A stretch of DNA of 64,000 nt from an uncultured Caulobacterales bacterium (lineage in GTDB: Bacteria > Pseudomonadota > Alphaproteobacteria > Caulobacterales > Maricaulaceae). The notes beneath the pieces are model-generated. The model worked only from the letters and a program-made list of their open reading frames with translations. It was not told the origin of the DNA and did no database searches. Positions 1 to 64,000 of the stretch are shown here, in pieces. Both the position numbers and the translations under genes were made by a program. Every line of letters begins with the position of its first letter. The first letter of the stretch is position 1. The stretch is from assembly GCA_964587545.1 (NCBI GenBank), contig CAZPLJ010000004.1, forward strand, positions 6,710 to 70,709, in the 5' to 3' direction.

Positions 1-314
1 TATTCTTTATTGGCGTGAATTTGATCTTCTTCCCTCAGCATTTCCTCGGGATGCAGGGCATGCCGCGCCGTTATGTGGATTACCCAGAAGCTTTTGCCTA
101 TTATAACAAGATTTCAACCTTTGGAGCTTTGGTGACGTTGGTCGCGACTGGCTTCTTCTTCTTGATGATCATCGAGTCGCTGATCGTGCGTCGTAAAGTC
201 GAAGATAATTATTGGGGTGAGGGCGCAACCACGCTTGAGTGGACGCTGAGCTCACCGCCACCTTTCCACCAGTTTAATACGCTGCCGACTATTGCGGATG
301 ATGATCATCACTAG
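1..314 (+). CDS. ctaD: cytochrome c oxidase subunit I, C-terminal fragment (gene begins upstream of window)
   Basis: The translation [23 protein letters not shown] is the conserved C-terminal CoxI segment. The frame is open to the window edge and ctaB/ctaG/ctaE follow. Confidence 0.9.
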
Positions 315-321
315 GTAATTT

Positions 322-1320
322 GTGAGCATATCAACTGACATATCATCGTCAGAGGCCGGGTTGGACACAACTCCGGCCTTTGCTGCACAAGGCCTCGGAA
401 TAGCCGAGCCTAAGGATTATTTCGCCTTGATGAAGCCGCGTGTGATGTCGCTCGTCATCTTCACGGCTTGGGTGGGGCTAATATGCGCCCCAGGTGAAAT
501 ATCTCTATTCAAGGCTTTAGCCGCGCTATTTTGTATTGCCGTTGGCGCAGGGGCCTCTGCCGCCTTAAATATGTGGTATGATGCCGATATCGACGCCCAA
601 ATGGCGCGAACGAAAAAACGCCCCATACCGCGCGGTGTGATAACCGCCAATGCAGCTCTGACCTTTGGCTTTATGATGAGTGTCTTGTCCGTTTGGGCTT
701 TATATCATACGACCAATGCGGTCGCGGCCGCTTTGCTGGCTTTTACTATTTTCTTTTATGTTGTCATTTACACCATGGGCCTTAAGCGCCGTACCCCGCA
801 AAATATTGTCATTGGCGGAACACCCGGCGCTTTACCCCCTATGATTGGCTGGGCCGCGGTCACCGGGACCGTATCGCTGGATGCTTTTATATTGTTTCTG
901 ATTATCTTTTTATGGACACCGCCGCATTTCTGGGCCTTGGCGCTTTATAAACAAGGCGATTACGAAAAAGTCGGCATACCTATGATGCCCAATGTTAAAG
1001 GTGCAGCCTCCACTCGCAATCAAATTTTGGGATATGCCATTATCCTTGCCGCCACATGTGTGATCCCTATCTTAACGGGCCTAGGTGGTGTGCTATATGC
1101 TCTTATTGCAGGGCTTTTAAATATCGGATTTATCGCCTTGGCGTTTAAAGTATGGCGCTCAGATGCAGGGGAGAGACATGGTAGCTCCAAAGAAGCCTCT
1201 CTTTATGCCGTCAAAGCCGGAGACTTAACCGCGCGTAATCTCTTTGCCTTTTCCATTCTCTTTCTGTTTGGAATTTTCGGAGCTCTCGCGATTGAGCATC
1301 TTTTGGTAGGGTTGCTGTAA
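322..1320 (+). CDS. ctaB: protoheme IX farnesyltransferase (heme O synthase)
   Basis: 332 aa polytopic membrane protein with a GTG start. It has UbiA-type motifs (KPRVMSLV, NMWYDADIDAQMARTKKRPIP) and sits in a cta cluster. Confidence 0.9.
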   Translation: MSISTDISSSEAGLDTTPAFAAQGLGIAEPKDYFALMKPRVMSLVIFTAWVGLICAPGEISLFKALAALFCIAVGAGASAALNMWYDADIDAQMARTKKRPIPRGVITANAALTFGFMMSVLSVWALYHTTNAVAAALLAFTIFFYVVIYTMGLKRRTPQNIVIGGTPGALPPMIGWAAVTGTVSLDAFILFLIIFLWTPPHFWALALYKQGDYEKVGIPMMPNVKGAASTRNQILGYAIILAATCVIPILTGLGGVLYALIAGLLNIGFIALAFKVWRSDAGERHGSSKEASLYAVKAGDLTARNLFAFSILFLFGIFGALAIEHLLVGLL

Positions 1321-1454
1321 TGGAAGACCGCTACCAGCCTACGGACGCCGAGATGCGAGCTCGTAACAAACGCAATATTGCTATCGCTTTGGGTCTCGCG
1401 GGTTTTATGGTTTTTGTGTTTTTCACCATGCTCAGCCGGTCCGGAGTGATCTGA
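1320..1454 (+). CDS. small single-TM protein (44 aa) between ctaB and ctaG
   Basis: Hand-translated as MEDRYQPTDAEMRARNKRNIAIALGLAGFMVFVFFTMLSRSGVI. Its ATG overlaps the ctaB TAA and its TGA overlaps the ctaG ATG (double coupling). It is below the ORF-track size cutoff. Confidence 0.55.
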   Translation: MEDRYQPTDAEMRARNKRNIAIALGLAGFMVFVFFTMLSRSGVI

Positions 1455-2020
1455 TGACGGGTCAGAAGAAAACACTTTATATGCTCATCGCCATGGCCGT
1501 TTTCATGTTAGGGCTCGGCTTTGCATCAAAGCCGCTTTACGATACGTTTTGCCGGGTGACAGGATATGGGGGCACCACACGAACAGCAGAGACGAATGAT
1601 AGCGAAGTCATCCTTGATCGTGTTGTTACCGTGAGTTTTGACGCCAATGTGTCTCAAGGTCTGCCCTGGGACTTTAAGCCGGAGCAAACAAGCTTGGATG
1701 TCAATGTCGGCCAAACGGGTCTAGCCTATTATAAGGTCAAAAATGTCTCCTCACAGCCCATCGTCGGCACAGCTACATTTAACGTGACACCAATTAAGGC
1801 AGCGCCGTTTTTTATCAAAACCGAGTGTTTTTGCTTTACCGAACAATTGATTGGCCCCGGTGAGGAAATGTCCATGCCCGTCTTATTTCATGTGGATCCA
1901 CAAATTGATGAAGAACGCCGTTTAGATGACATCACAGACATTACCCTTTCATATACGTTTTTTATGGTAGAGGATTCGGAATTGCTAACTGCGACGCAAA
2001 GCCGCGAGGCATTAAACTAG
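1454..2020 (+). CDS. ctaG: cytochrome c oxidase assembly protein CtaG/Cox11
   Basis: 188 aa with an N-terminal TM and the Cox11 copper-site motif (ECFCF). It sits between ctaB and ctaE. Confidence 0.9.
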   Translation: MTGQKKTLYMLIAMAVFMLGLGFASKPLYDTFCRVTGYGGTTRTAETNDSEVILDRVVTVSFDANVSQGLPWDFKPEQTSLDVNVGQTGLAYYKVKNVSSQPIVGTATFNVTPIKAAPFFIKTECFCFTEQLIGPGEEMSMPVLFHVDPQIDEERRLDDITDITLSYTFFMVEDSELLTATQSREALN

Positions 2021-2099
2021 GGCTGTCGCCTGTTGCAGGCCGCGCGCGGCTTGGTTATAGCGAGAGCAAATTTTTGCGCTGAATCGCGCGGAGGATATT

Positions 2100-3044
2100 A
2101 TGGGCTCACATGCCGTTGAACATGACTATCATCTTGTAGAGCCAAGTCCTTGGCCTTTCTTATCTGGCGTCGCTTGCCTGATTTGGGGGTTAGGCATGGT
2201 CGTTTTCTTTGCCGGTCTTGCAGATCGTACGGGCGAAAATGGTATAACAGAGTTTCTGTTCGCCAGAGGTATTGATACCATCCAAGGACGCGAAGGCGCT
2301 GGCGGTGGTTGGATTATCCTTCTGGTTGGGTGTCTGTTTGGTGCTGGCGTTATGTATGGCTGGTGGCGCGATGTTGCCAAAGAGTCCGCAGCCGGTGATC
2401 ATACCCCCGTTGTCGATATTGGTCTGCGTTATGGCATGATCATGTTTATCATGCAGGAAGCCATGTTCTTTGTCGGCTGGTTCTGGATGTTTTTCGAGCT
2501 TGGACTGTTTCATAAAGCCCGTGAAAAGTGGAATACAGATATTCTTGAAACGGCTCCAGCCTATGGGTCTTGGCCACCACCTAATATTGAAACAATTGAT
2601 CCTTGGCATCTGCCATTGATGAACACGCTGGTTCTGCTTTTATCAGGAACAACTGTGACTTGGGCTCACCATGCTATCATCAAAGGAAATCGTAGTGCTG
2701 CCAAGTGGGGGCTAATCCTGACAGTGGCCTTGGGTGTTTTCTTTACCTATCTTCAGGGCGTCGAATATATGGAAGCCTTCTCCCATCGTAACCTCGATGG
2801 TGCTGACGGGTCTTTCTGGCTATCGACCAATGTATATGGCTCGGCCTTTTTCCTAGCGACAGGTTTCCATGGTCTGCATGTTTTAATCGGAACAATTTTC
2901 TTGTTTGTCTGTTATCTGCGTCTTGTCCGCGGTGGATTGAAGCCTGAGAAGCATTTCGGTCTGGAAGCGGCCGCTTGGTATTGGCACTTTGTTGACGTCG
3001 TCTGGCTCTTCCTGTTTGCCTTTGTTTACGTGGTCTTTGCCTAG
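2100..3044 (+). CDS. ctaE: cytochrome c oxidase subunit III
   Basis: 314 aa with CoxIII signatures (HDYHLVEPSPWP, GFHGLHVLIGT, AAWYWHFVDVVWLFLF). Confidence 0.9.
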   Translation: MGSHAVEHDYHLVEPSPWPFLSGVACLIWGLGMVVFFAGLADRTGENGITEFLFARGIDTIQGREGAGGGWIILLVGCLFGAGVMYGWWRDVAKESAAGDHTPVVDIGLRYGMIMFIMQEAMFFVGWFWMFFELGLFHKAREKWNTDILETAPAYGSWPPPNIETIDPWHLPLMNTLVLLLSGTTVTWAHHAIIKGNRSAAKWGLILTVALGVFFTYLQGVEYMEAFSHRNLDGADGSFWLSTNVYGSAFFLATGFHGLHVLIGTIFLFVCYLRLVRGGLKPEKHFGLEAAAWYWHFVDVVWLFLFAFVYVVFA

Positions 3045-3051
3045 AAGACCG

Positions 3052-3771
3052 ATGAGGCTGTATTTTCGGCCGTTCCTAGGACTAACGATCACGACGGTGA
3101 TCTCTTTGATATTGCTGCTGACGCTTGGGACGTGGCAATATCAACGACTCCAGTGGAAAACGGATCTCTTATCTGAAGTAGAAGCCGCTTCAACGGCCAC
3201 GCCGTTTAAATCTTTCCGGGATGTGACCTACGCCTTGGATGCGGGCGAGCCCGTTGATTTTCGTCGAATCGAATTTGAATCCTTGTCTATGTCTGAGGAT
3301 CCTTTTGATGTCTTTACGCCTGAGAAAAAGGACGTCAGCTGGCGGCAATTCTTTCCCATGAAGCAGGGCAGTTACTTTGCTTTTGTCGACACGGGCCTAG
3401 TCTCGGATGCTAAAAAAAACCAGACCTATTCTCGATGGAACACGCCGCGGGCATTTGCCGGATATGTTCGCAAAGCTCAACCCAAGGGCCGATTTTCGCC
3501 CGAAAGCCTGCCTGATGACAATCAATGGTTTGGATTCAATCATAAGCCCGAGACCCATAATTGGAATGACTTGGTCAACGGGGATTATGATATGCGCTAT
3601 TATATTGAAACTGTTGCGGGAGAGACCGACGCGGATGGTTTGCCCGCGCGAAAAGCCAATCTTCGAAACAATCATTTTGACTATATGCTGACATGGTATG
3701 GGTTGGCTTTTACGCTTTTGGTGATGTATCTTATTTTTCACTACAAAGCGGGGCGTCTTAGATTTTCGTGA
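3052..3771 (+). CDS. SURF1 family cytochrome oxidase biogenesis protein
   Basis: Two terminal TMs and a central periplasmic region. The motif LGTWQYQRLQWK is typical of SURF1. I chose the ATG at 3052 (MRLYFRPF) because the track start at 2989 overlaps ctaE. Confidence 0.8.
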   Translation: MRLYFRPFLGLTITTVISLILLLTLGTWQYQRLQWKTDLLSEVEAASTATPFKSFRDVTYALDAGEPVDFRRIEFESLSMSEDPFDVFTPEKKDVSWRQFFPMKQGSYFAFVDTGLVSDAKKNQTYSRWNTPRAFAGYVRKAQPKGRFSPESLPDDNQWFGFNHKPETHNWNDLVNGDYDMRYYIETVAGETDADGLPARKANLRNNHFDYMLTWYGLAFTLLVMYLIFHYKAGRLRFS

Positions 3772-4340
3772 AGAAAGTAACGATTAATACCATCTTGTCT
3801 GAACAGGTCGGTAGTGACCGGATAGAGCTGCGCCATCCACGCTGGGCTGAGTTTGAGGCTTGGGTCAAGCTTCGCCGGGACAGCGCCGATTATCTATCCC
3901 CATGGGAACCAGAGTGGGACGAGGCGCACCTTAATCGAAGCAGCTACAGAGCACGCCTTTCACGTTTTAAGAAAATGGTCTCTAACGATAGCGGCTACCC
4001 GTTTCATATATTCCGCAAATATGATGATAGTTTGATTGGTGCCTGTAATATTAGCTACATTCAGCGTCACGTCTCGCAATCTGCTCAATTGGGATATTGG
4101 ATCGGGGAACGCTATTCTCGGCAGGGCTATGGCCGCGCGGCTGTGACCGCCGCCGTGCGCTTTTGTTTTGAAACTTTAGGGCTTCACCGTGTGACAGCCG
4201 CCGTCCAATCCAAGAATACACGATCCATACAATTGCTAGACGCGGTTGGTTTCACCAAAGAAGGCACAGCTCGGGGTTATTTGAAAATTAACGGCGTGTG
4301 GCAGGATCATGATATCTACGCCAAGCTGAACTCTGATTAG
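3768..4340 (+). CDS. GNAT family N-acetyltransferase (RimJ/RimL-like)
   Basis: 190 aa with a GTG start overlapping the surf1 stop. It has an acetyl-CoA binding-type segment (RQGYGRAAVTAAVRFCFETLGLHRV). Confidence 0.8.
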   Translation: MKKVTINTILSEQVGSDRIELRHPRWAEFEAWVKLRRDSADYLSPWEPEWDEAHLNRSSYRARLSRFKKMVSNDSGYPFHIFRKYDDSLIGACNISYIQRHVSQSAQLGYWIGERYSRQGYGRAAVTAAVRFCFETLGLHRVTAAVQSKNTRSIQLLDAVGFTKEGTARGYLKINGVWQDHDIYAKLNSD

Positions 4341-4699
4341 GCGCTTGATTTTTTCATATTGACCAGATCGCGTTTAATGCGCGCCAGCGTAAAGCCGATA
4401 TTATATCGTCTCAGGTCACGGGGTAGGTAAGACAGTCTTTCATTATAGGCGTCACCATATTCTTTCTTAAGCTCAAAATGCATGGACCTAATCATGATGA
4501 GGTGGCCGCCGCGAATAAGAATAAAATAAAAACAGAAAAAACCAATGATAAGCGAATTATGATTTTGAGAGCTTAAATCCGTAAACCAAAATTTCAATAA
4601 TAGGAGCATCAAAAGCAATAAGAGAGTGATCGGCAAGACAGAGCTTCTCACCCAATATTTCAGCGACAGCCAATGCTTTTCTAATTCATATGTCGTCAC
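4337..4699 (-). CDS. hypothetical 2-TM membrane protein
   Basis: 120 aa, AT-rich, with hydrophobic stretches (LPITLLLLLMLLLL, LIIGFFCFYFILI). Its start overlaps the tadA stop. No family was recognised. Confidence 0.45.
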   Translation of the reverse strand: MTTYELEKHWLSLKYWVRSSVLPITLLLLLMLLLLKFWFTDLSSQNHNSLIIGFFCFYFILIRGGHLIMIRSMHFELKKEYGDAYNERLSYLPRDLRRYNIGFTLARIKRDLVNMKKSSA

Positions 4700-5148
4700 T
4701 TGCGTCGCTCACGAAAAAAGGACTTCAACATCGCTGAGCTTTCATCTGCGAGAACACCTGATGTAACTTCGGGTTTGTGATGACAGCTGGCTTGATCAAA
4801 AAACTTTACGCCACTTTCAACGGCCCCGCCTTTAGGGTCTAAGGCGCCGTAAACAAGCCGTGCAATTCGGGCATGCGCAATCGCACCGACACACATGGTG
4901 CAAGGCTCCAGCGTGACATACAGGGTTGTGCCTGTAAGGCGGTAATTGCCTGTCTTGCGGGCGGCGTCTCTTATCACCATAATTTCTGCGTGAGCTGTGG
5001 GGTCATCTATTCCAATAGGTGTGTTTCCGGCCCGCGAAATAATTTGACCATCCGAGCCCACCAATATAGCGCCAACGGGGACCTCCCCGCGCGAAGATGC
5101 CGCTTGCGCCTCATGCAAGGCTTCGCGCATATAGGTTTCATCCTTCAT
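4696..5148 (-). CDS. tadA: tRNA adenosine(34) deaminase
   Basis: 150 aa with the CDA zinc motifs HAEIMVIRDA and PCTMCVGAI. Confidence 0.9.
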   Translation of the reverse strand: MKDETYMREALHEAQAASSRGEVPVGAILVGSDGQIISRAGNTPIGIDDPTAHAEIMVIRDAARKTGNYRLTGTTLYVTLEPCTMCVGAIAHARIARLVYGALDPKGGAVESGVKFFDQASCHHKPEVTSGVLADESSAMLKSFFRERRK

Positions 5149-5161
5149 ACCCTAATGTCAG

Positions 5162-6067
5162 GTGATGCGGGAAAAAGGTCAAGATATGGGCGATATGCAA
5201 AATGAAGCAGGGGAACGCATTGCCAAATATTTGGCGCGGGCTGGCGTGGCCTCACGGCGTGAGTGTGAGCGCTTGATTGAAGCCGGCCGGATTAAGGTCA
5301 ATGGCAAGGTTTTGACCACGCCCGCTTTCAAAGTGACAGCTAAGGATAAAATCCTTTTTGATAATAATGCTGTGGCCAAAAAAGAACGTCCGCGCCTTTG
5401 GCTTTATCATAAACCTGTCGGACTGATTACGGCCCATAAAGACCCGCAAGGACGCCCGACCGTATTTGAGAACCTACCCAAGGCATTGCCGCGGGTTATC
5501 TCTGTGGGACGGCTTGATCTTAATTCGGAAGGTTTACTGCTTTTGACCAATGACGGGGAATTGGCCCGTGCGCTTGAGCTGCCATCAACAGGATGGGCGA
5601 GGCGCTATCGCGCCCGAGCCTTTGGTAGTGTCACGCAAGAGGAGTTGGACCGCCTTAAAGAGGGTATTGATATTGACGGTATACCCAGTGGTCCGATTGA
5701 GGCGGAACTCGATAAACAGCAGCGTGGTAATGCTTGGATTACGGTGACAATCCGCGAGGGTAAAAACCGCGAAGTGCGTCGCGCGCTTGATATGCTGGGT
5801 CTTAAGGTCAACCGCTTGATCCGCACGTCTTACGGCCCGTTTAAGCTGGGCAATCTAGAGCGGGCTCAGGTCGAAGAGATAAAGCCGCGTATCCTGCGCG
5901 ACCAGGTCGGGCATTTGATCGATATACCGAAAACCCAGCCGCAGAGATATAAGCCTCATTCCCGCAATCAAAAGCCCCTTTCACGAAAGCCTAATTCAAA
6001 AAAGCCTCAATCACGAAAACCCGAGTCAAGAAAACCAACTCCCAATAAGGGCAGACGGCGTAGATAA
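5162..6067 (+). CDS. pseudouridine synthase, RsuA/RluB family
   Basis: S4 domain (RIAKYLARAGVASRRECERLIEAGRIKVNG), catalytic motif GRLDLNSEGLLLLTNDG, and a basic C-terminal tail. The exact start is uncertain (GTG 5162, ATG 5165 or ATG 5186). Confidence 0.85.
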   Translation: MMREKGQDMGDMQNEAGERIAKYLARAGVASRRECERLIEAGRIKVNGKVLTTPAFKVTAKDKILFDNNAVAKKERPRLWLYHKPVGLITAHKDPQGRPTVFENLPKALPRVISVGRLDLNSEGLLLLTNDGELARALELPSTGWARRYRARAFGSVTQEELDRLKEGIDIDGIPSGPIEAELDKQQRGNAWITVTIREGKNREVRRALDMLGLKVNRLIRTSYGPFKLGNLERAQVEEIKPRILRDQVGHLIDIPKTQPQRYKPHSRNQKPLSRKPNSKKPQSRKPESRKPTPNKGRRRR

Positions 6068-6627
6068 TGCGCATCGTCTCGGGAAAATTACGTGGGCGCA
6101 ATATTGCGACACCTCCGGGCCGGGATACGCGTCCGACCAGTGATCAGACGCGCGAGAGTATTTTTAATATATTGGCGCATGCCGACTGGGCTCCGCCGCT
6201 CGAGGGCGCGATTGTGGCGGATATATTCGCCGGCTCAGGCGCGCTGGGATTAGAGGCGATATCGCGCGGAGCGGAATTTTGTCTCTTTGTTGAAACGGAG
6301 CCTAAAGCGCGTGCCGCCATCCGTGAAAATATTGAAAAGATGAACCTGTTTGGCTGCACGCGCCTGCATCGCCGCGATGCGACCAGACTCAAGATAGCAC
6401 CCGGTAATTTGCGCGGAGCCTTTACGTATATTTTTATGGACCCGCCTTATAATAAAGGCCTGTGGCGGCCAGTCTTGAGTAAGCTCAAATCTCAAGGCTT
6501 GGTGGCTGATGACGGGATCATTATTTTGGAAGAAAGCAAAGAGGCCGAGATAGAATTATCCGGCCATGAAATATTAGCGGATAAAAACTGGGGCGCGGCG
6601 CGTGTCTTGTTTTTGAGAGGGACTTAA
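6067..6627 (+). CDS. rsmD: 16S rRNA (guanine966-N2)-methyltransferase
   Basis: 186 aa with RPTSDQTRESIFNIL, a SAM motif DIFAGSGALGLEA and DPPY. Confidence 0.85.
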   Translation: MRIVSGKLRGRNIATPPGRDTRPTSDQTRESIFNILAHADWAPPLEGAIVADIFAGSGALGLEAISRGAEFCLFVETEPKARAAIRENIEKMNLFGCTRLHRRDATRLKIAPGNLRGAFTYIFMDPPYNKGLWRPVLSKLKSQGLVADDGIIILEESKEAEIELSGHEILADKNWGAARVLFLRGT

Positions 6628-6628
6628 A

Positions 6629-7306
6629 ATGGATATAGTGGAACATGCCCGGTCGCGTTATGCTATTAAAGGCTATCAGGCGGCTAAGCCTATTTCAGAT
6701 GACATAATGGCTAAACTTAAGGAGCTTTTGCAGCTCGCCCCGTCCAGTTTAAATCTACAGCCTTGGCACTTCATTTGGGCGACCAGCGAGGCGGGGAAAG
6801 CGCGCATCGCCAAAGCCGCCGAAGACGCGAAATATATCTATAATAAGCCCTCTATTCTTAACGCTTCGGCCGCGGTTGTATTTTGCAGTCTAAAAGAAAT
6901 TGACGACGCCTATCTGGAACGCATCGCTAATCAGGAAGCCACGGATGGCCGCTACGGCTCCGTGGATGATGAGCAGGTGCAACAGAGCAAAGCCAAAAGA
7001 GTAGAGATTTTCAAAATGTATTGCGGTTTGCACAAAGCCGTATTTAAGGATGAACAGCATTGGCTCAACCATCAGAGCTATATAAATCTCGGGCAATTTT
7101 TACTTGGCGCAGAGGCTTTAGGTGTCGGCGCGACACCCATGGAAGGGTTTGACACAGCGATAATGGATGCCGAATTTGGCCTTGCGGGAAAAGGCTACGC
7201 CAGCCAGGTGATTGTCACGCTGGGTTATTCTGATCCTGAGACGGATTATAATGGCACGCTTTCGAAATCGCGTTTGCCTATGGGTGAGATCTTAACTGAG
7301 GTTTAG
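6629..7306 (+). CDS. nitroreductase family protein
   Basis: 225 aa with a nitroreductase-like N-terminus (RYAIKGY ... APSSLNLQPWHF). Confidence 0.7.
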   Translation: MDIVEHARSRYAIKGYQAAKPISDDIMAKLKELLQLAPSSLNLQPWHFIWATSEAGKARIAKAAEDAKYIYNKPSILNASAAVVFCSLKEIDDAYLERIANQEATDGRYGSVDDEQVQQSKAKRVEIFKMYCGLHKAVFKDEQHWLNHQSYINLGQFLLGAEALGVGATPMEGFDTAIMDAEFGLAGKGYASQVIVTLGYSDPETDYNGTLSKSRLPMGEILTEV

Positions 7307-7307
7307 C

Positions 7308-9146
7308 TCAGCGCCGCCCAAATAGGCGCTCAATATCGGCGAGTTTTAACTCCACATAAGTCGGGCGGCCGTGATTACATTGGCCGCTATGAGGTGTGGC
7401 TTCCATCTGTCGAAGCAGGGCGTTCATCTCGGTGGCGTTGAGGCGACGCCCGGCCCGCACAGAGCCGTGACAGGCCATGGTCCCGCAGACGTGCTCAAAC
7501 TTTTCTTTTAAGGACAGAGCCTCATCATATTCCGCCAGATCATCGGCGAGGTCACGTAAAAGACCTTGGACATTGACTTCACCCAAAAGAGCCGGGGTTT
7601 CGCGCACAGCAATCGCACCTTCCCCAAAGGGCTCAATTATAAGCCCCATTTCGGCGAGTTCCTCTGAACGGGCCAAAACTCGCGTGATATCCACCTCATC
7701 CATGTCGACGATGTCGGGAATTAAAAGTGCTTGGCGCTCAACGCCTTTGTCGGCCATGGCGGCCTTCATGCGCTCATAGACAAGACGCTCATGGGCTGCG
7801 TGTTGATCGACAATGACGATACCGTCAGAAGTTTGCGCAACCACATAGGTTTCATGCAGCTGCGCGCGCGCCGCCCCTAACGGGTTGCTGGTGTAATCAG
7901 CTGGGGCGTCAGAACCATTGGGGTGCCCCATATAAGGCTCCGCCATTTCTTCAACCTTGGCGGAAAACCCGTCGACCAAAGGCTGCATGGCGGGATCATT
8001 GTGAAAGGGTGCCATGTTGGGCGGGCGGTATCCGTAATTGCCTTGCAGCGGCATGGTTGAGCCCGCTTGAATTTTCCCAAGGGCGTAATCTGAAACGGTC
8101 GTGCTGGCTTTATGTCCTGCGCCAGCGAGCGCATGCCGGAGGGCTGAGACGATAAGACCACGCACAAGACCGGGATCGCGAAAGCGCACTTCGGTTTTGG
8201 CTGGGTGCACATTCACATCGACATGGGTGCCCGGAAGATCGACATAAAGTGCAACCACTGGATAGCGGTCTCGGGCCAGAAAATCCTGATAAGCGCCTCG
8301 TACGGCCCCGTGGAGGAGTTTGTCTTTAACCGGGCGGTTATTGATAAAAAGATATTGATGCTGGCTATTGCCGCGCGAATAGGTCGGGAGGCCCGCAAAA
8401 CCTGTCAGGTGAATACCTTCGCGCTCGGCATCAATCGCGAGCGCATTATCGCCAAAGTCCCGTCCCAATATGGCCGCCAGACGCGCTAGCCTTCCGTCAT
8501 TATCACCGCTCTGCGCCACCGTTTTTAAAACATTTCGCGTGCCTGAGGATAAGGTCATCCCCACAGAGGGGTTAGCCATAGCGAGCCGCTTGACCATATC
8601 GGAAATAGCCATGCTTTCACTGCGCTCAGATTTTAAAAACTTCAACCGCGCCGGGGTTGCGTAAAAGAGATCACGAACTTCGACTTTTGTGCCGGATAGG
8701 CCCAAACGCGGGGCAGGGCGAGGCCCCTCAATTTTGCCGCCCTCACATATTATTTCCCATGCGCTATCGGCATTGAGCGTTTGCGAGGTTATTGTTACTC
8801 GCGCCACCGAGCCAATAGAGGGGAGGGCTTCGCCGCGAAATCCCATTGTATCGATATTGAGGAGATCCCATTCGCCCTCCGAGTTAGGGGAGAGTTTAGA
8901 CGTCGCGTGTCGTTCCAGCGCAATGGGGAGTTCTTCGGCGCTCATGCCTTTCCCGTCATCGGTAATGGAGATCAAGGTTCGGCCTCCGTCTTCATAGCGG
9001 ATATCTACCTGACGTGCGCCAGCATCTACGGCGTTTTCGACGAGCTCTTTAATCACGCTGGCCGGACGCTCGACCACTTCACCTGCGGCGATGCGGTTGA
9101 TCGTTTCAGGCGGTAAACGCCGAATCTGAGAGACGGGGTGGGTCAT
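7308..9146 (-). CDS. mutL: DNA mismatch repair protein MutL
   Basis: 612 aa with a GHKL ATPase N-terminus ([31 protein letters not shown]) and a C-terminal endonuclease-type motif ([12 protein letters not shown]). Confidence 0.95.
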
Positions 9147-9322
9147 TTCATGATTTTAAGTTTTTTTGGTAGCAAAGTCATTCTGATTTAAATTAATTCT
9201 ACAGCACTACTTTAATTGCGTATTAAAATGTGATAGTCCTAATAGGATGAGGGGCGCTCCTTAGAGTTAGAATTGATGACTTCGCTTCGGGCATCCCCTA
9301 TGGCTACGGAGGCATTTTTCTT

Positions 9323-9991
9323 ATGAAAGCGACTGAATGGATTGCAATATTTGTGTCAGTAGTTGCGTTAGGCACGAGTTTAGGAAGCTACATGTTAGCC
9401 CAAAAAGCTTGGGGAATTCAAAAGACTGAATTTGAAGGGAAATACAAACCCGTTTGGTCGACAAGTGTGGAAAAAAATGAAATTTTATTCAAAAACTTAG
9501 AGTCCTATCAAACGCCACAATACCTGATGGTTCGACCTCCAGATGACATCATAGGGGGTAGTAAGTCCTGGCTTCTAAGCCTTTCAGACGCGAGGATTGA
9601 CTTCGATGAAATTCGCGAAAACACGATTGCTTCAATTCGGGAAAGTCTATCTTATTCTTTTACTGGGCATGCTGTGTTTCATATCCCCTTGATAGTGCAT
9701 ACCAATTTTACAGTTAATGGGGAAAATTTTAAAGACACGTCGCAATATTTTTTGTTGGTTTTGTTTGAGATAAAAGAAAGAGAGAAGGAGTGCTTTACGG
9801 AACCTAAGTCCGACACAGGGTGCTTAGAGTATAGTGCTAATCCCGTGGATTTGATTTTTCACAAAAGGATAGACGCTAACCGTATTGAATCACAATATGA
9901 TGAATTTATAAATGTTGAATGGGCAAATCGAAAATCAAGAACTATAAATAAATGGAGTGGAGTGAAAGTAGGGCAGAAATTAGACAAATAG
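9323..9991 (+). CDS. hypothetical protein with N-terminal TM anchor
   Basis: 222 aa ORF that is visibly more AT-rich than its neighbours. It has one N-terminal hydrophobic helix and no recognisable motif. Confidence 0.45.
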   Translation: MKATEWIAIFVSVVALGTSLGSYMLAQKAWGIQKTEFEGKYKPVWSTSVEKNEILFKNLESYQTPQYLMVRPPDDIIGGSKSWLLSLSDARIDFDEIRENTIASIRESLSYSFTGHAVFHIPLIVHTNFTVNGENFKDTSQYFLLVLFEIKEREKECFTEPKSDTGCLEYSANPVDLIFHKRIDANRIESQYDEFINVEWANRKSRTINKWSGVKVGQKLDK

Positions 9992-10044
9992 TTTTAAAAT
10001 AAAGGCTTCTCTTTTCCTTTTTTAAGCGTAATTTTTTTCTACCT

Positions 10045-11040
10045 TTACTTCTTCATCCCATGCTTTCTGAGTAATCCTCGAAATGAATGATAGGTTAGGC
10101 CCAGATAATCCGCTGCCTTGCCCTGATGGTGATTATGGGTGGTGAGCGCCTCGTCAATGAGGCCGCGTTCAAATGTTATCACACGCTCTGTGAAATCTGT
10201 TGTTGGCGCAGTTTGCGGCTCGGTATTTTCCGGGGCGTTCCGAGTATTAACGGTGGTCGTGGTTGGGATATTGTTACCCCACGGACTTTTTAGCGGATTC
10301 AACTCTATAGTCGATATAGGTCCGCTAAGCGTTTCATCCGCCAGATAAGCTCGGGTCACAGAGCGTTCAATCACGCTTTTCAATTCTCGGCTGTTGTTTG
10401 GCCAATCATAGGCTATCAATATATTCATCGCTTCCGGGGTCAGACCTGGAAAACGTTCCGCCCCCAATGATGAGACCATTTTGCGACCATAATGCAGGGT
10501 TAATGGCGCGATATCATCTTTGCGCAGTCTTAAGGGCGGGATATGGACCACGTCAAAGGCAATTCGGTTGAGAAAGTCGACGCGTATCTGACCATGGTCC
10601 ACAGCCTGAACGGGGTTTTCTGATATAGACACGATAAAGCGGATATCAATGCTTTGTTCGCCTAGCCCGTCAAACGCATCAAACTCATTATATTCTATCA
10701 CATGTAAAAGCCGCTCTTGCGCAGCTGGGGTGAGTGCGTTGATGTTTTCCAGAAATAATGTGCCGTCATGGGCGCGGGTAAATAAGGCGTCTTGATTATC
10801 ATTGCCATACATTATCCCTTCAAAGGTTTCCGCGTCATGGGCCGCACAATTGATTGAATGATAGCTTTGTTCCCAGCGGGGAGAGAGGAAATGCAAGCGC
10901 GAGGCAATCTGTTCCTTGCCCGTCCCAGACTCTCCGAGGATTAAAATCGGCTTATTAATGGTGGCAATGTCCGACACCCAGTCGAGCAGGGCATGAAATT
11001 CTTGCGATTCACCAATGAGTTGGGGTGGTATAGTAGCCAT
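10045..11040 (-). CDS. pspF: PspF-like AAA+ enhancer-binding-type regulator (no receiver domain; GAFTGA loop absent)
   Basis: Walker A GESGTGKE, RIAFDVVHIPPLRLR, WPNNSRELKSVIERS, and a C-terminal Fis-type HTH (GKAADYLGLTYHSFRGLLRKHG). It is divergent from pspA. Confidence 0.8.
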   Translation of the reverse strand: MATIPPQLIGESQEFHALLDWVSDIATINKPILILGESGTGKEQIASRLHFLSPRWEQSYHSINCAAHDAETFEGIMYGNDNQDALFTRAHDGTLFLENINALTPAAQERLLHVIEYNEFDAFDGLGEQSIDIRFIVSISENPVQAVDHGQIRVDFLNRIAFDVVHIPPLRLRKDDIAPLTLHYGRKMVSSLGAERFPGLTPEAMNILIAYDWPNNSRELKSVIERSVTRAYLADETLSGPISTIELNPLKSPWGNNIPTTTTVNTRNAPENTEPQTAPTTDFTERVITFERGLIDEALTTHNHHQGKAADYLGLTYHSFRGLLRKHGMKK

Positions 11041-11202
11041 ATTTAGTAATATAAACCAAAATATATCGAAGTAAATAGCGAAAAAATAGTCAAAAAAACT
11101 AAATAAATTAATGCGGTTTTTAAGAAATTAAAAAAATCAAATAAAAACAATAACTTAAAATGTCTCGACTCTTTGGCATGATTTGAAGATTATGAATTTG
11201 TC

Positions 11203-11222
11203 GCTGATCACTACCGATCAGC
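11203..11222. promoter_or_regulatory. perfect 7-bp inverted repeat GCTGATC-N6-GATCAGC flanked by direct AATTTG repeats
   Basis: Read directly from the sequence in the pspF-pspA intergenic region. It is a candidate operator or RNA hairpin of unknown function. Confidence 0.3.
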
Positions 11223-11252
11223 AATTTGAAAAGGCCAAAAAGGAGAGAGATA

Positions 11253-11402
11253 ATGACCTTTCGCACATTTGACATAGATGCAGGTCACGCCGCCCCAAGC
11301 ACAGACGTGACTGCTCCAGCCCGCCGAGTTCGCAGCCGCCGCCGCCACTTGGCCCTTACAAGCCGCTCTGGTGGCGTCCGCCTTGTCGGTTTCGGTATCT
11401 AA
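11253..11402 (+). CDS. candidate small ORF (49 aa, Arg-rich)
   Basis: A strong SD (AAAAAGGAGAGAGATAATG) precedes it. Hand translation is MTFRTFDIDAGHAAPSTDVTAPARRVRSRRRHLALTSRSGGVRLVGFGI. No family was recognised. Confidence 0.25.
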   Translation: MTFRTFDIDAGHAAPSTDVTAPARRVRSRRRHLALTSRSGGVRLVGFGI

Positions 11403-11417
11403 CCGGGACCCGCGCAG

Positions 11418-11594
11418 ATGTCATACAGAGACAGAGATGAAATGGGCCGCATGTTCGAAGACCATGCGGGCCGTCTTGAGACCACGGAAGAATGGAAAAT
11501 CAAGTTTTTCAAATTCCTACGTTATCTATCAACACGCCATGTAGAATGTTGGGGCTTTTTCGCCGCCGGTTTTCTTATCGCGACAATATTCTAA
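11418..11594 (+). CDS. candidate small tail-anchored membrane protein (58 aa)
   Basis: Hand translation is MSYRDRDEMGRMFEDHAGRLETTEEWKIKFFKFLRYLSTRHVECWGFFAAGFLIATIF. It ends 24 nt before the pspA ATG and is just under the track cutoff. Confidence 0.3.
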   Translation: MSYRDRDEMGRMFEDHAGRLETTEEWKIKFFKFLRYLSTRHVECWGFFAAGFLIATIF

Positions 11595-11618
11595 CCCAAA
11601 GCCGAACAGGAGACGACA

Positions 11619-12314
11619 ATGGGAATTTTTTCTAGAATGGGTGATATCATCAACTCCAATCTCAACGCCATGATTGACAAGGCAGAGAACCCGGAGAAGA
11701 TCGCCCGCCTTATTATCCAGGAAATGGAAGACACGCTCGTTGAGGTTCGCACTGATGCCGCTCGCAATATTTCCGAGCGCAAAGAGCTGACCCGCAAAGT
11801 GGAAGCCTATAAAGAACGCGCCAAGGAATGGGGTTCTAAAGCCGAGCTCGCCTTGACTAAAGATCGCGAAGACCTGGCTAGAGGTGCGTTGCAGGCCAAA
11901 CAGCAGGCTGAGAATATGGCTGATGTTGTGGCTGGCGAGATAGATATTCTCGATGAAGCTGTCGGGAAGGCCGATGCCGATCTGGCGAAGCTTCAAACCA
12001 AGCTGGATGAGGCTCGTGCCAAGCATAAAGCTCTTATGATGCGCGGTAATGTGGCCAAGAACCAGATCAAGATGCGCTCCAAAATGACAGATCATCGTGT
12101 GGATGATGCCTTGGCTCGCTATGAGCGTATGGAGCGTAAAGTCGACGAACTTGAAGCCCAAGTCGAAGCCTTTGATCTGGGGCAGGGTGAGAGCTTGGAG
12201 AGCCAGTTTGCTCAGCTAGAAGCTGACGAGTCTATCGAGGCTGAACTTGAAGCGCTTCGCTCAAGCCTGAAAAAATCAAAAGTGGCGTCCGTGAAGAAGG
12301 CCGCCAATAAATAA
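11619..12314 (+). CDS. pspA: phage shock protein A (PspA/IM30 family)
   Basis: 231 aa coiled-coil protein with the canonical N-terminus MGIFSRMGDIINSNLNAMIDKAENPEKIARLIIQEMEDTLVEVR. Confidence 0.95.
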   Translation: MGIFSRMGDIINSNLNAMIDKAENPEKIARLIIQEMEDTLVEVRTDAARNISERKELTRKVEAYKERAKEWGSKAELALTKDREDLARGALQAKQQAENMADVVAGEIDILDEAVGKADADLAKLQTKLDEARAKHKALMMRGNVAKNQIKMRSKMTDHRVDDALARYERMERKVDELEAQVEAFDLGQGESLESQFAQLEADESIEAELEALRSSLKKSKVASVKKAANK

Positions 12315-12401
12315 ACACATAGCTGGTCGGGTGATACCTACCCCCCTTCGAAAATTCATCCGGCCAGCGCCCCTTAAAGAGAGAGAAAGAGAGAATTTAA
12401 A

Positions 12402-12647
12402 ATGGAAGGTATATTAGCATTATCTATCCCTATCATAGCCGTCGGTGGCGGCATCATCATGATCATGTTCAATAATTACTTGAAACATAAAGAACGCATG
12501 ATGAACCATATGAGCGGGGATCAAGTGGCGGAGTTGGAACGTATGTCTCGTATCGCCGATATTTTGGATCAACGCGTGAATGTTCTGGAAAACATTCTGG
12601 ATGACGAAATCCCAAACTGGAGAGAGAACCATGACAAAACGATCTAA
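12402..12647 (+). CDS. pspB: envelope stress response membrane protein PspB
   Basis: 81 aa with a single N-terminal TM then a helical tail (ELERMSRIADILDQRVNVLENIL). It lies between pspA and pspC. Confidence 0.85.
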   Translation: MEGILALSIPIIAVGGGIIMIMFNNYLKHKERMMNHMSGDQVAELERMSRIADILDQRVNVLENILDDEIPNWRENHDKTI

Positions 12648-13110
12648 GAGACAGTATAAAAACTGGGCCGACCGGATGACGCATGACATGTATTGGGACG
12701 GTGAGGACGACGGTTACGAATATTCGGAGCCGAATAAGCGCCTGAGACGCAATAAAATCGACGGAGTTGTCGGCGGTGTCTGTGCCGGGCTCGGAGATTT
12801 TTTCAATCTCGACCCGCTTATTGTAAGAGGCATTTTTATCGCGCTAATCTTTTTCACAGGGTTGCCTCTGATTGTGTATCCGATCCTTTGGGTCTGTTTG
12901 CCATCTGATAAACGTGCCCCATACCGCAGGGAATATCGTGAAGCTCGCAAAGCCCGCCAGAAAAACCCCGAAGCCCCGGTTCGTACGGCTAGCTTTCGAG
13001 ACGTCAAATCCAAGTTCCGCTCACTGGAGACACGCCTGCAAGATTTGGAACGCTCTATCACGTCAAAAGAATGGCAGCTTCGCCGCCAGTTCAAAGATTT
13101 GGAAAATTAA
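12631..13110 (+). CDS. pspC: envelope stress response membrane protein PspC
   Basis: PspC domain (LRRNKIDGVVGGVCAGLGDFFNLDPLIVRGIFIAL). The ATG at 12631 is preceded by GGAGAGAG and overlaps the end of pspB. Confidence 0.85.
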   Translation: MTKRSKRQYKNWADRMTHDMYWDGEDDGYEYSEPNKRLRRNKIDGVVGGVCAGLGDFFNLDPLIVRGIFIALIFFTGLPLIVYPILWVCLPSDKRAPYRREYREARKARQKNPEAPVRTASFRDVKSKFRSLETRLQDLERSITSKEWQLRRQFKDLEN

Positions 13111-13169
13111 AAGAGAGAGCGGGCTTGCTGATAATATATTGGCTGGCCCGACATTAAGAGAGATAAAAC

Positions 13170-13379
13170 ATGATTAAAGCCATCACGATAACCCTTATAA
13201 GTGCTGGCGTCATCGGAACGGGCGCCCACACTTTCCAACCTGAAGCTCTAGAACTCACAACGGGATCAGCCTTGCTCGAAATGAGCGTCAAGGGGCTCAT
13301 CATAAAAACAACGGATAATCCTGATTTCGCTATTTCTTTGCGATTGAAGGATGAGCGCAGACTGAGCTTACGTCTGTAA
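13170..13379 (+). CDS. hypothetical small protein (69 aa) within the psp operon
   Basis: The ORF has a hydrophobic N-terminus and lies between pspC and the GSGD-repeat gene on the same strand. No family was recognised. Confidence 0.4.
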   Translation: MIKAITITLISAGVIGTGAHTFQPEALELTTGSALLEMSVKGLIIKTTDNPDFAISLRLKDERRLSLRL

Positions 13380-13404
13380 GCGCACTTAATAGGTAAGAGA
13401 AAAG

Positions 13405-14496
13405 ATGAAACTAAGATATTTGATTTTAACGACAGCTTTGATAGCGCTCGTGTCCACGCCCGCTTTCGCAGACGACCCTAGTGTCACGATAAAAAATTAC
13501 GTTGGTAAAATTACAATTGAGACCTCGCCAAAATACACCTTGGACATTTCAAACCAAACCACTAGCGAAGATGTTGATCTTGATGAAACGGGCTCCGAGC
13601 TAATTATTGACGGTGGAATTGACGATCCGGACGGAAAAAAATGCAAAGGTTACTATGGTAAGTCTAGCTGGTCCTGGTTTGGCAGAAAAGAAAAGCACAG
13701 CGATTTTGGAGGATATAAAGATCTGGATGACTACCCCAATATTACCGTTACGGCGCCTAAGACCGTTAAGGTCATAATCGACAATGCCATTCCATTTGGA
13801 AATATAGGAGATATTGGTAGCGCAGATATCTCCATGCCTTATTGCGGTCAGCTCGACATAGGCACTATCGCTAGTGACGCCATTTTCAATATTCGAGGAT
13901 CGGGGGATATAAATGCTGGTGACATCGGTAATCTTTATACATCTGTTCGCGGATCTGGAGATGTTGAGGTCGGCAATGTTGCAAGAGAAGCAAAGATTAA
14001 AGTGACTGGCTCTGGGGATATTGCCCTTGGAGACGCCAATGTTATCGAGCTGAGTGTAACAGGTTCGGGTGATGTGAGTTTTGGTGACGCTGAAACGGTC
14101 GAACTGACTGTAACGGGATCTGGTGACGTCGAAATAGGCAGCGTTTCCAAGAGCCTGGCAATGCGTAATCAGGGGTCCGGCGATATTAATGTTGAAACGG
14201 CTTTCGGCGAACTTAATTATGAGTCACGCGGGTCAGGTGATCTCGAAATAGAAGAGGCCAATGGCAAAGCCGATATTGATATCGGCGGTAGTGGTGATGT
14301 TGAAATTGATCAGGGTGATCTTAACTACCTCAAGGTTCGCTCCTCTGGTGCCAGTCATGTGGATATTGGCGGCGTGGTCAAGGACGCTGACCTACGAGCC
14401 CGCGGTGCCAGCGATATCTATCTGAATAAGGTAACAGGAGCCTTGATCCAAAAGGAAAGCGGGGCGGCAGACATCAACGTAAGTCGTCAAGACTAA
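13405..14496 (+). CDS. exported GSGD-repeat beta-helix-type protein (DUF2807 / head-GIN / Toastrack-like)
   Basis: Signal peptide (LIALVSTPAFAD). There are 8 exact GSGD[IVL] repeats about 20 aa apart, plus 3 degenerate ones. Confidence 0.7.
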   Translation: MKLRYLILTTALIALVSTPAFADDPSVTIKNYVGKITIETSPKYTLDISNQTTSEDVDLDETGSELIIDGGIDDPDGKKCKGYYGKSSWSWFGRKEKHSDFGGYKDLDDYPNITVTAPKTVKVIIDNAIPFGNIGDIGSADISMPYCGQLDIGTIASDAIFNIRGSGDINAGDIGNLYTSVRGSGDVEVGNVAREAKIKVTGSGDIALGDANVIELSVTGSGDVSFGDAETVELTVTGSGDVEIGSVSKSLAMRNQGSGDINVETAFGELNYESRGSGDLEIEEANGKADIDIGGSGDVEIDQGDLNYLKVRSSGASHVDIGGVVKDADLRARGASDIYLNKVTGALIQKESGAADINVSRQD

Positions 14497-14517
14497 GCTT
14501 CGGACGTTGATCTTTGA

Positions 14518-16284
14518 TCAACGATCTGTTGAGGGGCGCGCTTTCGGGTTGGGCTTCTCTCTCGCCTGAAAGCGCGTCCACGCCGTGTTTGAGATAGCAT
14601 TAGGTTCCTTGAAAATTCGCGACACGAGATCCTCTCCTAATAGCGGAGCAAATACAAAACCGCGAGAGCCTAACCCCGAGAGGATATATTGTTGAGGCTC
14701 GAGCTCTCCAACTACAGGCCAAGTTTGAGCCGTATTCACTCGAATGCTCGCACGGGATTTTTTCCCGAGAGGTCGAACATCTGCTCCAAGTTTGTCCGAT
14801 AGTCCATCGAGATTGGCCATGTCATCGCGCCAATTGATCTCAAAGGGATCGCTGGTGTCTAGCCGGTCATGCGTGGTGCCTACCAAGAGGCCATCTTTTA
14901 GCGGAATCCCATATCCCCCAAAGGTAAGTGGAGCATCAAAACCATCAATAGCTTCCCCCCAACTCAGCTGTCCGCGTGAATATCTGAGATTAAGTCGGTC
15001 ACCCAAACCGAGTGATTTAACGCCAAAGCCAGCGGAAATGATGAGATGCGTGCCCTCTGCCACGGCTTTGTCATTTGCATATAAAGCCCAGCCTTGATCT
15101 GATTTTTCTATCCGTGAGATATGCGCCTTTAAGCGTATCGCCTCGACCAGCCATGCGGCTCTTGCTTTCGATGGATCGATTACTAAGCCGCTATCATAAA
15201 AGGCACCGTCCTTTGTGGGTGTGAAATGCTCGCCAGATAAGCCGCCTGCGTCATGAAAGCGGGCAAGCTTTGAAGGCTCATCCGAGTTTTTAGAAATATG
15301 TTTGATACCTGTGTGAAGGATGACCTCGCTGTTATGATAGGCGGAAAGCGCATAAAGGTAGGCGGAGAGATAAAACCGGCTTTCTGGCTTATCCTGTAAA
15401 TCTATGCGGGGCTTGATAATCGCTGCGGCGTTGCCGCTAGCCATCGTTTCATCATCCGCATCAATTATAGTCGGTATAATGCCGCGCCTGATGAAGGCCT
15501 TAGCGATAGATGCACCCGCAATCCCTGCGCCTAAAATTATAGGTTTGATAGCTGTTTTTATGACGGATCCATTGCCGGGATAGACAGCTTCTAGGCGGTG
15601 GCGTTTGCGCCCAAACCCTTCCTTTTTCTCAACAGAAAACCCCGCATCCTTAAGGGCAGTTCGCACAGCGCTCGCCACGGTGAAAGTGGCTAATCTGGCT
15701 TGAGGCGCCGAGAGCCGCGCGAGCTCCTGCATCACGTCTGGTGACCACATGTCCGGATTTTTAGCTGGTGAAAAACCATCAAGAAACCACGCATCAATAT
15801 TCGCGGATAATCCGCCCAGGCCAGCTAAAACATTATCATGTATAAGGGTGAGGGTGACATCCCCAAAATGTAGCCGGTGAAAACCCTTCACCCGTCCCGG
15901 CCATTGTTCGATAAGGTGTGTAGCAAAATCTTCGAGTTCCGGCCATGCAGTTAAGGCTTTGGTGAGTTGCTCCCGATCAAACGGAAATTTCTCAACTGAT
16001 ATAAAATGAAGCCGTCCGGCCTTGGGTTTTGTGTCTTGCCATAACTTCCAAGTCGCGAGAAAATTTAGGCCTGTTCCAAATCCCAACTCTCCAACAGTGA
16101 AAAGGGGTATGTCTTTCCATCTCTCGGGTAGTCCGCATCCTTTCAGGAAAACGGTCTCGGTTTCGGCCAGGCCGCCTTCAACACTGAAATAAATATCGTC
16201 AAAATCTTTGGCTGCAGGGGTGCCCTCACGGCTCCAGTCAATATCGGGCGCGGGCGTCGCTGTCAGTGGTTTAGGTTCAGCCAT
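14518..16284 (-). CDS. mnmC: bifunctional tRNA mnm5s2U34 methyltransferase / FAD-dependent cmnm5s2U34 oxidoreductase
   Basis: The N-terminus resembles the MnmC methyltransferase domain (EGTPAAKDFDDIYFS, GELGFGTGLNF) and there is a C-terminal DAO domain (ILGAGIAGASIA). I preferred the ATG at 16284 over the GTG at 16317. Confidence 0.85.
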   Translation of the reverse strand: MAEPKPLTATPAPDIDWSREGTPAAKDFDDIYFSVEGGLAETETVFLKGCGLPERWKDIPLFTVGELGFGTGLNFLATWKLWQDTKPKAGRLHFISVEKFPFDREQLTKALTAWPELEDFATHLIEQWPGRVKGFHRLHFGDVTLTLIHDNVLAGLGGLSANIDAWFLDGFSPAKNPDMWSPDVMQELARLSAPQARLATFTVASAVRTALKDAGFSVEKKEGFGRKRHRLEAVYPGNGSVIKTAIKPIILGAGIAGASIAKAFIRRGIIPTIIDADDETMASGNAAAIIKPRIDLQDKPESRFYLSAYLYALSAYHNSEVILHTGIKHISKNSDEPSKLARFHDAGGLSGEHFTPTKDGAFYDSGLVIDPSKARAAWLVEAIRLKAHISRIEKSDQGWALYANDKAVAEGTHLIISAGFGVKSLGLGDRLNLRYSRGQLSWGEAIDGFDAPLTFGGYGIPLKDGLLVGTTHDRLDTSDPFEINWRDDMANLDGLSDKLGADVRPLGKKSRASIRVNTAQTWPVVGELEPQQYILSGLGSRGFVFAPLLGEDLVSRIFKEPNAISNTAWTRFQAREKPNPKARPSTDR

Positions 16285-16384
16285 GCGCCCTTCTACAATG
16301 ACACATCCTATTGTCACTTATTTGTTTTGTGTTCTGCGTAAGGATTACTCAAATGAGATAATGCGATGAATTATATTTGCCATC

Positions 16385-16415
16385 CCGATTTTTTCGACAT
16401 GGTCGAAAAGATCGG
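16385..16415 (-). terminator. 14-bp stem hairpin between the adhesin gene and mnmC
   Basis: CCGATTTTTTCGAC-ATG-GTCGAAAAGATCGG with one G-U pair. No clean U-tract follows, so terminator function is uncertain. Confidence 0.35.
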
Positions 16416-16458
16416 AATGACGCGTCAGACGTCGGAGGGGTATGGAGCCTGACGGATT

Positions 16459-19400
16459 TTATAAGTTAGCGGCGTCGTCTGCCGTGACGGTATAGGTGCC
16501 TGTGAACGTCACGCTGTCACCCGGTGCGAGCACATCCCAATTTCCATCGTTTGGAGTCGCATCGGTTGAATCGCCTGCGGGGGCAGTATCCGTTTCCAAA
16601 GTTTCATCTGTTGGAGTTGGTGCCGGATCAGATCCATTATGTGTATCTGTGATCGCAATATCATTGACAGCGACATTGCCGTCATTCGTGACGGTATAGG
16701 TATAGGTGATGACGTCCCCGACAGCTCGGTTCGTATCATTGTCTGCGACTTTGGTCATGGTAAGTTGCGGGGCAACCTCCTCCAAAGAGACGCTTTCATC
16801 AGCGGTTGGCGGAGTGAGGGTTCCGTCAGCTGGACTGCCGTTTGCCATTGCCGAGTTGGTGATATCGTTGCCTTCAAGCAAGTCGTCATATGTGACTGTA
16901 TATGAAGAGGTGAAGGTAACGATATCACCGGGCGCAAGTACATCCCATGATCCATCATTGGCTGTGGTATCATTGGAGTTTGTGCTATTGTTTGCATCAC
17001 CTGTTTCACTGGAGACGAGGAGGGTAGAGGTTCCAGCTGATGATGTATGTTGATCGTCTATAGTGATGTCATTGATGATAACATCTCCCGTATTCTCAAC
17101 GGTGTAGGTATAGGTAATGATATCTCCAACAGTACGGTCCGTATCATTATCGGCAACTTTTGTGAGGGTCATGGCGGGATTGCTGGAAAGCTCCTCACAT
17201 GTTATGATCTTTGGCGTGAAATCATCCCAAAGAACAACATTGGTGTAGGGTTGATTATTGTCGTCACCAAATTCGGTGACATCATAAGGATAGACTCGCA
17301 TTTTATAGCTTGTATTGGGAGATAGCTCCACGGTGGATCCGTTAGGATCCCAATGAGCAAAGTCTTGTAGATATGTCCCTGTATAGCTTTGTCCTTGATT
17401 GGCGGAGGCTGCCGAAACGTCAGTGCCGTCAAATTTCTGATCACTATACCAGACAATAGGTGAGCTAAAGTCATCATCATCATCGACAAGGATGGCGACA
17501 CGGTAGGCCCCTGTGGCTTGCTGATCATTACTATTTTGATGCTCAAAGACCGTCCATCCGGCACCGGTGAGTTCCGCCTTGTCGCTAAAGTCGTTTGTCT
17601 TGAACTGATACTCCATAAAGACCGATGGATCATAGGTCGCCGGAATATCATCGGCATTGATGTTGAGATCGAAATTATTTACCTGAGCACTTAATCCGTT
17701 GAAGGAGGCGGGTGTTCCTGATGAGATAATATTGCCATTATCGATGGTGATATTGGGGCTTGTTCCGCCATTGTCGTTATATAACCAACGGAAACCAATA
17801 TCCGCAAAGGGTTGTGACGGCGGTGAGGCTTCACAGACACTTGCATTCAAGCCCGGACCATTGGGGAAAGCTGGCGGGGCAGGGGGTGTTTCCACCCGGA
17901 TTGTGGCTGTGGCTGTCGCGCAATTTGTATCATTGGCGGCTTCACAAATCTGATAGCTAATCTCATAGGTGCCATTTGTAGCCGTTTTGGGGATAGTTAG
18001 CGTACCGTCTTCATTGATCACTAGGCCGTCCAGACCTGCTGCATCTGTGATAGAAGGAATGACAGACGTCGCTTCAAAGGCTTCATTATTTAATGTGTCA
18101 TTGGCAAACACGGAAGTTGTTCTTCCGCCTGGTAGGGTGACGGATTTGGTGAAGTTATCATTCTCAGCCACAATCGGTGTGGAGTCATCTTCACAGCTTT
18201 TGAGTTTTGGCATGAAGTCATCAAAGATAACAACATTGCTAAAGGGCTGGTTGTTATCCTTACCACTTCGCGTGACGCCATAAGGAAAGACGCGCAGTTT
18301 ATAAGAGGTATTTGGCGAGAGGTTGACGACATCCCCGTTTGCATCCCAATGGGCGAAGTTCTGCTCATATTGTCCCGTATCAGACGGTCCTGTTGAGGCG
18401 GAGGCTGCGCTCACATCAATGCCGTCAAAAGCGAGATCATTGATGAGGATGTCAGGGGAGGCAAAGGCAGGGTCTTCATCAATCGCAATGGCGATATGAT
18501 AGGCGCCTGTGTCTTGAATATGGTGATCTCTTGTGGCTTCAAAGACGGTTGCGCCAAAGCCTGTAAACTCGGCTGTGTTGGAGAAGTTCTGTGTCTTGAA
18601 ACTATATTCAATATAGGTGTTTGGATTATAGGTGGCCGGGATTTGGTCCGCGTTGAGGTTCAAATCAAAACTATTTACTTGGCCGCTGACCCCCGAAAAT
18701 GTTGCGGGGTTGGCTGAGGCAATGAAGTTCGTTTGGTCAATGCCAGCATTAGGGCTGGTCCCGCCATTATCATTATAGGTCCAGCGTAAGCCAATATCCT
18801 GAAAAGGATTTGTCGCAGGCGTGGCTTCGCACATGCTGCTCGACAGCCCACCACCCGCAGGGAAAGCTGGCGGGATGGAGGCGGCTTCAACGGTGACGCT
18901 CTCTGTTAGATCATCGCCATCTGTTGTCGGATCATTTTGATCGCCTGAGGCAGGGCTGGCGAGGGTGTTCTCAATCGTTCTGCCGCCTTGCCCCTCATCC
19001 ACTATGCCTTCAAGGGTGAGGGTAGCGCTTGCGCCGTTCGCCAGATTACCGAGCGACCATAGGCCAGAGGATTGATCATATTTTCCGTCTGTGACTTGGC
19101 CATTTAACTTTGTCGCGGTGAGGCCTTCAGGCAGGAGGTCTGTCAAAGACACATTTGTTGCCTCTATCGGACCATTATTGGTGACGGTAATGTCGTAGGT
19201 GACTGTATCGCCAACCGCAGGCGTTGCATCCGTTGAAGCTAGTGTTTTCTGGGTGACCAAATCTGCGCCCGGCGGGGTACAGCTTTTGAGTTTTGGCATG
19301 AAGTCATCAAAGATAACAACATTGCTAAAGGGCTGGTTGTTATCCTTACCACTTCGCGTGACGCCATAAGGAAAGACGCGCAGTTTATAAGAGGTATTTG

Positions 19401-22338
19401 GCGAGAGGTTGACGACATCCCCGTTTGCATCCCAATGGGCGAAGTTCTGCTCATATTGTCCCGTATCAGACGGTCCTGTTGAGGCGGAGGCTGCGCTCAC
19501 ATCAATGCCGTCAAAAGCGAGATCATTGATGAGGATGTCAGGGGAGGCAAAGGCAGGGTCTTCATCAATCGCAATGGCGATATGATAGGCGCCTGTGTCT
19601 TGAATATGGTGATCTCTTGTGGCTTCAAAGACGGTTGCGCCAAAGCCTGTAAACTCGGCTGTGTTGGAGAAGTTCTGTGTCTTGAAACTATATTCAATAT
19701 AGGTGTTTGGATTATAGGTGGCCGGGATTTGGTCCGCGTTGAGGTTCAAATCAAAACTATTTACTTGGCCGCTGACCCCCGAAAATGTTGCGGGGTTGGC
19801 TGAGGCAATGAAGTTCGTTTGGTCAATGCCAGCATTAGGGCTGGTCCCGCCATTATCATTATAGGTCCAGCGTAAGCCAATATCCTGAAAAGGATTTGTC
19901 GCAGGCGTGGCTTCGCACATGCTGCTCGACAGCCCACCACCCGCAGGGAAAGCTGGCGGGACAATTGTTGTCCCTTTTTCAATTGTCAGCGAATAGTCCT
20001 CTACTTCTCCATCCGGTGCATCTGTTGAGACGTCAGACGCTGAAAAAGTCTCAGTCGTTAGGCGAATTCTTGCAAATGTGTCGCCAGAGACGAGGTCGGA
20101 TAATCCTGACCAATTAAGTTGAGCGCTGCTATCACCCGGATTTACAGATGTGGACGTAAACTCACCTGAGTCAAAATTACCATTTCCGTCAAAATCAATC
20201 CAAGCATAGAGGTTGGCGGGCACTGAGGCTGCATTGTTAACCGCCACGGTGACCGCATAATTTGTGTCTGTATCGGTCAGTGTTGCGAAGCTAGCTACGC
20301 CATCATCGGTATCTCCGGTGGCGTCGCCATTGGCCACTGAACCTGTGTCAGCGTCAATTGTTGATCCCAATGTGAGCTGTGAGAATGCTTTGTGTTGCGC
20401 CTGCGGAAAACCGGAAGCATCAGACAGATCATCAGGGGCACAATCATCAACTTGAAAGCCGTCAAGCACAACCGCAAACCCGGCCCGGCCAGAGGATCCT
20501 GTGCCAAGACGCTGCATAGATTGACGCCATGTGAAGCTTGTTTTGTTTTTAATGGTGAATTTCATCGCCTGACTTGGCAGGCTATTATCGTCAATTGTTC
20601 CATCGAAACGATCGATTACCCCGTCACTTGAGGCATCGATCGTGCTGGGCGCCGCAACGCTAAAGCCGTCATAATCGGCGCGGTTAAATCGAACCGTCTC
20701 TAAACGGCCCGTCCTTAAGTCTAAATCTCCAATTTCGCCCTGAAGGCTCACGGCAATTGGGCTTTGGTTGCTTGATCTGACAAAGCTCCATCTTATTTCC
20801 GCTTCACCATAGTCAGGTGTTGTTCCTTTAGGCAAATCCTGAAGTACCGTGCTGGCTTTATTGGTGCTGACCGAAATACTATCGAAATCTGTTCCGCCAA
20901 TCATATTTATAACGTCGACATTAATATCAACGCTCTCGCCAAGGTAGGTGAGGGCATTTGGATAGGTCCAGCTTCTATTCGCGCCCGCGCCTGTATCATT
21001 GGTAATCGAAGTTAAGTGAGCTTCAGCAAATCCGGGAGGATTTTCGCAAATAGCGGCTAGAGGCGGAAAAGAGGGGGCTTGACTGATCGTTAAAGCATAA
21101 TCTTCCACCTCGCCGTCAGGGGCGTCTGTAGAGGCGTCTGTCGCTGAGAGGCTTTCTGTTGTTAGGCGCAATCTTGCAAATGTGTCCCCTGCGACCAGGC
21201 CTGTTAGGCTTGACCAATTCAGCTGAACCGATTTATCGCCCGGATTTACCGTTGTTGATGAAAACTCTTCGCTGTCAAAACTTCCATTGTCATTAAAGTC
21301 GACCCAACCATAGACCGTGGCGTCAACTGAACTCGCATTATTAACATCGACAGTGAGGGAATAGCTGGTGTCATTTTCGTTTAAGGCTGGGAAACTCGAG
21401 ATGGCGTCATCCGTATCTCCTGTTGCATTACTATTTGCGACAGAGGCGCTGTCCGCATCGATTCCAGAGCCAAGTGTAAGCTGAGAAAAGGCGACATGAG
21501 AGGCTTCGGGATAAGTGCTCGCATCCGAGAGGTCTTGTCTGGCGCAATCATCAACCGTGAAAGGCGGGCCATTAATCCCAAAACCAGCTCGGCCGGATGA
21601 GCCTGTCCCAAAATTTGTGATGCGTTGACGCCAACGAATGGAGCTGCGGTTTTGTATTTGGAATTTTACCGCCATGCTATCCAGCCCGCTGGCTTCAATT
21701 GTTCCATCAAACTGATCTGTAATACCGTCACTGCTGGCATTAATTGTCGTATCGGACGTTAGGCTATGTCCGTCATAATCGGCCTTGTCGATAAAGAGTG
21801 TCTCTATTCGGCCCGTACCGTCTGTATCAGGTCCATCTATATCGGAAAATTCGAATTCGCTGCTAATCGCGATAGGGCTTCCGTCCTGACGTAGGAAATC
21901 CCATCGTATTTCGGCTGTTGTTGTCGCGCCTTGCGTGCCTTTACCAAAGCCCCACATCACGGTGCTAGCTGTCGCGTTTCCATTTTTGGTGCCATTCTCG
22001 ATTGATTCTAGATGAGGTGTGTTAGTTGGGAAAAGAGGCGTTGCTCCTACACTGTCTAAGGCTACAAGGGTTGCGCGAATATCGACGTCTTCACCGAAAT
22101 ATTTAATAGCGTTTTCATACATCCAGGTTCGACCAACGCCGGATCCCGTTAAATTGCTCGGATCCTGGAAATTGAAGTCAACAAATCCGGGTGGATTTGG
22201 GCATGTAGAAGGTAAAGCATTGGTTTGAGCTTGTGCCGAACTTGCAAAGCTAATATACGCCAAAAAACCAAGGAATATTCGAAAAGATATGGCCCAAGTT
22301 TGATTTAGGTGTTGATATTTATTGTCATTACGCACCAC
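16459..22338 (-). CDS. giant modular secreted/surface protein (1959 aa) with GEVED-motif domains and DUF11/DUF7507-like repeats
   Basis: GTG start with SD GGAGAG and a Sec signal (FASSAQAQ). It has 2 Cys-bounded A modules each followed by a ...DAPDGEVEDY domain, then 3 B modules (2 identical). It ends with TYTYTV[ET]N[TD]G repeats. Confidence 0.8.
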   Translation of the reverse strand: MVRNDNKYQHLNQTWAISFRIFLGFLAYISFASSAQAQTNALPSTCPNPPGFVDFNFQDPSNLTGSGVGRTWMYENAIKYFGEDVDIRATLVALDSVGATPLFPTNTPHLESIENGTKNGNATASTVMWGFGKGTQGATTTAEIRWDFLRQDGSPIAISSEFEFSDIDGPDTDGTGRIETLFIDKADYDGHSLTSDTTINASSDGITDQFDGTIEASGLDSMAVKFQIQNRSSIRWRQRITNFGTGSSGRAGFGINGPPFTVDDCARQDLSDASTYPEASHVAFSQLTLGSGIDADSASVANSNATGDTDDAISSFPALNENDTSYSLTVDVNNASSVDATVYGWVDFNDNGSFDSEEFSSTTVNPGDKSVQLNWSSLTGLVAGDTFARLRLTTESLSATDASTDAPDGEVEDYALTISQAPSFPPLAAICENPPGFAEAHLTSITNDTGAGANRSWTYPNALTYLGESVDINVDVINMIGGTDFDSISVSTNKASTVLQDLPKGTTPDYGEAEIRWSFVRSSNQSPIAVSLQGEIGDLDLRTGRLETVRFNRADYDGFSVAAPSTIDASSDGVIDRFDGTIDDNSLPSQAMKFTIKNKTSFTWRQSMQRLGTGSSGRAGFAVVLDGFQVDDCAPDDLSDASGFPQAQHKAFSQLTLGSTIDADTGSVANGDATGDTDDGVASFATLTDTDTNYAVTVAVNNAASVPANLYAWIDFDGNGNFDSGEFTSTSVNPGDSSAQLNWSGLSDLVSGDTFARIRLTTETFSASDVSTDAPDGEVEDYSLTIEKGTTIVPPAFPAGGGLSSSMCEATPATNPFQDIGLRWTYNDNGGTSPNAGIDQTNFIASANPATFSGVSGQVNSFDLNLNADQIPATYNPNTYIEYSFKTQNFSNTAEFTGFGATVFEATRDHHIQDTGAYHIAIAIDEDPAFASPDILINDLAFDGIDVSAASASTGPSDTGQYEQNFAHWDANGDVVNLSPNTSYKLRVFPYGVTRSGKDNNQPFSNVVIFDDFMPKLKSCTPPGADLVTQKTLASTDATPAVGDTVTYDITVTNNGPIEATNVSLTDLLPEGLTATKLNGQVTDGKYDQSSGLWSLGNLANGASATLTLEGIVDEGQGGRTIENTLASPASGDQNDPTTDGDDLTESVTVEAASIPPAFPAGGGLSSSMCEATPATNPFQDIGLRWTYNDNGGTSPNAGIDQTNFIASANPATFSGVSGQVNSFDLNLNADQIPATYNPNTYIEYSFKTQNFSNTAEFTGFGATVFEATRDHHIQDTGAYHIAIAIDEDPAFASPDILINDLAFDGIDVSAASASTGPSDTGQYEQNFAHWDANGDVVNLSPNTSYKLRVFPYGVTRSGKDNNQPFSNVVIFDDFMPKLKSCEDDSTPIVAENDNFTKSVTLPGGRTTSVFANDTLNNEAFEATSVIPSITDAAGLDGLVINEDGTLTIPKTATNGTYEISYQICEAANDTNCATATATIRVETPPAPPAFPNGPGLNASVCEASPPSQPFADIGFRWLYNDNGGTSPNITIDNGNIISSGTPASFNGLSAQVNNFDLNINADDIPATYDPSVFMEYQFKTNDFSDKAELTGAGWTVFEHQNSNDQQATGAYRVAILVDDDDDFSSPIVWYSDQKFDGTDVSAASANQGQSYTGTYLQDFAHWDPNGSTVELSPNTSYKMRVYPYDVTEFGDDNNQPYTNVVLWDDFTPKIITCEELSSNPAMTLTKVADNDTDRTVGDIITYTYTVENTGDVIINDITIDDQHTSSAGTSTLLVSSETGDANNSTNSNDTTANDGSWDVLAPGDIVTFTSSYTVTYDDLLEGNDITNSAMANGSPADGTLTPPTADESVSLEEVAPQLTMTKVADNDTNRAVGDVITYTYTVTNDGNVAVNDIAITDTHNGSDPAPTPTDETLETDTAPAGDSTDATPNDGNWDVLAPGDSVTFTGTYTVTADDAANL
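18193..18875. repeat. exact 683-bp direct repeat, copy 1 (inside the adhesin gene)
   Basis: I compared it line by line with 19279-19961 (offset 1086 bp) and saw no mismatch. The boundaries are set by the first flanking mismatches. Confidence 0.85.
19279..19961. repeat. exact 683-bp direct repeat, copy 2
   Basis: Identical to 18193-18875. The antisense track ORFs are also identical (18411-18611 = 19497-19697). Confidence 0.85.
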
Positions 22339-22595
22339 AACTCTCCATTACATATAAATGGATTGCTACTTTAATAATATAAATTAATGGTGTATAGTTA
22401 TAATTAATTGATAATTATAGTAGTATTGTTATATACTGAAAATTAACCATAATTTTGGAGTGATCCGTCTGAATTTGGTGATTGCGAATTATAAGCGGTA
22501 GTAATTTGGAGCCAAAAACCGTCCACAGATCGTTATGAACAATCTGTCGTGTCAACAGGGTCTAGTCGCGAGTATTAGTCTTTGACTGGTTTTAT

Positions 22596-25500
22596 TTATA
22601 GATTTGCCGCGTCCGCAGCTGTGACGACATAAGTGCCGGTAAAGGTCACGCTGTCTCCGGGCGATAACACATCCCAGTTGCCATCATTTGGCGTGCCGTC
22701 TGTTGAATCACCCGCTGGAGCAGCATCCGTTAACAACGTCTCGCCAATTGGGGTCGGTGCTGGATCAGAGCCGTTATGTGTATCTGTGATGGCGATGTCG
22801 TTCACGGCAACATTGCCATTATTCGTCACGGTATAGGTATAAGTGATGACATCTCCGACAGCGCGATTCGTATCGTTATCCGCGACTTTTGTCATCGATA
22901 GAGACGGCGTAGCAGGGTCGATCGCTGTTGTTACCGTATCTGTGACAGAGGTTGAGACTTCGTTTGATTCCGCACTTGCTGTATTGACGAGGTTGCCACC
23001 CGCATCGCCCGTATCATTTGCTTGGACGACATATGTCCCGGTGAGGGTACAGGTGGCACCGACAGCGACAGTGGCACATGTGTTGGAGCTCGGCGTGATC
23101 AGATTATCTGTAACGACCACATTAGTCTGGTCTACATTACCATCATTGGTCACCGTGATTGTGTAGGTGAGGGTATCCCCGATAGAGACCGTGCCGGAAC
23201 CGTCTTCATCGGCATTGGTGGGTGCAGACTTAACAATGTCTAAGCTTGGCGCGGCGGCTACCACAGGCGTTGTCACTGTATCGGTAACAGGTGTTGTCAC
23301 CTCATCAGACTGAGCGGAGGCCGTGTTAACGACGTTACCGCCCGCATCAGTCATAGTAACCACATAATCGCCTGTGAGAGTACAGGTGGCACCCGGCGCT
23401 AAGGTAGCGCAAGTTATTGTTGTCGGCGTAATGAGCGGATCAGAGACAGTCACATTATTCTGTGTTGTATTGCCCGTATTAGTCGCCGTAATCGTATATG
23501 TCAGCGTATCTCCGATAGACACAGAGCTGTTGCCGTCCTCATCAGCATTAGAAGGAGCTGGCTTATCAATTTCGAGGCTTGGCGCCGCGGTTTCAACAGT
23601 AACGCTCTCGTCTGCTGTGATTGGGTTGGGGCCGAAAGCACCAGTGGCAGGCGTCCCTGTTACTGTTGCAATATTGGTAATCGGATTGCCTGAGTCCACA
23701 TCAGCCTGAGTAACCGTATATGTCGACGTGAAAGTGATGATGTCGCTGGGAGCGAGGAGATCCCATGAACCGTCATTGGCTGTTGCGTCCGTAGAATTTG
23801 CACTATTGCCCGCATCACCTGTTTCGCCGGAAACGGGGAGGGTGGATGTGCCCGCCGATGTGGTATGCTGGTCATTTATCGAGATAGTATTGATGTTTAC
23901 ACTACCCGTATTTTCAACGGTATATGTATAGGTAATAATATCACCCACGGCCCGGTTTGTATCGTTATCGGCGACTTTGGCCAGGGTCATCTCCGGTTCA
24001 GGACATGTGAGGCCTGAAATATTCGTACCGCCGTAATTTGCGGATGGATCGAAAAGTACGCCATTTAAGAACGCTATCCCATCGGCAGGGTAGGTAAAGT
24101 TTAAGGTTAAATTGTTGAATGTACCAAATACCCAACCATCATCTGTTGCTCCGACACCGGGCGCATTGGCTATAACGGTGCCCGAGCTATCCTCAATCCA
24201 CGCGGTAATATTATCCGCGCCACCGGCAGATTCAAAGGTGATGCTGTCAGATGCGCCGGGAATGCCTTCCAGACGGTAGATAGTCCGATGATATTCAGAA
24301 ACATAGGGGGGTGTTGCGTTGTTATGTGGTTCTAAGTTAACGCGTGCTGGGTTGCCTGATGTTGCGTTATCAATGTGATCAGCTGCGCCATAAAAGCTAA
24401 CAATCTTGCCGCTGGCGTCGCGGGTGAGGCCTGCATATTGATAAGGGTCTCTTTGCGGATCGCCTGATCCAAAGTTTATGTTGGCATTCGCGAATGGCCC
24501 GCCAGGAGTCGACCAGCCCGCATGAGAATAGGCGCCGCAGGTTTGAGGGTTTTGGATGGTATCCGCAGGCAGTGATGCAACTGTTACCGTCTCATTTGCC
24601 GTCGGATCAGTGAGGGTTCCACTCTCAGGTGTGCCTGTTGCTGTCGCTATATTGGTTATGTCTGTGCCTGCGGCTATATCGGCAGCGGTTACAAGGTAGG
24701 TCGATGTAAAGGTAACAGTGTCCCCCGGTGCGAGCACATCCCACGATCCATCACTCGCCGTGGCATCAGAAGAGTTGGCACTATTGCCGACATCGCCTGT
24801 TTCGCCAGAGACAGGTAGGGTAGACGTGCCGGCAGACGTTGTGTGCTGATCGCTTATTGTGACATCTTCAATGTTTACATCACCTGTGTTCTCAACGGTA
24901 TAAGTATAGGTAATGGTGTCGCCAGCTACCCGATTTGTATCGTTATCAGCGACCTTTGAAAGAGACATGTCCGGGTTTGACGCGGAGGGATGACATTGTG
25001 TGTCGTAAATCACACCATCGGTCCGAACACCGCTCGCCTGATGTAAAACCTGTAAAAATCTTGCGCCGCCCGCCGGAACTGTAAAGTCATCATAGCGAAT
25101 AACATTGCTTGTCCATGCTCCGTAAACAGAACCGCCATTACCTGTCGTGCCGAGGCTGGTATAAGTTACACCATCAGCGGACATCAAAATTTCTGCGCGT
25201 CCTTGAGTTCCAAAATGCGAAGATAAAGCTATCTCTATAACTTCTCCTTCCGGGACCAGGATGGCAGGGTCTCCCGTCAAATCCATGGTTATAGGACCAA
25301 AAAATGTGACTGCGCTATTAAAGAGAGTTGTACCTTCAGCCACCGGAGCACCAACGGCGAGTGCCGGTTGGTTGCCGCCTGTAGCTGAGAGGACATGATA
25401 TGTTCCCGGAACGGTTGATGTTCCGACGGGGCAGAAGGTCCCTCCCGGACCGCTAACTTGGACGGGAATAGTTTCTTCCACAGTTGAGCAGTTCGTTGGA

Positions 25501-26339
25501 TCTGAGTTTTCGCAAATTTGGTATTCGACGGTGTAAAAACCTGTCGGCGTCGCTGGATTAACTGTGATTATTCCGGTGAGAGGATTGAGCGCAACATTGG
25601 GTGAGCTTGAGTTTAAGACGGTTATGCTTACATCGCTCAGTGTGGCTGGCCCGTTATCATAGGTATCAGATATAAGAACTGAGGGGGTCGCGCCACCCGC
25701 GTTCCCATCTATGGGTGAGAAGCTTTCAGAAACAGCAGTGATCTCTGTGGCTGGAGGCGGGAAGGCAGTGACAACGAAATTATCATAACCGACAGATTCA
25801 TCATCCTCATTTTGATTCAAGTTGCCAAAGAGAGTAAGCGTAGTTGAGGACCCTGGGTTATTTACGATAACTTCAAAAGCGAAAATTTGCTCTCTCCAGA
25901 AATCTTGCGTGCCCATATTAAATGCAAATTGTTCAGGTCCTCTTGTTCGTGTGTAAGACCATTCAATATTTCCATTAACGCCGGAGCCGTTCGCTGCGTT
26001 AAATGTGAAGGGGAAAGTCGTACCATTGACAACCAATTCAAATCGATCCGTGAGATGAACATCCCAGCTATCAAATCTGTATAAGTCGAAGGCAATTTCC
26101 AAGCTATCAGAGCCTGCCGGTACCACGAAAGTTCGGGATGTTGTAGTATTGCCGACAGCAAATCTTCCAAGAAAATTAGTCGTGTCGTTATCATAATCTG
26201 TATCATTGACGGTCCAGCCAGATACTGCACCTTCAAAATCATCCTGATAGATGATTGTCTGGGCGTACGTAGCTTGACTTAGAAGCACGACCAACAAGAA
26301 GGAAAGGATGGAAACTAAATGTTTCACATTAAAACACAC
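22596..26339 (-). CDS. giant secreted/surface protein (1247 aa), paralog of 16459-22338
   Basis: Signal peptide (LLSQATYAQ) and multiple TYTYTVENTG / TYTITATNTG repeats. Its C-terminal ~100 aa are nearly identical to the other giant gene. Start is GTG 26339 or 26327. Confidence 0.8.
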   Translation of the reverse strand: MCFNVKHLVSILSFLLVVLLSQATYAQTIIYQDDFEGAVSGWTVNDTDYDNDTTNFLGRFAVGNTTTSRTFVVPAGSDSLEIAFDLYRFDSWDVHLTDRFELVVNGTTFPFTFNAANGSGVNGNIEWSYTRTRGPEQFAFNMGTQDFWREQIFAFEVIVNNPGSSTTLTLFGNLNQNEDDESVGYDNFVVTAFPPPATEITAVSESFSPIDGNAGGATPSVLISDTYDNGPATLSDVSITVLNSSSPNVALNPLTGIITVNPATPTGFYTVEYQICENSDPTNCSTVEETIPVQVSGPGGTFCPVGTSTVPGTYHVLSATGGNQPALAVGAPVAEGTTLFNSAVTFFGPITMDLTGDPAILVPEGEVIEIALSSHFGTQGRAEILMSADGVTYTSLGTTGNGGSVYGAWTSNVIRYDDFTVPAGGARFLQVLHQASGVRTDGVIYDTQCHPSASNPDMSLSKVADNDTNRVAGDTITYTYTVENTGDVNIEDVTISDQHTTSAGTSTLPVSGETGDVGNSANSSDATASDGSWDVLAPGDTVTFTSTYLVTAADIAAGTDITNIATATGTPESGTLTDPTANETVTVASLPADTIQNPQTCGAYSHAGWSTPGGPFANANINFGSGDPQRDPYQYAGLTRDASGKIVSFYGAADHIDNATSGNPARVNLEPHNNATPPYVSEYHRTIYRLEGIPGASDSITFESAGGADNITAWIEDSSGTVIANAPGVGATDDGWVFGTFNNLTLNFTYPADGIAFLNGVLFDPSANYGGTNISGLTCPEPEMTLAKVADNDTNRAVGDIITYTYTVENTGSVNINTISINDQHTTSAGTSTLPVSGETGDAGNSANSTDATANDGSWDLLAPSDIITFTSTYTVTQADVDSGNPITNIATVTGTPATGAFGPNPITADESVTVETAAPSLEIDKPAPSNADEDGNSSVSIGDTLTYTITATNTGNTTQNNVTVSDPLITPTTITCATLAPGATCTLTGDYVVTMTDAGGNVVNTASAQSDEVTTPVTDTVTTPVVAAAPSLDIVKSAPTNADEDGSGTVSIGDTLTYTITVTNDGNVDQTNVVVTDNLITPSSNTCATVAVGATCTLTGTYVVQANDTGDAGGNLVNTASAESNEVSTSVTDTVTTAIDPATPSLSMTKVADNDTNRAVGDVITYTYTVTNNGNVAVNDIAITDTHNGSDPAPTPIGETLLTDAAPAGDSTDGTPNDGNWDVLSPGDSVTFTGTYVVTAADAANL

Positions 26340-26494
26340 TTTTATAGACCCAATTTAGATGTTCTAGCGTATATATAAAGCCTTTATTTCACGTTAATTG
26401 CCGCACATGCCTGATCGGGTCCGGCAGGTTTGTTCATCTAGGGTTAATGTATGGACAATTTCATGAGTCCAATTGAGAGCCCATGGCCGATGAT

Positions 26495-26539
26495 TTATAG
26501 GTTCGCAGCATCAGCCGCGGTGAGAGTATATGTACCTGT
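26495..26539 (-). pseudogene. orphan 3'-terminal relic of a third adhesin paralog
   Basis: The minus-strand translation TGTYTLTAADAANL-stop matches the last 14-15 codons of both giant genes (FTGTYTVTADDAANL and FTGTYVVTAADAANL). Homology is lost upstream. Confidence 0.45.
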
Positions 26540-26731
26540 GCATTTAGCCATTAAGCTTGATAATTTTTGTTGAGTTTTTACCGGTGGTCGGCGCATTTTA
26601 AATATCCCATTTCTATGCCGTCAGACCCGCCGTTCCTGACATTGCAAACGGTAGGACGGGTCAAAATTATTAAAAACGATATGACCAGATTACGAGTTGA
26701 CGTGAAGTTAACTTAAGCTCAGTCAGCTTGA

Positions 26732-27730
26732 ATGAAATTTAGTCTTCGCAGTATAAGTGCCGCGCCTATCCTTAGCGAGGGAACTACTGGCCGTGCCGAT
26801 ATTTGGGGGTATATATTTGCGCTCATTGGGACAGCCTTTTTTGCCATGAAGGCGATTTTCGTAAAATTAGCCTATCTACCAAGTTCCGACGTGACGGTTG
26901 ACGGTGTTGAACCTGTGACACTGCTAGCGTTGCGTATGGGGTTTGCTCTGCCCGTTTATATTCTGATTTTGCTATTTGCGCTCCGCAAATATAAATCCGT
27001 CAACGGTCATAACCCGTCGTTGGGCCTGTTTATCAAAGCCGCCGCTTTGGGCGCCTTGGGCTATTATATTTGTGCCTATTTAGACTTTACAGGCCTTGTT
27101 TATATTACGGCGCAACTTGAACGCATGTTGCTGTTTACCTATCCGGCTTTTGTTATAATTTTAGGGGCAATATTTTTTGGAGGACGGATTACCAAGATAG
27201 GCATTGTTTCCGTCTTAATTGCCTATTCCGGCCTTGCTATTATTTATCTCGGGGGCGAGATTGCTGTGGGCGAAAATGTGATTTTGGGATCATGCCTCAT
27301 TATTGGGTGCGCGATATTTTTTGCGCTTTTCCAGCTCATGGCTAAATCTCAAATCAATAGTCTCGGTGGAATTTTATTTACCTGTATTGCGATGCTAGGT
27401 GCCACGACCTCGATCTTCATTCATTTCCTATATTCTAGCCTCACCCATGAGGGGATCATAGCCGCTCTAAATCTACCCGCACGTATTTTTCTCATCGGTG
27501 CGCTGATTGCATTCCTATCCACGCTTATTCCTTCATTTTGTGTCAATATCGCTATCGGTCGAGTAGGGGCGCAAGCTGTTGCAACCATAGGCATGCTAAG
27601 TCCGGCGGTAACGATTGTCATGGCCGTTTGGTTGTTAGGCGAGCCATTTGGTTGGCTTGACGGGGTCGGGACAGCTCTGACCATGTTAGGTATTGGGTTT
27701 TATACATGGCATGATCGCCGCCAAACCTAG
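26732..27730 (+). CDS. DMT superfamily (EamA-like) transporter
   Basis: 332 aa with about 10 predicted TM segments and a two-halves EamA-like organisation. Confidence 0.75.
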   Translation: MKFSLRSISAAPILSEGTTGRADIWGYIFALIGTAFFAMKAIFVKLAYLPSSDVTVDGVEPVTLLALRMGFALPVYILILLFALRKYKSVNGHNPSLGLFIKAAALGALGYYICAYLDFTGLVYITAQLERMLLFTYPAFVIILGAIFFGGRITKIGIVSVLIAYSGLAIIYLGGEIAVGENVILGSCLIIGCAIFFALFQLMAKSQINSLGGILFTCIAMLGATTSIFIHFLYSSLTHEGIIAALNLPARIFLIGALIAFLSTLIPSFCVNIAIGRVGAQAVATIGMLSPAVTIVMAVWLLGEPFGWLDGVGTALTMLGIGFYTWHDRRQT

Positions 27731-27869
27731 CTTAGCTTCGATTTAACGGTTTAATAGGAATTGAACCCTAACTGTCATTTTTCGTCTCCCAGCTGCATAA
27801 GGGCTTAAACTTATGACGGGAATTACTATATAGGATTCGTCATCAACCTAACCTAACAGGACATTAGAC

Positions 27870-28268
27870 ATGGATTTAAAAAGCATAGCTGTCGGTATGA
27901 TAGCAAAAAAATTGGGCGGTAATAACGCAGCTATCGGGAGTGTACTTGGCAGTCTCATGGGCGGCGGAGGCCAAGGCGGACTTGATGTCGGCAGTCTTGT
28001 TAATGGACTAAAAGCAAAAGGAATGGGCGATATTGCTGAATCGTGGTTGGGCGATGGCGACAATGCTGATATCTCTCCAGACCAGCTCAAAGAGGTTTTG
28101 GGTAGCGAGAAAATTACAGAGGCAGCGGCTGAGCTAGGAACGGATGAAGATTCTCTTCTTGCCGGGCTAAAGGATGCGCTTCCTGGTCTTGTCGATAAAT
28201 CAAGCAGCGGTGGGTCATTGCTTGACGCAGCTGGCGGACTAGGCGGACTTGCCAAGAAATTATTCTAG
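27870..28268 (+). CDS. YidB/DUF937 family protein
   Basis: 132 aa Gly-rich protein with the motif SWLGDGDNADISPDQLKEVLGSEKI...LAGLKDALPGLVDK typical of YidB-like proteins. Confidence 0.65.
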   Translation: MDLKSIAVGMIAKKLGGNNAAIGSVLGSLMGGGGQGGLDVGSLVNGLKAKGMGDIAESWLGDGDNADISPDQLKEVLGSEKITEAAAELGTDEDSLLAGLKDALPGLVDKSSSGGSLLDAAGGLGGLAKKLF

Positions 28269-28293
28269 GTTACCCATATAAAAGTATTTGGAA

Positions 28294-28319
28294 GCGTGCT
28301 CAGTGAGCGCGCTTTTTTT
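28294..28319 (+). terminator. rho-independent terminator
   Basis: GCGTGCTC-AGT-GAGCGCGC stem followed by TTTTTTT, located 25 nt after the stop. Confidence 0.6.
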
Positions 28320-28385
28320 ATGAAAAGTTGTCGCGCGGCTTAATGGACACTGATGTTGGGAGCCAAAACATGCAACGCCATTTCT

Positions 28386-29096
28386 ATGACACAGAGATAT
28401 TTTTGGAAATTATTGACGCGAGTACATAAATGGGCAGGTTTGATACTTGGAGCTCAGATATTTGTTTGGTTTATGAGTGGGTTTTTTATGACTCTCTTTC
28501 CCATCGATGATGTGAGAGGACGTCATCTTGCGGAACAAACAGAATGGTCGCTAACAGATATTGAAATCATCCCGATAGAGTTGGTTATGGATTTATATCT
28601 CGGAGAGCTTACGGGTGCTACACTTACAAGTCATGCGGGACAACCAGCCTATGCCCTGATCGGAGATAGCGGCACTCAACTTGTGAATGCTCGAACAGGT
28701 GAAAATTGGACGCCAATCACCGAAAAGGAAATAGGTCATACCGCTTTGGAGTATTACAAGGGAACAGGGAAAATTGTTCATATGGTTCGGTTAAGTGATA
28801 CGCCTTCCGAATATCGGGGCAAGGTGCCTGTTTGGCAGGTGCAATTTAACGATAGTTCAAAAACGCGATTATATCTTGATGCTGAAACGGCGAGGTTGAA
28901 GGCTGTTCGTACAAAGCTTTGGCGTGTTTATGATTTTATGTGGATGCTACACATAATGGATTATACGCGTGAAGATGATTTTCATAGTTGGTGGTTGCGT
29001 TTGGCTGCCTGTCTCTCATTGTTATTTGCGATATCTGGTATATTACTCGTGATCCACCGAGTACTTCTCAGGCCCAAGACAAAAATATTAACATAG
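28386..29096 (+). CDS. PepSY-associated TM protein
   Basis: The N-terminus (RVHKWAGLILGAQIFVWFMSGFFM) and a C-terminal TM with a WW/H-rich segment are typical of PepSY-TM proteins. I chose the ATG at 28386. Confidence 0.6.
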   Translation: MTQRYFWKLLTRVHKWAGLILGAQIFVWFMSGFFMTLFPIDDVRGRHLAEQTEWSLTDIEIIPIELVMDLYLGELTGATLTSHAGQPAYALIGDSGTQLVNARTGENWTPITEKEIGHTALEYYKGTGKIVHMVRLSDTPSEYRGKVPVWQVQFNDSSKTRLYLDAETARLKAVRTKLWRVYDFMWMLHIMDYTREDDFHSWWLRLAACLSLLFAISGILLVIHRVLLRPKTKILT

Positions 29097-29174
29097 TTCT
29101 GTAAGAATCATTGCTCATCGACTTCAAAAACGTATCTTAAAAGATGATTCGGGTGTTTTGTGCGGAGTGCGACT

Positions 29175-30434
29175 ATGAACTTATTTGGAAAACCTAAGAA
29201 AAAAGATGATGTGGGTTTACGCTCTCATCTTGTTTTAGAAGAAACGAAGATTGTTGATAAAAAGACTTTCGACACAGATCCTTTGGCCGTTGCGCGTCAG
29301 TCAGTGCATGATTTTAATCGCGAACTTAAAGAAAGCGCCTCTCGTCAGCAAGCTGCGCTTAATAGAGTGGACTCGCTGAATAAACTTATTTCCAACATGG
29401 AACTTGACCTTAAGAACTTACGTCGTTTGGAAGAGGAAAATAAGGACTTAAATAGGACGGTTCTCGAGACTGAGTCAAAGTTAGCGCAAAAGTCGTCTTG
29501 GGCCAGTGAACTGGATAGTAAATATACAGATCTTGAGCGTCGTCATTCTGACATGCGGGAAAATTTAGAAACGGCAAAGGCCAAACTCGCCGCAGCTCGT
29601 GATCAAGAGTTAACTCTTGAATCCCGTATTGGGGAGCAAGAGCAATCGATCCGCACGCTTACAAACAGAAGCGAAACAGCAGAAGATCAACAGCTCCATA
29701 CTCAGCAATCTCTTGATAAATTACGTGAAGCTCTGGACGGTCAGTCGGCTGAGCTAGCTCAGCGCAATCGTGAAGGGATTGAACTTAAGAATAATTTGGA
29801 CGAATTGGGCACCAAGTTTGATCGTAAGTCTAAACAGGCCGACGCGACAATTGTTGAGCTTAAAAACCTTCGTCTTGACTATAATGAGCTTAAAACACGT
29901 CATGTTGAGCTAAACGGGACGTTGGAGAATACGAAATATGATTTGCGTACGCAGAAAAATGTTTTCGATGAAACCGTTAAGCGCCGTGAAGAGGAAAATC
30001 TCGCTCTGAAAACACGTATTGATCAGCTTGAGACACAAGTGCGTATTAAAGAAAATATGTCAACGCATCTGGACCAAGAGTTTATTACGTTGCGTAATGA
30101 GCTCCTAAACGAGCGGGATCGTTGCTCTTCGCTTGAGACACGTTTGAGAACCAAGTCCGAAGAGGTTGATCGCAGTGGTGGTGCCTTGGCTAAAGCGAAA
30201 ATCGAGTATGAAGAGCTAAATGCCAAATTCGCAGCCACAATCGAAGATTTCGAGACTATGCGCAAAATCAATCAGATGCAGCGTGAGAAGCTTGAGCGTT
30301 ACGCATCACTTGGTGGTGTAACGGTCGGACAAGCGGTATTAAATATGGATATTAATCCAATAGATCGCGACGCACCTGTTTACATTCCAGAAGACAGTGA
30401 AAACGTCATGCGCTTAAAGCCGAAAAAAGGCTGA
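29175..30434 (+). CDS. long coiled-coil protein (about 419 aa)
   Basis: The rod is almost continuously heptad-like and rich in E/K/R/L/Q. It has a short basic head (MNLFGKPKKKDD), no TM and no signal peptide. SD is GGAG. Confidence 0.7.
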   Translation: MNLFGKPKKKDDVGLRSHLVLEETKIVDKKTFDTDPLAVARQSVHDFNRELKESASRQQAALNRVDSLNKLISNMELDLKNLRRLEEENKDLNRTVLETESKLAQKSSWASELDSKYTDLERRHSDMRENLETAKAKLAAARDQELTLESRIGEQEQSIRTLTNRSETAEDQQLHTQQSLDKLREALDGQSAELAQRNREGIELKNNLDELGTKFDRKSKQADATIVELKNLRLDYNELKTRHVELNGTLENTKYDLRTQKNVFDETVKRREEENLALKTRIDQLETQVRIKENMSTHLDQEFITLRNELLNERDRCSSLETRLRTKSEEVDRSGGALAKAKIEYEELNAKFAATIEDFETMRKINQMQREKLERYASLGGVTVGQAVLNMDINPIDRDAPVYIPEDSENVMRLKPKKG

Positions 30435-30461
30435 TAAACTTTTTAGAATAAAATGAAAAAT

Positions 30462-30485
30462 CCGCCTTAATTGGCGGCTTTTTTT
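30462..30485. terminator. bidirectional rho-independent terminator between convergent genes
   Basis: AAAAA-tCCGCC-TTAATT-GGCGG-cTTTTTTT. The T-tract overlaps the fsa/tal stop codon. Confidence 0.6.
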
Positions 30486-31137
30486 ATAAAATAGATTGGC
30501 CGGTGCCTTCCCAATCTTTGAGGAAGGCGGCTAGCCCTTTATCAGTCAAAATATGTTGAGATAGCTGCCGGATAACTTTCGGTGGCGCCGTCATGACATC
30601 GGCTCCGATGAGAGCACATTCCTTGACATGATTAATGTTACGAATAGATGCGGCTAATATTTCTGTTTCATAACCGTAATTGTCATAAATAGTGCGGATA
30701 TCATCAATGAGCTCAAGGCCATCCAAAGAGATGTCATCCAGCCGTCCGATAAAAGGTGAAATATAGGTCGCGCCGACTTTGGCCGCGAGCAATGCCTGAT
30801 TAGGCGAAAAACAGAGCGTGACATTTGTGGCTGCACCTTCTTTGGAAAGGGTGTTGCATGCTTTCAGGCCATCCATAGTCAGTGGCAATTTGATGCAAAC
30901 ATTCTCGGCAATCTTACGAAGATGCCGACCTTCTTCGATCATCTTATCAGCCTCAGTCGCGACCACCTCGGCACTGACATGGCCTTCGACCATTTTGCAA
31001 ATTTCCGCAATGACTTCTTTAAAGTCCCGGCCAGATTTGGCGATTATAGACGGGTTTGTCGTCACCCCATCAACGAGACCAATATCATTAAGTTCAGCGA
31101 TTTGATCAAGATCGGCACTATCAACAAAAAATTTCAT
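30484..31137 (-). CDS. transaldolase type 3B / fructose-6-phosphate aldolase family
   Basis: About 217 aa. [31 protein letters not shown] is the canonical N-terminus of the family. Confidence 0.9.
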
Positions 31138-31178
31138 AGGGTTCTCCAAAAAGCGTCCGAGTCATATATACATCTTCC

Positions 31179-33338
31179 ATGCCTGCGCAAGTTGCTCAAG
31201 TCTTGTTTCCGGTCAATGTGCCGGAACCCTTTGATTATGCCGTCCCACCCGGCATGACTTTGCGTGTGGGTGAGTATGTTTTCGCCCCACTTGGCTCACA
31301 AATGAAACTCGGTGTTATCTGGAATACAAGGCGTTCAGATCAAACGAACAATCTCAAAGAGATTGCTGAGGTCAAGCGAACCAAACCTCTATCTGAATTC
31401 ATGATTAAATTTGTGGATTGGACGGCACGTTATAACTGTGTCTCGCCAGGTATGGTTCTTCGGATGATTATCAGATCTTACAAGGCTTTGGACCCCAGTC
31501 AGATGGCGACCTATTATCAGCCCAGCGGACAATTACCGCCAAAGATTACCGCTAGTCGTCAATCTATCTTGGATCATGGCGGACCCTTTCCGGCGCGCGC
31601 TAGTGAGATTTCAAAACGTGCAAATGTCAGTGCGGGAGTTGTCAAAGGATTTGCGTCTGCAGGTGGATTAATCGCTAATCAAAGGCCTGTCGATCCACCA
31701 TTTGAAGAGCCTGATCCCGATTTTGGATCTAAGGAGCTGACCCATTCCCAAATAGAAGGCGCTAAAAATTTGGTTAGCCTGGTGGCGAGGGAGACGTTTA
31801 ATGTCGCCTTATTGGACGGGGTTACAGGTTCTGGAAAAACGGAAGTTTATTTCGAAGCCGTGGCCGAAGCCATCAGACGAGGCGGGCAGGCGCTTATCCT
31901 TGTTCCCGAAATCGCGCTCACACAGGCAGCACTCACACGGTTTAAGGCCCGCTTCGGGGTAGAACCTGCGCCGTGGCACTCGGCCCTGGGAGACGCCGCC
32001 CGCCGTCGTAGTTGGCGCGAAGTGGCACAAGGCCGGGCCAAGCTCGTTGTTGGTGCGCGCTCAGCTCTATATTTGCCGTTTCCAAACCTCAAATTGATTG
32101 TTGTCGATGAGGAACATGACACTTCCTATAAGCAAGAAGAAGGTGTCATTTATAATGCACGGGACATGGCGGTGGTCAGGGGAAAAATAGCCGGCCATTC
32201 TGTTGTTTTAGCATCTGCTACGCCGTCTCTGGAAAGTTTGGTCAATGCGCGAACTGGTCGATATAGCCATGTGCTGCTTCCCGAACGCCCGGGCGCAATC
32301 ACCTTGCCGGATATTGATCTCGTTGATTTAAAAGAACATGTTCCGAATAAAGGTGATTTTTTATCCCAACCCTTAATAGACGCGACACGTGCAGTTCTCT
32401 CGCGCGGGGAGCAAGCCATGTTGTTTCTCAATCGACGAGGTTATGCGCCGCTGATTATTTGTCGGGCATGCGGCGAGAAACTTAAAAGTCCGGACACAGA
32501 CAGCTGGTTGGTTGAACATAAAGCCACGGGGCGAGCCATGTGTCATCAGACCGGTTTTTCTATGCCTATGCCCACTGCCTGTCCGGAATGTAAAACCGAA
32601 GACAGTCTGACATCCGTGGGGCCAGGAGTTGAACGGGTGGCCGAAGAAGCCGAGCGTCATTTCCCGAATGCGAAAATAGAAATATTCTCATCTGACACGG
32701 CAGGAAGTGCCGACTCTATCCGAGACCGGATGCAGCGAATGGAGGCCGGAGAGATTGATATTCTGGTCGGTACGCAAATGGTTGTTAAAGGTCATAACTT
32801 TCCTTGGCTGACTTTTGTGGGTGTCGTTGATGGAGACCTAAGTCTTGCCGGGGGTGATCCTCGCGCCGGAGAACGCACCTATCAGACTTTAGTGCAAGTT
32901 GCGGGTCGGGCGGGACGGGCCGATAAACCTGGCAACGCGCTTATCCAAACCCATCAACCCGAACATGAAGCACTAGCTGCGCTGGCCGCAGGTGACCGCG
33001 AGCAATTTATCTCAGCAGAATTGGCGCTTCGCGAAATTTTGGAATTACCACCTTATGGCAAATTGGCAGGCGTGATTATCTCAAGCCCCGATCTAAAACA
33101 AACGGAGGATATCGCCCGAAAATTCGTTGCGCTGGCACCGCGTGCCGAAGGTATTGAGATTTTAGGGCCAAGCGAGCCACCTCTTGGGCGACTAAGAGGG
33201 CGCTTTCGCCGTCGAATTTTGGTACAAGCAACATCCAACGTCAATCTATCCGCTTATATGGGAGCTTGGCGCCCCAGATTAAAACTTCCCGCTAAAGCCC
33301 GCTTACATATCGATATCGATCCACAAAGTTTCATGTAG
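31179..33338 (+). CDS. priA: primosomal replication restart helicase PriA
   Basis: 719 aa with Walker A GVTGSGKTEVY, DEEHD, and a Cys-rich zinc insert (CRACGEKL...CPECK). Confidence 0.95.
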   Translation: MPAQVAQVLFPVNVPEPFDYAVPPGMTLRVGEYVFAPLGSQMKLGVIWNTRRSDQTNNLKEIAEVKRTKPLSEFMIKFVDWTARYNCVSPGMVLRMIIRSYKALDPSQMATYYQPSGQLPPKITASRQSILDHGGPFPARASEISKRANVSAGVVKGFASAGGLIANQRPVDPPFEEPDPDFGSKELTHSQIEGAKNLVSLVARETFNVALLDGVTGSGKTEVYFEAVAEAIRRGGQALILVPEIALTQAALTRFKARFGVEPAPWHSALGDAARRRSWREVAQGRAKLVVGARSALYLPFPNLKLIVVDEEHDTSYKQEEGVIYNARDMAVVRGKIAGHSVVLASATPSLESLVNARTGRYSHVLLPERPGAITLPDIDLVDLKEHVPNKGDFLSQPLIDATRAVLSRGEQAMLFLNRRGYAPLIICRACGEKLKSPDTDSWLVEHKATGRAMCHQTGFSMPMPTACPECKTEDSLTSVGPGVERVAEEAERHFPNAKIEIFSSDTAGSADSIRDRMQRMEAGEIDILVGTQMVVKGHNFPWLTFVGVVDGDLSLAGGDPRAGERTYQTLVQVAGRAGRADKPGNALIQTHQPEHEALAALAAGDREQFISAELALREILELPPYGKLAGVIISSPDLKQTEDIARKFVALAPRAEGIEILGPSEPPLGRLRGRFRRRILVQATSNVNLSAYMGAWRPRLKLPAKARLHIDIDPQSFM

Positions 33339-33424
33339 ATTGACTCTAAAAACTGCATTTTTAAGATTAAAATATTGCAACCAATTATTCGTGACAGTAG
33401 GGTATACTCGTAAAAGGGGGTTAT

Positions 33425-34135
33425 ATGAAAAAGATTTTTCTAGCGCTAGCGATGGCAAGTTTTCTCACATCAGCGTGCACGACAACAAAAATTAAAGAAA
33501 CGACCAATAATTTCACTGCGGTAAAAAACCCCATAATGTTGGTATTGGATCCGGACGTAGAAGCTCAAGCGATATTAGTCAGTGGTGTATTTGAAACTCG
33601 CGCCGATTGGTCTCTTGATGCTCGAAATAACATGGAAGATGCGCTTAAGACAGTTCTCGCTGGAAAATCGTCAAACGTGAAGATTGTTTCTCTAAGTGGA
33701 AATCTTACGTCACGACAACAGCAAATTATCAAACTTAACGACGCAGTTGCATTGGCGTCGCTCACACATGATTACGGTCAAACATTTAAACTTCCTACGA
33801 AAAAAGATGCATTTGATCGGACAATAGGACCGGGTGCTAAAGCTCTGGCAGATGGAACTGGTGCCGACTATGCGCTTAAGTTAGTCGCCGCAGGGCATTA
33901 TAACTCAACAGGGGGCCAACTCAAAAATATAGCTAGCCTTGTTTCCGTCGCTGCCATAGGCGTGGGGCCAGGCCTTCAGTTTGGCGAGCAGACAGTTTTT
34001 GCGTCGTTAATTGACACCCAAACTGGAGACGTCGTTTGGTCAAACCGGGCGTCAAACCTTGGTGGCTCCGACATGCGAAAACCCGAAGGTGCTGTAAGTT
34101 TAATTGAAGACGTGCTTAAGGGTTTTCCTCTGTGA
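33425..34135 (+). CDS. hypothetical lipoprotein
   Basis: Lipobox LTSAC after a signal peptide. 236 aa, with its stop overlapping the start of the M48 gene. Confidence 0.6.
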   Translation: MKKIFLALAMASFLTSACTTTKIKETTNNFTAVKNPIMLVLDPDVEAQAILVSGVFETRADWSLDARNNMEDALKTVLAGKSSNVKIVSLSGNLTSRQQQIIKLNDAVALASLTHDYGQTFKLPTKKDAFDRTIGPGAKALADGTGADYALKLVAAGHYNSTGGQLKNIASLVSVAAIGVGPGLQFGEQTVFASLIDTQTGDVVWSNRASNLGGSDMRKPEGAVSLIEDVLKGFPL

Positions 34136-35298
34136 GAGTGAAGCCAAGAGGTTTTGTTTCGACGCTGCTATTGGCAACCTGCTTATCTGTTTCCACTCAA
34201 GCTCAACGACCTACGGATAATAGTACTGATGAAGCTGGGCTATGGTATCAAGTCGATAAAATTGAGAAAGATATCCAGACAGCTGGGGTCAGACTCACAG
34301 ATCCCGATCTTAATAACTATGTCAATAAGCTGACATGCGATATTGTTGGGCCAGATTGCAATCAGCTTAGAGTATATGTCATTGAAGCGCCTGTTTTTAA
34401 CGCGTCCATGTATCCGAATGGTATGATGCTAATTTTTTCAGGTCTCTTATTAAGAGCTGAAAATGAAGCCCAAGTGGCTTGCGTGATTGGTCATGAATTT
34501 GGTCATTACAAGAACAAAGATTCTTTGGAAAGGTGGCGTAAAATTAAAGATTGGTCGAATGTGGCAATGCTTTTTAGCTTAACTGGAGCCGCAACGGGAA
34601 CAGGTTCTGCAGAAGGTTCAACTGGATTTATTTACCTTGCCCAAGCCGCTATTCAAGGGTTTTCGAGAGAGCAGGAAAGGGAAGCTGATGAGGTTGGGTT
34701 TAAGCTCACGGCGGATGCCAGTTATAAATCTGACGAGTGTTCAATCATTTGGGGTAATCTCATTGATGAGCAGGAAGCGTCTAGTTTCAAAAGAGTTAGA
34801 AAACGCGTAAATCAAGGTAGTGTATTCTCTAGCCACCCTCTCACAAAAGAGCGCAAAAAGACACTTGCAGCCTTCGCCAAGCAAACGCCGGGCGGTGCAA
34901 AAACAGGGCAGGCAAATCACAAAACCTCTACGGATAAATTCCTGGAAGATTGGCTGCGAACGGAATTACTTGCTAAAGATTATGATCGACATCTCCATCT
35001 TTTCGAGGCTCTAAAAGCTCAAGGTAGAAATGAAGGTATATTGAATTATTATATTGGCGAAGCGTATCGATTGCGCGGCGAAGACGGCGATCGAGACTTG
35101 GCGTTTGAAGCTTGGGAAGAGGCCGCTAAATTCCAGGGTGCACCCCCAGAATTGTGGCGGACATTAGGTGAGTATTACAGACGTAAGAAAGACAAACCTA
35201 AAGCCTTGCAGGCTTATCAAACCTATCTAGCTAAGGCGCCACATGCACCGGAACGGCAACTGATTAACGCCTATATCCAAAGATTAAAATCACCATAA
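34132..35298 (+). CDS. exported M48 family zinc metallopeptidase with C-terminal TPR-like region
   Basis: Signal peptide, HEFGH zinc motif, downstream EREADEVG, and a helical C-terminus (GEAYRLRGE...ALQAYQTYL). Confidence 0.8.
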   Translation: MRVKPRGFVSTLLLATCLSVSTQAQRPTDNSTDEAGLWYQVDKIEKDIQTAGVRLTDPDLNNYVNKLTCDIVGPDCNQLRVYVIEAPVFNASMYPNGMMLIFSGLLLRAENEAQVACVIGHEFGHYKNKDSLERWRKIKDWSNVAMLFSLTGAATGTGSAEGSTGFIYLAQAAIQGFSREQEREADEVGFKLTADASYKSDECSIIWGNLIDEQEASSFKRVRKRVNQGSVFSSHPLTKERKKTLAAFAKQTPGGAKTGQANHKTSTDKFLEDWLRTELLAKDYDRHLHLFEALKAQGRNEGILNYYIGEAYRLRGEDGDRDLAFEAWEEAAKFQGAPPELWRTLGEYYRRKKDKPKALQAYQTYLAKAPHAPERQLINAYIQRLKSP

Positions 35299-35321
35299 TG
35301 TATAAATAAGGGGTTTATACC

Positions 35322-35936
35322 ATGAAAATGAGACAGACTTTTATCGCAATTATTAGCGCCGTCCTAATATCGGGTTGCGCGTCCACGGCATTTAATGCGG
35401 CTGGTGGAGCCAGTTTAGCACCAACTGGAAAATTTGATGTTGGGTCATTTATCGTGAATTTACCGTCTGATTTGAATAGCATTAAAGTACGGACTGATGA
35501 CGGAGATCGAGGTTATTTACTGACGCAGGATGGCCCGTCTCTGGATTCAATTTATCTGTTTAGTGATATTCAGGATGGGGACGCGATATTAAAACAATTT
35601 CGTAAAGAGAACCCAGTCCCAAAATATAGCGACGAAATGTTTGATTTGGAATTAGTCGAGTTTCTAATCGATACGATATCAAAAGGAACAGATCTGAGGG
35701 TACGATCATCAAATGTCAGACCTGGAAGTTTTCTTGGAGAGGAAGCCATTTTATTTGATATAAATGGTGTTTCATCTCGAGGCCTCAATATGACAGGTTC
35801 TGCTTTGATGTCGGCGACTGATGCAGGGCTCGATGTTGCGTTTTATATCGCGCCCCAAGAATATTACGCTCCCAGAATTAAAGCCAGTTTTGATTCAATC
35901 CTTGGTTCCGCCGTCTCGGATGGTGATAGCAGTTAA
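35322..35936 (+). CDS. hypothetical lipoprotein
   Basis: Lipobox LISGC. 204 aa, located 23 nt downstream of the M48 gene with SD AAGGGG. Confidence 0.6.
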   Translation: MKMRQTFIAIISAVLISGCASTAFNAAGGASLAPTGKFDVGSFIVNLPSDLNSIKVRTDDGDRGYLLTQDGPSLDSIYLFSDIQDGDAILKQFRKENPVPKYSDEMFDLELVEFLIDTISKGTDLRVRSSNVRPGSFLGEEAILFDINGVSSRGLNMTGSALMSATDAGLDVAFYIAPQEYYAPRIKASFDSILGSAVSDGDSS

Positions 35937-36113
35937 GTCAATTCAATAGAGCCAACGTGTCGCACTTCGTTAAGGGTTGAGAGCCTAAAAGTCCCGTGCT
36001 AAACCGCGCGCGAGTTTGAGGGTGACAACGATTTATGTTGCCTGAATATCTGGGTTTTTGAGTGTAATGTTCATTGCAATCAAGAGTTCTGCTAAGAGAG
36101 ACGGATCGTAATT

Positions 36114-36671
36114 TTGGCCAAGTCACAAAATATAAATAGCCAAGCCGCTGGGCGATATGCTCTGGCCCTTCTGGAGCTGGCGGAAGGTGCTAAGTCACTG
36201 AAAACAGTAGAAAAAGACCTTGCTAAAGTTAAAAAGCTGTTTGCAGATAATGAAAGCATTCGTGCGATGGCCGCGAGCCCTGTTTATGCGACTGAAGATA
36301 AGGTCAACGCGATTGTGGCAATTGCGAAGAAAGCCAAAATTGGCAAGCTTGTATCGAACTTTATAGGTACTGTGACACAGAATCGCCGCGCGCCGGAAAT
36401 CCCTGCCATGATTGCTGAATTTGAAGCTTTGCTCGCAAGACGCCGCGGTTCTCAGATCGCAAGGGTAACGAGTGCTAAGAAATTAACGTCGGCGCAGCTG
36501 ACGAAACTAAAAGCCGAGCTTAAGAAATCGCTTGGCCGGGCCGTTGAAGTCGAAACCAGTGTTGACGAAAGCCTTTTAGGTGGCTTCGTCGTTAGCGTCG
36601 GTTCAAAGCTTTATGATAGCTCACTTAAAACAAAAATTGAAGATTTGAAACTGGCCCTAAAACAGGCCTGA
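36114..36671 (+). CDS. atpH: F1 ATP synthase subunit delta
   Basis: 185 aa OSCP-like protein ([12 protein letters not shown]) with a TTG start. It is the first gene of atpHAGDC. Confidence 0.9.
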
Positions 36672-36687
36672 CCAAAGAGGTAATATC

Positions 36688-38220
36688 ATGGATATTCGTG
36701 CTGCCGAAATTTCCAACATACTAAAGAAGCAAATCAAGGGGTTTGGGACAGATGCCAAAGTCTCAGATGTCGGACAGGTGTTATCGGTCGGTGACGGTAT
36801 TGCCCGCGTATACGGACTAGATAATGTCCGCGCTGGTGAGATGGTCGAATTTCCGGGCGGCATTAAGGGTATGGCGCTTAACCTTGAGAGCGACAATGTC
36901 GGTGTTGTTATTTTTGGTGATGACCGCGGTATTAAAGAAGGCGATACTGTTAAACGTCTGGGTGAAATCGTGGACGTGCCTGTTGGTAAAGGTCTTCTCG
37001 GTCGTGTGGTTAATCCATTAGGTGAGCCGATAGATGGTAAAGGTCCGATTGTTGAAGCAGAACGCCGCCGTGTTGATGTTAAAGCGCCGGGTATTATTCC
37101 GCGTAAATCTGTGCATGAGCCTGTTCAAACGGGTATTAAAGCGATTGACGCGCTTATCCCGATCGGACGTGGCCAACGCGAATTAATCATTGGTGACCGC
37201 CAAACAGGTAAAACGGCTGTGGCGGTGGATGCGATCCTCAACCAAAAAGCCGCTTTTGATAATGATCGCGAAAATGACAAGCTTTACTGTATTTATGTTG
37301 TGATTGGCCAGAAGCGCTCAACAGTGGCGCAACTCGTTAAAACGCTCGAAGAGCGCGGCGCGATGGATTATTCAATTATTGTATCGGCGACAGCGTCGGA
37401 GCCAGCACCTATGCAGTTTATTGCGCCTTTCTCAGGCTGCGCGATGGGCGAGTATTTCCGCGATAATGGCATGCATGCGCTGATCGTTTATGATGACCTT
37501 TCAAAACAGGCCGTAGCTTATCGTCAAATGTCACTTCTTCTTCGTCGTCCTCCGGGTCGCGAAGCCTATCCGGGTGATGTTTTCTATCTCCACTCCCGTC
37601 TCTTAGAGCGTGCTGCGAAAATGAATGATGATGAAGGTGCAGGATCTTTAACGGCGCTGCCAATTATCGAAACACAAGCTAACGATGTGTCGGCCTATAT
37701 TCCAACCAATGTTATCTCGATTACGGATGGTCAGATCTTCTTAGAAACTGATCTCTTCTTCCAAGGTATCCGCCCGGCCCTTAACGTCGGTCTGTCGGTT
37801 TCTCGCGTGGGATCATCTGCTCAAATTAAAGCGATGAAACAGGTTGCGGGTCCAATTAAAGGTGAGCTTGCGCAGTACCGTGAAATGGCGGCTTTCGCGC
37901 AGTTTGGTTCTGACCTTGATGTATCAACGCAAAGACTTCTAGCTCGTGGTGAGCGTCTTACAGAGCTTTTAAAACAGGACCAATATTCTCCGCTTCAAGT
38001 GGAAGAACAGGTCGTGGTTATTTATGCCGGAACGCGTGGTTATTTGGATGATGTCGCCGTGGGTGATGTCCGTAAATATGAAAAAGATTTGCTCGCGCAT
38101 TTCCATTCTGAACATAGCTCAATTCTATCAGACATCGCGTCTGAGAAAAAGCTATCTGATGATCTTGAGAACCGTATGAAGTCCGCGATTGATAACTTCA
38201 CTAAGAATTTTGCGGCCTAA
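36688..38220 (+). CDS. atpA: F1 ATP synthase subunit alpha
   Basis: 510 aa with P-loop GDRQTGKT and canonical alpha-subunit sequence throughout. Confidence 0.97.
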
Positions 38221-38242
38221 GACAGGCATATAGGACCTCATC

Positions 38243-40656
<2,414 letters not shown>

Positions 40657-40686
40657 TTGGTAAATAAACTCGATATCAAGGACTGT

Positions 40687-40836
40687 GTGAATGACATTTG
40701 TCCTTGGTCTGGTGATAAAGTTTCAGCCGACAGCCTTACCCTCTTCAAAGGTAAGGTTGTCGGGTTTTGTAATCCCGGATGTCGGGATAAATTCGAAAAG
40801 GCCGTAGGCCATTTCGAGCAAAGTTTCGGAGCCTGA
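40687..40836 (+). CDS. candidate TRASH/YHS-like Cys-motif mini-protein (49 aa) between atpD and atpC
   Basis: Hand translation is VNDICPWSGDKVSADSLTLFKGKVVGFCNPGCRDKFEKAVGHFEQSFGA, giving a C-X22-C-X3-C pattern. SD AAGGA lies 4 nt upstream of the GTG, and TTG 40657 is an alternative start. Confidence 0.5.
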   Translation: MNDICPWSGDKVSADSLTLFKGKVVGFCNPGCRDKFEKAVGHFEQSFGA

Positions 40837-40839
40837 TAT

Positions 40840-41232
40840 ATGGCAGACAAGCTTAATTTTTCTCTGGTTTCACCCGAAGCCGAATTATTCACGGGCGAGG
40901 TGGATCAAGTTGATCTCCCTGGCACAGAGGGCGATTTGGGTATTCTCCCTGATCACTCACCTTTGATGGCGGGTATTCGTACGGGAGCTATTACTGTCTA
41001 CGCTGACGGGGCAACTTCCGTTTATTTTGTACAAGGCGGATTTGCGGACGCCACGCCAGCTGGTTTGACCGTATTGGCCGAGCAGGCCACATCGGTCGCT
41101 GATCTTGACCGGGCAGGTATTGAAGCCGAGCTTGAAAAAGCTAAAGCCGCGATTGCAAACCTTGAAGGTGAAGATGCGCTTCTCGCGCAACAAAATCTCG
41201 ACGGTTTGACCGAGATGCTCGCCAAGGTCTAG
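40840..41232 (+). CDS. atpC: F1 ATP synthase subunit epsilon
   Basis: 130 aa with LVSPEAELFTGEVDQVDLPGTEGDLGILPDHSPL typical of epsilon. Confidence 0.9.
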   Translation: MADKLNFSLVSPEAELFTGEVDQVDLPGTEGDLGILPDHSPLMAGIRTGAITVYADGATSVYFVQGGFADATPAGLTVLAEQATSVADLDRAGIEAELEKAKAAIANLEGEDALLAQQNLDGLTEMLAKV

Positions 41233-41295
41233 TTGTTCCTACCTTAAATTCGCGTATTAATAGCCAATTCATGTGAATCCATCTATTAGGGCCTG

Positions 41296-42147
41296 ATGGT
41301 TCGAGGTTTGTTTTCGTTTTTGCTCTTTAGCGCGCTAACCGTTAATGGCTCTGCGCAAGAACTTCCTACTTACGCCAACACCATTAATCAGTTTAGCGTT
41401 TTCAATAATGGGGTTGTCGGAGAGAACGCTTTTCCAACCGGTTTTAACTTTAATGTACAAAAAGCTATAGGAGAGTTTGAGACTTTATGTAGTGAAGTTT
41501 TTAAAAATAGAATTCGTGAGAACCACCCGGAACACACGTCCGATACGGATAGGCTATTTCAAGATAAAGGCTATGAGAGGATTGATAATAGCTATTTCCG
41601 AACTTCCGACAATATAAGTGTGAAAGCCCGAATTGATGAGAATGTTTCCGTTCAAGAAATGCGCTCGGTGGATGAGTGGTATGGATCGCATATAGTTAAG
41701 CAACTCAAGCCTTTCGATTCACATAAACTTGGCTGGATGTGTAGCTTTGAAATCAATGATACTGATTTATTGAGCGCTAAACATTATAAACAGATTGGCT
41801 CTGATTTTCGTCGGAATGTATCAAACCTTTGCAATGTTGATATTTCTAAGCATTTGATACGAAGTTACGTGCCTAATGAGAATGGAGACGGTAACACAAT
41901 CAAACTGAGTATTGAATTTGAAGAAAACACTGATGTAATTTTAGCCTGCAAAGACCGTTTTGATTTAATTGCCTATACATTGGACGGTCAAGGGAATGTG
42001 GTGCGGCCAGGGTTTTCTAGTGGTAGATATTCAGTGTCTTCAAATGGAAATGTCTTGAATCCTCAGGGACAAACTATTGGTCGTGTGAATGGTGATGGCG
42101 ATATTATAAATGCGGCAGGCCAAATTATTGGCCGCTTTAATCAATAA
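41296..42147 (+). CDS. hypothetical exported protein with a C-terminal G-x-I-G-R tail shared with the giant repeat protein
   Basis: 283 aa AT-rich ORF with a signal-like N-terminus (FSALTVNGSAQE). Its C-terminus is NVLNPQGQTIGRVNGDGDIINAAGQIIGRFNQ. Confidence 0.55.
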   Translation: MVRGLFSFLLFSALTVNGSAQELPTYANTINQFSVFNNGVVGENAFPTGFNFNVQKAIGEFETLCSEVFKNRIRENHPEHTSDTDRLFQDKGYERIDNSYFRTSDNISVKARIDENVSVQEMRSVDEWYGSHIVKQLKPFDSHKLGWMCSFEINDTDLLSAKHYKQIGSDFRRNVSNLCNVDISKHLIRSYVPNENGDGNTIKLSIEFEENTDVILACKDRFDLIAYTLDGQGNVVRPGFSSGRYSVSSNGNVLNPQGQTIGRVNGDGDIINAAGQIIGRFNQ

Positions 42148-42405
42148 GTATGATTGAATCAAATAATCAGTTATTAACCACAGTTTCAATTAATCTGCTA
42201 TTTTGGGTTTAACCTAGCTCTAATTTAACACGTGGATGGTATGATGAACCCACCTCGATAATTCACGGGGAGTGGGAAATGAAATATGTGTTTCAAACAT
42301 TTAGTTTGTTCGTTGTAGCGGTCTTTATACCTTTAAACGCGGTGAACAGACTAAGTTTAGCTTTGACAGATAAGCTGTCATCAACCTCAGATGAGTAGCA
42401 TATAG

Positions 42406-43689
42406 CTACGATCTAGAGTTGGTTTCTGATGGGAGTTTTCGCGTGCGATCTTCGGCCGTTGTAATGGCGAAGAACGTCAAGATAGCGATTAAAGATAATA
42501 AACTAGCAGCGATAAAGGGGGCCCCGGGTTGATAATAAGCCGTGCCTTCTTTTGCAAAAATTTCAAAAGCAGGGCCCATTATCAGAGGTCCAACGATAAG
42601 CGCTAAACCTTGCGCAGCTCCTATGGCCCCCTGTAATTCGCCTTGCTCAGATTTAGATACTCGGCTGGACATCATATTATTTAACGACGGATTATAAAAA
42701 CCAGCGATTGCTGAGAAGGGACCCATGGCGTAAATCATCCACCCTGCGCCTGCCAACCCCAAGCCTGTATAGGCTATGATAGCCGCTAGAATACCAATGG
42801 CGCCGCCCCAAAAGAGCCCAGATTTAGGTAAGACGATACGTATAACCCCAGCCTGTACGATGAAACTGGCGAGGCCAAAGGCCAGAAGGGACAGGCCAAC
42901 GTCTCCAGCCGTCCAACCCAGCTTCACCTGAGTTGAGACTGCGTATGTCGTGGGATAGACTGTGTGCGCGGTGCCTAGTAGGAAAAGAATGAAAATAAGC
43001 CCCTTCGCGTTTTGAATTTTTTGCAAAGACTTTAAAGCCCCGAGAGCATTGGCTCTGGCCCATTTAAATTCTCTGCGGTTTTCCGGCTGCAAAGTCTCCG
43101 GTAAAACAAAAATTCCAAAAGCCACGTTTAACAATGAAATCACGCCTGCCGCGATAAAGGGTAAGCGTGGGTTGGCAAGGTCCCCCAGAAACTTTCCGGG
43201 ATCACCTAATATTCCGCCTATGGCCGGGCCAAGCATAAAACCAACACCAAAAGCCGCCCCAATAAGTGCAAAATTTTGCGCTCGTGTTTCCGGCGGGCTT
43301 ATGTCGGCTATATAGGCATTGGCCGTTGAAAAGGTAGCGCCCAAAGCACCGGATATAGCGCGTCCCAAAAACACAAAAGCCATAGTCGGGGCAAAGCCTA
43401 AAAGAAAATAATCCAGACTAAGACCAAAAAGCGCCAATAACATTATCGGACGACGCCCATAGGCATCAGAGAGCGCGCCGATGATAGGCATGAAGTAAAA
43501 CTGCATGACCGCAAATATCAGGGTCATACCCGCCATATAACGCCCTAGCTGGTGTTCCGGTAGAGCTGGTATTAATTCTCTGACTAGATCTGGCAGAACA
43601 GGAATAATAATCCCAAAGCCAATTGAGTTGATCATCACAGTGATCAAAACGAAGGTCATGGCATATCGATTTTTGAACGAAGCGCGCAT
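42406..43689 (-). CDS. MFS transporter (Tet/TCR-like family)
   Basis: 427 aa with 12 TM-like segments and the motif GALSDAYGRRP. Confidence 0.85.
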   Translation of the reverse strand: MRASFKNRYAMTFVLITVMINSIGFGIIIPVLPDLVRELIPALPEHQLGRYMAGMTLIFAVMQFYFMPIIGALSDAYGRRPIMLLALFGLSLDYFLLGFAPTMAFVFLGRAISGALGATFSTANAYIADISPPETRAQNFALIGAAFGVGFMLGPAIGGILGDPGKFLGDLANPRLPFIAAGVISLLNVAFGIFVLPETLQPENRREFKWARANALGALKSLQKIQNAKGLIFILFLLGTAHTVYPTTYAVSTQVKLGWTAGDVGLSLLAFGLASFIVQAGVIRIVLPKSGLFWGGAIGILAAIIAYTGLGLAGAGWMIYAMGPFSAIAGFYNPSLNNMMSSRVSKSEQGELQGAIGAAQGLALIVGPLIMGPAFEIFAKEGTAYYQPGAPFIAASLLSLIAILTFFAITTAEDRTRKLPSETNSRS

Positions 43690-43702
43690 AATCGCCTCTA
43701 AT

Positions 43703-44203
43703 TTATTTTACCGGTTTTGCATAGTCAGCAAATTTGATGGTCAATTGTTCATAAACTTTGCGTTTAAACGGAACGATTAAGTCTGGTGTCTCAGATAGCT
43801 TACCCCATTTCCATTTTGAAAACTCAACCGGTAGATGAGCTTTGAGATCAAAGTCAGACCTGTGACCGATGAAACGATAAGCAAACCATTTTTGCTTTTG
43901 ACCGCGCCAGTTTTTCTTTTTCTTTTGTTCTAAATATTCCGGCGGGAATTCATAATATAGCCAATCATTTATGCATCCAAGATAGGACACATGCTCAGCT
44001 TTTAGACCGGTTTCCTCCCATAGTTCCCTGATTGCGGCGTCTATAGGTTTTTCGCCTTCATCAATGCCCCCTTGAGGAAATTGCCAAACATATTTTCCGC
44101 GTTGATTGAAACGGCGACCTAACCAGACCTGTCCTTCGTCGTTAAAAATAGCGATACCAGCTGCAGGGCGATAATGTTGCTTATCAAAGGACGGGTTCGT
44201 CAT
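43703..44203 (-). CDS. rppH: RNA pyrophosphohydrolase (Nudix)
   Basis: 166 aa with Nudix box GGIDEGEKPIDAAIRELWEETG and WQFPQGG. Confidence 0.9.
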   Translation of the reverse strand: MTNPSFDKQHYRPAAGIAIFNDEGQVWLGRRFNQRGKYVWQFPQGGIDEGEKPIDAAIRELWEETGLKAEHVSYLGCINDWLYYEFPPEYLEQKKKKNWRGQKQKWFAYRFIGHRSDFDLKAHLPVEFSKWKWGKLSETPDLIVPFKRKVYEQLTIKFADYAKPVK

Positions 44204-45444
44204 CGTCTATTAATAACATAGGATGCTGGGGCTAGTTCCAAATTTTTTTGCTCCAACTCTTGGACCCAACTCTTAAGCGTATCTATTGTTGTTCCATATC
44301 CAAAGCCAACTCCGAGCGGCGTTTGTCCTGTAGCTGATAATACTTCCAAACGGGCTAGCTCAGCCTCTATTAAGGGCCGGTTTGGTGTTGCATCAATAAG
44401 CCCCGTCGCTGCTGTGAATGGTAAACCTGTTGTTTGTGATAAGCCTGCGAGTGTCGGCGCTGGATTAGAACCATCATAAATAAACCCAAGTCCGGCACTT
44501 GATAAATGAGACAAGATTGGTGTGAGTATATCACTTCGGGTCAAGATAAGGTCGCCATTATAATTCGTAACGGCAAAAAATCCCTGGGCTCGGCTAATCA
44601 AATAATCAAGATTTCTAATATTATTGGCGGCACTCTGAGCGACACGCAATGTCCGAATAGCACCCGGTTCACTCGGGTTGAAATCCACTGACTCCATCGG
44701 AAGCTCCAATATAACCTCATGTCCTTGTACGCGCGCTTGATCGACCCAGCTTTGGAGGCCAACTGTATGCGCTGCAAAAGATAGAGTGACCTCAGGTGGA
44801 AGCTCATAAATCGCTCGTTGAGTTATACTCCGGTCTATCCCAAGCCCGCCCACAATGAGGGAGACGGATGTTTTTCCAAATGCCGGTGCATAGGGGCGCG
44901 TGTAACTCGTCACAGCGCGACGACCGTCAGCGGCTATTGTCGGAATAGGTCCGAACGGAGCTGAACGGGTTAATCCGGCCAAGGGTGCTTTCAATAGAGG
45001 CGAGGTGTTGGCCGTGTCATCAATTGTCTCACCATCGACAATAATCGTCTGTGGGCTAGAGTTTTGAATAATCTCGGAATTATTGTTTTGCCCGCCTGCC
45101 ATAGTCACATTTGAGGTGTTTCTTATGGGATTGCCCAAAGCGTCTATTAATTCTGTGGGGTTTTTATTGTCGGGAACAACACCTGCTAATAGATCGGGAA
45201 AGATGTCTCCTTCGCCGTTTAAACTATCAGACGGCTCGGGTAGGGGGAGGGGCTCGAGGCTTACTTGCCCCTTGGCCACGGCGTCATCGGGATTTCCCAA
45301 ATATTTGACGTAAGCTAGCGAAAGCCCGGCTGTTATAACCAGTAAAGCCAGAGCACGAACAATATTCAACGCAAGTGAGGGCAGGGGTTTAGCCTGACGC
45401 TTTATGGCCGTCGTAGAATTAAGAGTGTAAATCTCCTGTTTCAT
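44200..45444 (-). CDS. divergent polysaccharide deacetylase (YibQ-like) family protein
   Basis: 414 aa with an N-terminal TM. Assigned from its conserved position downstream of ctpA in alphaproteobacteria and general C-terminal domain resemblance. The motif assignment is weaker than for its neighbours. Confidence 0.65.
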   Translation of the reverse strand: MKQEIYTLNSTTAIKRQAKPLPSLALNIVRALALLVITAGLSLAYVKYLGNPDDAVAKGQVSLEPLPLPEPSDSLNGEGDIFPDLLAGVVPDNKNPTELIDALGNPIRNTSNVTMAGGQNNNSEIIQNSSPQTIIVDGETIDDTANTSPLLKAPLAGLTRSAPFGPIPTIAADGRRAVTSYTRPYAPAFGKTSVSLIVGGLGIDRSITQRAIYELPPEVTLSFAAHTVGLQSWVDQARVQGHEVILELPMESVDFNPSEPGAIRTLRVAQSAANNIRNLDYLISRAQGFFAVTNYNGDLILTRSDILTPILSHLSSAGLGFIYDGSNPAPTLAGLSQTTGLPFTAATGLIDATPNRPLIEAELARLEVLSATGQTPLGVGFGYGTTIDTLKSWVQELEQKNLELAPASYVINRR

Positions 45445-45514
45445 GACAATTTTCTACCGAAAACAATAAGTTAGAACTCCAACGCCTAGCGCTGTTCGGC
45501 CGAAAGGTCTATGG

Positions 45515-46825
45515 TCAGTTTTGACTTGCGAGCAAATTATTATATCTGGGGCTTTTAAGTAGATTTACCGCTCTATCAATCTGATAATCTTGGTTATCAG
45601 ACCAGCCTTCGGGGGGGTAATCCAACTGCGATAAATCTTCCTCAAAATCGGTTTCATCTGGATTAGACAAAGCATTGTGAAAGCTGTCTTCACGAAAACG
45701 CTCTCGTGTTTCCCCGGTATCAGGTCTAAACGCGACCAAAAGATCCGGCATGATGCCTCGGCTCTGTATGGATTTCCCGGATGGTGTATAATAACGTTGG
45801 GTTGTCAAACGCAACGCTCCGCCATTGCCGTCTAATGACATAACGGATTGCACGGAACCTTTACCAAAAGATCTACGTCCCATGACGATGCCTCGACCTC
45901 TGTCCTGTATTGCACCGGCTAATATCTCAGCCGCTGAGGCAGATCGGCTATTAATTAAGACGACAATAGGGACATCTGAAACGAGCTCACCAGGGTCCGC
46001 ATTATAACGTTGGGTGTTATCAATCGTTCGGCCACGCGCAGAAAAGACCTCCCCACCATCGAGAAAATGGCTAGCGACTTCAACAGTTTGATCAACTAAT
46101 CCTCCGGGATTTCCTCTCACATCTATGACAAGGCCGGGTAATTGACTGCCAAGAGTGGCTTTTAGATCCTCGATTGCAAATTCTACATCCTTGCTTAGCC
46201 TCGGGTGATTGAAACTCTCAATGAAGATATAGCCAATACCATTTTCTTCTCTGTGACGGACGACACGCCCTTGGACGATTTCTCGTATGATTGTCACATC
46301 GCGGGGAACCTGACCTTCAGATAAGACGCTTACAATGATGGGATCACCCTCAAGGCCTCTCATGCCTTCCACGGCTTCACTTAAAGTTTTTCCTAGGACT
46401 TTTTCTCCTTCAACTTCGGTAATAAAGTCACCTCTTACTATTCCGGCTTTATCAGCCGGACCATCTGGAATGACATAATTTATTTTAACGAGTCCGGCTT
46501 CCATCGTCACTTCGATGCCTAGACCACCATATTCTCTGCGAGCCGTTTTTTGTCGTTCGACAAATTCCGTTCGTGGGATATAATGTGAATGAGGATCAAG
46601 AGCTTCCAAAGCCCCATTCAGGGCATTTGTCATAAGGTCATCATCCTCAATTTCTTCTACATAAAGATTACTGACTGTTGAAAAAACCTCAGCAAATAGT
46701 CTGAGCTTGTCATAGGTTTCTTCGGTGTTTTCATTGTCTGCATTGGCCAATACAAATGGCGCTAACAGGCAAAGCAACCCCGACAGACATGTCAGAGAGA
46801 GAATACGTAAGAATTTTGATATCAT
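45515..46825 (-). CDS. ctpA: S41 family C-terminal processing peptidase (copy 2)
   Basis: 436 aa with a PDZ region, catalytic segments INSRSASAAEILAGA and SFGKGSVQS. Its ATG overlaps the stop of copy 1. Confidence 0.9.
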   Translation of the reverse strand: MISKFLRILSLTCLSGLLCLLAPFVLANADNENTEETYDKLRLFAEVFSTVSNLYVEEIEDDDLMTNALNGALEALDPHSHYIPRTEFVERQKTARREYGGLGIEVTMEAGLVKINYVIPDGPADKAGIVRGDFITEVEGEKVLGKTLSEAVEGMRGLEGDPIIVSVLSEGQVPRDVTIIREIVQGRVVRHREENGIGYIFIESFNHPRLSKDVEFAIEDLKATLGSQLPGLVIDVRGNPGGLVDQTVEVASHFLDGGEVFSARGRTIDNTQRYNADPGELVSDVPIVVLINSRSASAAEILAGAIQDRGRGIVMGRRSFGKGSVQSVMSLDGNGGALRLTTQRYYTPSGKSIQSRGIMPDLLVAFRPDTGETRERFREDSFHNALSNPDETDFEEDLSQLDYPPEGWSDNQDYQIDRAVNLLKSPRYNNLLASQN

Positions 46826-48135
46826 TAATTCAGAGCAGCCAATCGATCTGAGTAAGATCCGTCTTTTAGTATTTCAATCGCACGCATGAGTTGGAAGTCA
46901 TCGTCCTCATCAAACGACGTCGGCGGATATTCGATTTCAACTGTTTCTTCTTCCTCTGTCTCTTGCTCCAATTCATTTTGGATAGAATTAGGTAAATCAG
47001 ACTCGCGGAGTGCGTCTTGATCCTCATCCTCAGCAAAAGCTGCGATTGCAATATCAGGGTCAATCCCTGTTCCTTGGATAGAACGTCCAGCGGGTGTGTA
47101 ATATCTTTGCGTGGTTAATCGCAAAGCTCCGTCACGTCCGCCTCGTAAAGGAATAATGGATTGTACGGACCCTTTGCCGAATGTCGTCATGCCAACCAAT
47201 AGACCGCGGCCGCGATCTTGAACCGCACCGGCAACAATCTCAGACGCGGATGCAGATGCCCCGTCAATTAAAACGACCAAAGGTACACCTTTGGCTAATT
47301 CACCGTTTTCAGCATTATAGCGTTCAGTATCGGTGGCGATCCGACCGCGTGTCGACACAACTTCTCCCCCGTCTAGGAAAGCACTACTGACTTTAATTGA
47401 CTGATCCAGAAGACCTCCGGGGTTACCGCGAAGATCAAGAACAATACCTGGCAAATTTTTACCAAGTTCTTTCTTGAGTGCCGCAATTGATTTTTTTAAG
47501 CCGTCGTCGGTTTTTTCATTAAACTGTGAAATGCGTAGATAACCAATACCATCTTTGACTTCATGTTTGACGACGGCGCGTTTGATGATTTCACGCACAA
47601 TTGTAAATTCTAACGGGTCTTCTTCACCACGGATTACAGTAATTGTAATAGGTTCATTTGGCTTGCCGCGCATCTTATCAACAGCTTCCGACAATGGGAG
47701 ACCAATAATGCTTTCACCTTCTATTTCGGTAATATAGTCGCCCGCCTTTATTCCGGCTCGTTTCGCAGGCGTATCATCAATCGGTGCAATCACCTTAACA
47801 ACGCCGCTCTCGGTCGTGACTTCCATGCCCAGTCCGCCATATTCGCCGCTAGTTGAGACTTGTAAGTCTTTAAAGCTATCCGGACCAACATAGCTAGAAT
47901 GTGGATCGAGAGATTGCAGCATCCCGTTAATGGCATCTTCTATAAGTTCAGCATCATCGACATCGACAACATATTCATTCCGCACGCGTGCCATGACGTC
48001 GGCAAACAATTCGAGCTGCTGGAATGTTTCTGCATGTGAAGAGCGCTCTTTGGCCAAAGCGGTATGTTGGTTAGACGCTAAAGCGATAACGCTAACAACT
48101 GCAAGGGTTCCTAAAGCGGGAAGGAAAAATTTCAT
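46825..48135 (-). CDS. ctpA: S41 family C-terminal processing peptidase (copy 1)
   Basis: 436 aa with a signal peptide, PDZ region, and catalytic segments IDGASASASEIVAGA and TFGKGSVQS. Confidence 0.9.
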   Translation of the reverse strand: MKFFLPALGTLAVVSVIALASNQHTALAKERSSHAETFQQLELFADVMARVRNEYVVDVDDAELIEDAINGMLQSLDPHSSYVGPDSFKDLQVSTSGEYGGLGMEVTTESGVVKVIAPIDDTPAKRAGIKAGDYITEIEGESIIGLPLSEAVDKMRGKPNEPITITVIRGEEDPLEFTIVREIIKRAVVKHEVKDGIGYLRISQFNEKTDDGLKKSIAALKKELGKNLPGIVLDLRGNPGGLLDQSIKVSSAFLDGGEVVSTRGRIATDTERYNAENGELAKGVPLVVLIDGASASASEIVAGAVQDRGRGLLVGMTTFGKGSVQSIIPLRGGRDGALRLTTQRYYTPAGRSIQGTGIDPDIAIAAFAEDEDQDALRESDLPNSIQNELEQETEEEETVEIEYPPTSFDEDDDFQLMRAIEILKDGSYSDRLAALN

Positions 48136-48196
48136 ACTATACTCCTAGGTCGTACCTGTTATCCTGTATATGCATCGCTTACCAGTAAAAATGCTG

Positions 48197-49411
48197 TTAA
48201 CCAGACTTTGCAAATGCCGTGCCTAGCCAAGGCGAAGGGTTAATGGTCGATCCGTCTTTTCTCAATTCGAGATAAAGTTCGGGTTTTGAGCGTGTCTGGT
48301 TTGGCATTATACCTAAAGGCTCACCTCTTTTCACGACTTCACCCGCTTTAGTATAAATTTCTCCTAGGCCAGTTAAGAGGATAAAATATCCATCGCCCAC
48401 GTTTAAAATAACGACATTTTCATAATTTTTAAATGGGCCAGAGAATTCTATTCGACCAGCATAAGGTGAGACCACTTGGGCTTTACCTGCGGTGGCAACC
48501 GTGAGACCTTTATTTGCACTGGAATAGCCTTTTTTGAGCTTACCTATCACAGGAGTTTGTAGTTTACCGCGTGCTTTTGAAAAACGAGGCGTGTCTGAGG
48601 GTAAAACCAAGGGTGTATTTGAGCGAGACGCACGGGGTTTTATCCGAGGATTTTCGCTATCTGAACGCGCATCGTCGTCACGTTCGGGTTTCAATCGGGG
48701 TTGAATGTCGCGCGCAGCAGATTCAAATTTTGCGATTAAATCTCTAAGATCATCAGCTTCTGAGGCTAGAGCGGCGACTCGTTTACGGACGGCTTGTTGA
48801 TCTTTGGAAATTGATTTTTCTAGCTTTGTTTTTTGTCCAACAAGTTGAGTAATAGATTTACGCTTTGTGCTCAGCGAGACTTCATTTCGCCTTAGTTTGT
48901 CTTGTTCGTCTGAGATACTCTCTTGCAGCTCAGTCAAATCATTTAATTCATCTGATAATATCTTAGCCTCGGACTTAAGTTCGACGCTGAGGGAGGACAT
49001 TAATCGTGCGGACCGGAAAGCCTCAGCCGCATCATTGGGCGAGACAAGTAGGGCCGGAGGTGGTGATTGCTCAATTCGTTGCAGAGCAGCCAGTAAACGC
49101 ATCACCGTTTTTTTATCCCCATAGATACGGTTTTTGATCTCAGCACTTTGAGTTTCCAAGGCATTAAGTTTGTTTTCAATGGACCGACCTTCTGTCTCAA
49201 TGGCTTTGGTGTCGGCCGCCAGTTTGGTCAGGTCAGCTTTCAAACGGCCAATGTCTTTTTGCACGGCCTCTCTTGTTTCGGAGAGTTCTTTTTCCCGTTG
49301 TTTTTCTTTTTCTTGAGCTTGCTTAATCTCATTAAGTCGATCGATATCGACACTTTGCGCGAAAGCCGGGCTCGAGATTAATAGAAAGCTTATGAACAGG
49401 AATCTGAACAT
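48197..49411 (-). CDS. EnvC-like murein hydrolase activator (coiled coil plus degenerate LytM/M23 domain)
   Basis: Signal peptide, a long coiled coil, and a C-terminal M23 fold. The Zn ligands are replaced: NKG for HxG, LTV for xDx, PELYLE for PHLHFE. Confidence 0.85.
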   Translation of the reverse strand: MFRFLFISFLLISSPAFAQSVDIDRLNEIKQAQEKEKQREKELSETREAVQKDIGRLKADLTKLAADTKAIETEGRSIENKLNALETQSAEIKNRIYGDKKTVMRLLAALQRIEQSPPPALLVSPNDAAEAFRSARLMSSLSVELKSEAKILSDELNDLTELQESISDEQDKLRRNEVSLSTKRKSITQLVGQKTKLEKSISKDQQAVRKRVAALASEADDLRDLIAKFESAARDIQPRLKPERDDDARSDSENPRIKPRASRSNTPLVLPSDTPRFSKARGKLQTPVIGKLKKGYSSANKGLTVATAGKAQVVSPYAGRIEFSGPFKNYENVVILNVGDGYFILLTGLGEIYTKAGEVVKRGEPLGIMPNQTRSKPELYLELRKDGSTINPSPWLGTAFAKSG

Positions 49412-49881
49412 TAATCGCGATGATAAGGCGAGCCGGATAAAATTGATAGAGCTCTATACAGCTGCTCGGCGAGCATCACCCGCACCAATTTATGTGGCCA
49501 TGTTTGATTTCCAAAAGACCATTTTTCAGCTCCGTTCGGAATAGCGCTAGGTTCAAAACCATCTGCCCCGCCAATCACAATGATAAGTTCACTTATACCG
49601 TCGTCTCGAAGCTTAGATATTTTTTTGGAAATATCCCGTGACGATAAGGATTTGCCTCTTTCATCCATGACAATGAGTTTAGCCCCGGGCGGCATAGTTG
49701 ATAAGAGTTTTTGGGTTTCGCTTAGTTTTGTCTTTTCGGATCGCAAATCTATCTGCTGCTCGGAAATATTATGAAAGCCGCATTGGCGCGCTAAACCGGA
49801 GGCCCGCTTAAGATAGTCGTCGACGAGATTTCGTTCGGGCCCTTGGCGTATTATGCCTCCGGCCCTGAGTATGATTTTCAA
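49411..49881 (-). CDS. rlmH: 23S rRNA (pseudouridine1915-N3)-methyltransferase
   Basis: 156 aa SPOUT protein (LIIVIGGADGF, SFGNQTWPHKLVRVMLAEQLYRA). Confidence 0.9.
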   Translation of the reverse strand: MKIILRAGGIIRQGPERNLVDDYLKRASGLARQCGFHNISEQQIDLRSEKTKLSETQKLLSTMPPGAKLIVMDERGKSLSSRDISKKISKLRDDGISELIIVIGGADGFEPSAIPNGAEKWSFGNQTWPHKLVRVMLAEQLYRALSILSGSPYHRD

Positions 49882-50309
49882 CTGTCTTCAGGAACAGCAG
49901 CAGCCATAGACTGCAAGCTTTCAGGAAGAGGGACCGACCAGATTTTCTCTAGATTATAGAAGACGCGAACCTCTGGGCGAAATATATGTAAAATGACATC
50001 GCCGGCATCAATCAACACCCAATCGCAAGCTTCCAAACCTTCTACCCCTAAGCTTTTATGACCCAACTCTTTGAGTGATCGCTGCACATAGTCAGCGAGC
50101 GCGCCGACATGACGATTAGAGCGACCTGAGACCACGATCATATAATCGGCGACCGAGGACTTACCTCTAATATCGATTGTTATTATGTCTTGGGCAGAAT
50201 TTTCATCCAATACAGATTGGATATGTTCAGAAAGGGACTCTGATGTCATATTTTCTGATTTTAGCGAGGCTTGGCCCGCAAGCTTATTCGTGGTCAGGAT
50301 TCTCTCCAT
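49878..50309 (-). CDS. rsfS: ribosome silencing factor
   Basis: RsfS core sequence (DYMIVVSGRSNRHVGALADYV, DWVLIDAGDVILHIF). An alternative start is the ATG at 50249. Confidence 0.85.
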   Translation of the reverse strand: MERILTTNKLAGQASLKSENMTSESLSEHIQSVLDENSAQDIITIDIRGKSSVADYMIVVSGRSNRHVGALADYVQRSLKELGHKSLGVEGLEACDWVLIDAGDVILHIFRPEVRVFYNLEKIWSVPLPESLQSMAAAVPEDS

Positions 50310-50354
50310 ATATTTGTCCGACGTCCCAATGATAACATATTAATTTGAACTAAT

Positions 50355-50942
50355 CTATGCTTTTGACCGCGTGGCTCTTAGGGCCGTAGATGACAAATTA
50401 TTTAAAGGCAGGGTTAGATATGTCCAAGCCGGTGGGTTCATATATTTGATTTGATGGGACTGCGTTTCACTGACACGGTTATCAGAATAGTAGCGGGCGG
50501 CAAGACCCAGTCGGGCTTTGATAGAGGCAAAGTCTTTTCCGGGGCGGGCGATCACAGCAACAGGTACACGGCGCATAATTTCCTGCCAGTTTTTCCATTT
50601 GGGAAGTTGAAGAAAATTGTCCGCGCCCATCATAAAGACGAAGTTGGTTGTTGGCCACGTCTGTTGGGCCATGCGTATTGTATCGACCGTATATCGCGTG
50701 CCAAATTGCTGTTCCATATGGCTGATATGCATTTTGGCAGGCAGGCTTAGGGCTTTGACACTATTCACGCGGGACGTGTAGCTGGGTTGTTTGGGTTTAA
50801 GCGGATTTTGCGGGGCGACCATCCACCAAATAGAGTCCAAGTCCAGGGCTTTCAGGCTTGTCATTGCGACATGCATATGTCCCGCATGGGCAGGATTAAA
50901 AGACCCGCCAAATAGTCCGATGGAAAGCCCGTCAAAACTCAT
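50355..50942 (-). CDS. nadD: nicotinate-nucleotide adenylyltransferase
   Basis: 195 aa with GLFGGSFNPAHAGH (HxGH motif). Confidence 0.85.
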   Translation of the reverse strand: MSFDGLSIGLFGGSFNPAHAGHMHVAMTSLKALDLDSIWWMVAPQNPLKPKQPSYTSRVNSVKALSLPAKMHISHMEQQFGTRYTVDTIRMAQQTWPTTNFVFMMGADNFLQLPKWKNWQEIMRRVPVAVIARPGKDFASIKARLGLAARYYSDNRVSETQSHQIKYMNPPAWTYLTLPLNNLSSTALRATRSKA

Positions 50943-52211
50943 TAGGGGCGTACCTGACCATTTCCTTGGACCGTATATTTATAGGTGGTGAGATGTTGCG
51001 CGCCAACAGGGCCGCGCGCATGCAAACGTCCTGTTGCAATACCTATTTCGGCTCCAAAACCAAATTCTCCGCCGTCTGCAAATTGGGTTGAGGCGTTATG
51101 AACCACAATCGCGCTATCAATTTCTGCAAGAAATGTCTGCGCGGCTTGATCATCTTCTGTGATAATACAATCCGTATGCCCGCTGCCGTAATGACCGATA
51201 TGGTTTATCGCGCCTTGTAGGCCGTCCACAACTTTCACATTCAGAATAGCCGCAAGATGCTCCGTGAAGAAGTCTTCTTCCGATGCCTGTGTGGCGGCAG
51301 GGGATATTTCACACGAGGTTTCGCAGGCGCGTATTTCGCATCCTAAATCCGACATATTGCTTACGAGTTTGGGAATGAAATCAGCGGCTATAGATTTGTC
51401 GATTAGGGCCGTTTCCGTTGATCCGCAAACACCCGTGCGTCTTAGCTTGGCATTTTCGATAAGCTTTAACGCTTTATCCTGATCGGCGCCTGCGTGGACA
51501 TATGAATGACACAGACCTTCCAAATGCGCCAAGACGGGCACGCGCGCATCGGTTTGTACGCGCCCCACAAGCCCTTTACCGCCTCGCGGAATGATCAAAT
51601 CGACATTATCATTTAGCCCGCCCAACATCATGCCGACAGCGGCGCGATCCGTCGTCTGCACGAGCTGTGCGGCATTAATAGGTAACCTCGCTTTGTCCAA
51701 GCCCTGCTGAATGGCCAAATGAATAGCCCGGTTGGAAAAAGCCGCTTCAGAGCCGCCGCGCAGGATGCAGGCATTGCCTGACCATATACATAATCCTGCC
51801 GCATCAGCGGTCACATTGGGACGGCTCTCATAAATCATACCAATGACACCAATAGGTGTACGCACTTTGGAAAGTTTAAGTCCATTTGGGCGTGTCCATG
51901 TTTCATCAATGGAACCCACGGGATCGGGCAGGGCGGCGATGGCTTCCAACCCTGAGGCAATGCCGTCTATGCGTTCAGGCGTCAGGATCAAACGATCCAC
52001 CATGGCATCGGATAAGCCCTTTTCCTTGCCAAGAGACACATCTTTTTCATTGGCTTTGATGATAGCTGCTTCAGAGCTTCTTATGGCTTTCGCCATTTCT
52101 TGAAGACCAAGCTTTTTCTTTGACGTATCCGCCAAGCGCAAAGCCGTCGTCGCAGAACGCGCGGCTTCGCCCATAGCTGCCATTTCAACCTTTAACTGAA
52201 TATCTATATTT

Positions 52212-52219
<8 letters not shown>
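50942..52219 (-). CDS. proA: glutamate-5-semialdehyde dehydrogenase
   Basis: Aldehyde dehydrogenase-type ProA sequence. I chose the ATG at 52219 (MSENIDIQL), which overlaps the proB stop by 8 nt. The track start at 52288 lies inside proB. Confidence 0.9.
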
Positions 52220-54984
<2,765 letters not shown>

Positions 54985-55077
54985 GTCTTCTTTCGCAGGG
55001 CAAAAAAAAAGGAAACCGGCGGACCCGATTTCCCTGCATGTGTCGGGTCGCCTTTGATGCGACCCATATAAAGATCG

Positions 55078-55341
55078 CTATTTTGCGTTGGCCGGCTGAA
55101 TTGACACAAATGTACGTTTGTTGCGCTTTGTCGCGAATTTGACGTGCCCTTCTGTGAGCGCAAAGAGCGTATGATCTTTGCCCATACCGACATTATCGCC
55201 AGCATAGAATTTCGTGCCACGTTGGCGAACAATGATGTTGCCGGGGATAACGGCTTCGCCGCCGAATTTCTTAACACCCAGACGACGGCCAGCACTATCG
55301 CGACCGTTATTGGATGAACCACCTGCTTTTTTATGTGCCAT
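55078..55341 (-). CDS. rpmA: 50S ribosomal protein L27
   Basis: [29 protein letters not shown] is canonical L27. Confidence 0.95.
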
Positions 55342-55358
55342 TTAGTCTCTCCCTAGTC

Positions 55359-55670
55359 TTAAGCTTTAATGGAGGTAATTTTGATAACCGTCTCATTTTG
55401 ACGGTGACCACGTTTACGACGATATGTTTGGCGTCGTTTTTTCTTAAAAACGATAACTTTATCGCCCTTACGCTGCTCTAAAACTTCAGCTTTTACTTCC
55501 GCGCCTTTTACTGTTGGCTCACCAATTTTTACTTTGGCGCCTTCACCGCAGGCCAAAACATCTGTGAAAGAAACTGTTTTTCCAGCTTCCGCTTCAAGTT
55601 TTTCGACAATAATAATGTCGTCTTTAGCGACTTTATATTGCTTACCGCCTGTCTGAATGACTGCAAACAT
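55359..55670 (-). CDS. rplU: 50S ribosomal protein L21
   Basis: [14 protein letters not shown] is canonical L21. I chose the ATG at 55670, because the upstream extension in the track is not L21-like. Confidence 0.95.
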
Positions 55671-55821
55671 CGTCTTGTCCTTATCTTGCACCATTGAGGT
55701 GCCTAAAATCTTGCAAATAAGGCCGCCCATTCGCATGGCAGCCAAGTCTGCGTCTATATACAGAGCAAAAATGCGATGTCAACGCGGATTTGCCCACCAA
55801 TTTGAAGCCTAGATAGCCCCT

Positions 55822-55850
55822 AAAAATAAAGCCCCGCGAAATCGCGGGGC
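55822..55850 (-). terminator. rho-independent terminator after the giant repeat gene
   Basis: GCCCCGCGA-AA-TCGCGGGGC hairpin followed on the minus strand by TTTATTTTT, located 24 nt after the stop at 55874. Confidence 0.7.
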
Positions 55851-55873
55851 TCGAAAATTCAGTTTGAACCGGT

Positions 55874-58800
55874 TTAGTTGTTCACGCGTCCGATGATCTG
55901 ACCCGCAGCATTCAGGATGTTGCCTGTGCTGGTATCAACACGACCGATTACTGTACCGGATGCATCTGTAACGCTTCCGTCAGAACCGATAGTGAAACCA
56001 GTTGAGGAAGATGCTCCAGAGATTGATCCGCCAGAGATGCTACCGCCGGAGATTGATCCACCAGAGATGCTACCGCCAGAGATTGATCCTCCAGAGACGC
56101 CTCCAAGTGATCCACCAGAGATGCCTCCAAGTGATCCACCGGATATCGTTCCGCCAGAGATTGATCCACCTGAGATAGCTGATCCGCCAGAGAAACCTCC
56201 GATTGATCCGCCGCCGAATGATCCAGCCGAAGCTAGGATCTGTCCGGTTTCAGAAACAATGTTGCCATTGAGATCAATGTTACCAACCAAACGACCGGTC
56301 GCATTAAATACACGACCCGTAGCTGTATCGATGCGGTAAGTTGTGGATCCAACAGTCACAGTCTGCATGCTTGAGGTTTGAATACCTGTTCCAACAAGCG
56401 CTCTCCAGTCAACACCCAGTCTTTCAACTGTGATCAGTGTTAGCCCGCCAGTCGACATGCTATTTCTTATCTGGAACTGCTCAACCGCTGCGTAGGTTTG
56501 CTGACCTAGGCGACCATCAATGGCACCTGTGTAGAAACCTTGGGTCTTAAGAGCCCGCTGGATAGCAGAGATAACAGCCGGGTTAGCGTTAGCTTCACAA
56601 AGGACACGACGCCATTCAGCACGTTCCGGTTCTATCAGAGTACGTTTCGTGAGTGTCTCAGTCTCGCCTGGAATAACAGTCGCTTCAGTCCGCGCAGGTT
56701 CGACCATACGAGTGACTTGGATGTTATCGTAACGAGCTGGGATAACGCGGCGTGTCACAGACGGAAGACCCTCGGCAACGCGACGTGTGATCGTCTTCGT
56801 TACGGCTGGGATAACCCGCTCTTGGACAGTCGCTGGCTGCTCAACAACACGGCGTGTGATCTGCTTAGTGATTGCAGGTACAACACGTTGCTGTGTGCTG
56901 GCCGGTGTTTTCACGCGGCGGCGAGTTTCTGTCTTAGTGATTGCCGGAATGACCCGCTCTTGTGTCGCAGCTGGTGTCTTCACAACACGACGTGTGACCT
57001 GCTTCGTAATCGCAGGAACTGGACGCTCCGCTGTACGAGCCGGTGTCTTAACGACGCGGCGAGAAACCTGCTTAGTCACAGCTGGGATAACACGCTCGAC
57101 TGTTTGAGCTGGCGTCTTAACGACGCGACGCTCTTGGAGACGTGTTGTCGCTGGGATAGCCCGCTCTTGTGTCTGAGCCGGTGTCTTAACAACCTGACGT
57201 GTGACCTGCTTGGTAACAGCCGGGATGATCCGCTCTGATGTCGAAGCTGGTGTTCTCACGATGCGGCGAGAAACCTGCTTAGTGACAGCTGGGATAACAC
57301 GCTCTTGAGTCGTTGCCGGTGTTTTCACAACGCGACGAGACACTTGTTTCGTCACAGCTGGGATTACTCTCTCAACAACTTGAGCCGGTGTTTTCACAAC
57401 GCGACGGGCTTCCGTCTTCGTCACAGCCGGGATAGCCCGCTCTGAAACGCTCGCTGGTGTCTTAACAACACGACGTGTCTCAGTCTTCGTGACGGCTGGT
57501 ACAGCGCGCTCAACAGCTCTGGCCGGTGTCTTAACAACACGACGAGTGACTGGTTGAGTGATCGCTGGAACAACACGCTCTGAAACCTGAGCTGGTGTCT
57601 TAACGACGCGACGTGTCAACTGCTTCGTGACAGCTGGTACTGGACGCTCAACAACGCGAGCCGGTGTTTTCACACGACGGCGTGTCTCAGTCTTAGTGAC
57701 AGCTGGGATACCCCGCTCTTGTGTCTGAGCTGGTGTCTTAACAACACGGCGTGAGATCGTCTTCGTCACCGCTGGAATGACACGTTCTTGTGTCGCAGCT
57801 GGTGTCTTAACAACACGGCGAGTTTCCAACTTAGTGACCGCTGGGACGACACGCTCTTGTGTAGACGCTGGCGTCTTCACAACACGACGTGTCAACTGCT
57901 TCGTCACAGCTGGAACAACACGTTCAGCAACTTGAGCTGGTGTTTTCACGATGCGGCGAGTTTCCAACTTAGTGACCGCTGGTACAACACGCTCTGAAAC
58001 CTGAGCCGGTGTTTTCACGACGCGGCGGCTGATTTGCTTGGTCACGGCTGGGATAGCACGTTCCTGAGTAGCAGCCGGTGTCTTCACAACACGACGAGTT
58101 TCAAGCTTAGTCACAGCTGGGATAACACGCTCAGAGACAGTCGCAGGTGTCTTAACGACACGACGCGTAACCTGCTTGGTGACAGCTGGAACAACACGCT
58201 CAACAGTGCGGGCTGGATCCTTGATCACGCGGCGAGTTTCCGTCTTGGTGATAGCTGGAATAACACGCTCTTGAGTGCGAGCCGGTGTTTTCACAACCTG
58301 TGTTTCAACAGTTTGTGTAACAGCTGGCATCACTTTCTCGATAGTCTGAGCCGGTGTCTTGATCACACGACGAGACACCAATTTCGTCACAGCCGGGATG
58401 ACCCGTTCTGTTGTCGACGCTGGTGTTTTCACAATGCGGCGAGAAACCTGCTTGGTGACGGCTGGGATAACTCTCTCAGCAGTCTGAGCTGGCGTCTTCA
58501 CGCGACGACGTGTTTCAGTCTTCGTGATAGCTGGAACGACACGCTCCTGAGTACGAGCTGGTGTCTTCACAACGCGACGAGAGACTTGCTTCGTCACAGC
58601 TGGGATGACGCGCTCAGACGTCGTAGCTGGTGTCTTAACAACACGGCGTGTTTCCAACTTAGTGACAGCTGGGATGACGCGCTCTTGTGTTTGAGCTGGT
58701 GTTTTCACAACGCGGCGAGAAACCTGCTTAGTGACGGCTGGGATAACTCTCTCAACTGTCTGAGCCGGTGTCTTCACAACACGACGTGTTTCCTGCTTAG

Positions 58801-61800
58801 TGATCGCCGGGCTAACACGCTCTGTAACGCCAGCTGGTGTCTTCACAACGCGGCGAGAAACCTGCTTGGTTACAGCTGGAACTGTACGCTCAACAACCTG
58901 GGCTGGTGTCTTAACGACACGGCGTGTTTCCAAACGTGTGGTTGCTGGGATCGCGCGCTCAGTAACTTGAGCTGGCGTCTTCACAACGCGACGTGTCAAC
59001 TGCTTAGTCACAGCAGGAACAACACGTTCCACTGTCTGAGCCGGTGTCTTCACAACGCGACGTGTTTCCTGCTTAGTGATCGCTGGAATAACACGCTCTT
59101 GTGTTGAGGCTGGAACATCAACAACACGACGCTGGATCTGCTTCGTAACAGCTGGGATTACACGTTCTTGTGTAGCAGCTGGTGCGACGAGGCGACGAAC
59201 CTGACGTGTTCTTGTGACCGCTGGAACAACCTTCTCAACAGTTTGAGCGGGTGTCTTCACAACACGGCGAGAGATTTGCTTCGTCACAGCTGGAACAACA
59301 CGTTCAACAGTCTGAGACGGAGTTTTGATCCGACGACGTGTTTCAGTCTTAGTTACAGCTGGGATAGCACGCTCAACAGCACGAGCCGGTGTTTTCACAA
59401 CGCGGCGAGTTTCCTGCTTCGTGATCGCCGGAACAGCGCGCTCAACAGCACGGGCCGGTGTTTTCACGACGCGACGTGACTCTGTCTTAGTGACAGCTGG
59501 CACAACACGTTCTGTTACACCTGCTGGTCTATCAACAACGCGGCGAGTTACCTGCTTGGTCACAGCTGGGATTGGACGCTCAACAACTTGTGCCGGAGTT
59601 TTGACCCGACGACGTGTTTCAGTCTTAGTTACAGCTGGGACGACACGCTCCTGTGCGCTCGCTGGACGATCAACCACACGGCGGCTGAGTGTCTTGGTCA
59701 CGGCTGGGATAGTGCGCTCTACGGCTCTCGCTGGTGTTTTAACAACACGACGTGAGACCTGCTTGGTTACAGCTGGGATAACACGCTCAGTTACCTGGGC
59801 TTCTTGAGCCACAACTTGCTGAGAGTAAGTACCCGTGCGCTGACCAAATGAACCGCCGCCTGATGTACCGCGAGTGCCGGCACGATCAGCAGACGCTGCA
59901 GCTGAACGGCTTAGACCATCACGATCATCAGATCCGTCACCATTGCCGTCAACAAAGCCAGTGATGCGTGAACCACCGCCAGCACCGCCAACGCGCTGAG
60001 CAGCGCTCAACAGGTTGAGGTTGCGCGCTTCGTCATATGACATGAAACGGGCAGGGGTTTTAACAATACGACGTGTAATCGTATCTGTTACGGCTGGAAC
60101 CGGGATCTCACGGGTTGTGGCCTCACGGTCAACAACACGACGTGTGATTTGCTTGGTTACAGCTGGAGTGACACGTTCCACTGTACGAGCTGGTGTTTTG
60201 ATAACCCGCTTCGTGATTGTCTTATACTTAGCAGGGATCAACACACGGCAGAGAATTTCACCAGTATTATTCACGATTGTCTGAGTTGATTGAACAACTT
60301 GATCAGACACACCGTTAAAGATGGTGAATTGTGCAACTGTACCAGAGTTGATCTGAGTACCAGCACCGCCTCTGAAGGCTCCAGAGTTGATGGCTTCTGA
60401 CGCTGGCTTCCACTCTTCACGCGCGGGTTCAATAAGAACGCGCTCTGAACGAGTTTCATACTCCGCTGGGATCACATCAAGGTCTCTGCTTTCTGACTTA
60501 ACAGTAATAGTTTCTGAAACTGTTTTGTAAGTTGCAGGAACGATTTCCAAACGTGTTGACGCGTCCTGCGAGACGATTGTCTCAGTGACAGTGTCATAAG
60601 TTGCTGGAATGATCACCATTTGCTGAGCGGCGTCCTGAGCAATATATGTTTGGTTCTCTGTCCGTAGCTTGGCAGGGACAACAACATATTCAACAGATTG
60701 CGGCTGAACAACAACAGTCTCAGTCACAGTTTCGAACTCAGCAGGGATAACCGCCAATTCTGTCGACGCTTCCTGAGCCACATATGTCTCAGTTACGTCA
60801 CGGAATGTCGCTGGAATAGCCACAAGCTGTGTTGACGCTTCCTGGACAACGATGGTTTCCTGATAGCTTTCAAACGTCGCTGGAATGACTTCATAAGTTG
60901 AAGACGCCGGCTGAACCACAACTGTTTCACTAACAGTGTTAAAGGTTGCAGGTGTAGCAACAAGCTGAGTTGTCGCTTCTTTCGCAACAATAGTTTCCGT
61001 CACTGTCTCGAAAGTCGCTGGAATTGTTGAAAGCTCAGTTGAGGCTTCCTGAACAACGATTGTCTCAGCAACAGTCTCAAACTCAGCTGGAATAGTTGCC
61101 AGTTCGCTTGATGCTTCCTGAACAAGGATTGTTTCCTGATAAGTTTCATACTCTGCCGGGATAACTGCATATTCAACAGACTGTGGCTGAACCACAACTG
61201 TTTCTGTCACAGTTTCGTAAACAGGTGGGATAGAGACGAGCTCAGTTGTCGCTTCTTGAACAACAACGGTTTCATCAACTGTTTCCCAACGGGCCGGTGT
61301 CGTCACAAGCTCTGTTGAGGCTTCTTGAACAACAACAGTCTCTGTGACTGTGCGGAACTTCGCAGGAATAGTCACAAGCTCTGATGAAGCTTCTTGAACA
61401 ACAACAGTCTCAGATACAGTCTCATACTGAGCCGGTATGACTTCATATGTAACAGTCTGAGGTGTTACGACAACAGTCTCAGTGACTGTTTCAAACGTTG
61501 CCGGAATTGTTACCAACTCTGTTGCAGCTTCTGAGGCTATAACAGGCTCAGAAACAGTTTCGTAAGTTGCAGGGATAGTCTCGTAACTCGTTGTTGCAGG
61601 TTGTACAACAACAGTCTCAGTGACAGTTTCAAATGTCGCTGGGATTGTGACTAATTCCGTAGACGCTTCTTGAACAACAACGGTTTCAGATACGGTTTCG
61701 AACGTTGCTGGAACTGTCTCATAAGTGACAGATTGCGGCTGAACGACGATTGTCTCTGTTACGGTTTCGAAGACGGGTGGAATTGTGACCAATTCTGTTG

Positions 61801-64000
61801 AGGCTTCCTGAACAATTACAGGCTCAGATACAGTCTCGTAAACAGCTGGAACAGTCACATAGTCAGTCGTTTGCGGCTGCACAACAACTGTCTCAGTAAC
61901 GGTTTCAAATGTCGCCGGAATAGTGACCAACTCAGTTGATGCTTCCTGAACGACGAATGTTTCCTGATAAGTTTCGAACTGGGCAGGGACAGTTACATAT
62001 TCAACAGACTGCGGCTGAACAACAACCGTATCAGTGACTGTTTCGAAAGTCGCTGGAATTGTCACAAGCTCTGTCGACGCGGCTCTAACAACCACTGGCT
62101 CCTGAACGGTTTCAAAAACAGGTGGGATAACTTCATAAGTCACAGCTTGAGGCTGGATCACGATAGTTTCGCGGACTGTTTCGAACGACGCAGGAATTGT
62201 GACAAGATCTGTTGAGGCTTCTTGAACAACAATAGTCTCAGACACAGTTTCATATGTCGCAGGAACATTTTCGTAAGTCACAGATTGCGGCTGAACTACA
62301 ACAGTTTCTGTCACAGTCTCAAAGACTGGTGGAATTGTGACAAGCTCAGTTGACGCTTCTTGAACAACAACAGGCTCAGAAACAGTTTCAAAAGTTGCTG
62401 GGATTGTTACATATTCAACGCCTGCAGGCTGAACGACAACAGTTTCAGTAACTGTTTCGAACGTTGCAGGAATTGAAACTAGCTCAGTTGAAGCTTCTTG
62501 AACAATAACAGGCTCAGAAATTGTTTCATACTGAGGTGGAACCACAGCATATTCAACAGTTTGCGGCTGTACAACAACGGTCTCAGACACTGTTTCGAAC
62601 ACAGGTGGGATTGATACCAACTCTGTGGACGCTTCCTGAACGATAACAGGCTCAGAGACAGTTTCGAATGTCGCTGGAATAGCAACATACTCAGATGAAG
62701 CTGGCTGAGCGACGATTGTCTCAGTGACAGTTTCATAAGTAGCCGGGATTGCGACTAGCTCCGTAGACGGCTCCTGAACAACAACAGTCTCAGTATAGCT
62801 TTCATACTCGGCTGGAATAACAGAATAGTCGACACCAGCGTCCTGAACAACAACAGTTTCAGTCACTGTTTCAAAAACGGGTGGAATAGCAACAAGCTGT
62901 GTTGATGCTTCCTGAACAACGGCTGTTTCTGTAACAGTTTCAAACTCAGCTGGTACAGCAGCAAGCTCGGAGCTTTGCGGCTGAACAACAACAGTTTCGG
63001 ATACTGTTTCAAATGTTGCCGGGATAGTCACAAGCTCTGCGGACGCATCCTGAACAACGATTGTTTCAGAAACAGTTTCGAACGTTGCCGGAATTGTTTC
63101 GTAAGTTGTTGTCGCTGGCTGAACCACAACGGTTTCAGACACAGTTTCATAGACTGGTGGGATAGCGACCAACTCTGTTGATGCTTCCTGAACAACAATT
63201 GTTTCAGTCACTGTTTCAAACACTGGCGGAATAGTCACAAGCTCTGATGTAGCTTCCTGTACGACCATTGTTTCTGCAACAGTTTCAAATGTCGCTGGAA
63301 TAGTGACAAGCTCTGTTGACGATTCCTGTGCAATGACAGGCTCCGCTACGGTTTCAAAGGTTGCAGGGACGACTGTATAGTCGACGCTTTGTGGCTGAAC
63401 GACAACTGTTTCAGTTACAGTTTCATATTCAGCTGGAATAGTTACAAGCTCTGTAGAGCCTTCCTGTACAACAACTGTCTCTGTGACCGTGTCGTAAACT
63501 GGGGGTATGGTTACGAGCTCGGTTGAGGCTTCTTGTACAACAATAGTCTCAGTGTAGTTCTCATAAGTTGCAGGAACAGCGACATATTCCACTGTTTCAG
63601 GCTTAACAACAACGGTCTCTGTTGTCGTTCCGTAAACAGGTGGAACAGCAACAAGCTCGTTTGAGGCTTCCTGAACAACAACTGTCTCGGTGACAGTTCT
63701 AAAGCGTGGGGATAGTGTCCCTGCGCTGCGTGAACCTGCACCTAAAGATCTTAGGCTGCTAAGTTGAGATGCTGAGACAGCTCCGCGGGCTGCGATTGAA
63801 CCGCTTCCGGCTCCGCCGCCAAAACCACCACCGACAGAACTTCCGCCGAGCGTTAGGACATTGCCACTTGCGTCAACAGTACCAACGCGGCGGCCTGATG
63901 AGTCATATACATTACGGGCTGAGTCGACTGTAAACGGAATTGATCCCGCTCCGCCGCCGGCTCCAGCGCCTGCTCCGCCACCAGCGCCTGCTCCGGCACC
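55874..64000 (-). CDS. giant repeat protein, 5'-truncated by the window edge: Gly-rich/GxxG segment, acidic 23-aa repeat array, basic 23-aa repeat array, PG_binding_1-like domain, GGSIS repeats
   Basis: The frame is open from 55874 to 64000. I hand-translated 63593-64000 and found no stop, and the track 'M' at 63592 is an internal GTG. A peptidoglycan-binding-type motif is present (IQRALKTQGFYTGAIDGRLGQQTYAAVEQFQ). Confidence 0.85.
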   Translation of the reverse strand, partial: GAGAGAGGGAGAGAGGGAGSIPFTVDSARNVYDSSGRRVGTVDASGNVLTLGGSSVGGGFGGGAGSGSIAARGAVSASQLSSLRSLGAGSRSAGTLSPRFRTVTETVVVQEASNELVAVPPVYGTTTETVVVKPETVEYVAVPATYENYTETIVVQEASTELVTIPPVYDTVTETVVVQEGSTELVTIPAEYETVTETVVVQPQSVDYTVVPATFETVAEPVIAQESSTELVTIPATFETVAETMVVQEATSELVTIPPVFETVTETIVVQEASTELVAIPPVYETVSETVVVQPATTTYETIPATFETVSETIVVQDASAELVTIPATFETVSETVVVQPQSSELAAVPAEFETVTETAVVQEASTQLVAIPPVFETVTETVVVQDAGVDYSVIPAEYESYTETVVVQEPSTELVAIPATYETVTETIVAQPASSEYVAIPATFETVSEPVIVQEASTELVSIPPVFETVSETVVVQPQTVEYAVVPPQYETISEPVIVQEASTELVSIPATFETVTETVVVQPAGVEYVTIPATFETVSEPVVVQEASTELVTIPPVFETVTETVVVQPQSVTYENVPATYETVSETIVVQEASTDLVTIPASFETVRETIVIQPQAVTYEVIPPVFETVQEPVVVRAASTELVTIPATFETVTDTVVVQPQSVEYVTVPAQFETYQETFVVQEASTELVTIPATFETVTETVVVQPQTTDYVTVPAVYETVSEPVIVQEASTELVTIPPVFETVTETIVVQPQSVTYETVPATFETVSETVVVQEASTELVTIPATFETVTETVVVQPATTSYETIPATYETVSEPVIASEAATELVTIPATFETVTETVVVTPQTVTYEVIPAQYETVSETVVVQEASSELVTIPAKFRTVTETVVVQEASTELVTTPARWETVDETVVVQEATTELVSIPPVYETVTETVVVQPQSVEYAVIPAEYETYQETILVQEASSELATIPAEFETVAETIVVQEASTELSTIPATFETVTETIVAKEATTQLVATPATFNTVSETVVVQPASSTYEVIPATFESYQETIVVQEASTQLVAIPATFRDVTETYVAQEASTELAVIPAEFETVTETVVVQPQSVEYVVVPAKLRTENQTYIAQDAAQQMVIIPATYDTVTETIVSQDASTRLEIVPATYKTVSETITVKSESRDLDVIPAEYETRSERVLIEPAREEWKPASEAINSGAFRGGAGTQINSGTVAQFTIFNGVSDQVVQSTQTIVNNTGEILCRVLIPAKYKTITKRVIKTPARTVERVTPAVTKQITRRVVDREATTREIPVPAVTDTITRRIVKTPARFMSYDEARNLNLLSAAQRVGGAGGGSRITGFVDGNGDGSDDRDGLSRSAAASADRAGTRGTSGGGSFGQRTGTYSQQVVAQEAQVTERVIPAVTKQVSRRVVKTPARAVERTIPAVTKTLSRRVVDRPASAQERVVPAVTKTETRRRVKTPAQVVERPIPAVTKQVTRRVVDRPAGVTERVVPAVTKTESRRVVKTPARAVERAVPAITKQETRRVVKTPARAVERAIPAVTKTETRRRIKTPSQTVERVVPAVTKQISRRVVKTPAQTVEKVVPAVTRTRQVRRLVAPAATQERVIPAVTKQIQRRVVDVPASTQERVIPAITKQETRRVVKTPAQTVERVVPAVTKQLTRRVVKTPAQVTERAIPATTRLETRRVVKTPAQVVERTVPAVTKQVSRRVVKTPAGVTERVSPAITKQETRRVVKTPAQTVERVIPAVTKQVSRRVVKTPAQTQERVIPAVTKLETRRVVKTPATTSERVIPAVTKQVSRRVVKTPARTQERVVPAITKTETRRRVKTPAQTAERVIPAVTKQVSRRIVKTPASTTERVIPAVTKLVSRRVIKTPAQTIEKVMPAVTQTVETQVVKTPARTQERVIPAITKTETRRVIKDPARTVERVVPAVTKQVTRRVVKTPATVSERVIPAVTKLETRRVVKTPAATQERAIPAVTKQISRRVVKTPAQVSERVVPAVTKLETRRIVKTPAQVAERVVPAVTKQLTRRVVKTPASTQERVVPAVTKLETRRVVKTPAATQERVIPAVTKTISRRVVKTPAQTQERGIPAVTKTETRRRVKTPARVVERPVPAVTKQLTRRVVKTPAQVSERVVPAITQPVTRRVVKTPARAVERAVPAVTKTETRRVVKTPASVSERAIPAVTKTEARRVVKTPAQVVERVIPAVTKQVSRRVVKTPATTQERVIPAVTKQVSRRIVRTPASTSERIIPAVTKQVTRQVVKTPAQTQERAIPATTRLQERRVVKTPAQTVERVIPAVTKQVSRRVVKTPARTAERPVPAITKQVTRRVVKTPAATQERVIPAITKTETRRRVKTPASTQQRVVPAITKQITRRVVEQPATVQERVIPAVTKTITRRVAEGLPSVTRRVIPARYDNIQVTRMVEPARTEATVIPGETETLTKRTLIEPERAEWRRVLCEANANPAVISAIQRALKTQGFYTGAIDGRLGQQTYAAVEQFQIRNSMSTGGLTLITVERLGVDWRALVGTGIQTSSMQTVTVGSTTYRIDTATGRVFNATGRLVGNIDLNGNIVSETGQILASAGSFGGGSIGGFSGGSAISGGSISGGTISGGSLGGISGGSLGGVSGGSISGGSISGGSISGGSISGGSISGASSSTGFTIGSDGSVTDASGTVIGRVDTSTGNILNAAGQIIGRVNN
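56610..59800 (-). repeat. tandem 69-nt (23-aa) basic repeat array, consensus IPAVTKQVSRRVVKTPAQTQERV, about 46 units
   Basis: I counted units manually from the translation. Three further basic units lie at about 60040-60250. Confidence 0.8.
60420..63710 (-). repeat. tandem 69-nt (23-aa) acidic repeat array, consensus IPATFETVTETVVVQEASTELVT, about 48 units
   Basis: I counted units manually from the translation. Units ending QEASTELVT often alternate with units ending QPQSVEYxx. Confidence 0.8.

What the first reader, a model, noticed from the sequence alone, without database searches (positions are those of the whole stretch)
10045..11040. PspF-like activator lacks the GAFTGA sigma-54 contact loop and has an altered Walker B
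Seen in sequence: the divergent regulator of pspA has a PspF-like domain-less AAA+ core with Walker A GESGTGKE, an R-finger region and a Fis-type HTH. Canonical bEBPs carry ...GAFTGA... upstream of GTLFLDE. This protein instead reads GIMYGNDNQDALFTRAHDGTLFLENI, so there is no GAFTGA or close variant, and the segment is about 8 residues shorter by my alignment to E. coli PspF from memory. The Walker B DE is replaced by EN. I also found no -24/-12 (TGGCAC-N5-TTGC) element with correct spacing upstream of pspA. Established knowledge: GAFTGA is needed to remodel sigma-54 holoenzyme, and the few bEBP relatives lacking it (for example HupR and TyrR) act with sigma-70. Inference: this psp locus may be controlled without sigma-54, possibly by an ATPase-impaired PspF acting as a sigma-70 activator or repressor that is still sequestered by PspA.
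Basis: partly seen in the sequence, partly recalled or inferred. Interest (0 to 1): 0.6.

Follow-up and report, generated by a model that had tools for sequence, protein, structure and literature searches.

The report
PspF regulator that abandoned sigma-54
The regulator of this bacterium's membrane-stress (psp) genes descends from the textbook sigma-54 activator PspF, but it has lost the sigma-54 contact loop and its ATP-splitting residues, and its target promoter has lost the sigma-54 signature, so a model sigma-54 system has apparently been rewired to ordinary transcription.

Summary
The 331-aa ORF at 10045-11040 (-) is the PspF orthologue, divergent from pspABC. A HMMER alignment to solved E. 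coli PspF shows a 9-residue gap exactly over 'AGAFTGAQK', and Walker B 'DE' reads 'EN'.

- **Not a one-off:** all 137 sampled members of this Hellea/Litorimonas-type clade lack GAFTGA, and none keeps the catalytic Glu (N 126, H 10, Q 1). Sensor-I Asn is almost gone and R162 is relaxed.
- **What is kept:** Walker A Lys, sensor-II Arg, the PspA-docking F/Y51-L52-W56 patch and the HTH are invariant or nearly so.
- **Single origin, still selected:** the clade is monophyletic, under purifying selection (dN/dS about 0.06), yet diverges three times faster than PspA.
- **Promoter:** all 13 canonical relatives carry a near-consensus TGGCACG-N4-TTGCW upstream of pspA. All 16 GAFTGA-less loci lack it, though rpoN is retained.
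- **Architecture:** the upstream inverted repeats and an IHF-like site stay in place. A conserved TCGACa-N17-cAtATT sits where -24/-12 was, followed by a clade-specific 49-aa ORF.
- **Repeats:** two other lineages show the same triple loss independently.

Best reading: a sigma-54-independent PspF derivative that binds ATP without hydrolysing it and acts at a sigma-70-type promoter. It is a new variant of a known kind, and no transcript data were available.

The parts
10045..11040 (-). pspF-like gene (331 aa): an AAA+ core plus a Fis-type HTH, with no N-terminal sensor domain
   Evidence: The AlphaFold model has pLDDT 90.7. It superposes on the E. coli PspF AAA+ domain with TM 0.92-0.94 and rmsd about 1.9 A.
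10912..10935 (-). Walker A GESGTGKE (residues 36-43), intact
   Evidence: K42 is conserved in 137/137 clade members. G36, G39, G41 and K42 are invariant in alignment A1.
10870..10893 (-). HFLSPRWE (residues 50-57), equivalent to the PspF 'YLW' patch / W56 loop that docks PspA
   Evidence: H50, F51, L52, S53, R55, W56 and E57 are invariant in A1. W56 is conserved 137/137. The role of Y51/L52/W56 comes from PMC3791423.
10783..10806 (-). Truncated loop 1 (G79-L86, GNDNQDAL) where GAFTGA should be; 9 residues are missing
   Evidence: phmmer alignment to PDB PspF; alignments of the clade and of relatives.
10744..10758 (-). Walker B LFLEN (residues 95-99): D107 equivalent is E, and the catalytic E108 equivalent is N
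   Evidence: The E108 position is N in 126, H in 10, Q in 1 and E in 0 of 137 clade members, against E in 13/13 canonical relatives.
10081..10173 (-). Fis-type HTH (residues 290-320)
   Evidence: PF02954 at 24.1 bits. The HQGKAA..L.LTYH.FRGLLRKHG motif is conserved in both clades.
11044..11058 (.). Inverted repeat TAGTAATATAAACCA (candidate PspF site 1). It abuts the pspF ATG, and its spacer carries a -10-like TATATT for pspF.
   Evidence: Motif T[AG]G[TC]-N7-[AG]C[TC]A lies at index +3 in 13 of the 16 GAFTGA-less loci, with L013 carrying it at index 13 and L017 and L027 having no first copy. A minus-strand promoter-like hit lies at 11075-11048. The motif is not enriched in the window as a whole (11 found, 11.4 expected), so the evidence is positional conservation only.
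11087..11101 (.). Inverted repeat TAGTCAAAAAAACTA (candidate PspF site 2)
   Evidence: At index +45 or +46 in 15 of the 16 GAFTGA-less loci, with L013 at index 36. The same motif is found upstream of the sigma-54 promoter in 8 of 13 canonical loci.
11145..11157 (+). IHF-like site AAACAATAACTTA (WAWCAR-N4-TTR)
   Evidence: At index 104-105 in 12 of the 16 GAFTGA-less loci and at 115 in L013 (13 of 16 in all), and at 109-124 in 5/13 canonical loci. A himA orthologue is present at 140 bits, above its cut-off.
11165..11193 (+). Putative sigma-70-type core promoter TCGACT-N17-GATTAT, sitting where canonical relatives have -24/-12. It contains a vestigial TGGCAT (11174-11179) with no correctly spaced GC.
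   Evidence: Conserved block TCGACa-N17/18-cAtATT in the clade alignment. In the 12 loci where the script placed the block correctly, it lies 63-64 bp from site 2 in 11 and 74 bp in L013; the script misplaced it in L018, L020, L024 and L033. The query copy matches only 8/12 consensus positions and was not called by the consensus scan. This part is inferred, not mapped.
11203..11222 (+). Perfect hairpin GCTGATC-N6-GATCAGC at the predicted 5' end of the transcript
   Evidence: The same hairpin folds in most clade members with changed stem letters.
11253..11402 (+). sORF-A, a 49-aa Arg-rich protein found only in the GAFTGA-less clade
   Evidence: A strong SD AAGGAGA lies at 11240-11246. Entropy by codon position is 0.68/0.47/1.21, and indels come in whole codons. 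Eleven unnamed database homologues, no Pfam hit.
11418..11594 (+). sORF-B, a 58-aa tail-anchored small membrane protein just upstream of pspA
   Evidence: Conserved in both clades (...RYLSTRxxECWGFFxAG...). In canonical relatives it lies downstream of the sigma-54 promoter. No Pfam hit.
11619..12314 (+). pspA
   Evidence: PF04012 at E 5.5e-42; TIGR02977 at 275 bits, above its cut-off. Identity within the clade is 80-90%.
12402..13110 (+). pspB (12402-12647) and pspC (ORF 12580-13110; true start uncertain)
   Evidence: PF06667 and PF04024 hits.

Best explanation
This is the true PspF orthologue of a Hellea/Litorimonas-type alphaproteobacterial clade, converted from a sigma-54 enhancer-binding ATPase into a sigma-54-independent transcription factor.

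Shown by sequence comparison:
- The sigma-54-contacting loop 1 is deleted and the pre-sensor-I loop has decayed.
- The hydrolysis residues are lost or relaxed (Walker B Glu, sensor-I Asn, and R162 in about half the clade).
- The nucleotide-binding residues (Walker A Lys, sensor-II Arg), the PspA-docking F51-L52-W56 patch, the lid domain and the HTH are kept under purifying selection.
- The sigma-54 promoter that canonical relatives carry in front of sORF-B-pspABC is gone. The upstream inverted repeats and the IHF-like site are still in place.

Inferred:
- The protein still binds ATP, which would act as an assembly ligand rather than a fuel. This resembles the E. coli E108Q mutant, which is hydrolysis-defective and forms constitutive hexamers.
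- It still binds the two upstream repeats and is still held in check by PspA through the W56 patch.
- With IHF-type bending it activates a weak sigma-70-family promoter (TCGACt-N17-GATTAT) that replaced -24/-12 in the same place. That promoter drives sORF-A, sORF-B and pspABC.
- Binding to site 1, which overlaps the -10 of its own apparently leaderless gene, would give autorepression, as in E. coli pspF.

Activation rather than repression is the least certain step.
For: - **Loop and Walker B:** the tool alignment to solved PspF shows the gap and the EN substitution.
- **Clade-wide pattern:** 120 database homologues plus 17 genome loci all lack GAFTGA. In 137 sequences K42 is kept in 137, W56 in 137 and R227 in 136. 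E108 is kept in 0, N149 in 6 and R162 in 72. All these positions are 13/13 in canonical relatives.
- **Fold:** intact (pLDDT 90.7; TM 0.92-0.94 to PspF).
- **Single origin:** one change on the tree, SH-aLRT 100.
- **Selection:** dN/dS is 0.06 for the closest pair. The PspF:PspA divergence ratio is 3.0 in this clade against 1.0 in canonical lineages.
- **Promoter:** 13/13 canonical loci score 16-19 of 19 for TGGCACG-N4-TTGCW at 200-390 nt upstream of pspA. The 16 GAFTGA-less loci score 13-16 at positions that are not conserved.
- **Sigma-54 itself:** rpoN is present in 39/41 relatives, including almost all GAFTGA-less genomes. There is no second PspF in this genome.
- **Retained architecture:** inverted repeats, an IHF-like site and a conserved -35/-10-like block, mostly at fixed spacing.
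- **Independent replicates:** L042 and L044 carry GAFTGA-less PspF with Walker B 'KD' and 'DA'. They have no sigma-54 promoter (best 13-14). Their PspA is 84% and 68% identical to canonical clades but only 54-57% to the main clade.
- **Precedents:** GAFTGA-less bEBP relatives that work at sigma-70 promoters include R. capsulatus NtrC (ATP binding, not hydrolysis, is needed), Caulobacter NtrC, VpsR, TyrR, DhaR and HupR. E108Q is hydrolysis-defective and a constitutive hexamer.
Against:
- The proposed -35/-10 in the query matches only 8 of 12 consensus positions and was not picked up by the consensus scan. Which sigma factor reads it is unknown.
- The inverted-repeat motif is too degenerate to be enriched in the window (11 found, 11.4 expected). 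Its support rests on conserved position alone.
- In E. coli PspA acts by inhibiting PspF's ATPase. If hydrolysis is already gone, what PspA binding would control is unclear.
- Sites centred near -106 and -149 are unusually far upstream for a sigma-70 activator.
- Independence of the extra losses is only weakly supported by the protein tree (AU p = 0.042, with groups named after seeing the tree). It rests mainly on PspA and sORF-B similarity.
Confidence: 0.65

Rival explanations
1. The protein is now only a DNA-binding repressor. It shuts off its own gene, and perhaps the psp operon, by occupying the upstream repeats or looping DNA, possibly with PspA as co-repressor. The sigma-70-type promoter would be constitutive or controlled by something else.
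For: Site 1 overlaps a -10-like TATATT immediately upstream of the pspF ATG, so autorepression is structurally plausible. TyrR, a GAFTGA-less relative, is mainly a repressor. A hydrolysis-dead, oligomerising AAA+ domain suits a repressor.
Against: No repeat overlaps the putative psp core promoter; the nearest lies about 63 bp upstream. The UAS-IHF-promoter geometry of the ancestral activator is preserved at near-constant spacing across the clade, and a pure autorepressor would not need that. The weak hexamers suggest the promoter depends on an activator.
Confidence: 0.2
2. The protein no longer acts on DNA-bound RNA polymerase at all. It survives as a PspA-binding partner (a buffer or chaperone for PspA), or as a subunit that poisons or modulates another bEBP in the cell.
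For: The PspA-docking patch is the most strictly conserved surface. The rest of the AAA+ domain evolves three times faster than PspA. Other scan notes describe loop-less bEBP homologues proposed as modulators (unchecked).
Against: The HTH is as conserved as in canonical PspF, and the paired inverted repeats keep their positions next to the gene, which argues for continued DNA binding. The only GAFTGA-type partners in the genome are a REC-type bEBP and an RtcR-like protein with unrelated functions.
Confidence: 0.08
3. The system is still sigma-54-dependent, using a non-canonical contact loop and a divergent -24/-12 promoter that simple scoring misses.
For: rpoN is retained. A vestigial TGGCAT lies at 11174-11179.
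Against: The contact loop is physically deleted, not substituted. The catalytic Glu and sensor-I Asn are gone in the whole clade. No GG-N10-GC element is positionally conserved in 16 loci, whereas 13/13 relatives have a near-consensus one. Single substitutions in GAFTGA already abolish activation (PMC3162934).
Confidence: 0.04
4. The gene is a decaying relic on its way to becoming a pseudogene.
For: Catalytic motifs are lost and the protein evolves three times faster relative to PspA. Its TIGR02974 score is below the cut-off.
Against: 137 full-length intact homologues across several genera. dN/dS is about 0.06. There are 50 invariant positions including Walker A, the W56 patch and the HTH. The fold is predicted with confidence.
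Confidence: 0.02

Closest known systems
E. coli PspF (sensor-less group-V bEBP; PDB 2bjw, 4qos, 5nss)
   Same: Orthologous position divergent from pspABC. Same domain plan (AAA+ core, lid, Fis-type HTH, no N-terminal sensor). 40% identity and rmsd about 1.9 A over the AAA+ domain. Walker A, sensor-II Arg and the Y/F51-L52-W56 PspA-docking patch are kept. Paired upstream sites plus an IHF-like site lie between the genes.
   Different: Loop 1 with GAFTGA is deleted (9 residues). Walker B DE reads EN (DN in most of the clade). Sensor-I Asn is lost and the pre-sensor-I loop is not conserved. The target lacks -24/-12. It scores below the TIGR02974 trusted cut-off.
Rhodobacter capsulatus NtrC and Caulobacter NtrC (alphaproteobacterial GAFTGA-less bEBPs acting at sigma-70 promoters)
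   Same: Loop 1 deletion inside an otherwise intact bEBP, in a genome that keeps sigma-54. Enhancer-like upstream sites. For RcNtrC, ATP binding rather than hydrolysis is required (as cited in 10.1101/2023.06.06.543975).
   Different: Those are receiver-domain response regulators of nitrogen control. This genome's own GAFTGA-less NtrX-like and NtrC-like paralogues keep Walker B DE. The PspF derivative has lost the catalytic Glu, has no receiver domain, and is presumably controlled in trans by PspA.
TyrR, DhaR, HupR, VpsR and NtrX (other sigma-54-independent bEBP homologues)
   Same: Defective or deleted GAFTGA, with sigma-70-dependent targets (PMC3162934, PMC6158489).
   Different: Different sensory domains, ligands and regulons. 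None belongs to the PspF orthologous group or is regulated by PspA.
PspF E108Q laboratory mutant (PDB 4qnm, 4qnr, 4qos)
   Same: Walker B Glu replaced by an amide residue. The mutant is hydrolysis-defective, binds ATP more tightly and forms constitutive hexamers (PMC4132715). These are the top structural matches of the model.
   Different: The mutant keeps GAFTGA and still engages sigma-54. The natural protein cannot.

Membership tests
Bacterial enhancer-binding proteins (functional sigma-54 activators, PF00158) | AAA+ sigma-54-interaction domain fold | tested here: met
   PF00158 at E 2.5e-30. The model matches PspF, NtrC1 and ZraR structures.
Bacterial enhancer-binding proteins (functional sigma-54 activators, PF00158) | GAFTGA loop 1 that contacts sigma-54 | tested here: not met
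   A 9-residue gap lies over 'agaftgaqk' in the alignment to solved PspF. The loop is absent in 137/137 clade members.
Bacterial enhancer-binding proteins (functional sigma-54 activators, PF00158) | Catalytic ATPase residues: Walker B Asp-Glu, sensor-I Asn, Arg fingers | tested here: not met
   The query has EN at Walker B and S at sensor I; R153 and R159 are present. In the clade, E108 is kept in 0/137, N149 in 6/137, R162 in 72/137 and R168 in 123/137.
Bacterial enhancer-binding proteins (functional sigma-54 activators, PF00158) | Target promoter of the -24/-12 (GG-N10-GC) class | tested here: not met
   The best score is 13/19 in the query spacer and 13-16 in 16 clade loci, against 16-19 in 13/13 canonical relatives.
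Bacterial enhancer-binding proteins (functional sigma-54 activators, PF00158) | rpoN present in the genome | tested here: met
   Sigma54_DBD at 217 bits in a 537-aa open frame on contig C53. Present in 39/41 relatives.
PspF orthologous group (TIGR02974 / PRK11608) | Score above the curated equivalog cut-off | tested here: not met
   TIGR02974 scores 300.4 bits against a cut-off of 443.55. NF008622 scores 247.5 against 529. PspF is still the best-scoring model by a wide margin.
PspF orthologous group (TIGR02974 / PRK11608) | Divergent synteny with pspA(BC), and descent from canonical PspF | tested here: met
   pspA is divergent in all 29 loci where it could be located. The clade nests among canonical PspFs of the same family and order.
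PspF orthologous group (TIGR02974 / PRK11608) | No N-terminal sensor domain; C-terminal Fis-type HTH | tested here: met
   The AAA+ domain starts at residue 8. HTH_8 covers residues 290-320.
PspF orthologous group (TIGR02974 / PRK11608) | PspA-docking 'YLW' patch (Y51, L52, W56) | tested here: met
   F51, L52 and W56 are invariant in A1. W56 is kept in 137/137. The patch is defined in PMC3791423. Actual PspA binding was not tested.
Sigma-54-independent bEBP derivatives (TyrR, RcNtrC, VpsR, NtrX, HupR type) | bEBP-type AAA+ domain with loop 1 / GAFTGA destroyed | tested here: met
Sigma-54-independent bEBP derivatives (TyrR, RcNtrC, VpsR, NtrX, HupR type) | Acts at sigma-70-family promoters | tested here: inconclusive
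   A conserved TCGACa-N17-cAtATT block replaces -24/-12. It is weak in the query (8/12) and no start site is mapped.
Sigma-54-independent bEBP derivatives (TyrR, RcNtrC, VpsR, NtrX, HupR type) | Nucleotide used as a ligand rather than a fuel | not testable with these tools
   Only inferred, from retained Walker A and sensor II together with lost Walker B Glu and sensor I.

The most novel reading that the evidence does not exclude
PspF, the model protein for how sigma-54 activators work, has repeatedly (at least three times in Caulobacterales-type alphaproteobacteria) left sigma-54 behind by the same route. Each time, loop 1 was deleted, the catalytic Glu was lost and the -24/-12 promoter was replaced in situ. 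The enhancer sites, the IHF-like bend and the PspA-docking patch were kept. In the resulting system ATP would be an assembly ligand. PspA would control oligomerisation or the RNA polymerase contact instead of ATPase activity. In the largest clade a newly arisen 49-aa Arg-rich protein (sORF-A) encoded at the head of the operon would be a new component of the psp response.
Probability: 0.35. Interest if true: 0.72.

Novelty: new variant of a known kind. Interest (0 to 1): 0.6.

Why it matters
PspF-PspA is the reference system for two things: sigma-54 activation by AAA+ enhancer-binding proteins, and their control in trans by an inhibitor that targets the ATPase.

This natural lineage keeps the inhibitor-docking surface, the DNA sites and the operon, but has discarded the sigma-54 contact, ATP hydrolysis and the sigma-54 promoter. 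That makes several questions testable:
- how an enhancer-dependent system is converted to a sigma-70-type one;
- what PspA binding does when there is no ATPase to inhibit;
- whether ATP binding alone can serve as a regulatory ligand.

There is also a practical point for annotation. Pipelines label these proteins 'sigma-54 interacting transcriptional regulator' or 'psp operon transcriptional activator'. Sigma-54 regulon predictions for these marine Hyphomonadaceae-type bacteria would therefore wrongly include the psp operon.

Tried and rejected
- **Rfam scan of 9000-14000:** no RNA family at E up to 1, so the GC-rich block in the spacer is not a known riboswitch or sRNA. It is coding (sORF-A).
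- **Window-wide test of the inverted-repeat motif:** not enriched (11 found, 11.4 expected). Only its conserved position can be used as evidence.
- **Consensus promoter scan:** it found TTGAAA-17-GATAAT at 11226-11254. I rejected this because its -10 overlaps the sORF-A start codon and it is not conserved in the other 15 loci.
- **A sigma-54-like TGGCGCGCAAAAGGCG recurring near -123 to -160 in several relatives:** rejected, because it is the codons for W-R-A-K-G-A inside sORF-B and is absent from the query.
- **The TGGCATGATTTGAAG at 11174:** considered as a shifted -24/-12. It has no GC at the right spacing and is not conserved, so it is at most a vestige.
- **Literature searches for a GAFTGA-less PspF:** nothing found. 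The 2024 PSP evolution survey left PspF out of its detailed analysis.
- **AU test for multiple origins:** only marginal (p = 0.042). The case for independence rests on PspA and sORF-B similarity.
- **A strong sigma-54-like site at 48224 (-) as a positive control in this genome:** its downstream gene is a CtpA-like peptidase, so it is not interpretable as a control.
Full report
**1. What is there**

The ORF at 10045-11040 on the minus strand encodes 331 aa. It lies divergent from pspA (11619-12314), pspB (12402-12647) and pspC (to 13110). Each of these was identified by Pfam and NCBIfam models.

The protein has a Sigma54_activat AAA+ domain, an AAA lid and a Fis-type HTH, and no N-terminal sensor. 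Its best NCBIfam model is TIGR02974 (pspF) at 300 bits. That is far ahead of NorR or NifA (about 150 bits) but below the 443-bit equivalog cut-off.

It puts a 9-residue gap exactly opposite 'AGAFTGAQK' and aligns PspF 'LFLDEL' with 'LFLENI'. Walker A (GESGTGKE) is intact.

An AlphaFold model built on 55 homologues has mean pLDDT 90.7. It superposes on PspF AAA+ crystal structures with TM 0.92-0.94 and rmsd about 1.9 A. The fold is therefore whole and only the loop is missing.

**2. It is a lineage, not an accident**

The window lies in a 2.66-Mb genome that is 98.7% complete. Database relatives of the protein are named Hellea, Litorimonas or Hyphomonadaceae.

All 120 best database homologues lack GAFTGA. 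They show either a 3-residue-shorter 'FMDGRDDTNGRF' loop or the 9-residue deletion seen here.

Among 40 related genomes, the PspF homologues of the same GTDB genus and of two sister genera lack GAFTGA. Five other genera of the family and four other families of the order have textbook GAFTGA and DE.

On a maximum-likelihood tree the loop-less proteins form one clade (SH-aLRT 100, one change) on a long stem.

Column counts over 137 loop-less sequences against 13 canonical ones:

| PspF position | Role | Loop-less clade | Canonical |
|---|---|---|---|
| K42 | Walker A | 137/137 | 13/13 |
| W56 | PspA docking | 137/137 | 13/13 |
| R227 | Sensor II | 136/137 | 13/13 |
| E108 | Walker B catalytic Glu | 0/137 (N 126, H 10, Q 1) | 13/13 |
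| N149 | Sensor I | 6/137 | 13/13 |
| R162 | Arg finger | 72/137 | 13/13 |

The pre-sensor-I loop is also unconserved in the loop-less clade. The segment H50-F51-L52-S53-x-R55-W56-E57 is invariant. It corresponds to the 'YLW' patch (Y51, L52, W56) through which PspA binds E. coli PspF (PMC3791423).

The gene is under purifying selection: dN/dS is 0.06 for the closest pair, similar to canonical pairs. It nevertheless diverges three times as fast as PspA within the clade (median identity 53% against 85%). In canonical lineages the two proteins diverge at equal rates, with a ratio of 1.0.

The picture is selective loss of the sigma-54-remodelling and hydrolysis parts. Nucleotide binding, PspA docking and DNA binding are retained.

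**3. The promoter changed with the protein**

I scored the pspF-pspA spacers of 29 loci for TGGCACG-N4-TTGCW.
- All 13 canonical loci have a near-consensus site (16-19 of 19, for example TGGCACGGTGCTTGCT). It lies 200-390 nt upstream of the pspA ATG.
- All 16 loop-less loci have only chance-level sites (13-16) at positions that are not conserved.
- The query's best score is 13.

Sigma-54 itself is not lost. rpoN is intact here and in 39 of 41 relatives; the two without it are incomplete assemblies.

The genome has no second PspF. Its other PF00158 proteins are:
- a REC-type bEBP with GSFTGA;
- an RtcR-like protein with GAYAGA;
- an NtrX-like protein without GAFTGA;
- an NtrC-like protein without GAFTGA.

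The last two both keep Walker B DE.

**4. What replaced it**

The 578-bp 'spacer' is not empty.

In both clades a small tail-anchored protein (sORF-B, 11418-11594) precedes pspA. In canonical relatives the sigma-54 promoter lies upstream of it.

The loop-less clade has an extra 49-56-aa Arg-rich ORF (sORF-A, 11253-11402). Three features mark it as a real gene:
- a conserved AAGGAGA Shine-Dalgarno sequence;
- whole-codon indels;
- third-position-biased variation (entropy 0.68/0.47/1.21).

Its only homologues are 11 unnamed metagenomic proteins.

Upstream, the clade alignment shows four conserved features:
- **Inverted repeats.** Two copies of T[AG]G[TC]-N7-[AG]C[TC]A lie next to the pspF start codon, at 11044-11058 and 11087-11101 in the window. 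The first copy lies at index +3 in 13 of 16 loci and the second at +45/+46 in 15 of 16. The same motif occurs upstream of the sigma-54 promoter in 8 of 13 canonical loci.
- **IHF-like site.** It lies at index 104-105 in 12 of 16 loci and at 115 in L013, and at a comparable place in 5 canonical loci. himA is present.
- **Promoter-like block.** TCGACa-N17/18-cAtATT (11165-11193) sits where canonical relatives carry -24/-12. In the 12 loci where the script placed the block correctly, it lies 63-64 bp from the second repeat in 11 and 74 bp in L013.
- **Hairpin.** A hairpin at the predicted 5' end (11203-11222) has stem letters that change between loci while pairing is kept.

So the enhancer architecture is retained and only the core promoter was exchanged.

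Three caveats apply. The repeat motif is too degenerate to be enriched in the window. The query's hexamers match only 8 of 12 consensus positions and were not called by the consensus scan.

**5. Independent replicates**

A search of 1.8 billion cluster representatives found further PspF-sized proteins with the W56 motif but without GAFTGA. The tree places several of them among canonical clades, and its well-supported branches force at least three changes. The AU test for a single origin is only marginal (p = 0.042).

Two of these proteins could be seen in context. Both sit in pspF || sORF-B-pspA-pspB-pspC loci without sORF-A.

| Locus | Walker B | Best sigma-54 promoter score | PspA identity to a canonical clade | PspA identity to the main loop-less clade |
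|---|---|---|---|---|
| L042 | KD | 13 of 19 | 84% | about 55% |
| L044 | DA | 14 of 19 | 68% | 54-58% |

The joint loss of loop, catalytic Glu and -24/-12 promoter therefore seems to have happened at least three times.

**6. Mechanism**

The sequence comparisons make it very unlikely that this protein contacts sigma-54, and leave no -24/-12 promoter for it to act on. Loss of ATP hydrolysis is inferred from the missing catalytic residues, not measured.

What follows is inference.
- With Walker A and sensor II intact and the Walker B Glu replaced by Asn, the protein should bind ATP but hydrolyse it poorly. The E. coli E108Q mutant behaves this way and forms constitutive hexamers (PMC4132715).
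- With its HTH and its sites conserved, it should still bind upstream of the operon.
- With the YLW patch invariant, it should still be bound by PspA.

The closest functional precedents are other GAFTGA-less bEBP relatives that work with sigma-70 holoenzyme. These include R. capsulatus NtrC (distant sites; ATP binding rather than hydrolysis), Caulobacter NtrC, VpsR, TyrR, DhaR and HupR.

I therefore favour an activator of a weak sigma-70-family promoter acting from the retained enhancer through an IHF-type bend. It would also repress its own, apparently leaderless, gene through site 1, whose spacer carries a -10-like TATATT.

A repressor-only role, a PspA-buffer role, residual sigma-54 dependence and pseudogene decay are the rivals. 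The last two are close to excluded.

One question stays open. In E. coli, PspA works by inhibiting the PspF ATPase. Here it would have to act on assembly, DNA binding or the polymerase contact instead.

**7. Novelty**

Sigma-54-independent bEBP derivatives are a known kind. I found no paper describing one within the PspF orthologous group. The 2024 survey of PSP evolution left PspF out of its detailed analysis.

The points that go beyond 'another loop-less bEBP' are:
- the loss of the catalytic Glu, which this genome's own loop-less NtrX-like and NtrC-like proteins keep;
- the exact co-loss of the target promoter with the enhancer retained;
- the probable recurrence in other lineages;
- the new small ORF.

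I rate it a new variant of a known kind, with interest 0.6.

Noticed in passing
window 11253-11402 (+): sORF-A is a 49-aa Arg-rich protein (MTFRTFDIDAGH...RSRRR...GFGI) with a strong SD. It shows a coding-type substitution pattern and is present only in the GAFTGA-less clade, as the first gene of the psp operon. No Pfam hit; 11 unnamed database homologues.
   Followed up: partly
window 11418-11594 (+): sORF-B is a 58-aa tail-anchored small membrane protein (...RYLSTRxxECWGFFAAGFLIATIF) immediately upstream of pspA. It is conserved across the whole order and lies downstream of the sigma-54 promoter in canonical relatives. It looks like an unannotated, undescribed member of alphaproteobacterial psp operons.
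   Followed up: partly
window 11203-11222 (+): Perfect hairpin GCTGATC-N6-GATCAGC at the predicted 5' end of the operon transcript. Relatives keep the pairing with changed stem letters, which suggests an RNA structure rather than an operator.
   Followed up: partly
window 11041-11075 (-): There is no Shine-Dalgarno sequence before the pspF-like ATG. A -10-like TATATT ends 8 nt upstream of it, inside inverted repeat 1. The pspF-like mRNA may be leaderless and autorepressed.
   Followed up: no
G000 contig C2:49550-50932 (+), outside the window: An NtrC-like response regulator has a much larger deletion covering the whole GAFTGA region (...RPFLRTTDFSNLSLTLQKVNGGDIYIDEV) but keeps Walker B DE. This is reminiscent of Rhodobacter capsulatus NtrC.
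   Followed up: no
G000 contig C34:21636-23231 (-), outside the window: An RtcR-like bEBP carries the loop variant GAYAGA instead of GAFTGA.
   Followed up: no
L042:2272-3318 and L044:2390-3430 (metagenome contigs): Two further PspF orthologues from other lineages lack GAFTGA, the Walker B Glu and a sigma-54 promoter, apparently independently. In L042 the remnant TGGTCGTACGCA looks like a shortened copy of the TGGCACGGCTTTCGCA found in its close canonical relatives.
   Followed up: partly
window 48209-48224 (-): AGGCACGGCATTTGCA is the best sigma-54-promoter-like site in the window (18 of 19). It lies at the end of an M23/EnvC-like gene and 74 nt upstream of a CtpA-like S41 peptidase gene (46825-48135).
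   Followed up: no
window 11619-12314 (+) versus 10045-11040 (-): Within the clade PspA is unusually conserved (median 85% identity) while the regulator is at 53%. In canonical lineages both are at about 57-58%.
   Followed up: yes

What the first reader, a model, noticed from the sequence alone, without database searches (positions are those of the whole stretch)
55874..64000. Giant envelope protein built from about 48 acidic and about 49 basic copies of the same 23-residue repeat (charge-inverted diblock)
Seen in sequence: one minus-strand ORF runs from 55874 past the window edge. It contains two long arrays with the same 23-aa (69-nt) period. The acidic units follow IPAtFETVtETvVVQeaSTELVt, with 4-5 Glu and very few Lys/Arg; I counted about 48. 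The basic units follow IPAVTKqvsRRVVKTPAqtqERV, with about 6 Arg/Lys against 1-2 Glu; I counted 46 in the main array plus 3 just upstream. The two consensuses align position for position (IPA at 1-3, V8, VV12-13), while positions 6, 10, 11 and 14 switch from E/T/V to K/R. Both arrays end in the same capping unit (RVLIEPAREEWKP versus RTLIEPERAEWRRV). The units are diverged at the nucleotide level, so this is not recent slippage. A peptidoglycan-binding-type domain, GGSIS pentapeptide repeats and a GxxIGRV tail follow. Inference: the two blocks would carry very large net charges of opposite sign in near-equal unit numbers. That suggests intra- or intermolecular electrostatic zippering, for example a periplasmic or cell-wall-anchored spacer, ruler or gel-forming element. 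Single VPAxYxTVTxRV-type units occur in some OmpA/PG-binding proteins as far as I recall. I do not know of a described charge-inverted double array.
Basis: partly seen in the sequence, partly recalled or inferred. Interest (0 to 1): 0.85.

Follow-up and report, generated by a model that had tools for sequence, protein, structure and literature searches.

The report
Giant self-zipping acidic/basic envelope protein
A roughly 3,000-residue cell-wall-anchored protein of marine stalked bacteria has about 50 acidic and 50 basic copies of one 23-residue unit, and covariation shows the two halves pair unit-for-unit like a zipper; no such design has been described, and what it does in the cell is unknown.

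Summary
One minus-strand ORF (55874 to beyond 64000) encodes 47+1 acidic and 46+3 basic 23-residue units, with net charges of -155 and +160. After them come a PG_binding_1 domain, a GGSIS tract, a hairpin-motif tail and a terminator.

Orthologues occur next to rplU across Hellea, Litorimonas, Algimonas and Robiginitomaculum. They have a Sec signal peptide. The modal count is 51 acidic and 50 basic units. Where the number differs (47/46 here, 43/42, 39/37), both blocks change together.

The key result is covariation between the blocks. In all 41 proteins, including the window's own, markers in acidic unit i match markers in basic unit j in only one register. That register is antiparallel and anchored at the inter-block connector. 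Three pairings carry it:
- E6–K14 swapped to R/K6–D14
- V8–V12 replaced by Y8–R12
- T11–Q7 replaced by P11–L/M7

So the two blocks pair antiparallel, most likely as an intramolecular hairpin of about 50 rungs whose base sits at the peptidoglycan-binding domain. Small relatives in other phyla obey the same rule (2+2 up to 6+6 units).

The 3-D packing and the cellular function are unresolved. A fixed-length periplasmic rod is my inference. I found no description of this design in Pfam, NCBIfam, the PDB or the literature.

The parts
55874..64000 (-). Giant ORF, 2708 codons plus the stop at 55874-55876. The 5' end lies beyond the window edge. By comparison with orthologues, about 200-250 codons are missing: the signal peptide, the GEC motif, two N-terminal units and the start of an insertion.
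63716..64000 (-). aa 1-95. Gly/Ala-rich linker plus one GxxVGxV hairpin-motif copy. This is the end of the N-terminal insertion that sits between acidic units A-1 and A0.
   Evidence: The insertion is present or absent among orthologues.
60404..63715 (-). Acidic array, aa 96-1199. It holds the partial unit A0 and units A1-A47 (consensus IPATFETVTETVVVQEASTELVT). The last unit is the cap RVLIEPAREEW(1197)KP. Net charge is -155.
60239..60403 (-). Connector, aa 1200-1254, taken as the hairpin tip. It ends in the conserved NNTGEILC motif (Cys1251) and is homologous to the 19-residue W-KKG-G...TGEIMC connector of the small family.
   Evidence: The W1-to-C2 distance is 51-59 aa in all giants.
60032..60238 (-). 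Three basic units b1-b3, aa 1255-1323. They are the predicted partners of A47, A46 and A45. For example, b2 has Asp at position 14 opposite Lys at position 6 of A46.
59780..60031 (-). Gly/Asp-rich loop, aa 1324-1407. It is predicted to bulge out opposite A44. It is about 50 aa shorter in Algimonas and a few Litorimonas-like orthologues.
56606..59779 (-). Basic array B1-B46, aa 1408-2465 (consensus IPAVTKQVSRRVVKTPAQTQERV). The last unit is the cap RTLIEPERAEW(2463)RR. Net charge is +160.
56396..56605 (-). VLC(2468)EAN motif plus the PG_binding_1 domain. The Pfam match covers aa 2477-2519, which is nt 56444-56572.
55877..56395 (-). C-terminal region. It holds one GxxVGxI hairpin-motif copy, the GGSIS tract (56016-56193) and a second hairpin-motif copy ending in GQIIGRVNN.
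   Evidence: The DUF3659 and Bflower_2 hits are below threshold.
55822..55850 (-). Intrinsic terminator (gccccgcga / tcgcggggc followed by a T-run). It lies between the giant gene and rplU.

Best explanation
The gene encodes a Sec-exported, peptidoglycan-anchored periplasmic protein that folds back on itself at the connector between the two arrays.

Shown here:
- Acidic unit i pairs with basic unit j in one antiparallel register. In the window this is i+j=44, giving 43 rungs in the main arrays. The flanking units bring the total to about 50 rungs.
- The long strands of the paired units run antiparallel, with acidic position p facing basic position of about 20-p.
- Most rungs carry E6-K/R14 pairs. 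E10-R10 is also charge-complementary on almost every rung.
- Irregularly placed marker rungs give the repeat a positional bar-code that fits only the correct register. The markers are R/K6-D14 charge swaps, Tyr8-Arg12 pairs and Pro11-Leu/Met7 pairs.
- The unit number is matched in the two blocks and is conserved across genera.

Inferred:
- The pairing is intramolecular, a hairpin, rather than between molecules.
- It brings the N-terminal GEC motif next to the C-terminal EWRRVLC motif and the PG_binding_1 domain. The base of the rod would then be fixed to the sacculus, possibly stapled by a disulfide.
- The conserved connector sits at the free tip.
- Each unit contributes a 12-residue and a 7-residue beta-strand, according to AF2. 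The rod would then be about 50 nm long, assuming roughly 1 nm per rung.
- Zippering probably proceeds from the tip outward as the basic block emerges from SecYEG.
- The function is that of a fixed-length structural rod, strut or ruler in the envelope of these stalked bacteria. Expression is probably under CtrA cell-cycle control.

The confidence given applies to antiparallel acidic-basic pairing within an exported, peptidoglycan-bound protein. I put the intramolecular hairpin at about 0.75 of that, and the rod, strut or ruler function at about 0.4.
For: Architecture and export:
- Window sequence and repeats.
- PG_binding_1 above threshold.
- Orthologues start MKRTLLLAASAAVLAAPTIA|QELPPGNPLPGEC, a Sec signal peptide.

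Orthology and unit numbers:
- 42 of 44 loci have rplU downstream.
- 23 species have 51 acidic and 50 basic units. Variants are 47/46 (window), 43/42 and 39/37.
- Unit-by-unit positional orthology holds in 253 of 253 species pairs.

Covariation across species:
- Per-unit charge residuals correlate only in the antiparallel register i+j=48, with mean r -0.35. The 81 other registers have sd 0.07, and the species-shuffle minimum is -0.12.
- 43 of 47 unit pairs are negative. The result survives dropping any clade and using one representative per clade.

Residue level:
- Position 6 / position 14 covariance is -0.087, against control registers within +/-0.024.
- Over 1875 unit pairs: R/K-D 143 observed against about 13 expected; Y/F8-R12 189 against about 22; P/A11-M/L7 217 against about 33.

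Within single proteins:
- The best of all parallel and antiparallel registers is antiparallel at i+j=nA-3 in 41 of 41 proteins. The window gives r=-0.91.

Window alone:
- Tyr8 faces Arg12 in 5 of 5 cases. Pro11 faces Leu7 in 7 of 7 cases with no extras.
- The score is +14 against -10 for the next-best register. None of 1000 unit-order shuffles exceeds -5.

Register along the arrays:
- The register is the same in the far, middle and near thirds of every balanced protein.
- At position 6 / position 14 the true register gives 1568 complementary and 4 like-charge pairs. A register shifted by two units gives 197 clashes.

Not a DNA effect:
- There is no inverted DNA repeat between the arrays.

Family rule:
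- Small relatives have 2+2, 3+3, 4+4, 5+5 and 6+6 units with a constant 19-aa connector.
- In the 4+4 class, A3 position 6 / B2 position 14 is K/R-D in 14 sequences and E-K in 7, with no like-charge pair.

Hairpin closure:
- Cys1-to-Trp1 and Cys2-to-Trp2 distances differ by only -3 to +2 residues in orthologues without insertions.

Secondary structure:
- AF2 gives 12- and 7-residue strands at pLDDT 79-85.

Regulation:
- CtrA-type boxes occur in 22 of 40 orthologue promoters, against a shuffled mean of 0.09.
Against: - AF2 gives low global confidence (pTM 0.40 and 0.31). No coordinates or PAE were returned, so it does not show the two modules packed together.
- The same-parity couplings on both strand faces are hard to reconcile with a simple face-to-face stack of the AF2 meanders (note).
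- Covariation cannot tell an intramolecular hairpin from an antiparallel dimer.
- Total block charges are balanced only on average (-170, sd 15, against +171, sd 31), not species by species.
- The window lacks the 5' end, so the signal peptide, the GEC motif and the promoter are taken from orthologues.
- A rod of about 50 nm is longer than a typical periplasm is wide. No experimental or neighbourhood evidence bears on function.
Confidence: 0.8

Rival explanations
1. Intermolecular antiparallel pairing. The acidic block of one molecule zips with the basic block of another, giving domain-swapped dimers about 100 nm long, or filaments or a gel attached to peptidoglycan, rather than a monomeric hairpin.
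For: Covariation gives only the register and orientation, and an antiparallel dimer satisfies both. The giants have a long connector (51-59 aa) plus a Gly/Asp loop, which would allow an open conformation. AF2 shows no fold-back.
Against: Small relatives keep a constant, highly conserved 19-residue connector whatever the unit number. Other relatives join a basic strand directly to an acidic strand through a 4-residue DDGS/ADGS turn. Both fit an intramolecular turn. The register is anchored at the connector in every protein. Equal Cys1-to-Trp1 and Cys2-to-Trp2 lengths would bring the two termini together in a hairpin.
Confidence: 0.17
2. No pairing. The two arrays are independent single-layer beta-ribbons. 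The acidic one binds cations or basic ligands and the basic one binds peptidoglycan, LPS or other anionic polymers. Equal numbers would be a relic of duplication history.
For: AF2 predicts an extended meander without module packing (pTM 0.31). Net block charges are not balanced species by species.
Against: This does not explain the mirror-image, residue-specific covariation in 41 of 41 proteins. It does not explain mirrored unit losses. It does not explain the n+n rule from n=2 to 6. It does not explain the near absence of like-charge pairs only in the true register (4 against 197). Tandem duplication cannot produce mirror symmetry, and there is no inverted DNA repeat.
Confidence: 0.03
3. A secreted or surface adhesin or biofilm matrix protein that leaves the periplasm. 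The PG-binding domain would act on neighbouring cells or debris.
For: Giant repetitive bacterial proteins are often adhesins. The window also encodes two other large surface-type proteins with DUF11, DUF7507 and GEVED domains. These bacteria live attached to algae (abstracts listed).
Against: No secretion-system signal or adhesin domain was found. No secretion genes lie adjacent to the gene. Small relatives are lipoproteins with Lpp-like coiled coils and PG-binding domains, a typical periplasmic design.
Confidence: 0.05

Closest known systems
Uncharacterised small 'peptidoglycan-binding domain-containing' lipoproteins (Krumholzibacteriia, Thiotrichales and other Gammaproteobacteria, Desulfobacterales; examples P0022, P0019, P0050, P0100, P0104)
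   Same: These are true homologues. They share the GEC start and Glu-rich units ending in Trp. They share the W...TGEI(M/L)C connector and Lys/Arg-rich units ending in EWRxVLCExN. They share PG_binding_1, equal unit numbers in both modules, and the same mirror charge swap.
   Different: They have 2-6 units per module rather than about 50-54. The first module is only mildly acidic. They carry a lipobox, often with an Lpp-like coiled coil, where the giant has a plain Sec signal. They lack the Gly/Asp loop, the GGSIS tract and the hairpin-motif tail. None has been characterised.
OM-peptidoglycan tethers and periplasmic spacers (Braun lipoprotein Lpp, Pal, OmpA-family lipoproteins)
   Same: They are envelope proteins that bind peptidoglycan. 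From general knowledge, Lpp length sets periplasmic width. Some small relatives are even auto-annotated 'Lpp'. Bacteroidota relatives carry an OmpA domain.
   Different: The giant has no OmpA domain, no lipobox and no covalent-attachment motif. The rod is a paired beta-repeat, not a coiled coil. In the hairpin model both termini lie at the same end, so the rod does not bridge two layers.
Rod-like beta-repeat wall proteins with length set by repeat number (for example SasG/Aap G5-E repeats; single-layer beta-sheet of OspA), recalled from general knowledge
   Same: They are elongated beta-rich tandem repeats that form a rod anchored to the cell wall.
   Different: Those are single chains running one way, without a complementary second block. 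Foldseek found no similarity (best TM 0.17 or less).
Charge-zipper proteins (TatA, dermcidin) and designed charge-complementary co-assembling beta-sheet peptides, recalled from general knowledge
   Same: The principle is the same: ladders of salt bridges between oppositely charged segments drive and register the assembly.
   Different: Those are short helical or peptide systems with a handful of pairs. Here about 50 beta-rungs sit in one polypeptide, with non-electrostatic marker pairs and a conserved count.
Short acidic/basic unit modules in other alphaproteobacterial proteins (vWA/YfbK-type P0147, P0175, P0180, P0181; DUF900 hydrolase P0199)
   Same: They use the same two unit types in matched small numbers (3+3, 5+5). 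Some are joined by a tight DDGS turn.
   Different: The order is sometimes basic then acidic. They are used as a short stalk or spacer next to enzymatic or vWA domains, have no PG-binding domain, and are not giant.

Membership tests
PG_binding_1 (PF01471) proteins | Match to the Pfam model above its gathering score | tested here: met
   32.4 bits against a cut-off of 23, aa 2477-2519. A PDB profile search hits the PG-binding domains of SleB, SltB3 and CtpB.
Small n+n PG-binding lipoprotein family (unnamed) | Trp-capped module 1, a connector ending in TGEI(L/M)C, and module 2 ending in EWRxVLCExN before PG_binding_1 | tested here: met
   Window residues W1197, NNTGEILC1251 and EW2463RRVLC2468EAN. 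They are alignable with P0019 and with L082-L086.
Small n+n PG-binding lipoprotein family (unnamed) | Equal number of units in module 1 and module 2 | tested here: met
   The small family shows 2+2 up to 6+6. Giants without insertions show 54+54 unit-equivalents. The window has 47(+1) acidic and 46(+3) basic units in one constant register.
Small n+n PG-binding lipoprotein family (unnamed) | N-terminal signal or lipobox followed by the GEC-[YF]A[RK]V start of module 1 | not testable with these tools
   The 5' end lies outside the window. Orthologues have a Sec signal and GECFARV but no lipobox.
OmpA family | OmpA C-terminal-like domain (PF00691) | tested here: not met
   The giant has no OmpA hit. 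Only Bacteroidota relatives such as P0153 have one.
Braun/Lpp-type lipoproteins | Lipobox Cys and a trimeric coiled coil | tested here: not met
   Orthologue signal peptides end in ...APTIA|QE with no lipobox Cys. No helix-rich region is present in the window protein. Some small relatives do have both features.
DUF3659 / 5-fold beta-flower (PF12396, PF21785) | Pfam match above the gathering score | tested here: not met
   17.1 bits against 24.8, and 19.6 against 38. Precomputed hits are listed for orthologue fragments. This is a resemblance only.
Charge-zipper proteins (functional analogy, not homology) | Ladder of complementary charges between two segments, supported by compensatory charge swaps | tested here: met
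   In the window, 40 of 43 rungs are complementary and none is like-charged at position 6 / position 14. Across all proteins there are 143 R/K-D swaps against about 13 expected.

The most novel reading that the evidence does not exclude
A genetically encoded, fixed-length nanorod of about 50 nm in the periplasm. A polyanionic and a polycationic beta-repeat array in one chain zip together, possibly co-translocationally from the hairpin tip. A built-in bar-code of special rungs enforces a unique register. The rung number is kept constant by selection because the rod acts as a ruler or strut for an envelope dimension of stalked Caulobacterales, for example stalk or polar architecture, under CtrA cell-cycle control.
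Probability: 0.3. Interest if true: 0.95.

Novelty: categorically new. Interest (0 to 1): 0.88.

Why it matters
If the model holds, this is a natural protein design principle that I could not find described. Two long, oppositely charged repeat arrays in one chain pair rung by rung. The rung number is matched and conserved, and sparse marker rungs solve the register problem that any long repetitive zipper faces.

- Protein science gains a testable model for how very long repeats fold without slipping, and a natural template for length-programmable charge-complementary beta-materials.
- Microbiology gains a large uncharacterised family of peptidoglycan-bound envelope proteins, with thousands of small members in several phyla. 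The family has an adjustable rod length. Its giant form, possibly cell-cycle-regulated, is specific to a clade of stalked marine bacteria in which envelope and stalk dimensions are poorly understood.
- Genomics gains a sequence-only check for collapsed repeats in assemblies, using the marker register.

Tried and rejected
- Whole-protein word-indexed homology search. It was swamped by low-complexity words and gave only irrelevant alpha-2-macroglobulin hits.
- Recovering the 5' end through the neighbouring rplU gene. Metagenome contigs break inside the basic array.
- Unit-level global alignment to place the missing units. The positional signal was too weak inside the strictly alternating middle region. 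I replaced it with the marker-register test.
- Parallel pairing. It is rejected, because no parallel register is ever the best one.
- An inverted DNA repeat or antisense origin for the mirror pattern. It is rejected.
- Exact charge neutralisation per species. It does not hold; only the means match.
- AF2 plus Foldseek to see the packing. Only secondary structure and confidence values are returned. pTM is low and there is no PDB analogue.
- In-plane docking of two staircase meanders. By hand geometry it predicts p+q of about 12, whereas about 20 is observed. I dropped it (reasoning only).
- Gene neighbourhoods of small relatives. They give no conserved context. The gene upstream of the giant in L068 is an ordinary gene that I read as a HAD-like hydrolase from its sequence alone, without a family search.
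- Literature searches for any prior description. They found none.
Full report
**Observation**

The minus-strand frame from 64000 down to 55877 is open for 2708 codons. It ends at a stop codon (55874-55876) followed by a GC-rich hairpin and a T-run. The ORF runs off the window, so its 5' end is missing.

Splitting the protein at the recurring x-Pro-Ala motif gives the following layout:
- 47 acidic units with an exact 23-residue spacing (aa 119-1199), plus one partial unit one residue out of register (about aa 96).
- A 55-residue connector.
- Three basic units (aa 1255-1323).
- An 84-residue Gly/Asp-rich loop.
- 46 basic units (aa 1408-2465).

Tandem Repeats Finder sees 69-, 138- and 276-nt periods at only 62-78% identity. 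The blocks carry net charges of -155 (pI 4.05) and +160 (pI 12.0). Both end in homologous caps with Trp at unit position 21.

After the arrays come EWRRVLCEAN and a PG_binding_1 domain above Pfam's cut-off. Next are a GGSIS tract and two copies of a GxxIGRV-type hairpin motif, which give only sub-threshold DUF3659 and beta-flower hits.

**Context and orthologues**

Downstream lie rplU, rpmA, a GNAT gene, obg, proB, proA, nadD, rsfS, rlmH and an M23 peptidase gene. This is a layout typical of Alphaproteobacteria.

A scan of species-representative genomes with the C-terminal module found orthologues throughout Hellea, Litorimonas, Algimonas, Robiginitomaculum and unnamed Caulobacterales. These are the prosthecate marine family Robiginitomaculaceae (PMC11556061, abstract listed). 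In 42 of 44 full-length loci rplU lies downstream of the giant gene, 200-400 nt away in most. The window's L21 protein is 90-92% identical to those of Hellea MAGs.

Full-length orthologues are 2,800-3,090 aa long. They begin with a classical Sec signal peptide and then ELPPGNPLPGEC-FARVIVPAQY. Short-read metagenome contigs break inside the arrays.

**Unit numbers**

In 23 species the main arrays have exactly 51 acidic and 50 basic units. These include complete Litorimonas genomes, long-read MAG chromosomes and type-strain drafts.

The Robiginitomaculum group reads 54-55/50. There the N-terminal units run on in register with the main array without an insertion.

Where the number differs, it differs in both blocks:
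- window, 47/46
- four Hellea species, 43/42
- one MAG, 39/37

Units are positional orthologues. Same-index units are more alike than other same-parity units in 253 of 253 species pairs. The arrays are therefore old and stable, not homogenised. Mean block charges are -170 (sd 15) and +171 (sd 31).

**The family**

Distant hits in other phyla are small lipoproteins with the same plan in miniature:
- a lipobox or signal peptide, sometimes with an Lpp-like coiled coil;
- GEC plus n Glu-rich units ending in Trp;
- a constant 19-residue connector, W-KKG-G...TGEIMC;
- n Lys/Arg-rich units ending in EWRxVLCETN;
- PG_binding_1.

A search seeded with one of them returns 4,836 proteins. Their only Pfam domain is PG_binding_1 and their names are only generic.

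The Cys-to-Trp lengths of the two modules come in matched pairs:
- (50,47), 2+2 units
- (72,70), 3+3 units
- (95,93), 4+4 units
- (118,116), 5+5 units
- (142,140), 6+6 units

No complete sequence is unmatched. The giant is therefore an extreme expansion of a family in which equal numbers of mildly acidic and basic units are already the rule.

**Pairing register**

I asked whether features of acidic unit i co-vary with features of basic unit j.

Across the 23 species with 51/50 units, per-unit charge residuals are anticorrelated in exactly one of 82 registers. That register is antiparallel, i+j=48, with mean r -0.35. The other registers have sd 0.07, and the species-shuffle minimum is -0.12. 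Of the 47 unit pairs, 43 are negative. The result is unchanged by removing any of 11 clades or by using one representative per clade.

At residue level the signal comes from specific position pairs:
- acidic position 6 with basic position 14 (covariance -0.087)
- acidic position 4 with basic position 18 (covariance -0.043)
- control registers stay within +/-0.024

A mutual-information map adds 8-12, 11-7, 9-7 and 1-20. It also shows short-strand couplings one register further on. That is what a residue-by-residue antiparallel alignment of the two chains predicts, with p+q of about 20.

The pairings make chemical sense (1875 unit pairs):

| Positions (acidic/basic) | Default pair | Alternative pair | Observed | Expected |
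|---|---|---|---|---|
| 6 / 14 | E-K or E-R | R-D or K-D | 143 | about 13 |
| 8 / 12 | V-V | Y-R or F-R | 189 | about 22 |
| 11 / 7 | T-Q or T-T | P-M, A-M or P-L | 217 | about 33 |
| 4 / 18 | T-S most frequent (no single default) | E-R | 145 | 52 |

At position 6 / position 14 the true register gives 1568 complementary and only 4 like-charge pairs. A register shifted by two units gives 197 clashes.

There is no inverted-repeat relationship between the two arrays at DNA level. Tandem duplication cannot create mirror symmetry. The pattern is therefore best explained by physical contact.

**The window's own protein**

No comparison with other species is needed to see the effect.
- Acidic units with an aromatic residue at position 8 are numbers 2, 13, 25, 37 and 41. 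Their mirror partners (44 minus i) are 42, 31, 19, 7 and 3, and all five have Arg at position 12.
- Acidic units with Pro at position 11 are 5, 15, 17, 19, 23, 27 and 31. These mirror exactly onto the seven basic units with Leu at position 7 (39, 29, 27, 25, 21, 17, 13).
- Acidic units without an acidic residue at position 6 (1, 34, 40, 42) face basic units with Glu or Asp in place of Lys at position 14 (43, 10, 4, 2).

The combined score is +14 at i+j=44 and -10 for the next-best register. None of 1000 shuffles of unit order exceeds -5. The position 6 / position 14 correlation is -0.91 over 43 rungs.

The same antiparallel register, always i+j=nA-3 and so anchored at the connector, is the best of all registers in 41 of 41 proteins. 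It is identical in the far, middle and near thirds of every balanced protein. Units lost in the window lineage and in Hellea must therefore have been lost at mirrored positions in both blocks.

Four unbalanced MAG proteins show a register jump equal to the 2-4 missing basic units. Short-read collapse would produce exactly that.

The small 4+4 family shows the same rule. A3 position 6 / B2 position 14 is K/R-D in 14 sequences and E-K in 7, and never like-charged. Non-partner combinations clash.

**Hairpin arithmetic**

In orthologues without insertions the two distances are nearly equal:
- Cys1 to Trp1: 1246-1253 residues, or 54 units
- Cys2 to Trp2: 1249-1251 residues
- difference: -3 to +2, as in the small family

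The register extends through the flanking parts:
- The cap A51 faces b1, A50 faces b2 and A49 faces b3.
- The degenerate unit A48 faces the loop. This loop is about 30 aa in Algimonas and is enlarged to about 80 aa with Gly/Asp elsewhere.
- A0 faces B48. Arg at position 6 of A0 is opposite Asp at position 14 of B48.
- The two N-terminal units face B49 and B50.

This places GEC next to EWRxVLC and the PG-binding domain. Other lineages, including the window's, add a 70-130-aa hairpin-motif insertion on the acidic strand near the base. The window's first 95 residues are the end of that insertion.

**Structure**

AF2 on a small member gave pLDDT 79 and pTM 0.40 (58-sequence alignment). On its isolated 4+4 core it gave pLDDT 85 and pTM 0.31 (22 sequences). 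In both cases each unit is one 12-residue and one 7-residue strand joined by two-residue turns at the Pro-Ala and Glu/Pro-Ala motifs.

Local confidence is high but global confidence is low, and no coordinates are returned. The way the two modules pack therefore cannot be read from these models.

Foldseek and sequence searches of the PDB match only the PG-binding domain.

The covariation couples same-parity positions on both faces of the long strands. This fits in-plane H-bonded acidic-basic strand neighbours better than a simple stack of two flat meanders. Relatives in which a basic strand is joined to an acidic strand by a DDGS turn point the same way. I leave the 3-D arrangement open (note).

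If each rung adds about 1 nm, about 50 rungs give a rod of roughly 50 nm. This assumes two strands per unit at 0.48 nm each. It is an inference, not a result.

**Wider distribution**

An exhaustive HMMER search of 1.84 billion representative proteins found 1,592 proteins at E<=1e-3 and 74 at E<=1e-30. It did not turn up comparably long arrays outside this clade. It did show the same two unit types in short matched modules (3+3, 5+5) in several other protein types:
- vWA/YfbK-type proteins
- a DUF900 hydrolase
- Bacteroidota OmpA proteins
- CAP-domain proteins

The paired unit looks like a general, length-adjustable stalk element.

**Function**

The following points are shown, with the export signal taken from orthologues:
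- Export signal.
- Peptidoglycan-binding domain.
- Conserved and matched rung number.
- Antiparallel pairing.

What is inferred is a sacculus-anchored rod of fixed length whose conserved connector forms the free tip.

Orthologue promoters carry full CtrA-type boxes (TTAA-N7-TTAA) at -125 to -60 in 22 of 40 cases, against a shuffled mean of 0.09. This suggests cell-cycle control, as for polar organelles in Caulobacterales. The window itself lacks this region.

Gene neighbourhoods give no further hint. Whether the rod is a strut, a ruler, a stiffener or something else cannot be decided here.

**Novelty**

The following checks found no prior description:
- Pfam (2025 copy) and NCBIfam (2026) have no model for the repeat.
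- The PDB has no analogue.
- Source databases give only generic names.
- Five full-text literature searches found no description.

The closest concepts share single features only. They are Lpp/OmpA-type tethers, rod-like G5-E repeat proteins, charge zippers such as TatA, and designed charge-complementary beta-peptides. I know of no protein in which two long, oppositely charged repeat arrays pair rung for rung with a conserved count and register-marking rungs.

Noticed in passing
Orthologue loci L008-L080, 60-125 nt upstream of the giant gene's ATG (outside the window): Full CtrA-type boxes TTAA-N7-TTAA(C) occur in 22 of 40 promoters, against a shuffled mean of 0.09 and a maximum of 2. There are often two boxes, inside a conserved block ...TTAAGAGGnnnTTAACGCCTAGCCA.... 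A strong GGGGG Shine-Dalgarno sequence lies just upstream of the ATG.
   Followed up: partly
L041, L059, L065, L077 (MAG contigs): These 'unbalanced' proteins (51/48, 49/44, 51/46, 51/48) show a jump in marker register equal to the missing 2-4 basic units. This is probably short-read repeat collapse. The marker register works as a sequence-only check on assembly of this gene.
   Followed up: partly
P0147, P0152, P0175, P0180, P0181, P0199, P0229, P0260 (representative library): The same acidic and basic 23-mers occur as short matched modules (3+3, 5+5) in vWA/YfbK-type proteins and a DUF900 hydrolase. In some the order is basic then acidic, joined by a tight DDGS/ADGS turn.
   Followed up: partly
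P0153, P0157, P0160 and P0159, P0163, P0165, P0178, P0194: Relatives that I take to be from Bacteroidota, judging by sequence (source taxa not checked), have 6-10 units per module. Pfam scans confirmed an inserted OmpA domain in P0153 and a C-terminal CAP domain in P0159. The other six look similar by eye but were not scanned.
   Followed up: no
window 16459-22338 and 22596-26339, minus strand: Two further large ORFs (1959 and 1247 aa) carry DUF11, DUF7507 and GEVED domains. They are probably surface or cell-envelope repeat proteins and are unrelated to the 23-mer family.
   Followed up: partly
window 56540-60284, plus strand: Long antisense ORFs (up to 357 aa, for example 58034-59107) lie inside the basic array. 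They are a by-product of a stop-poor repeat and not evidence of genes.
   Followed up: no
window 56001-60000: G+C rises to 54-55% over the basic array, against 45-50% elsewhere. Arg-rich coding would be consistent with this, but codon usage was not checked.
   Followed up: no
L089 and L090 (Gammaproteobacteria small-family loci): A Peptidase_M48 gene lies immediately upstream, or two genes upstream, of the small family member in 2 of 3 neighbourhoods examined. That is too few to call conserved.
   Followed up: no
L005:261-821: In one short metagenome contig a complete 186-aa gene with no Pfam hit lies upstream of an identical rplU, where the giant gene's 3' end would be expected. It was not examined.
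   Followed up: no
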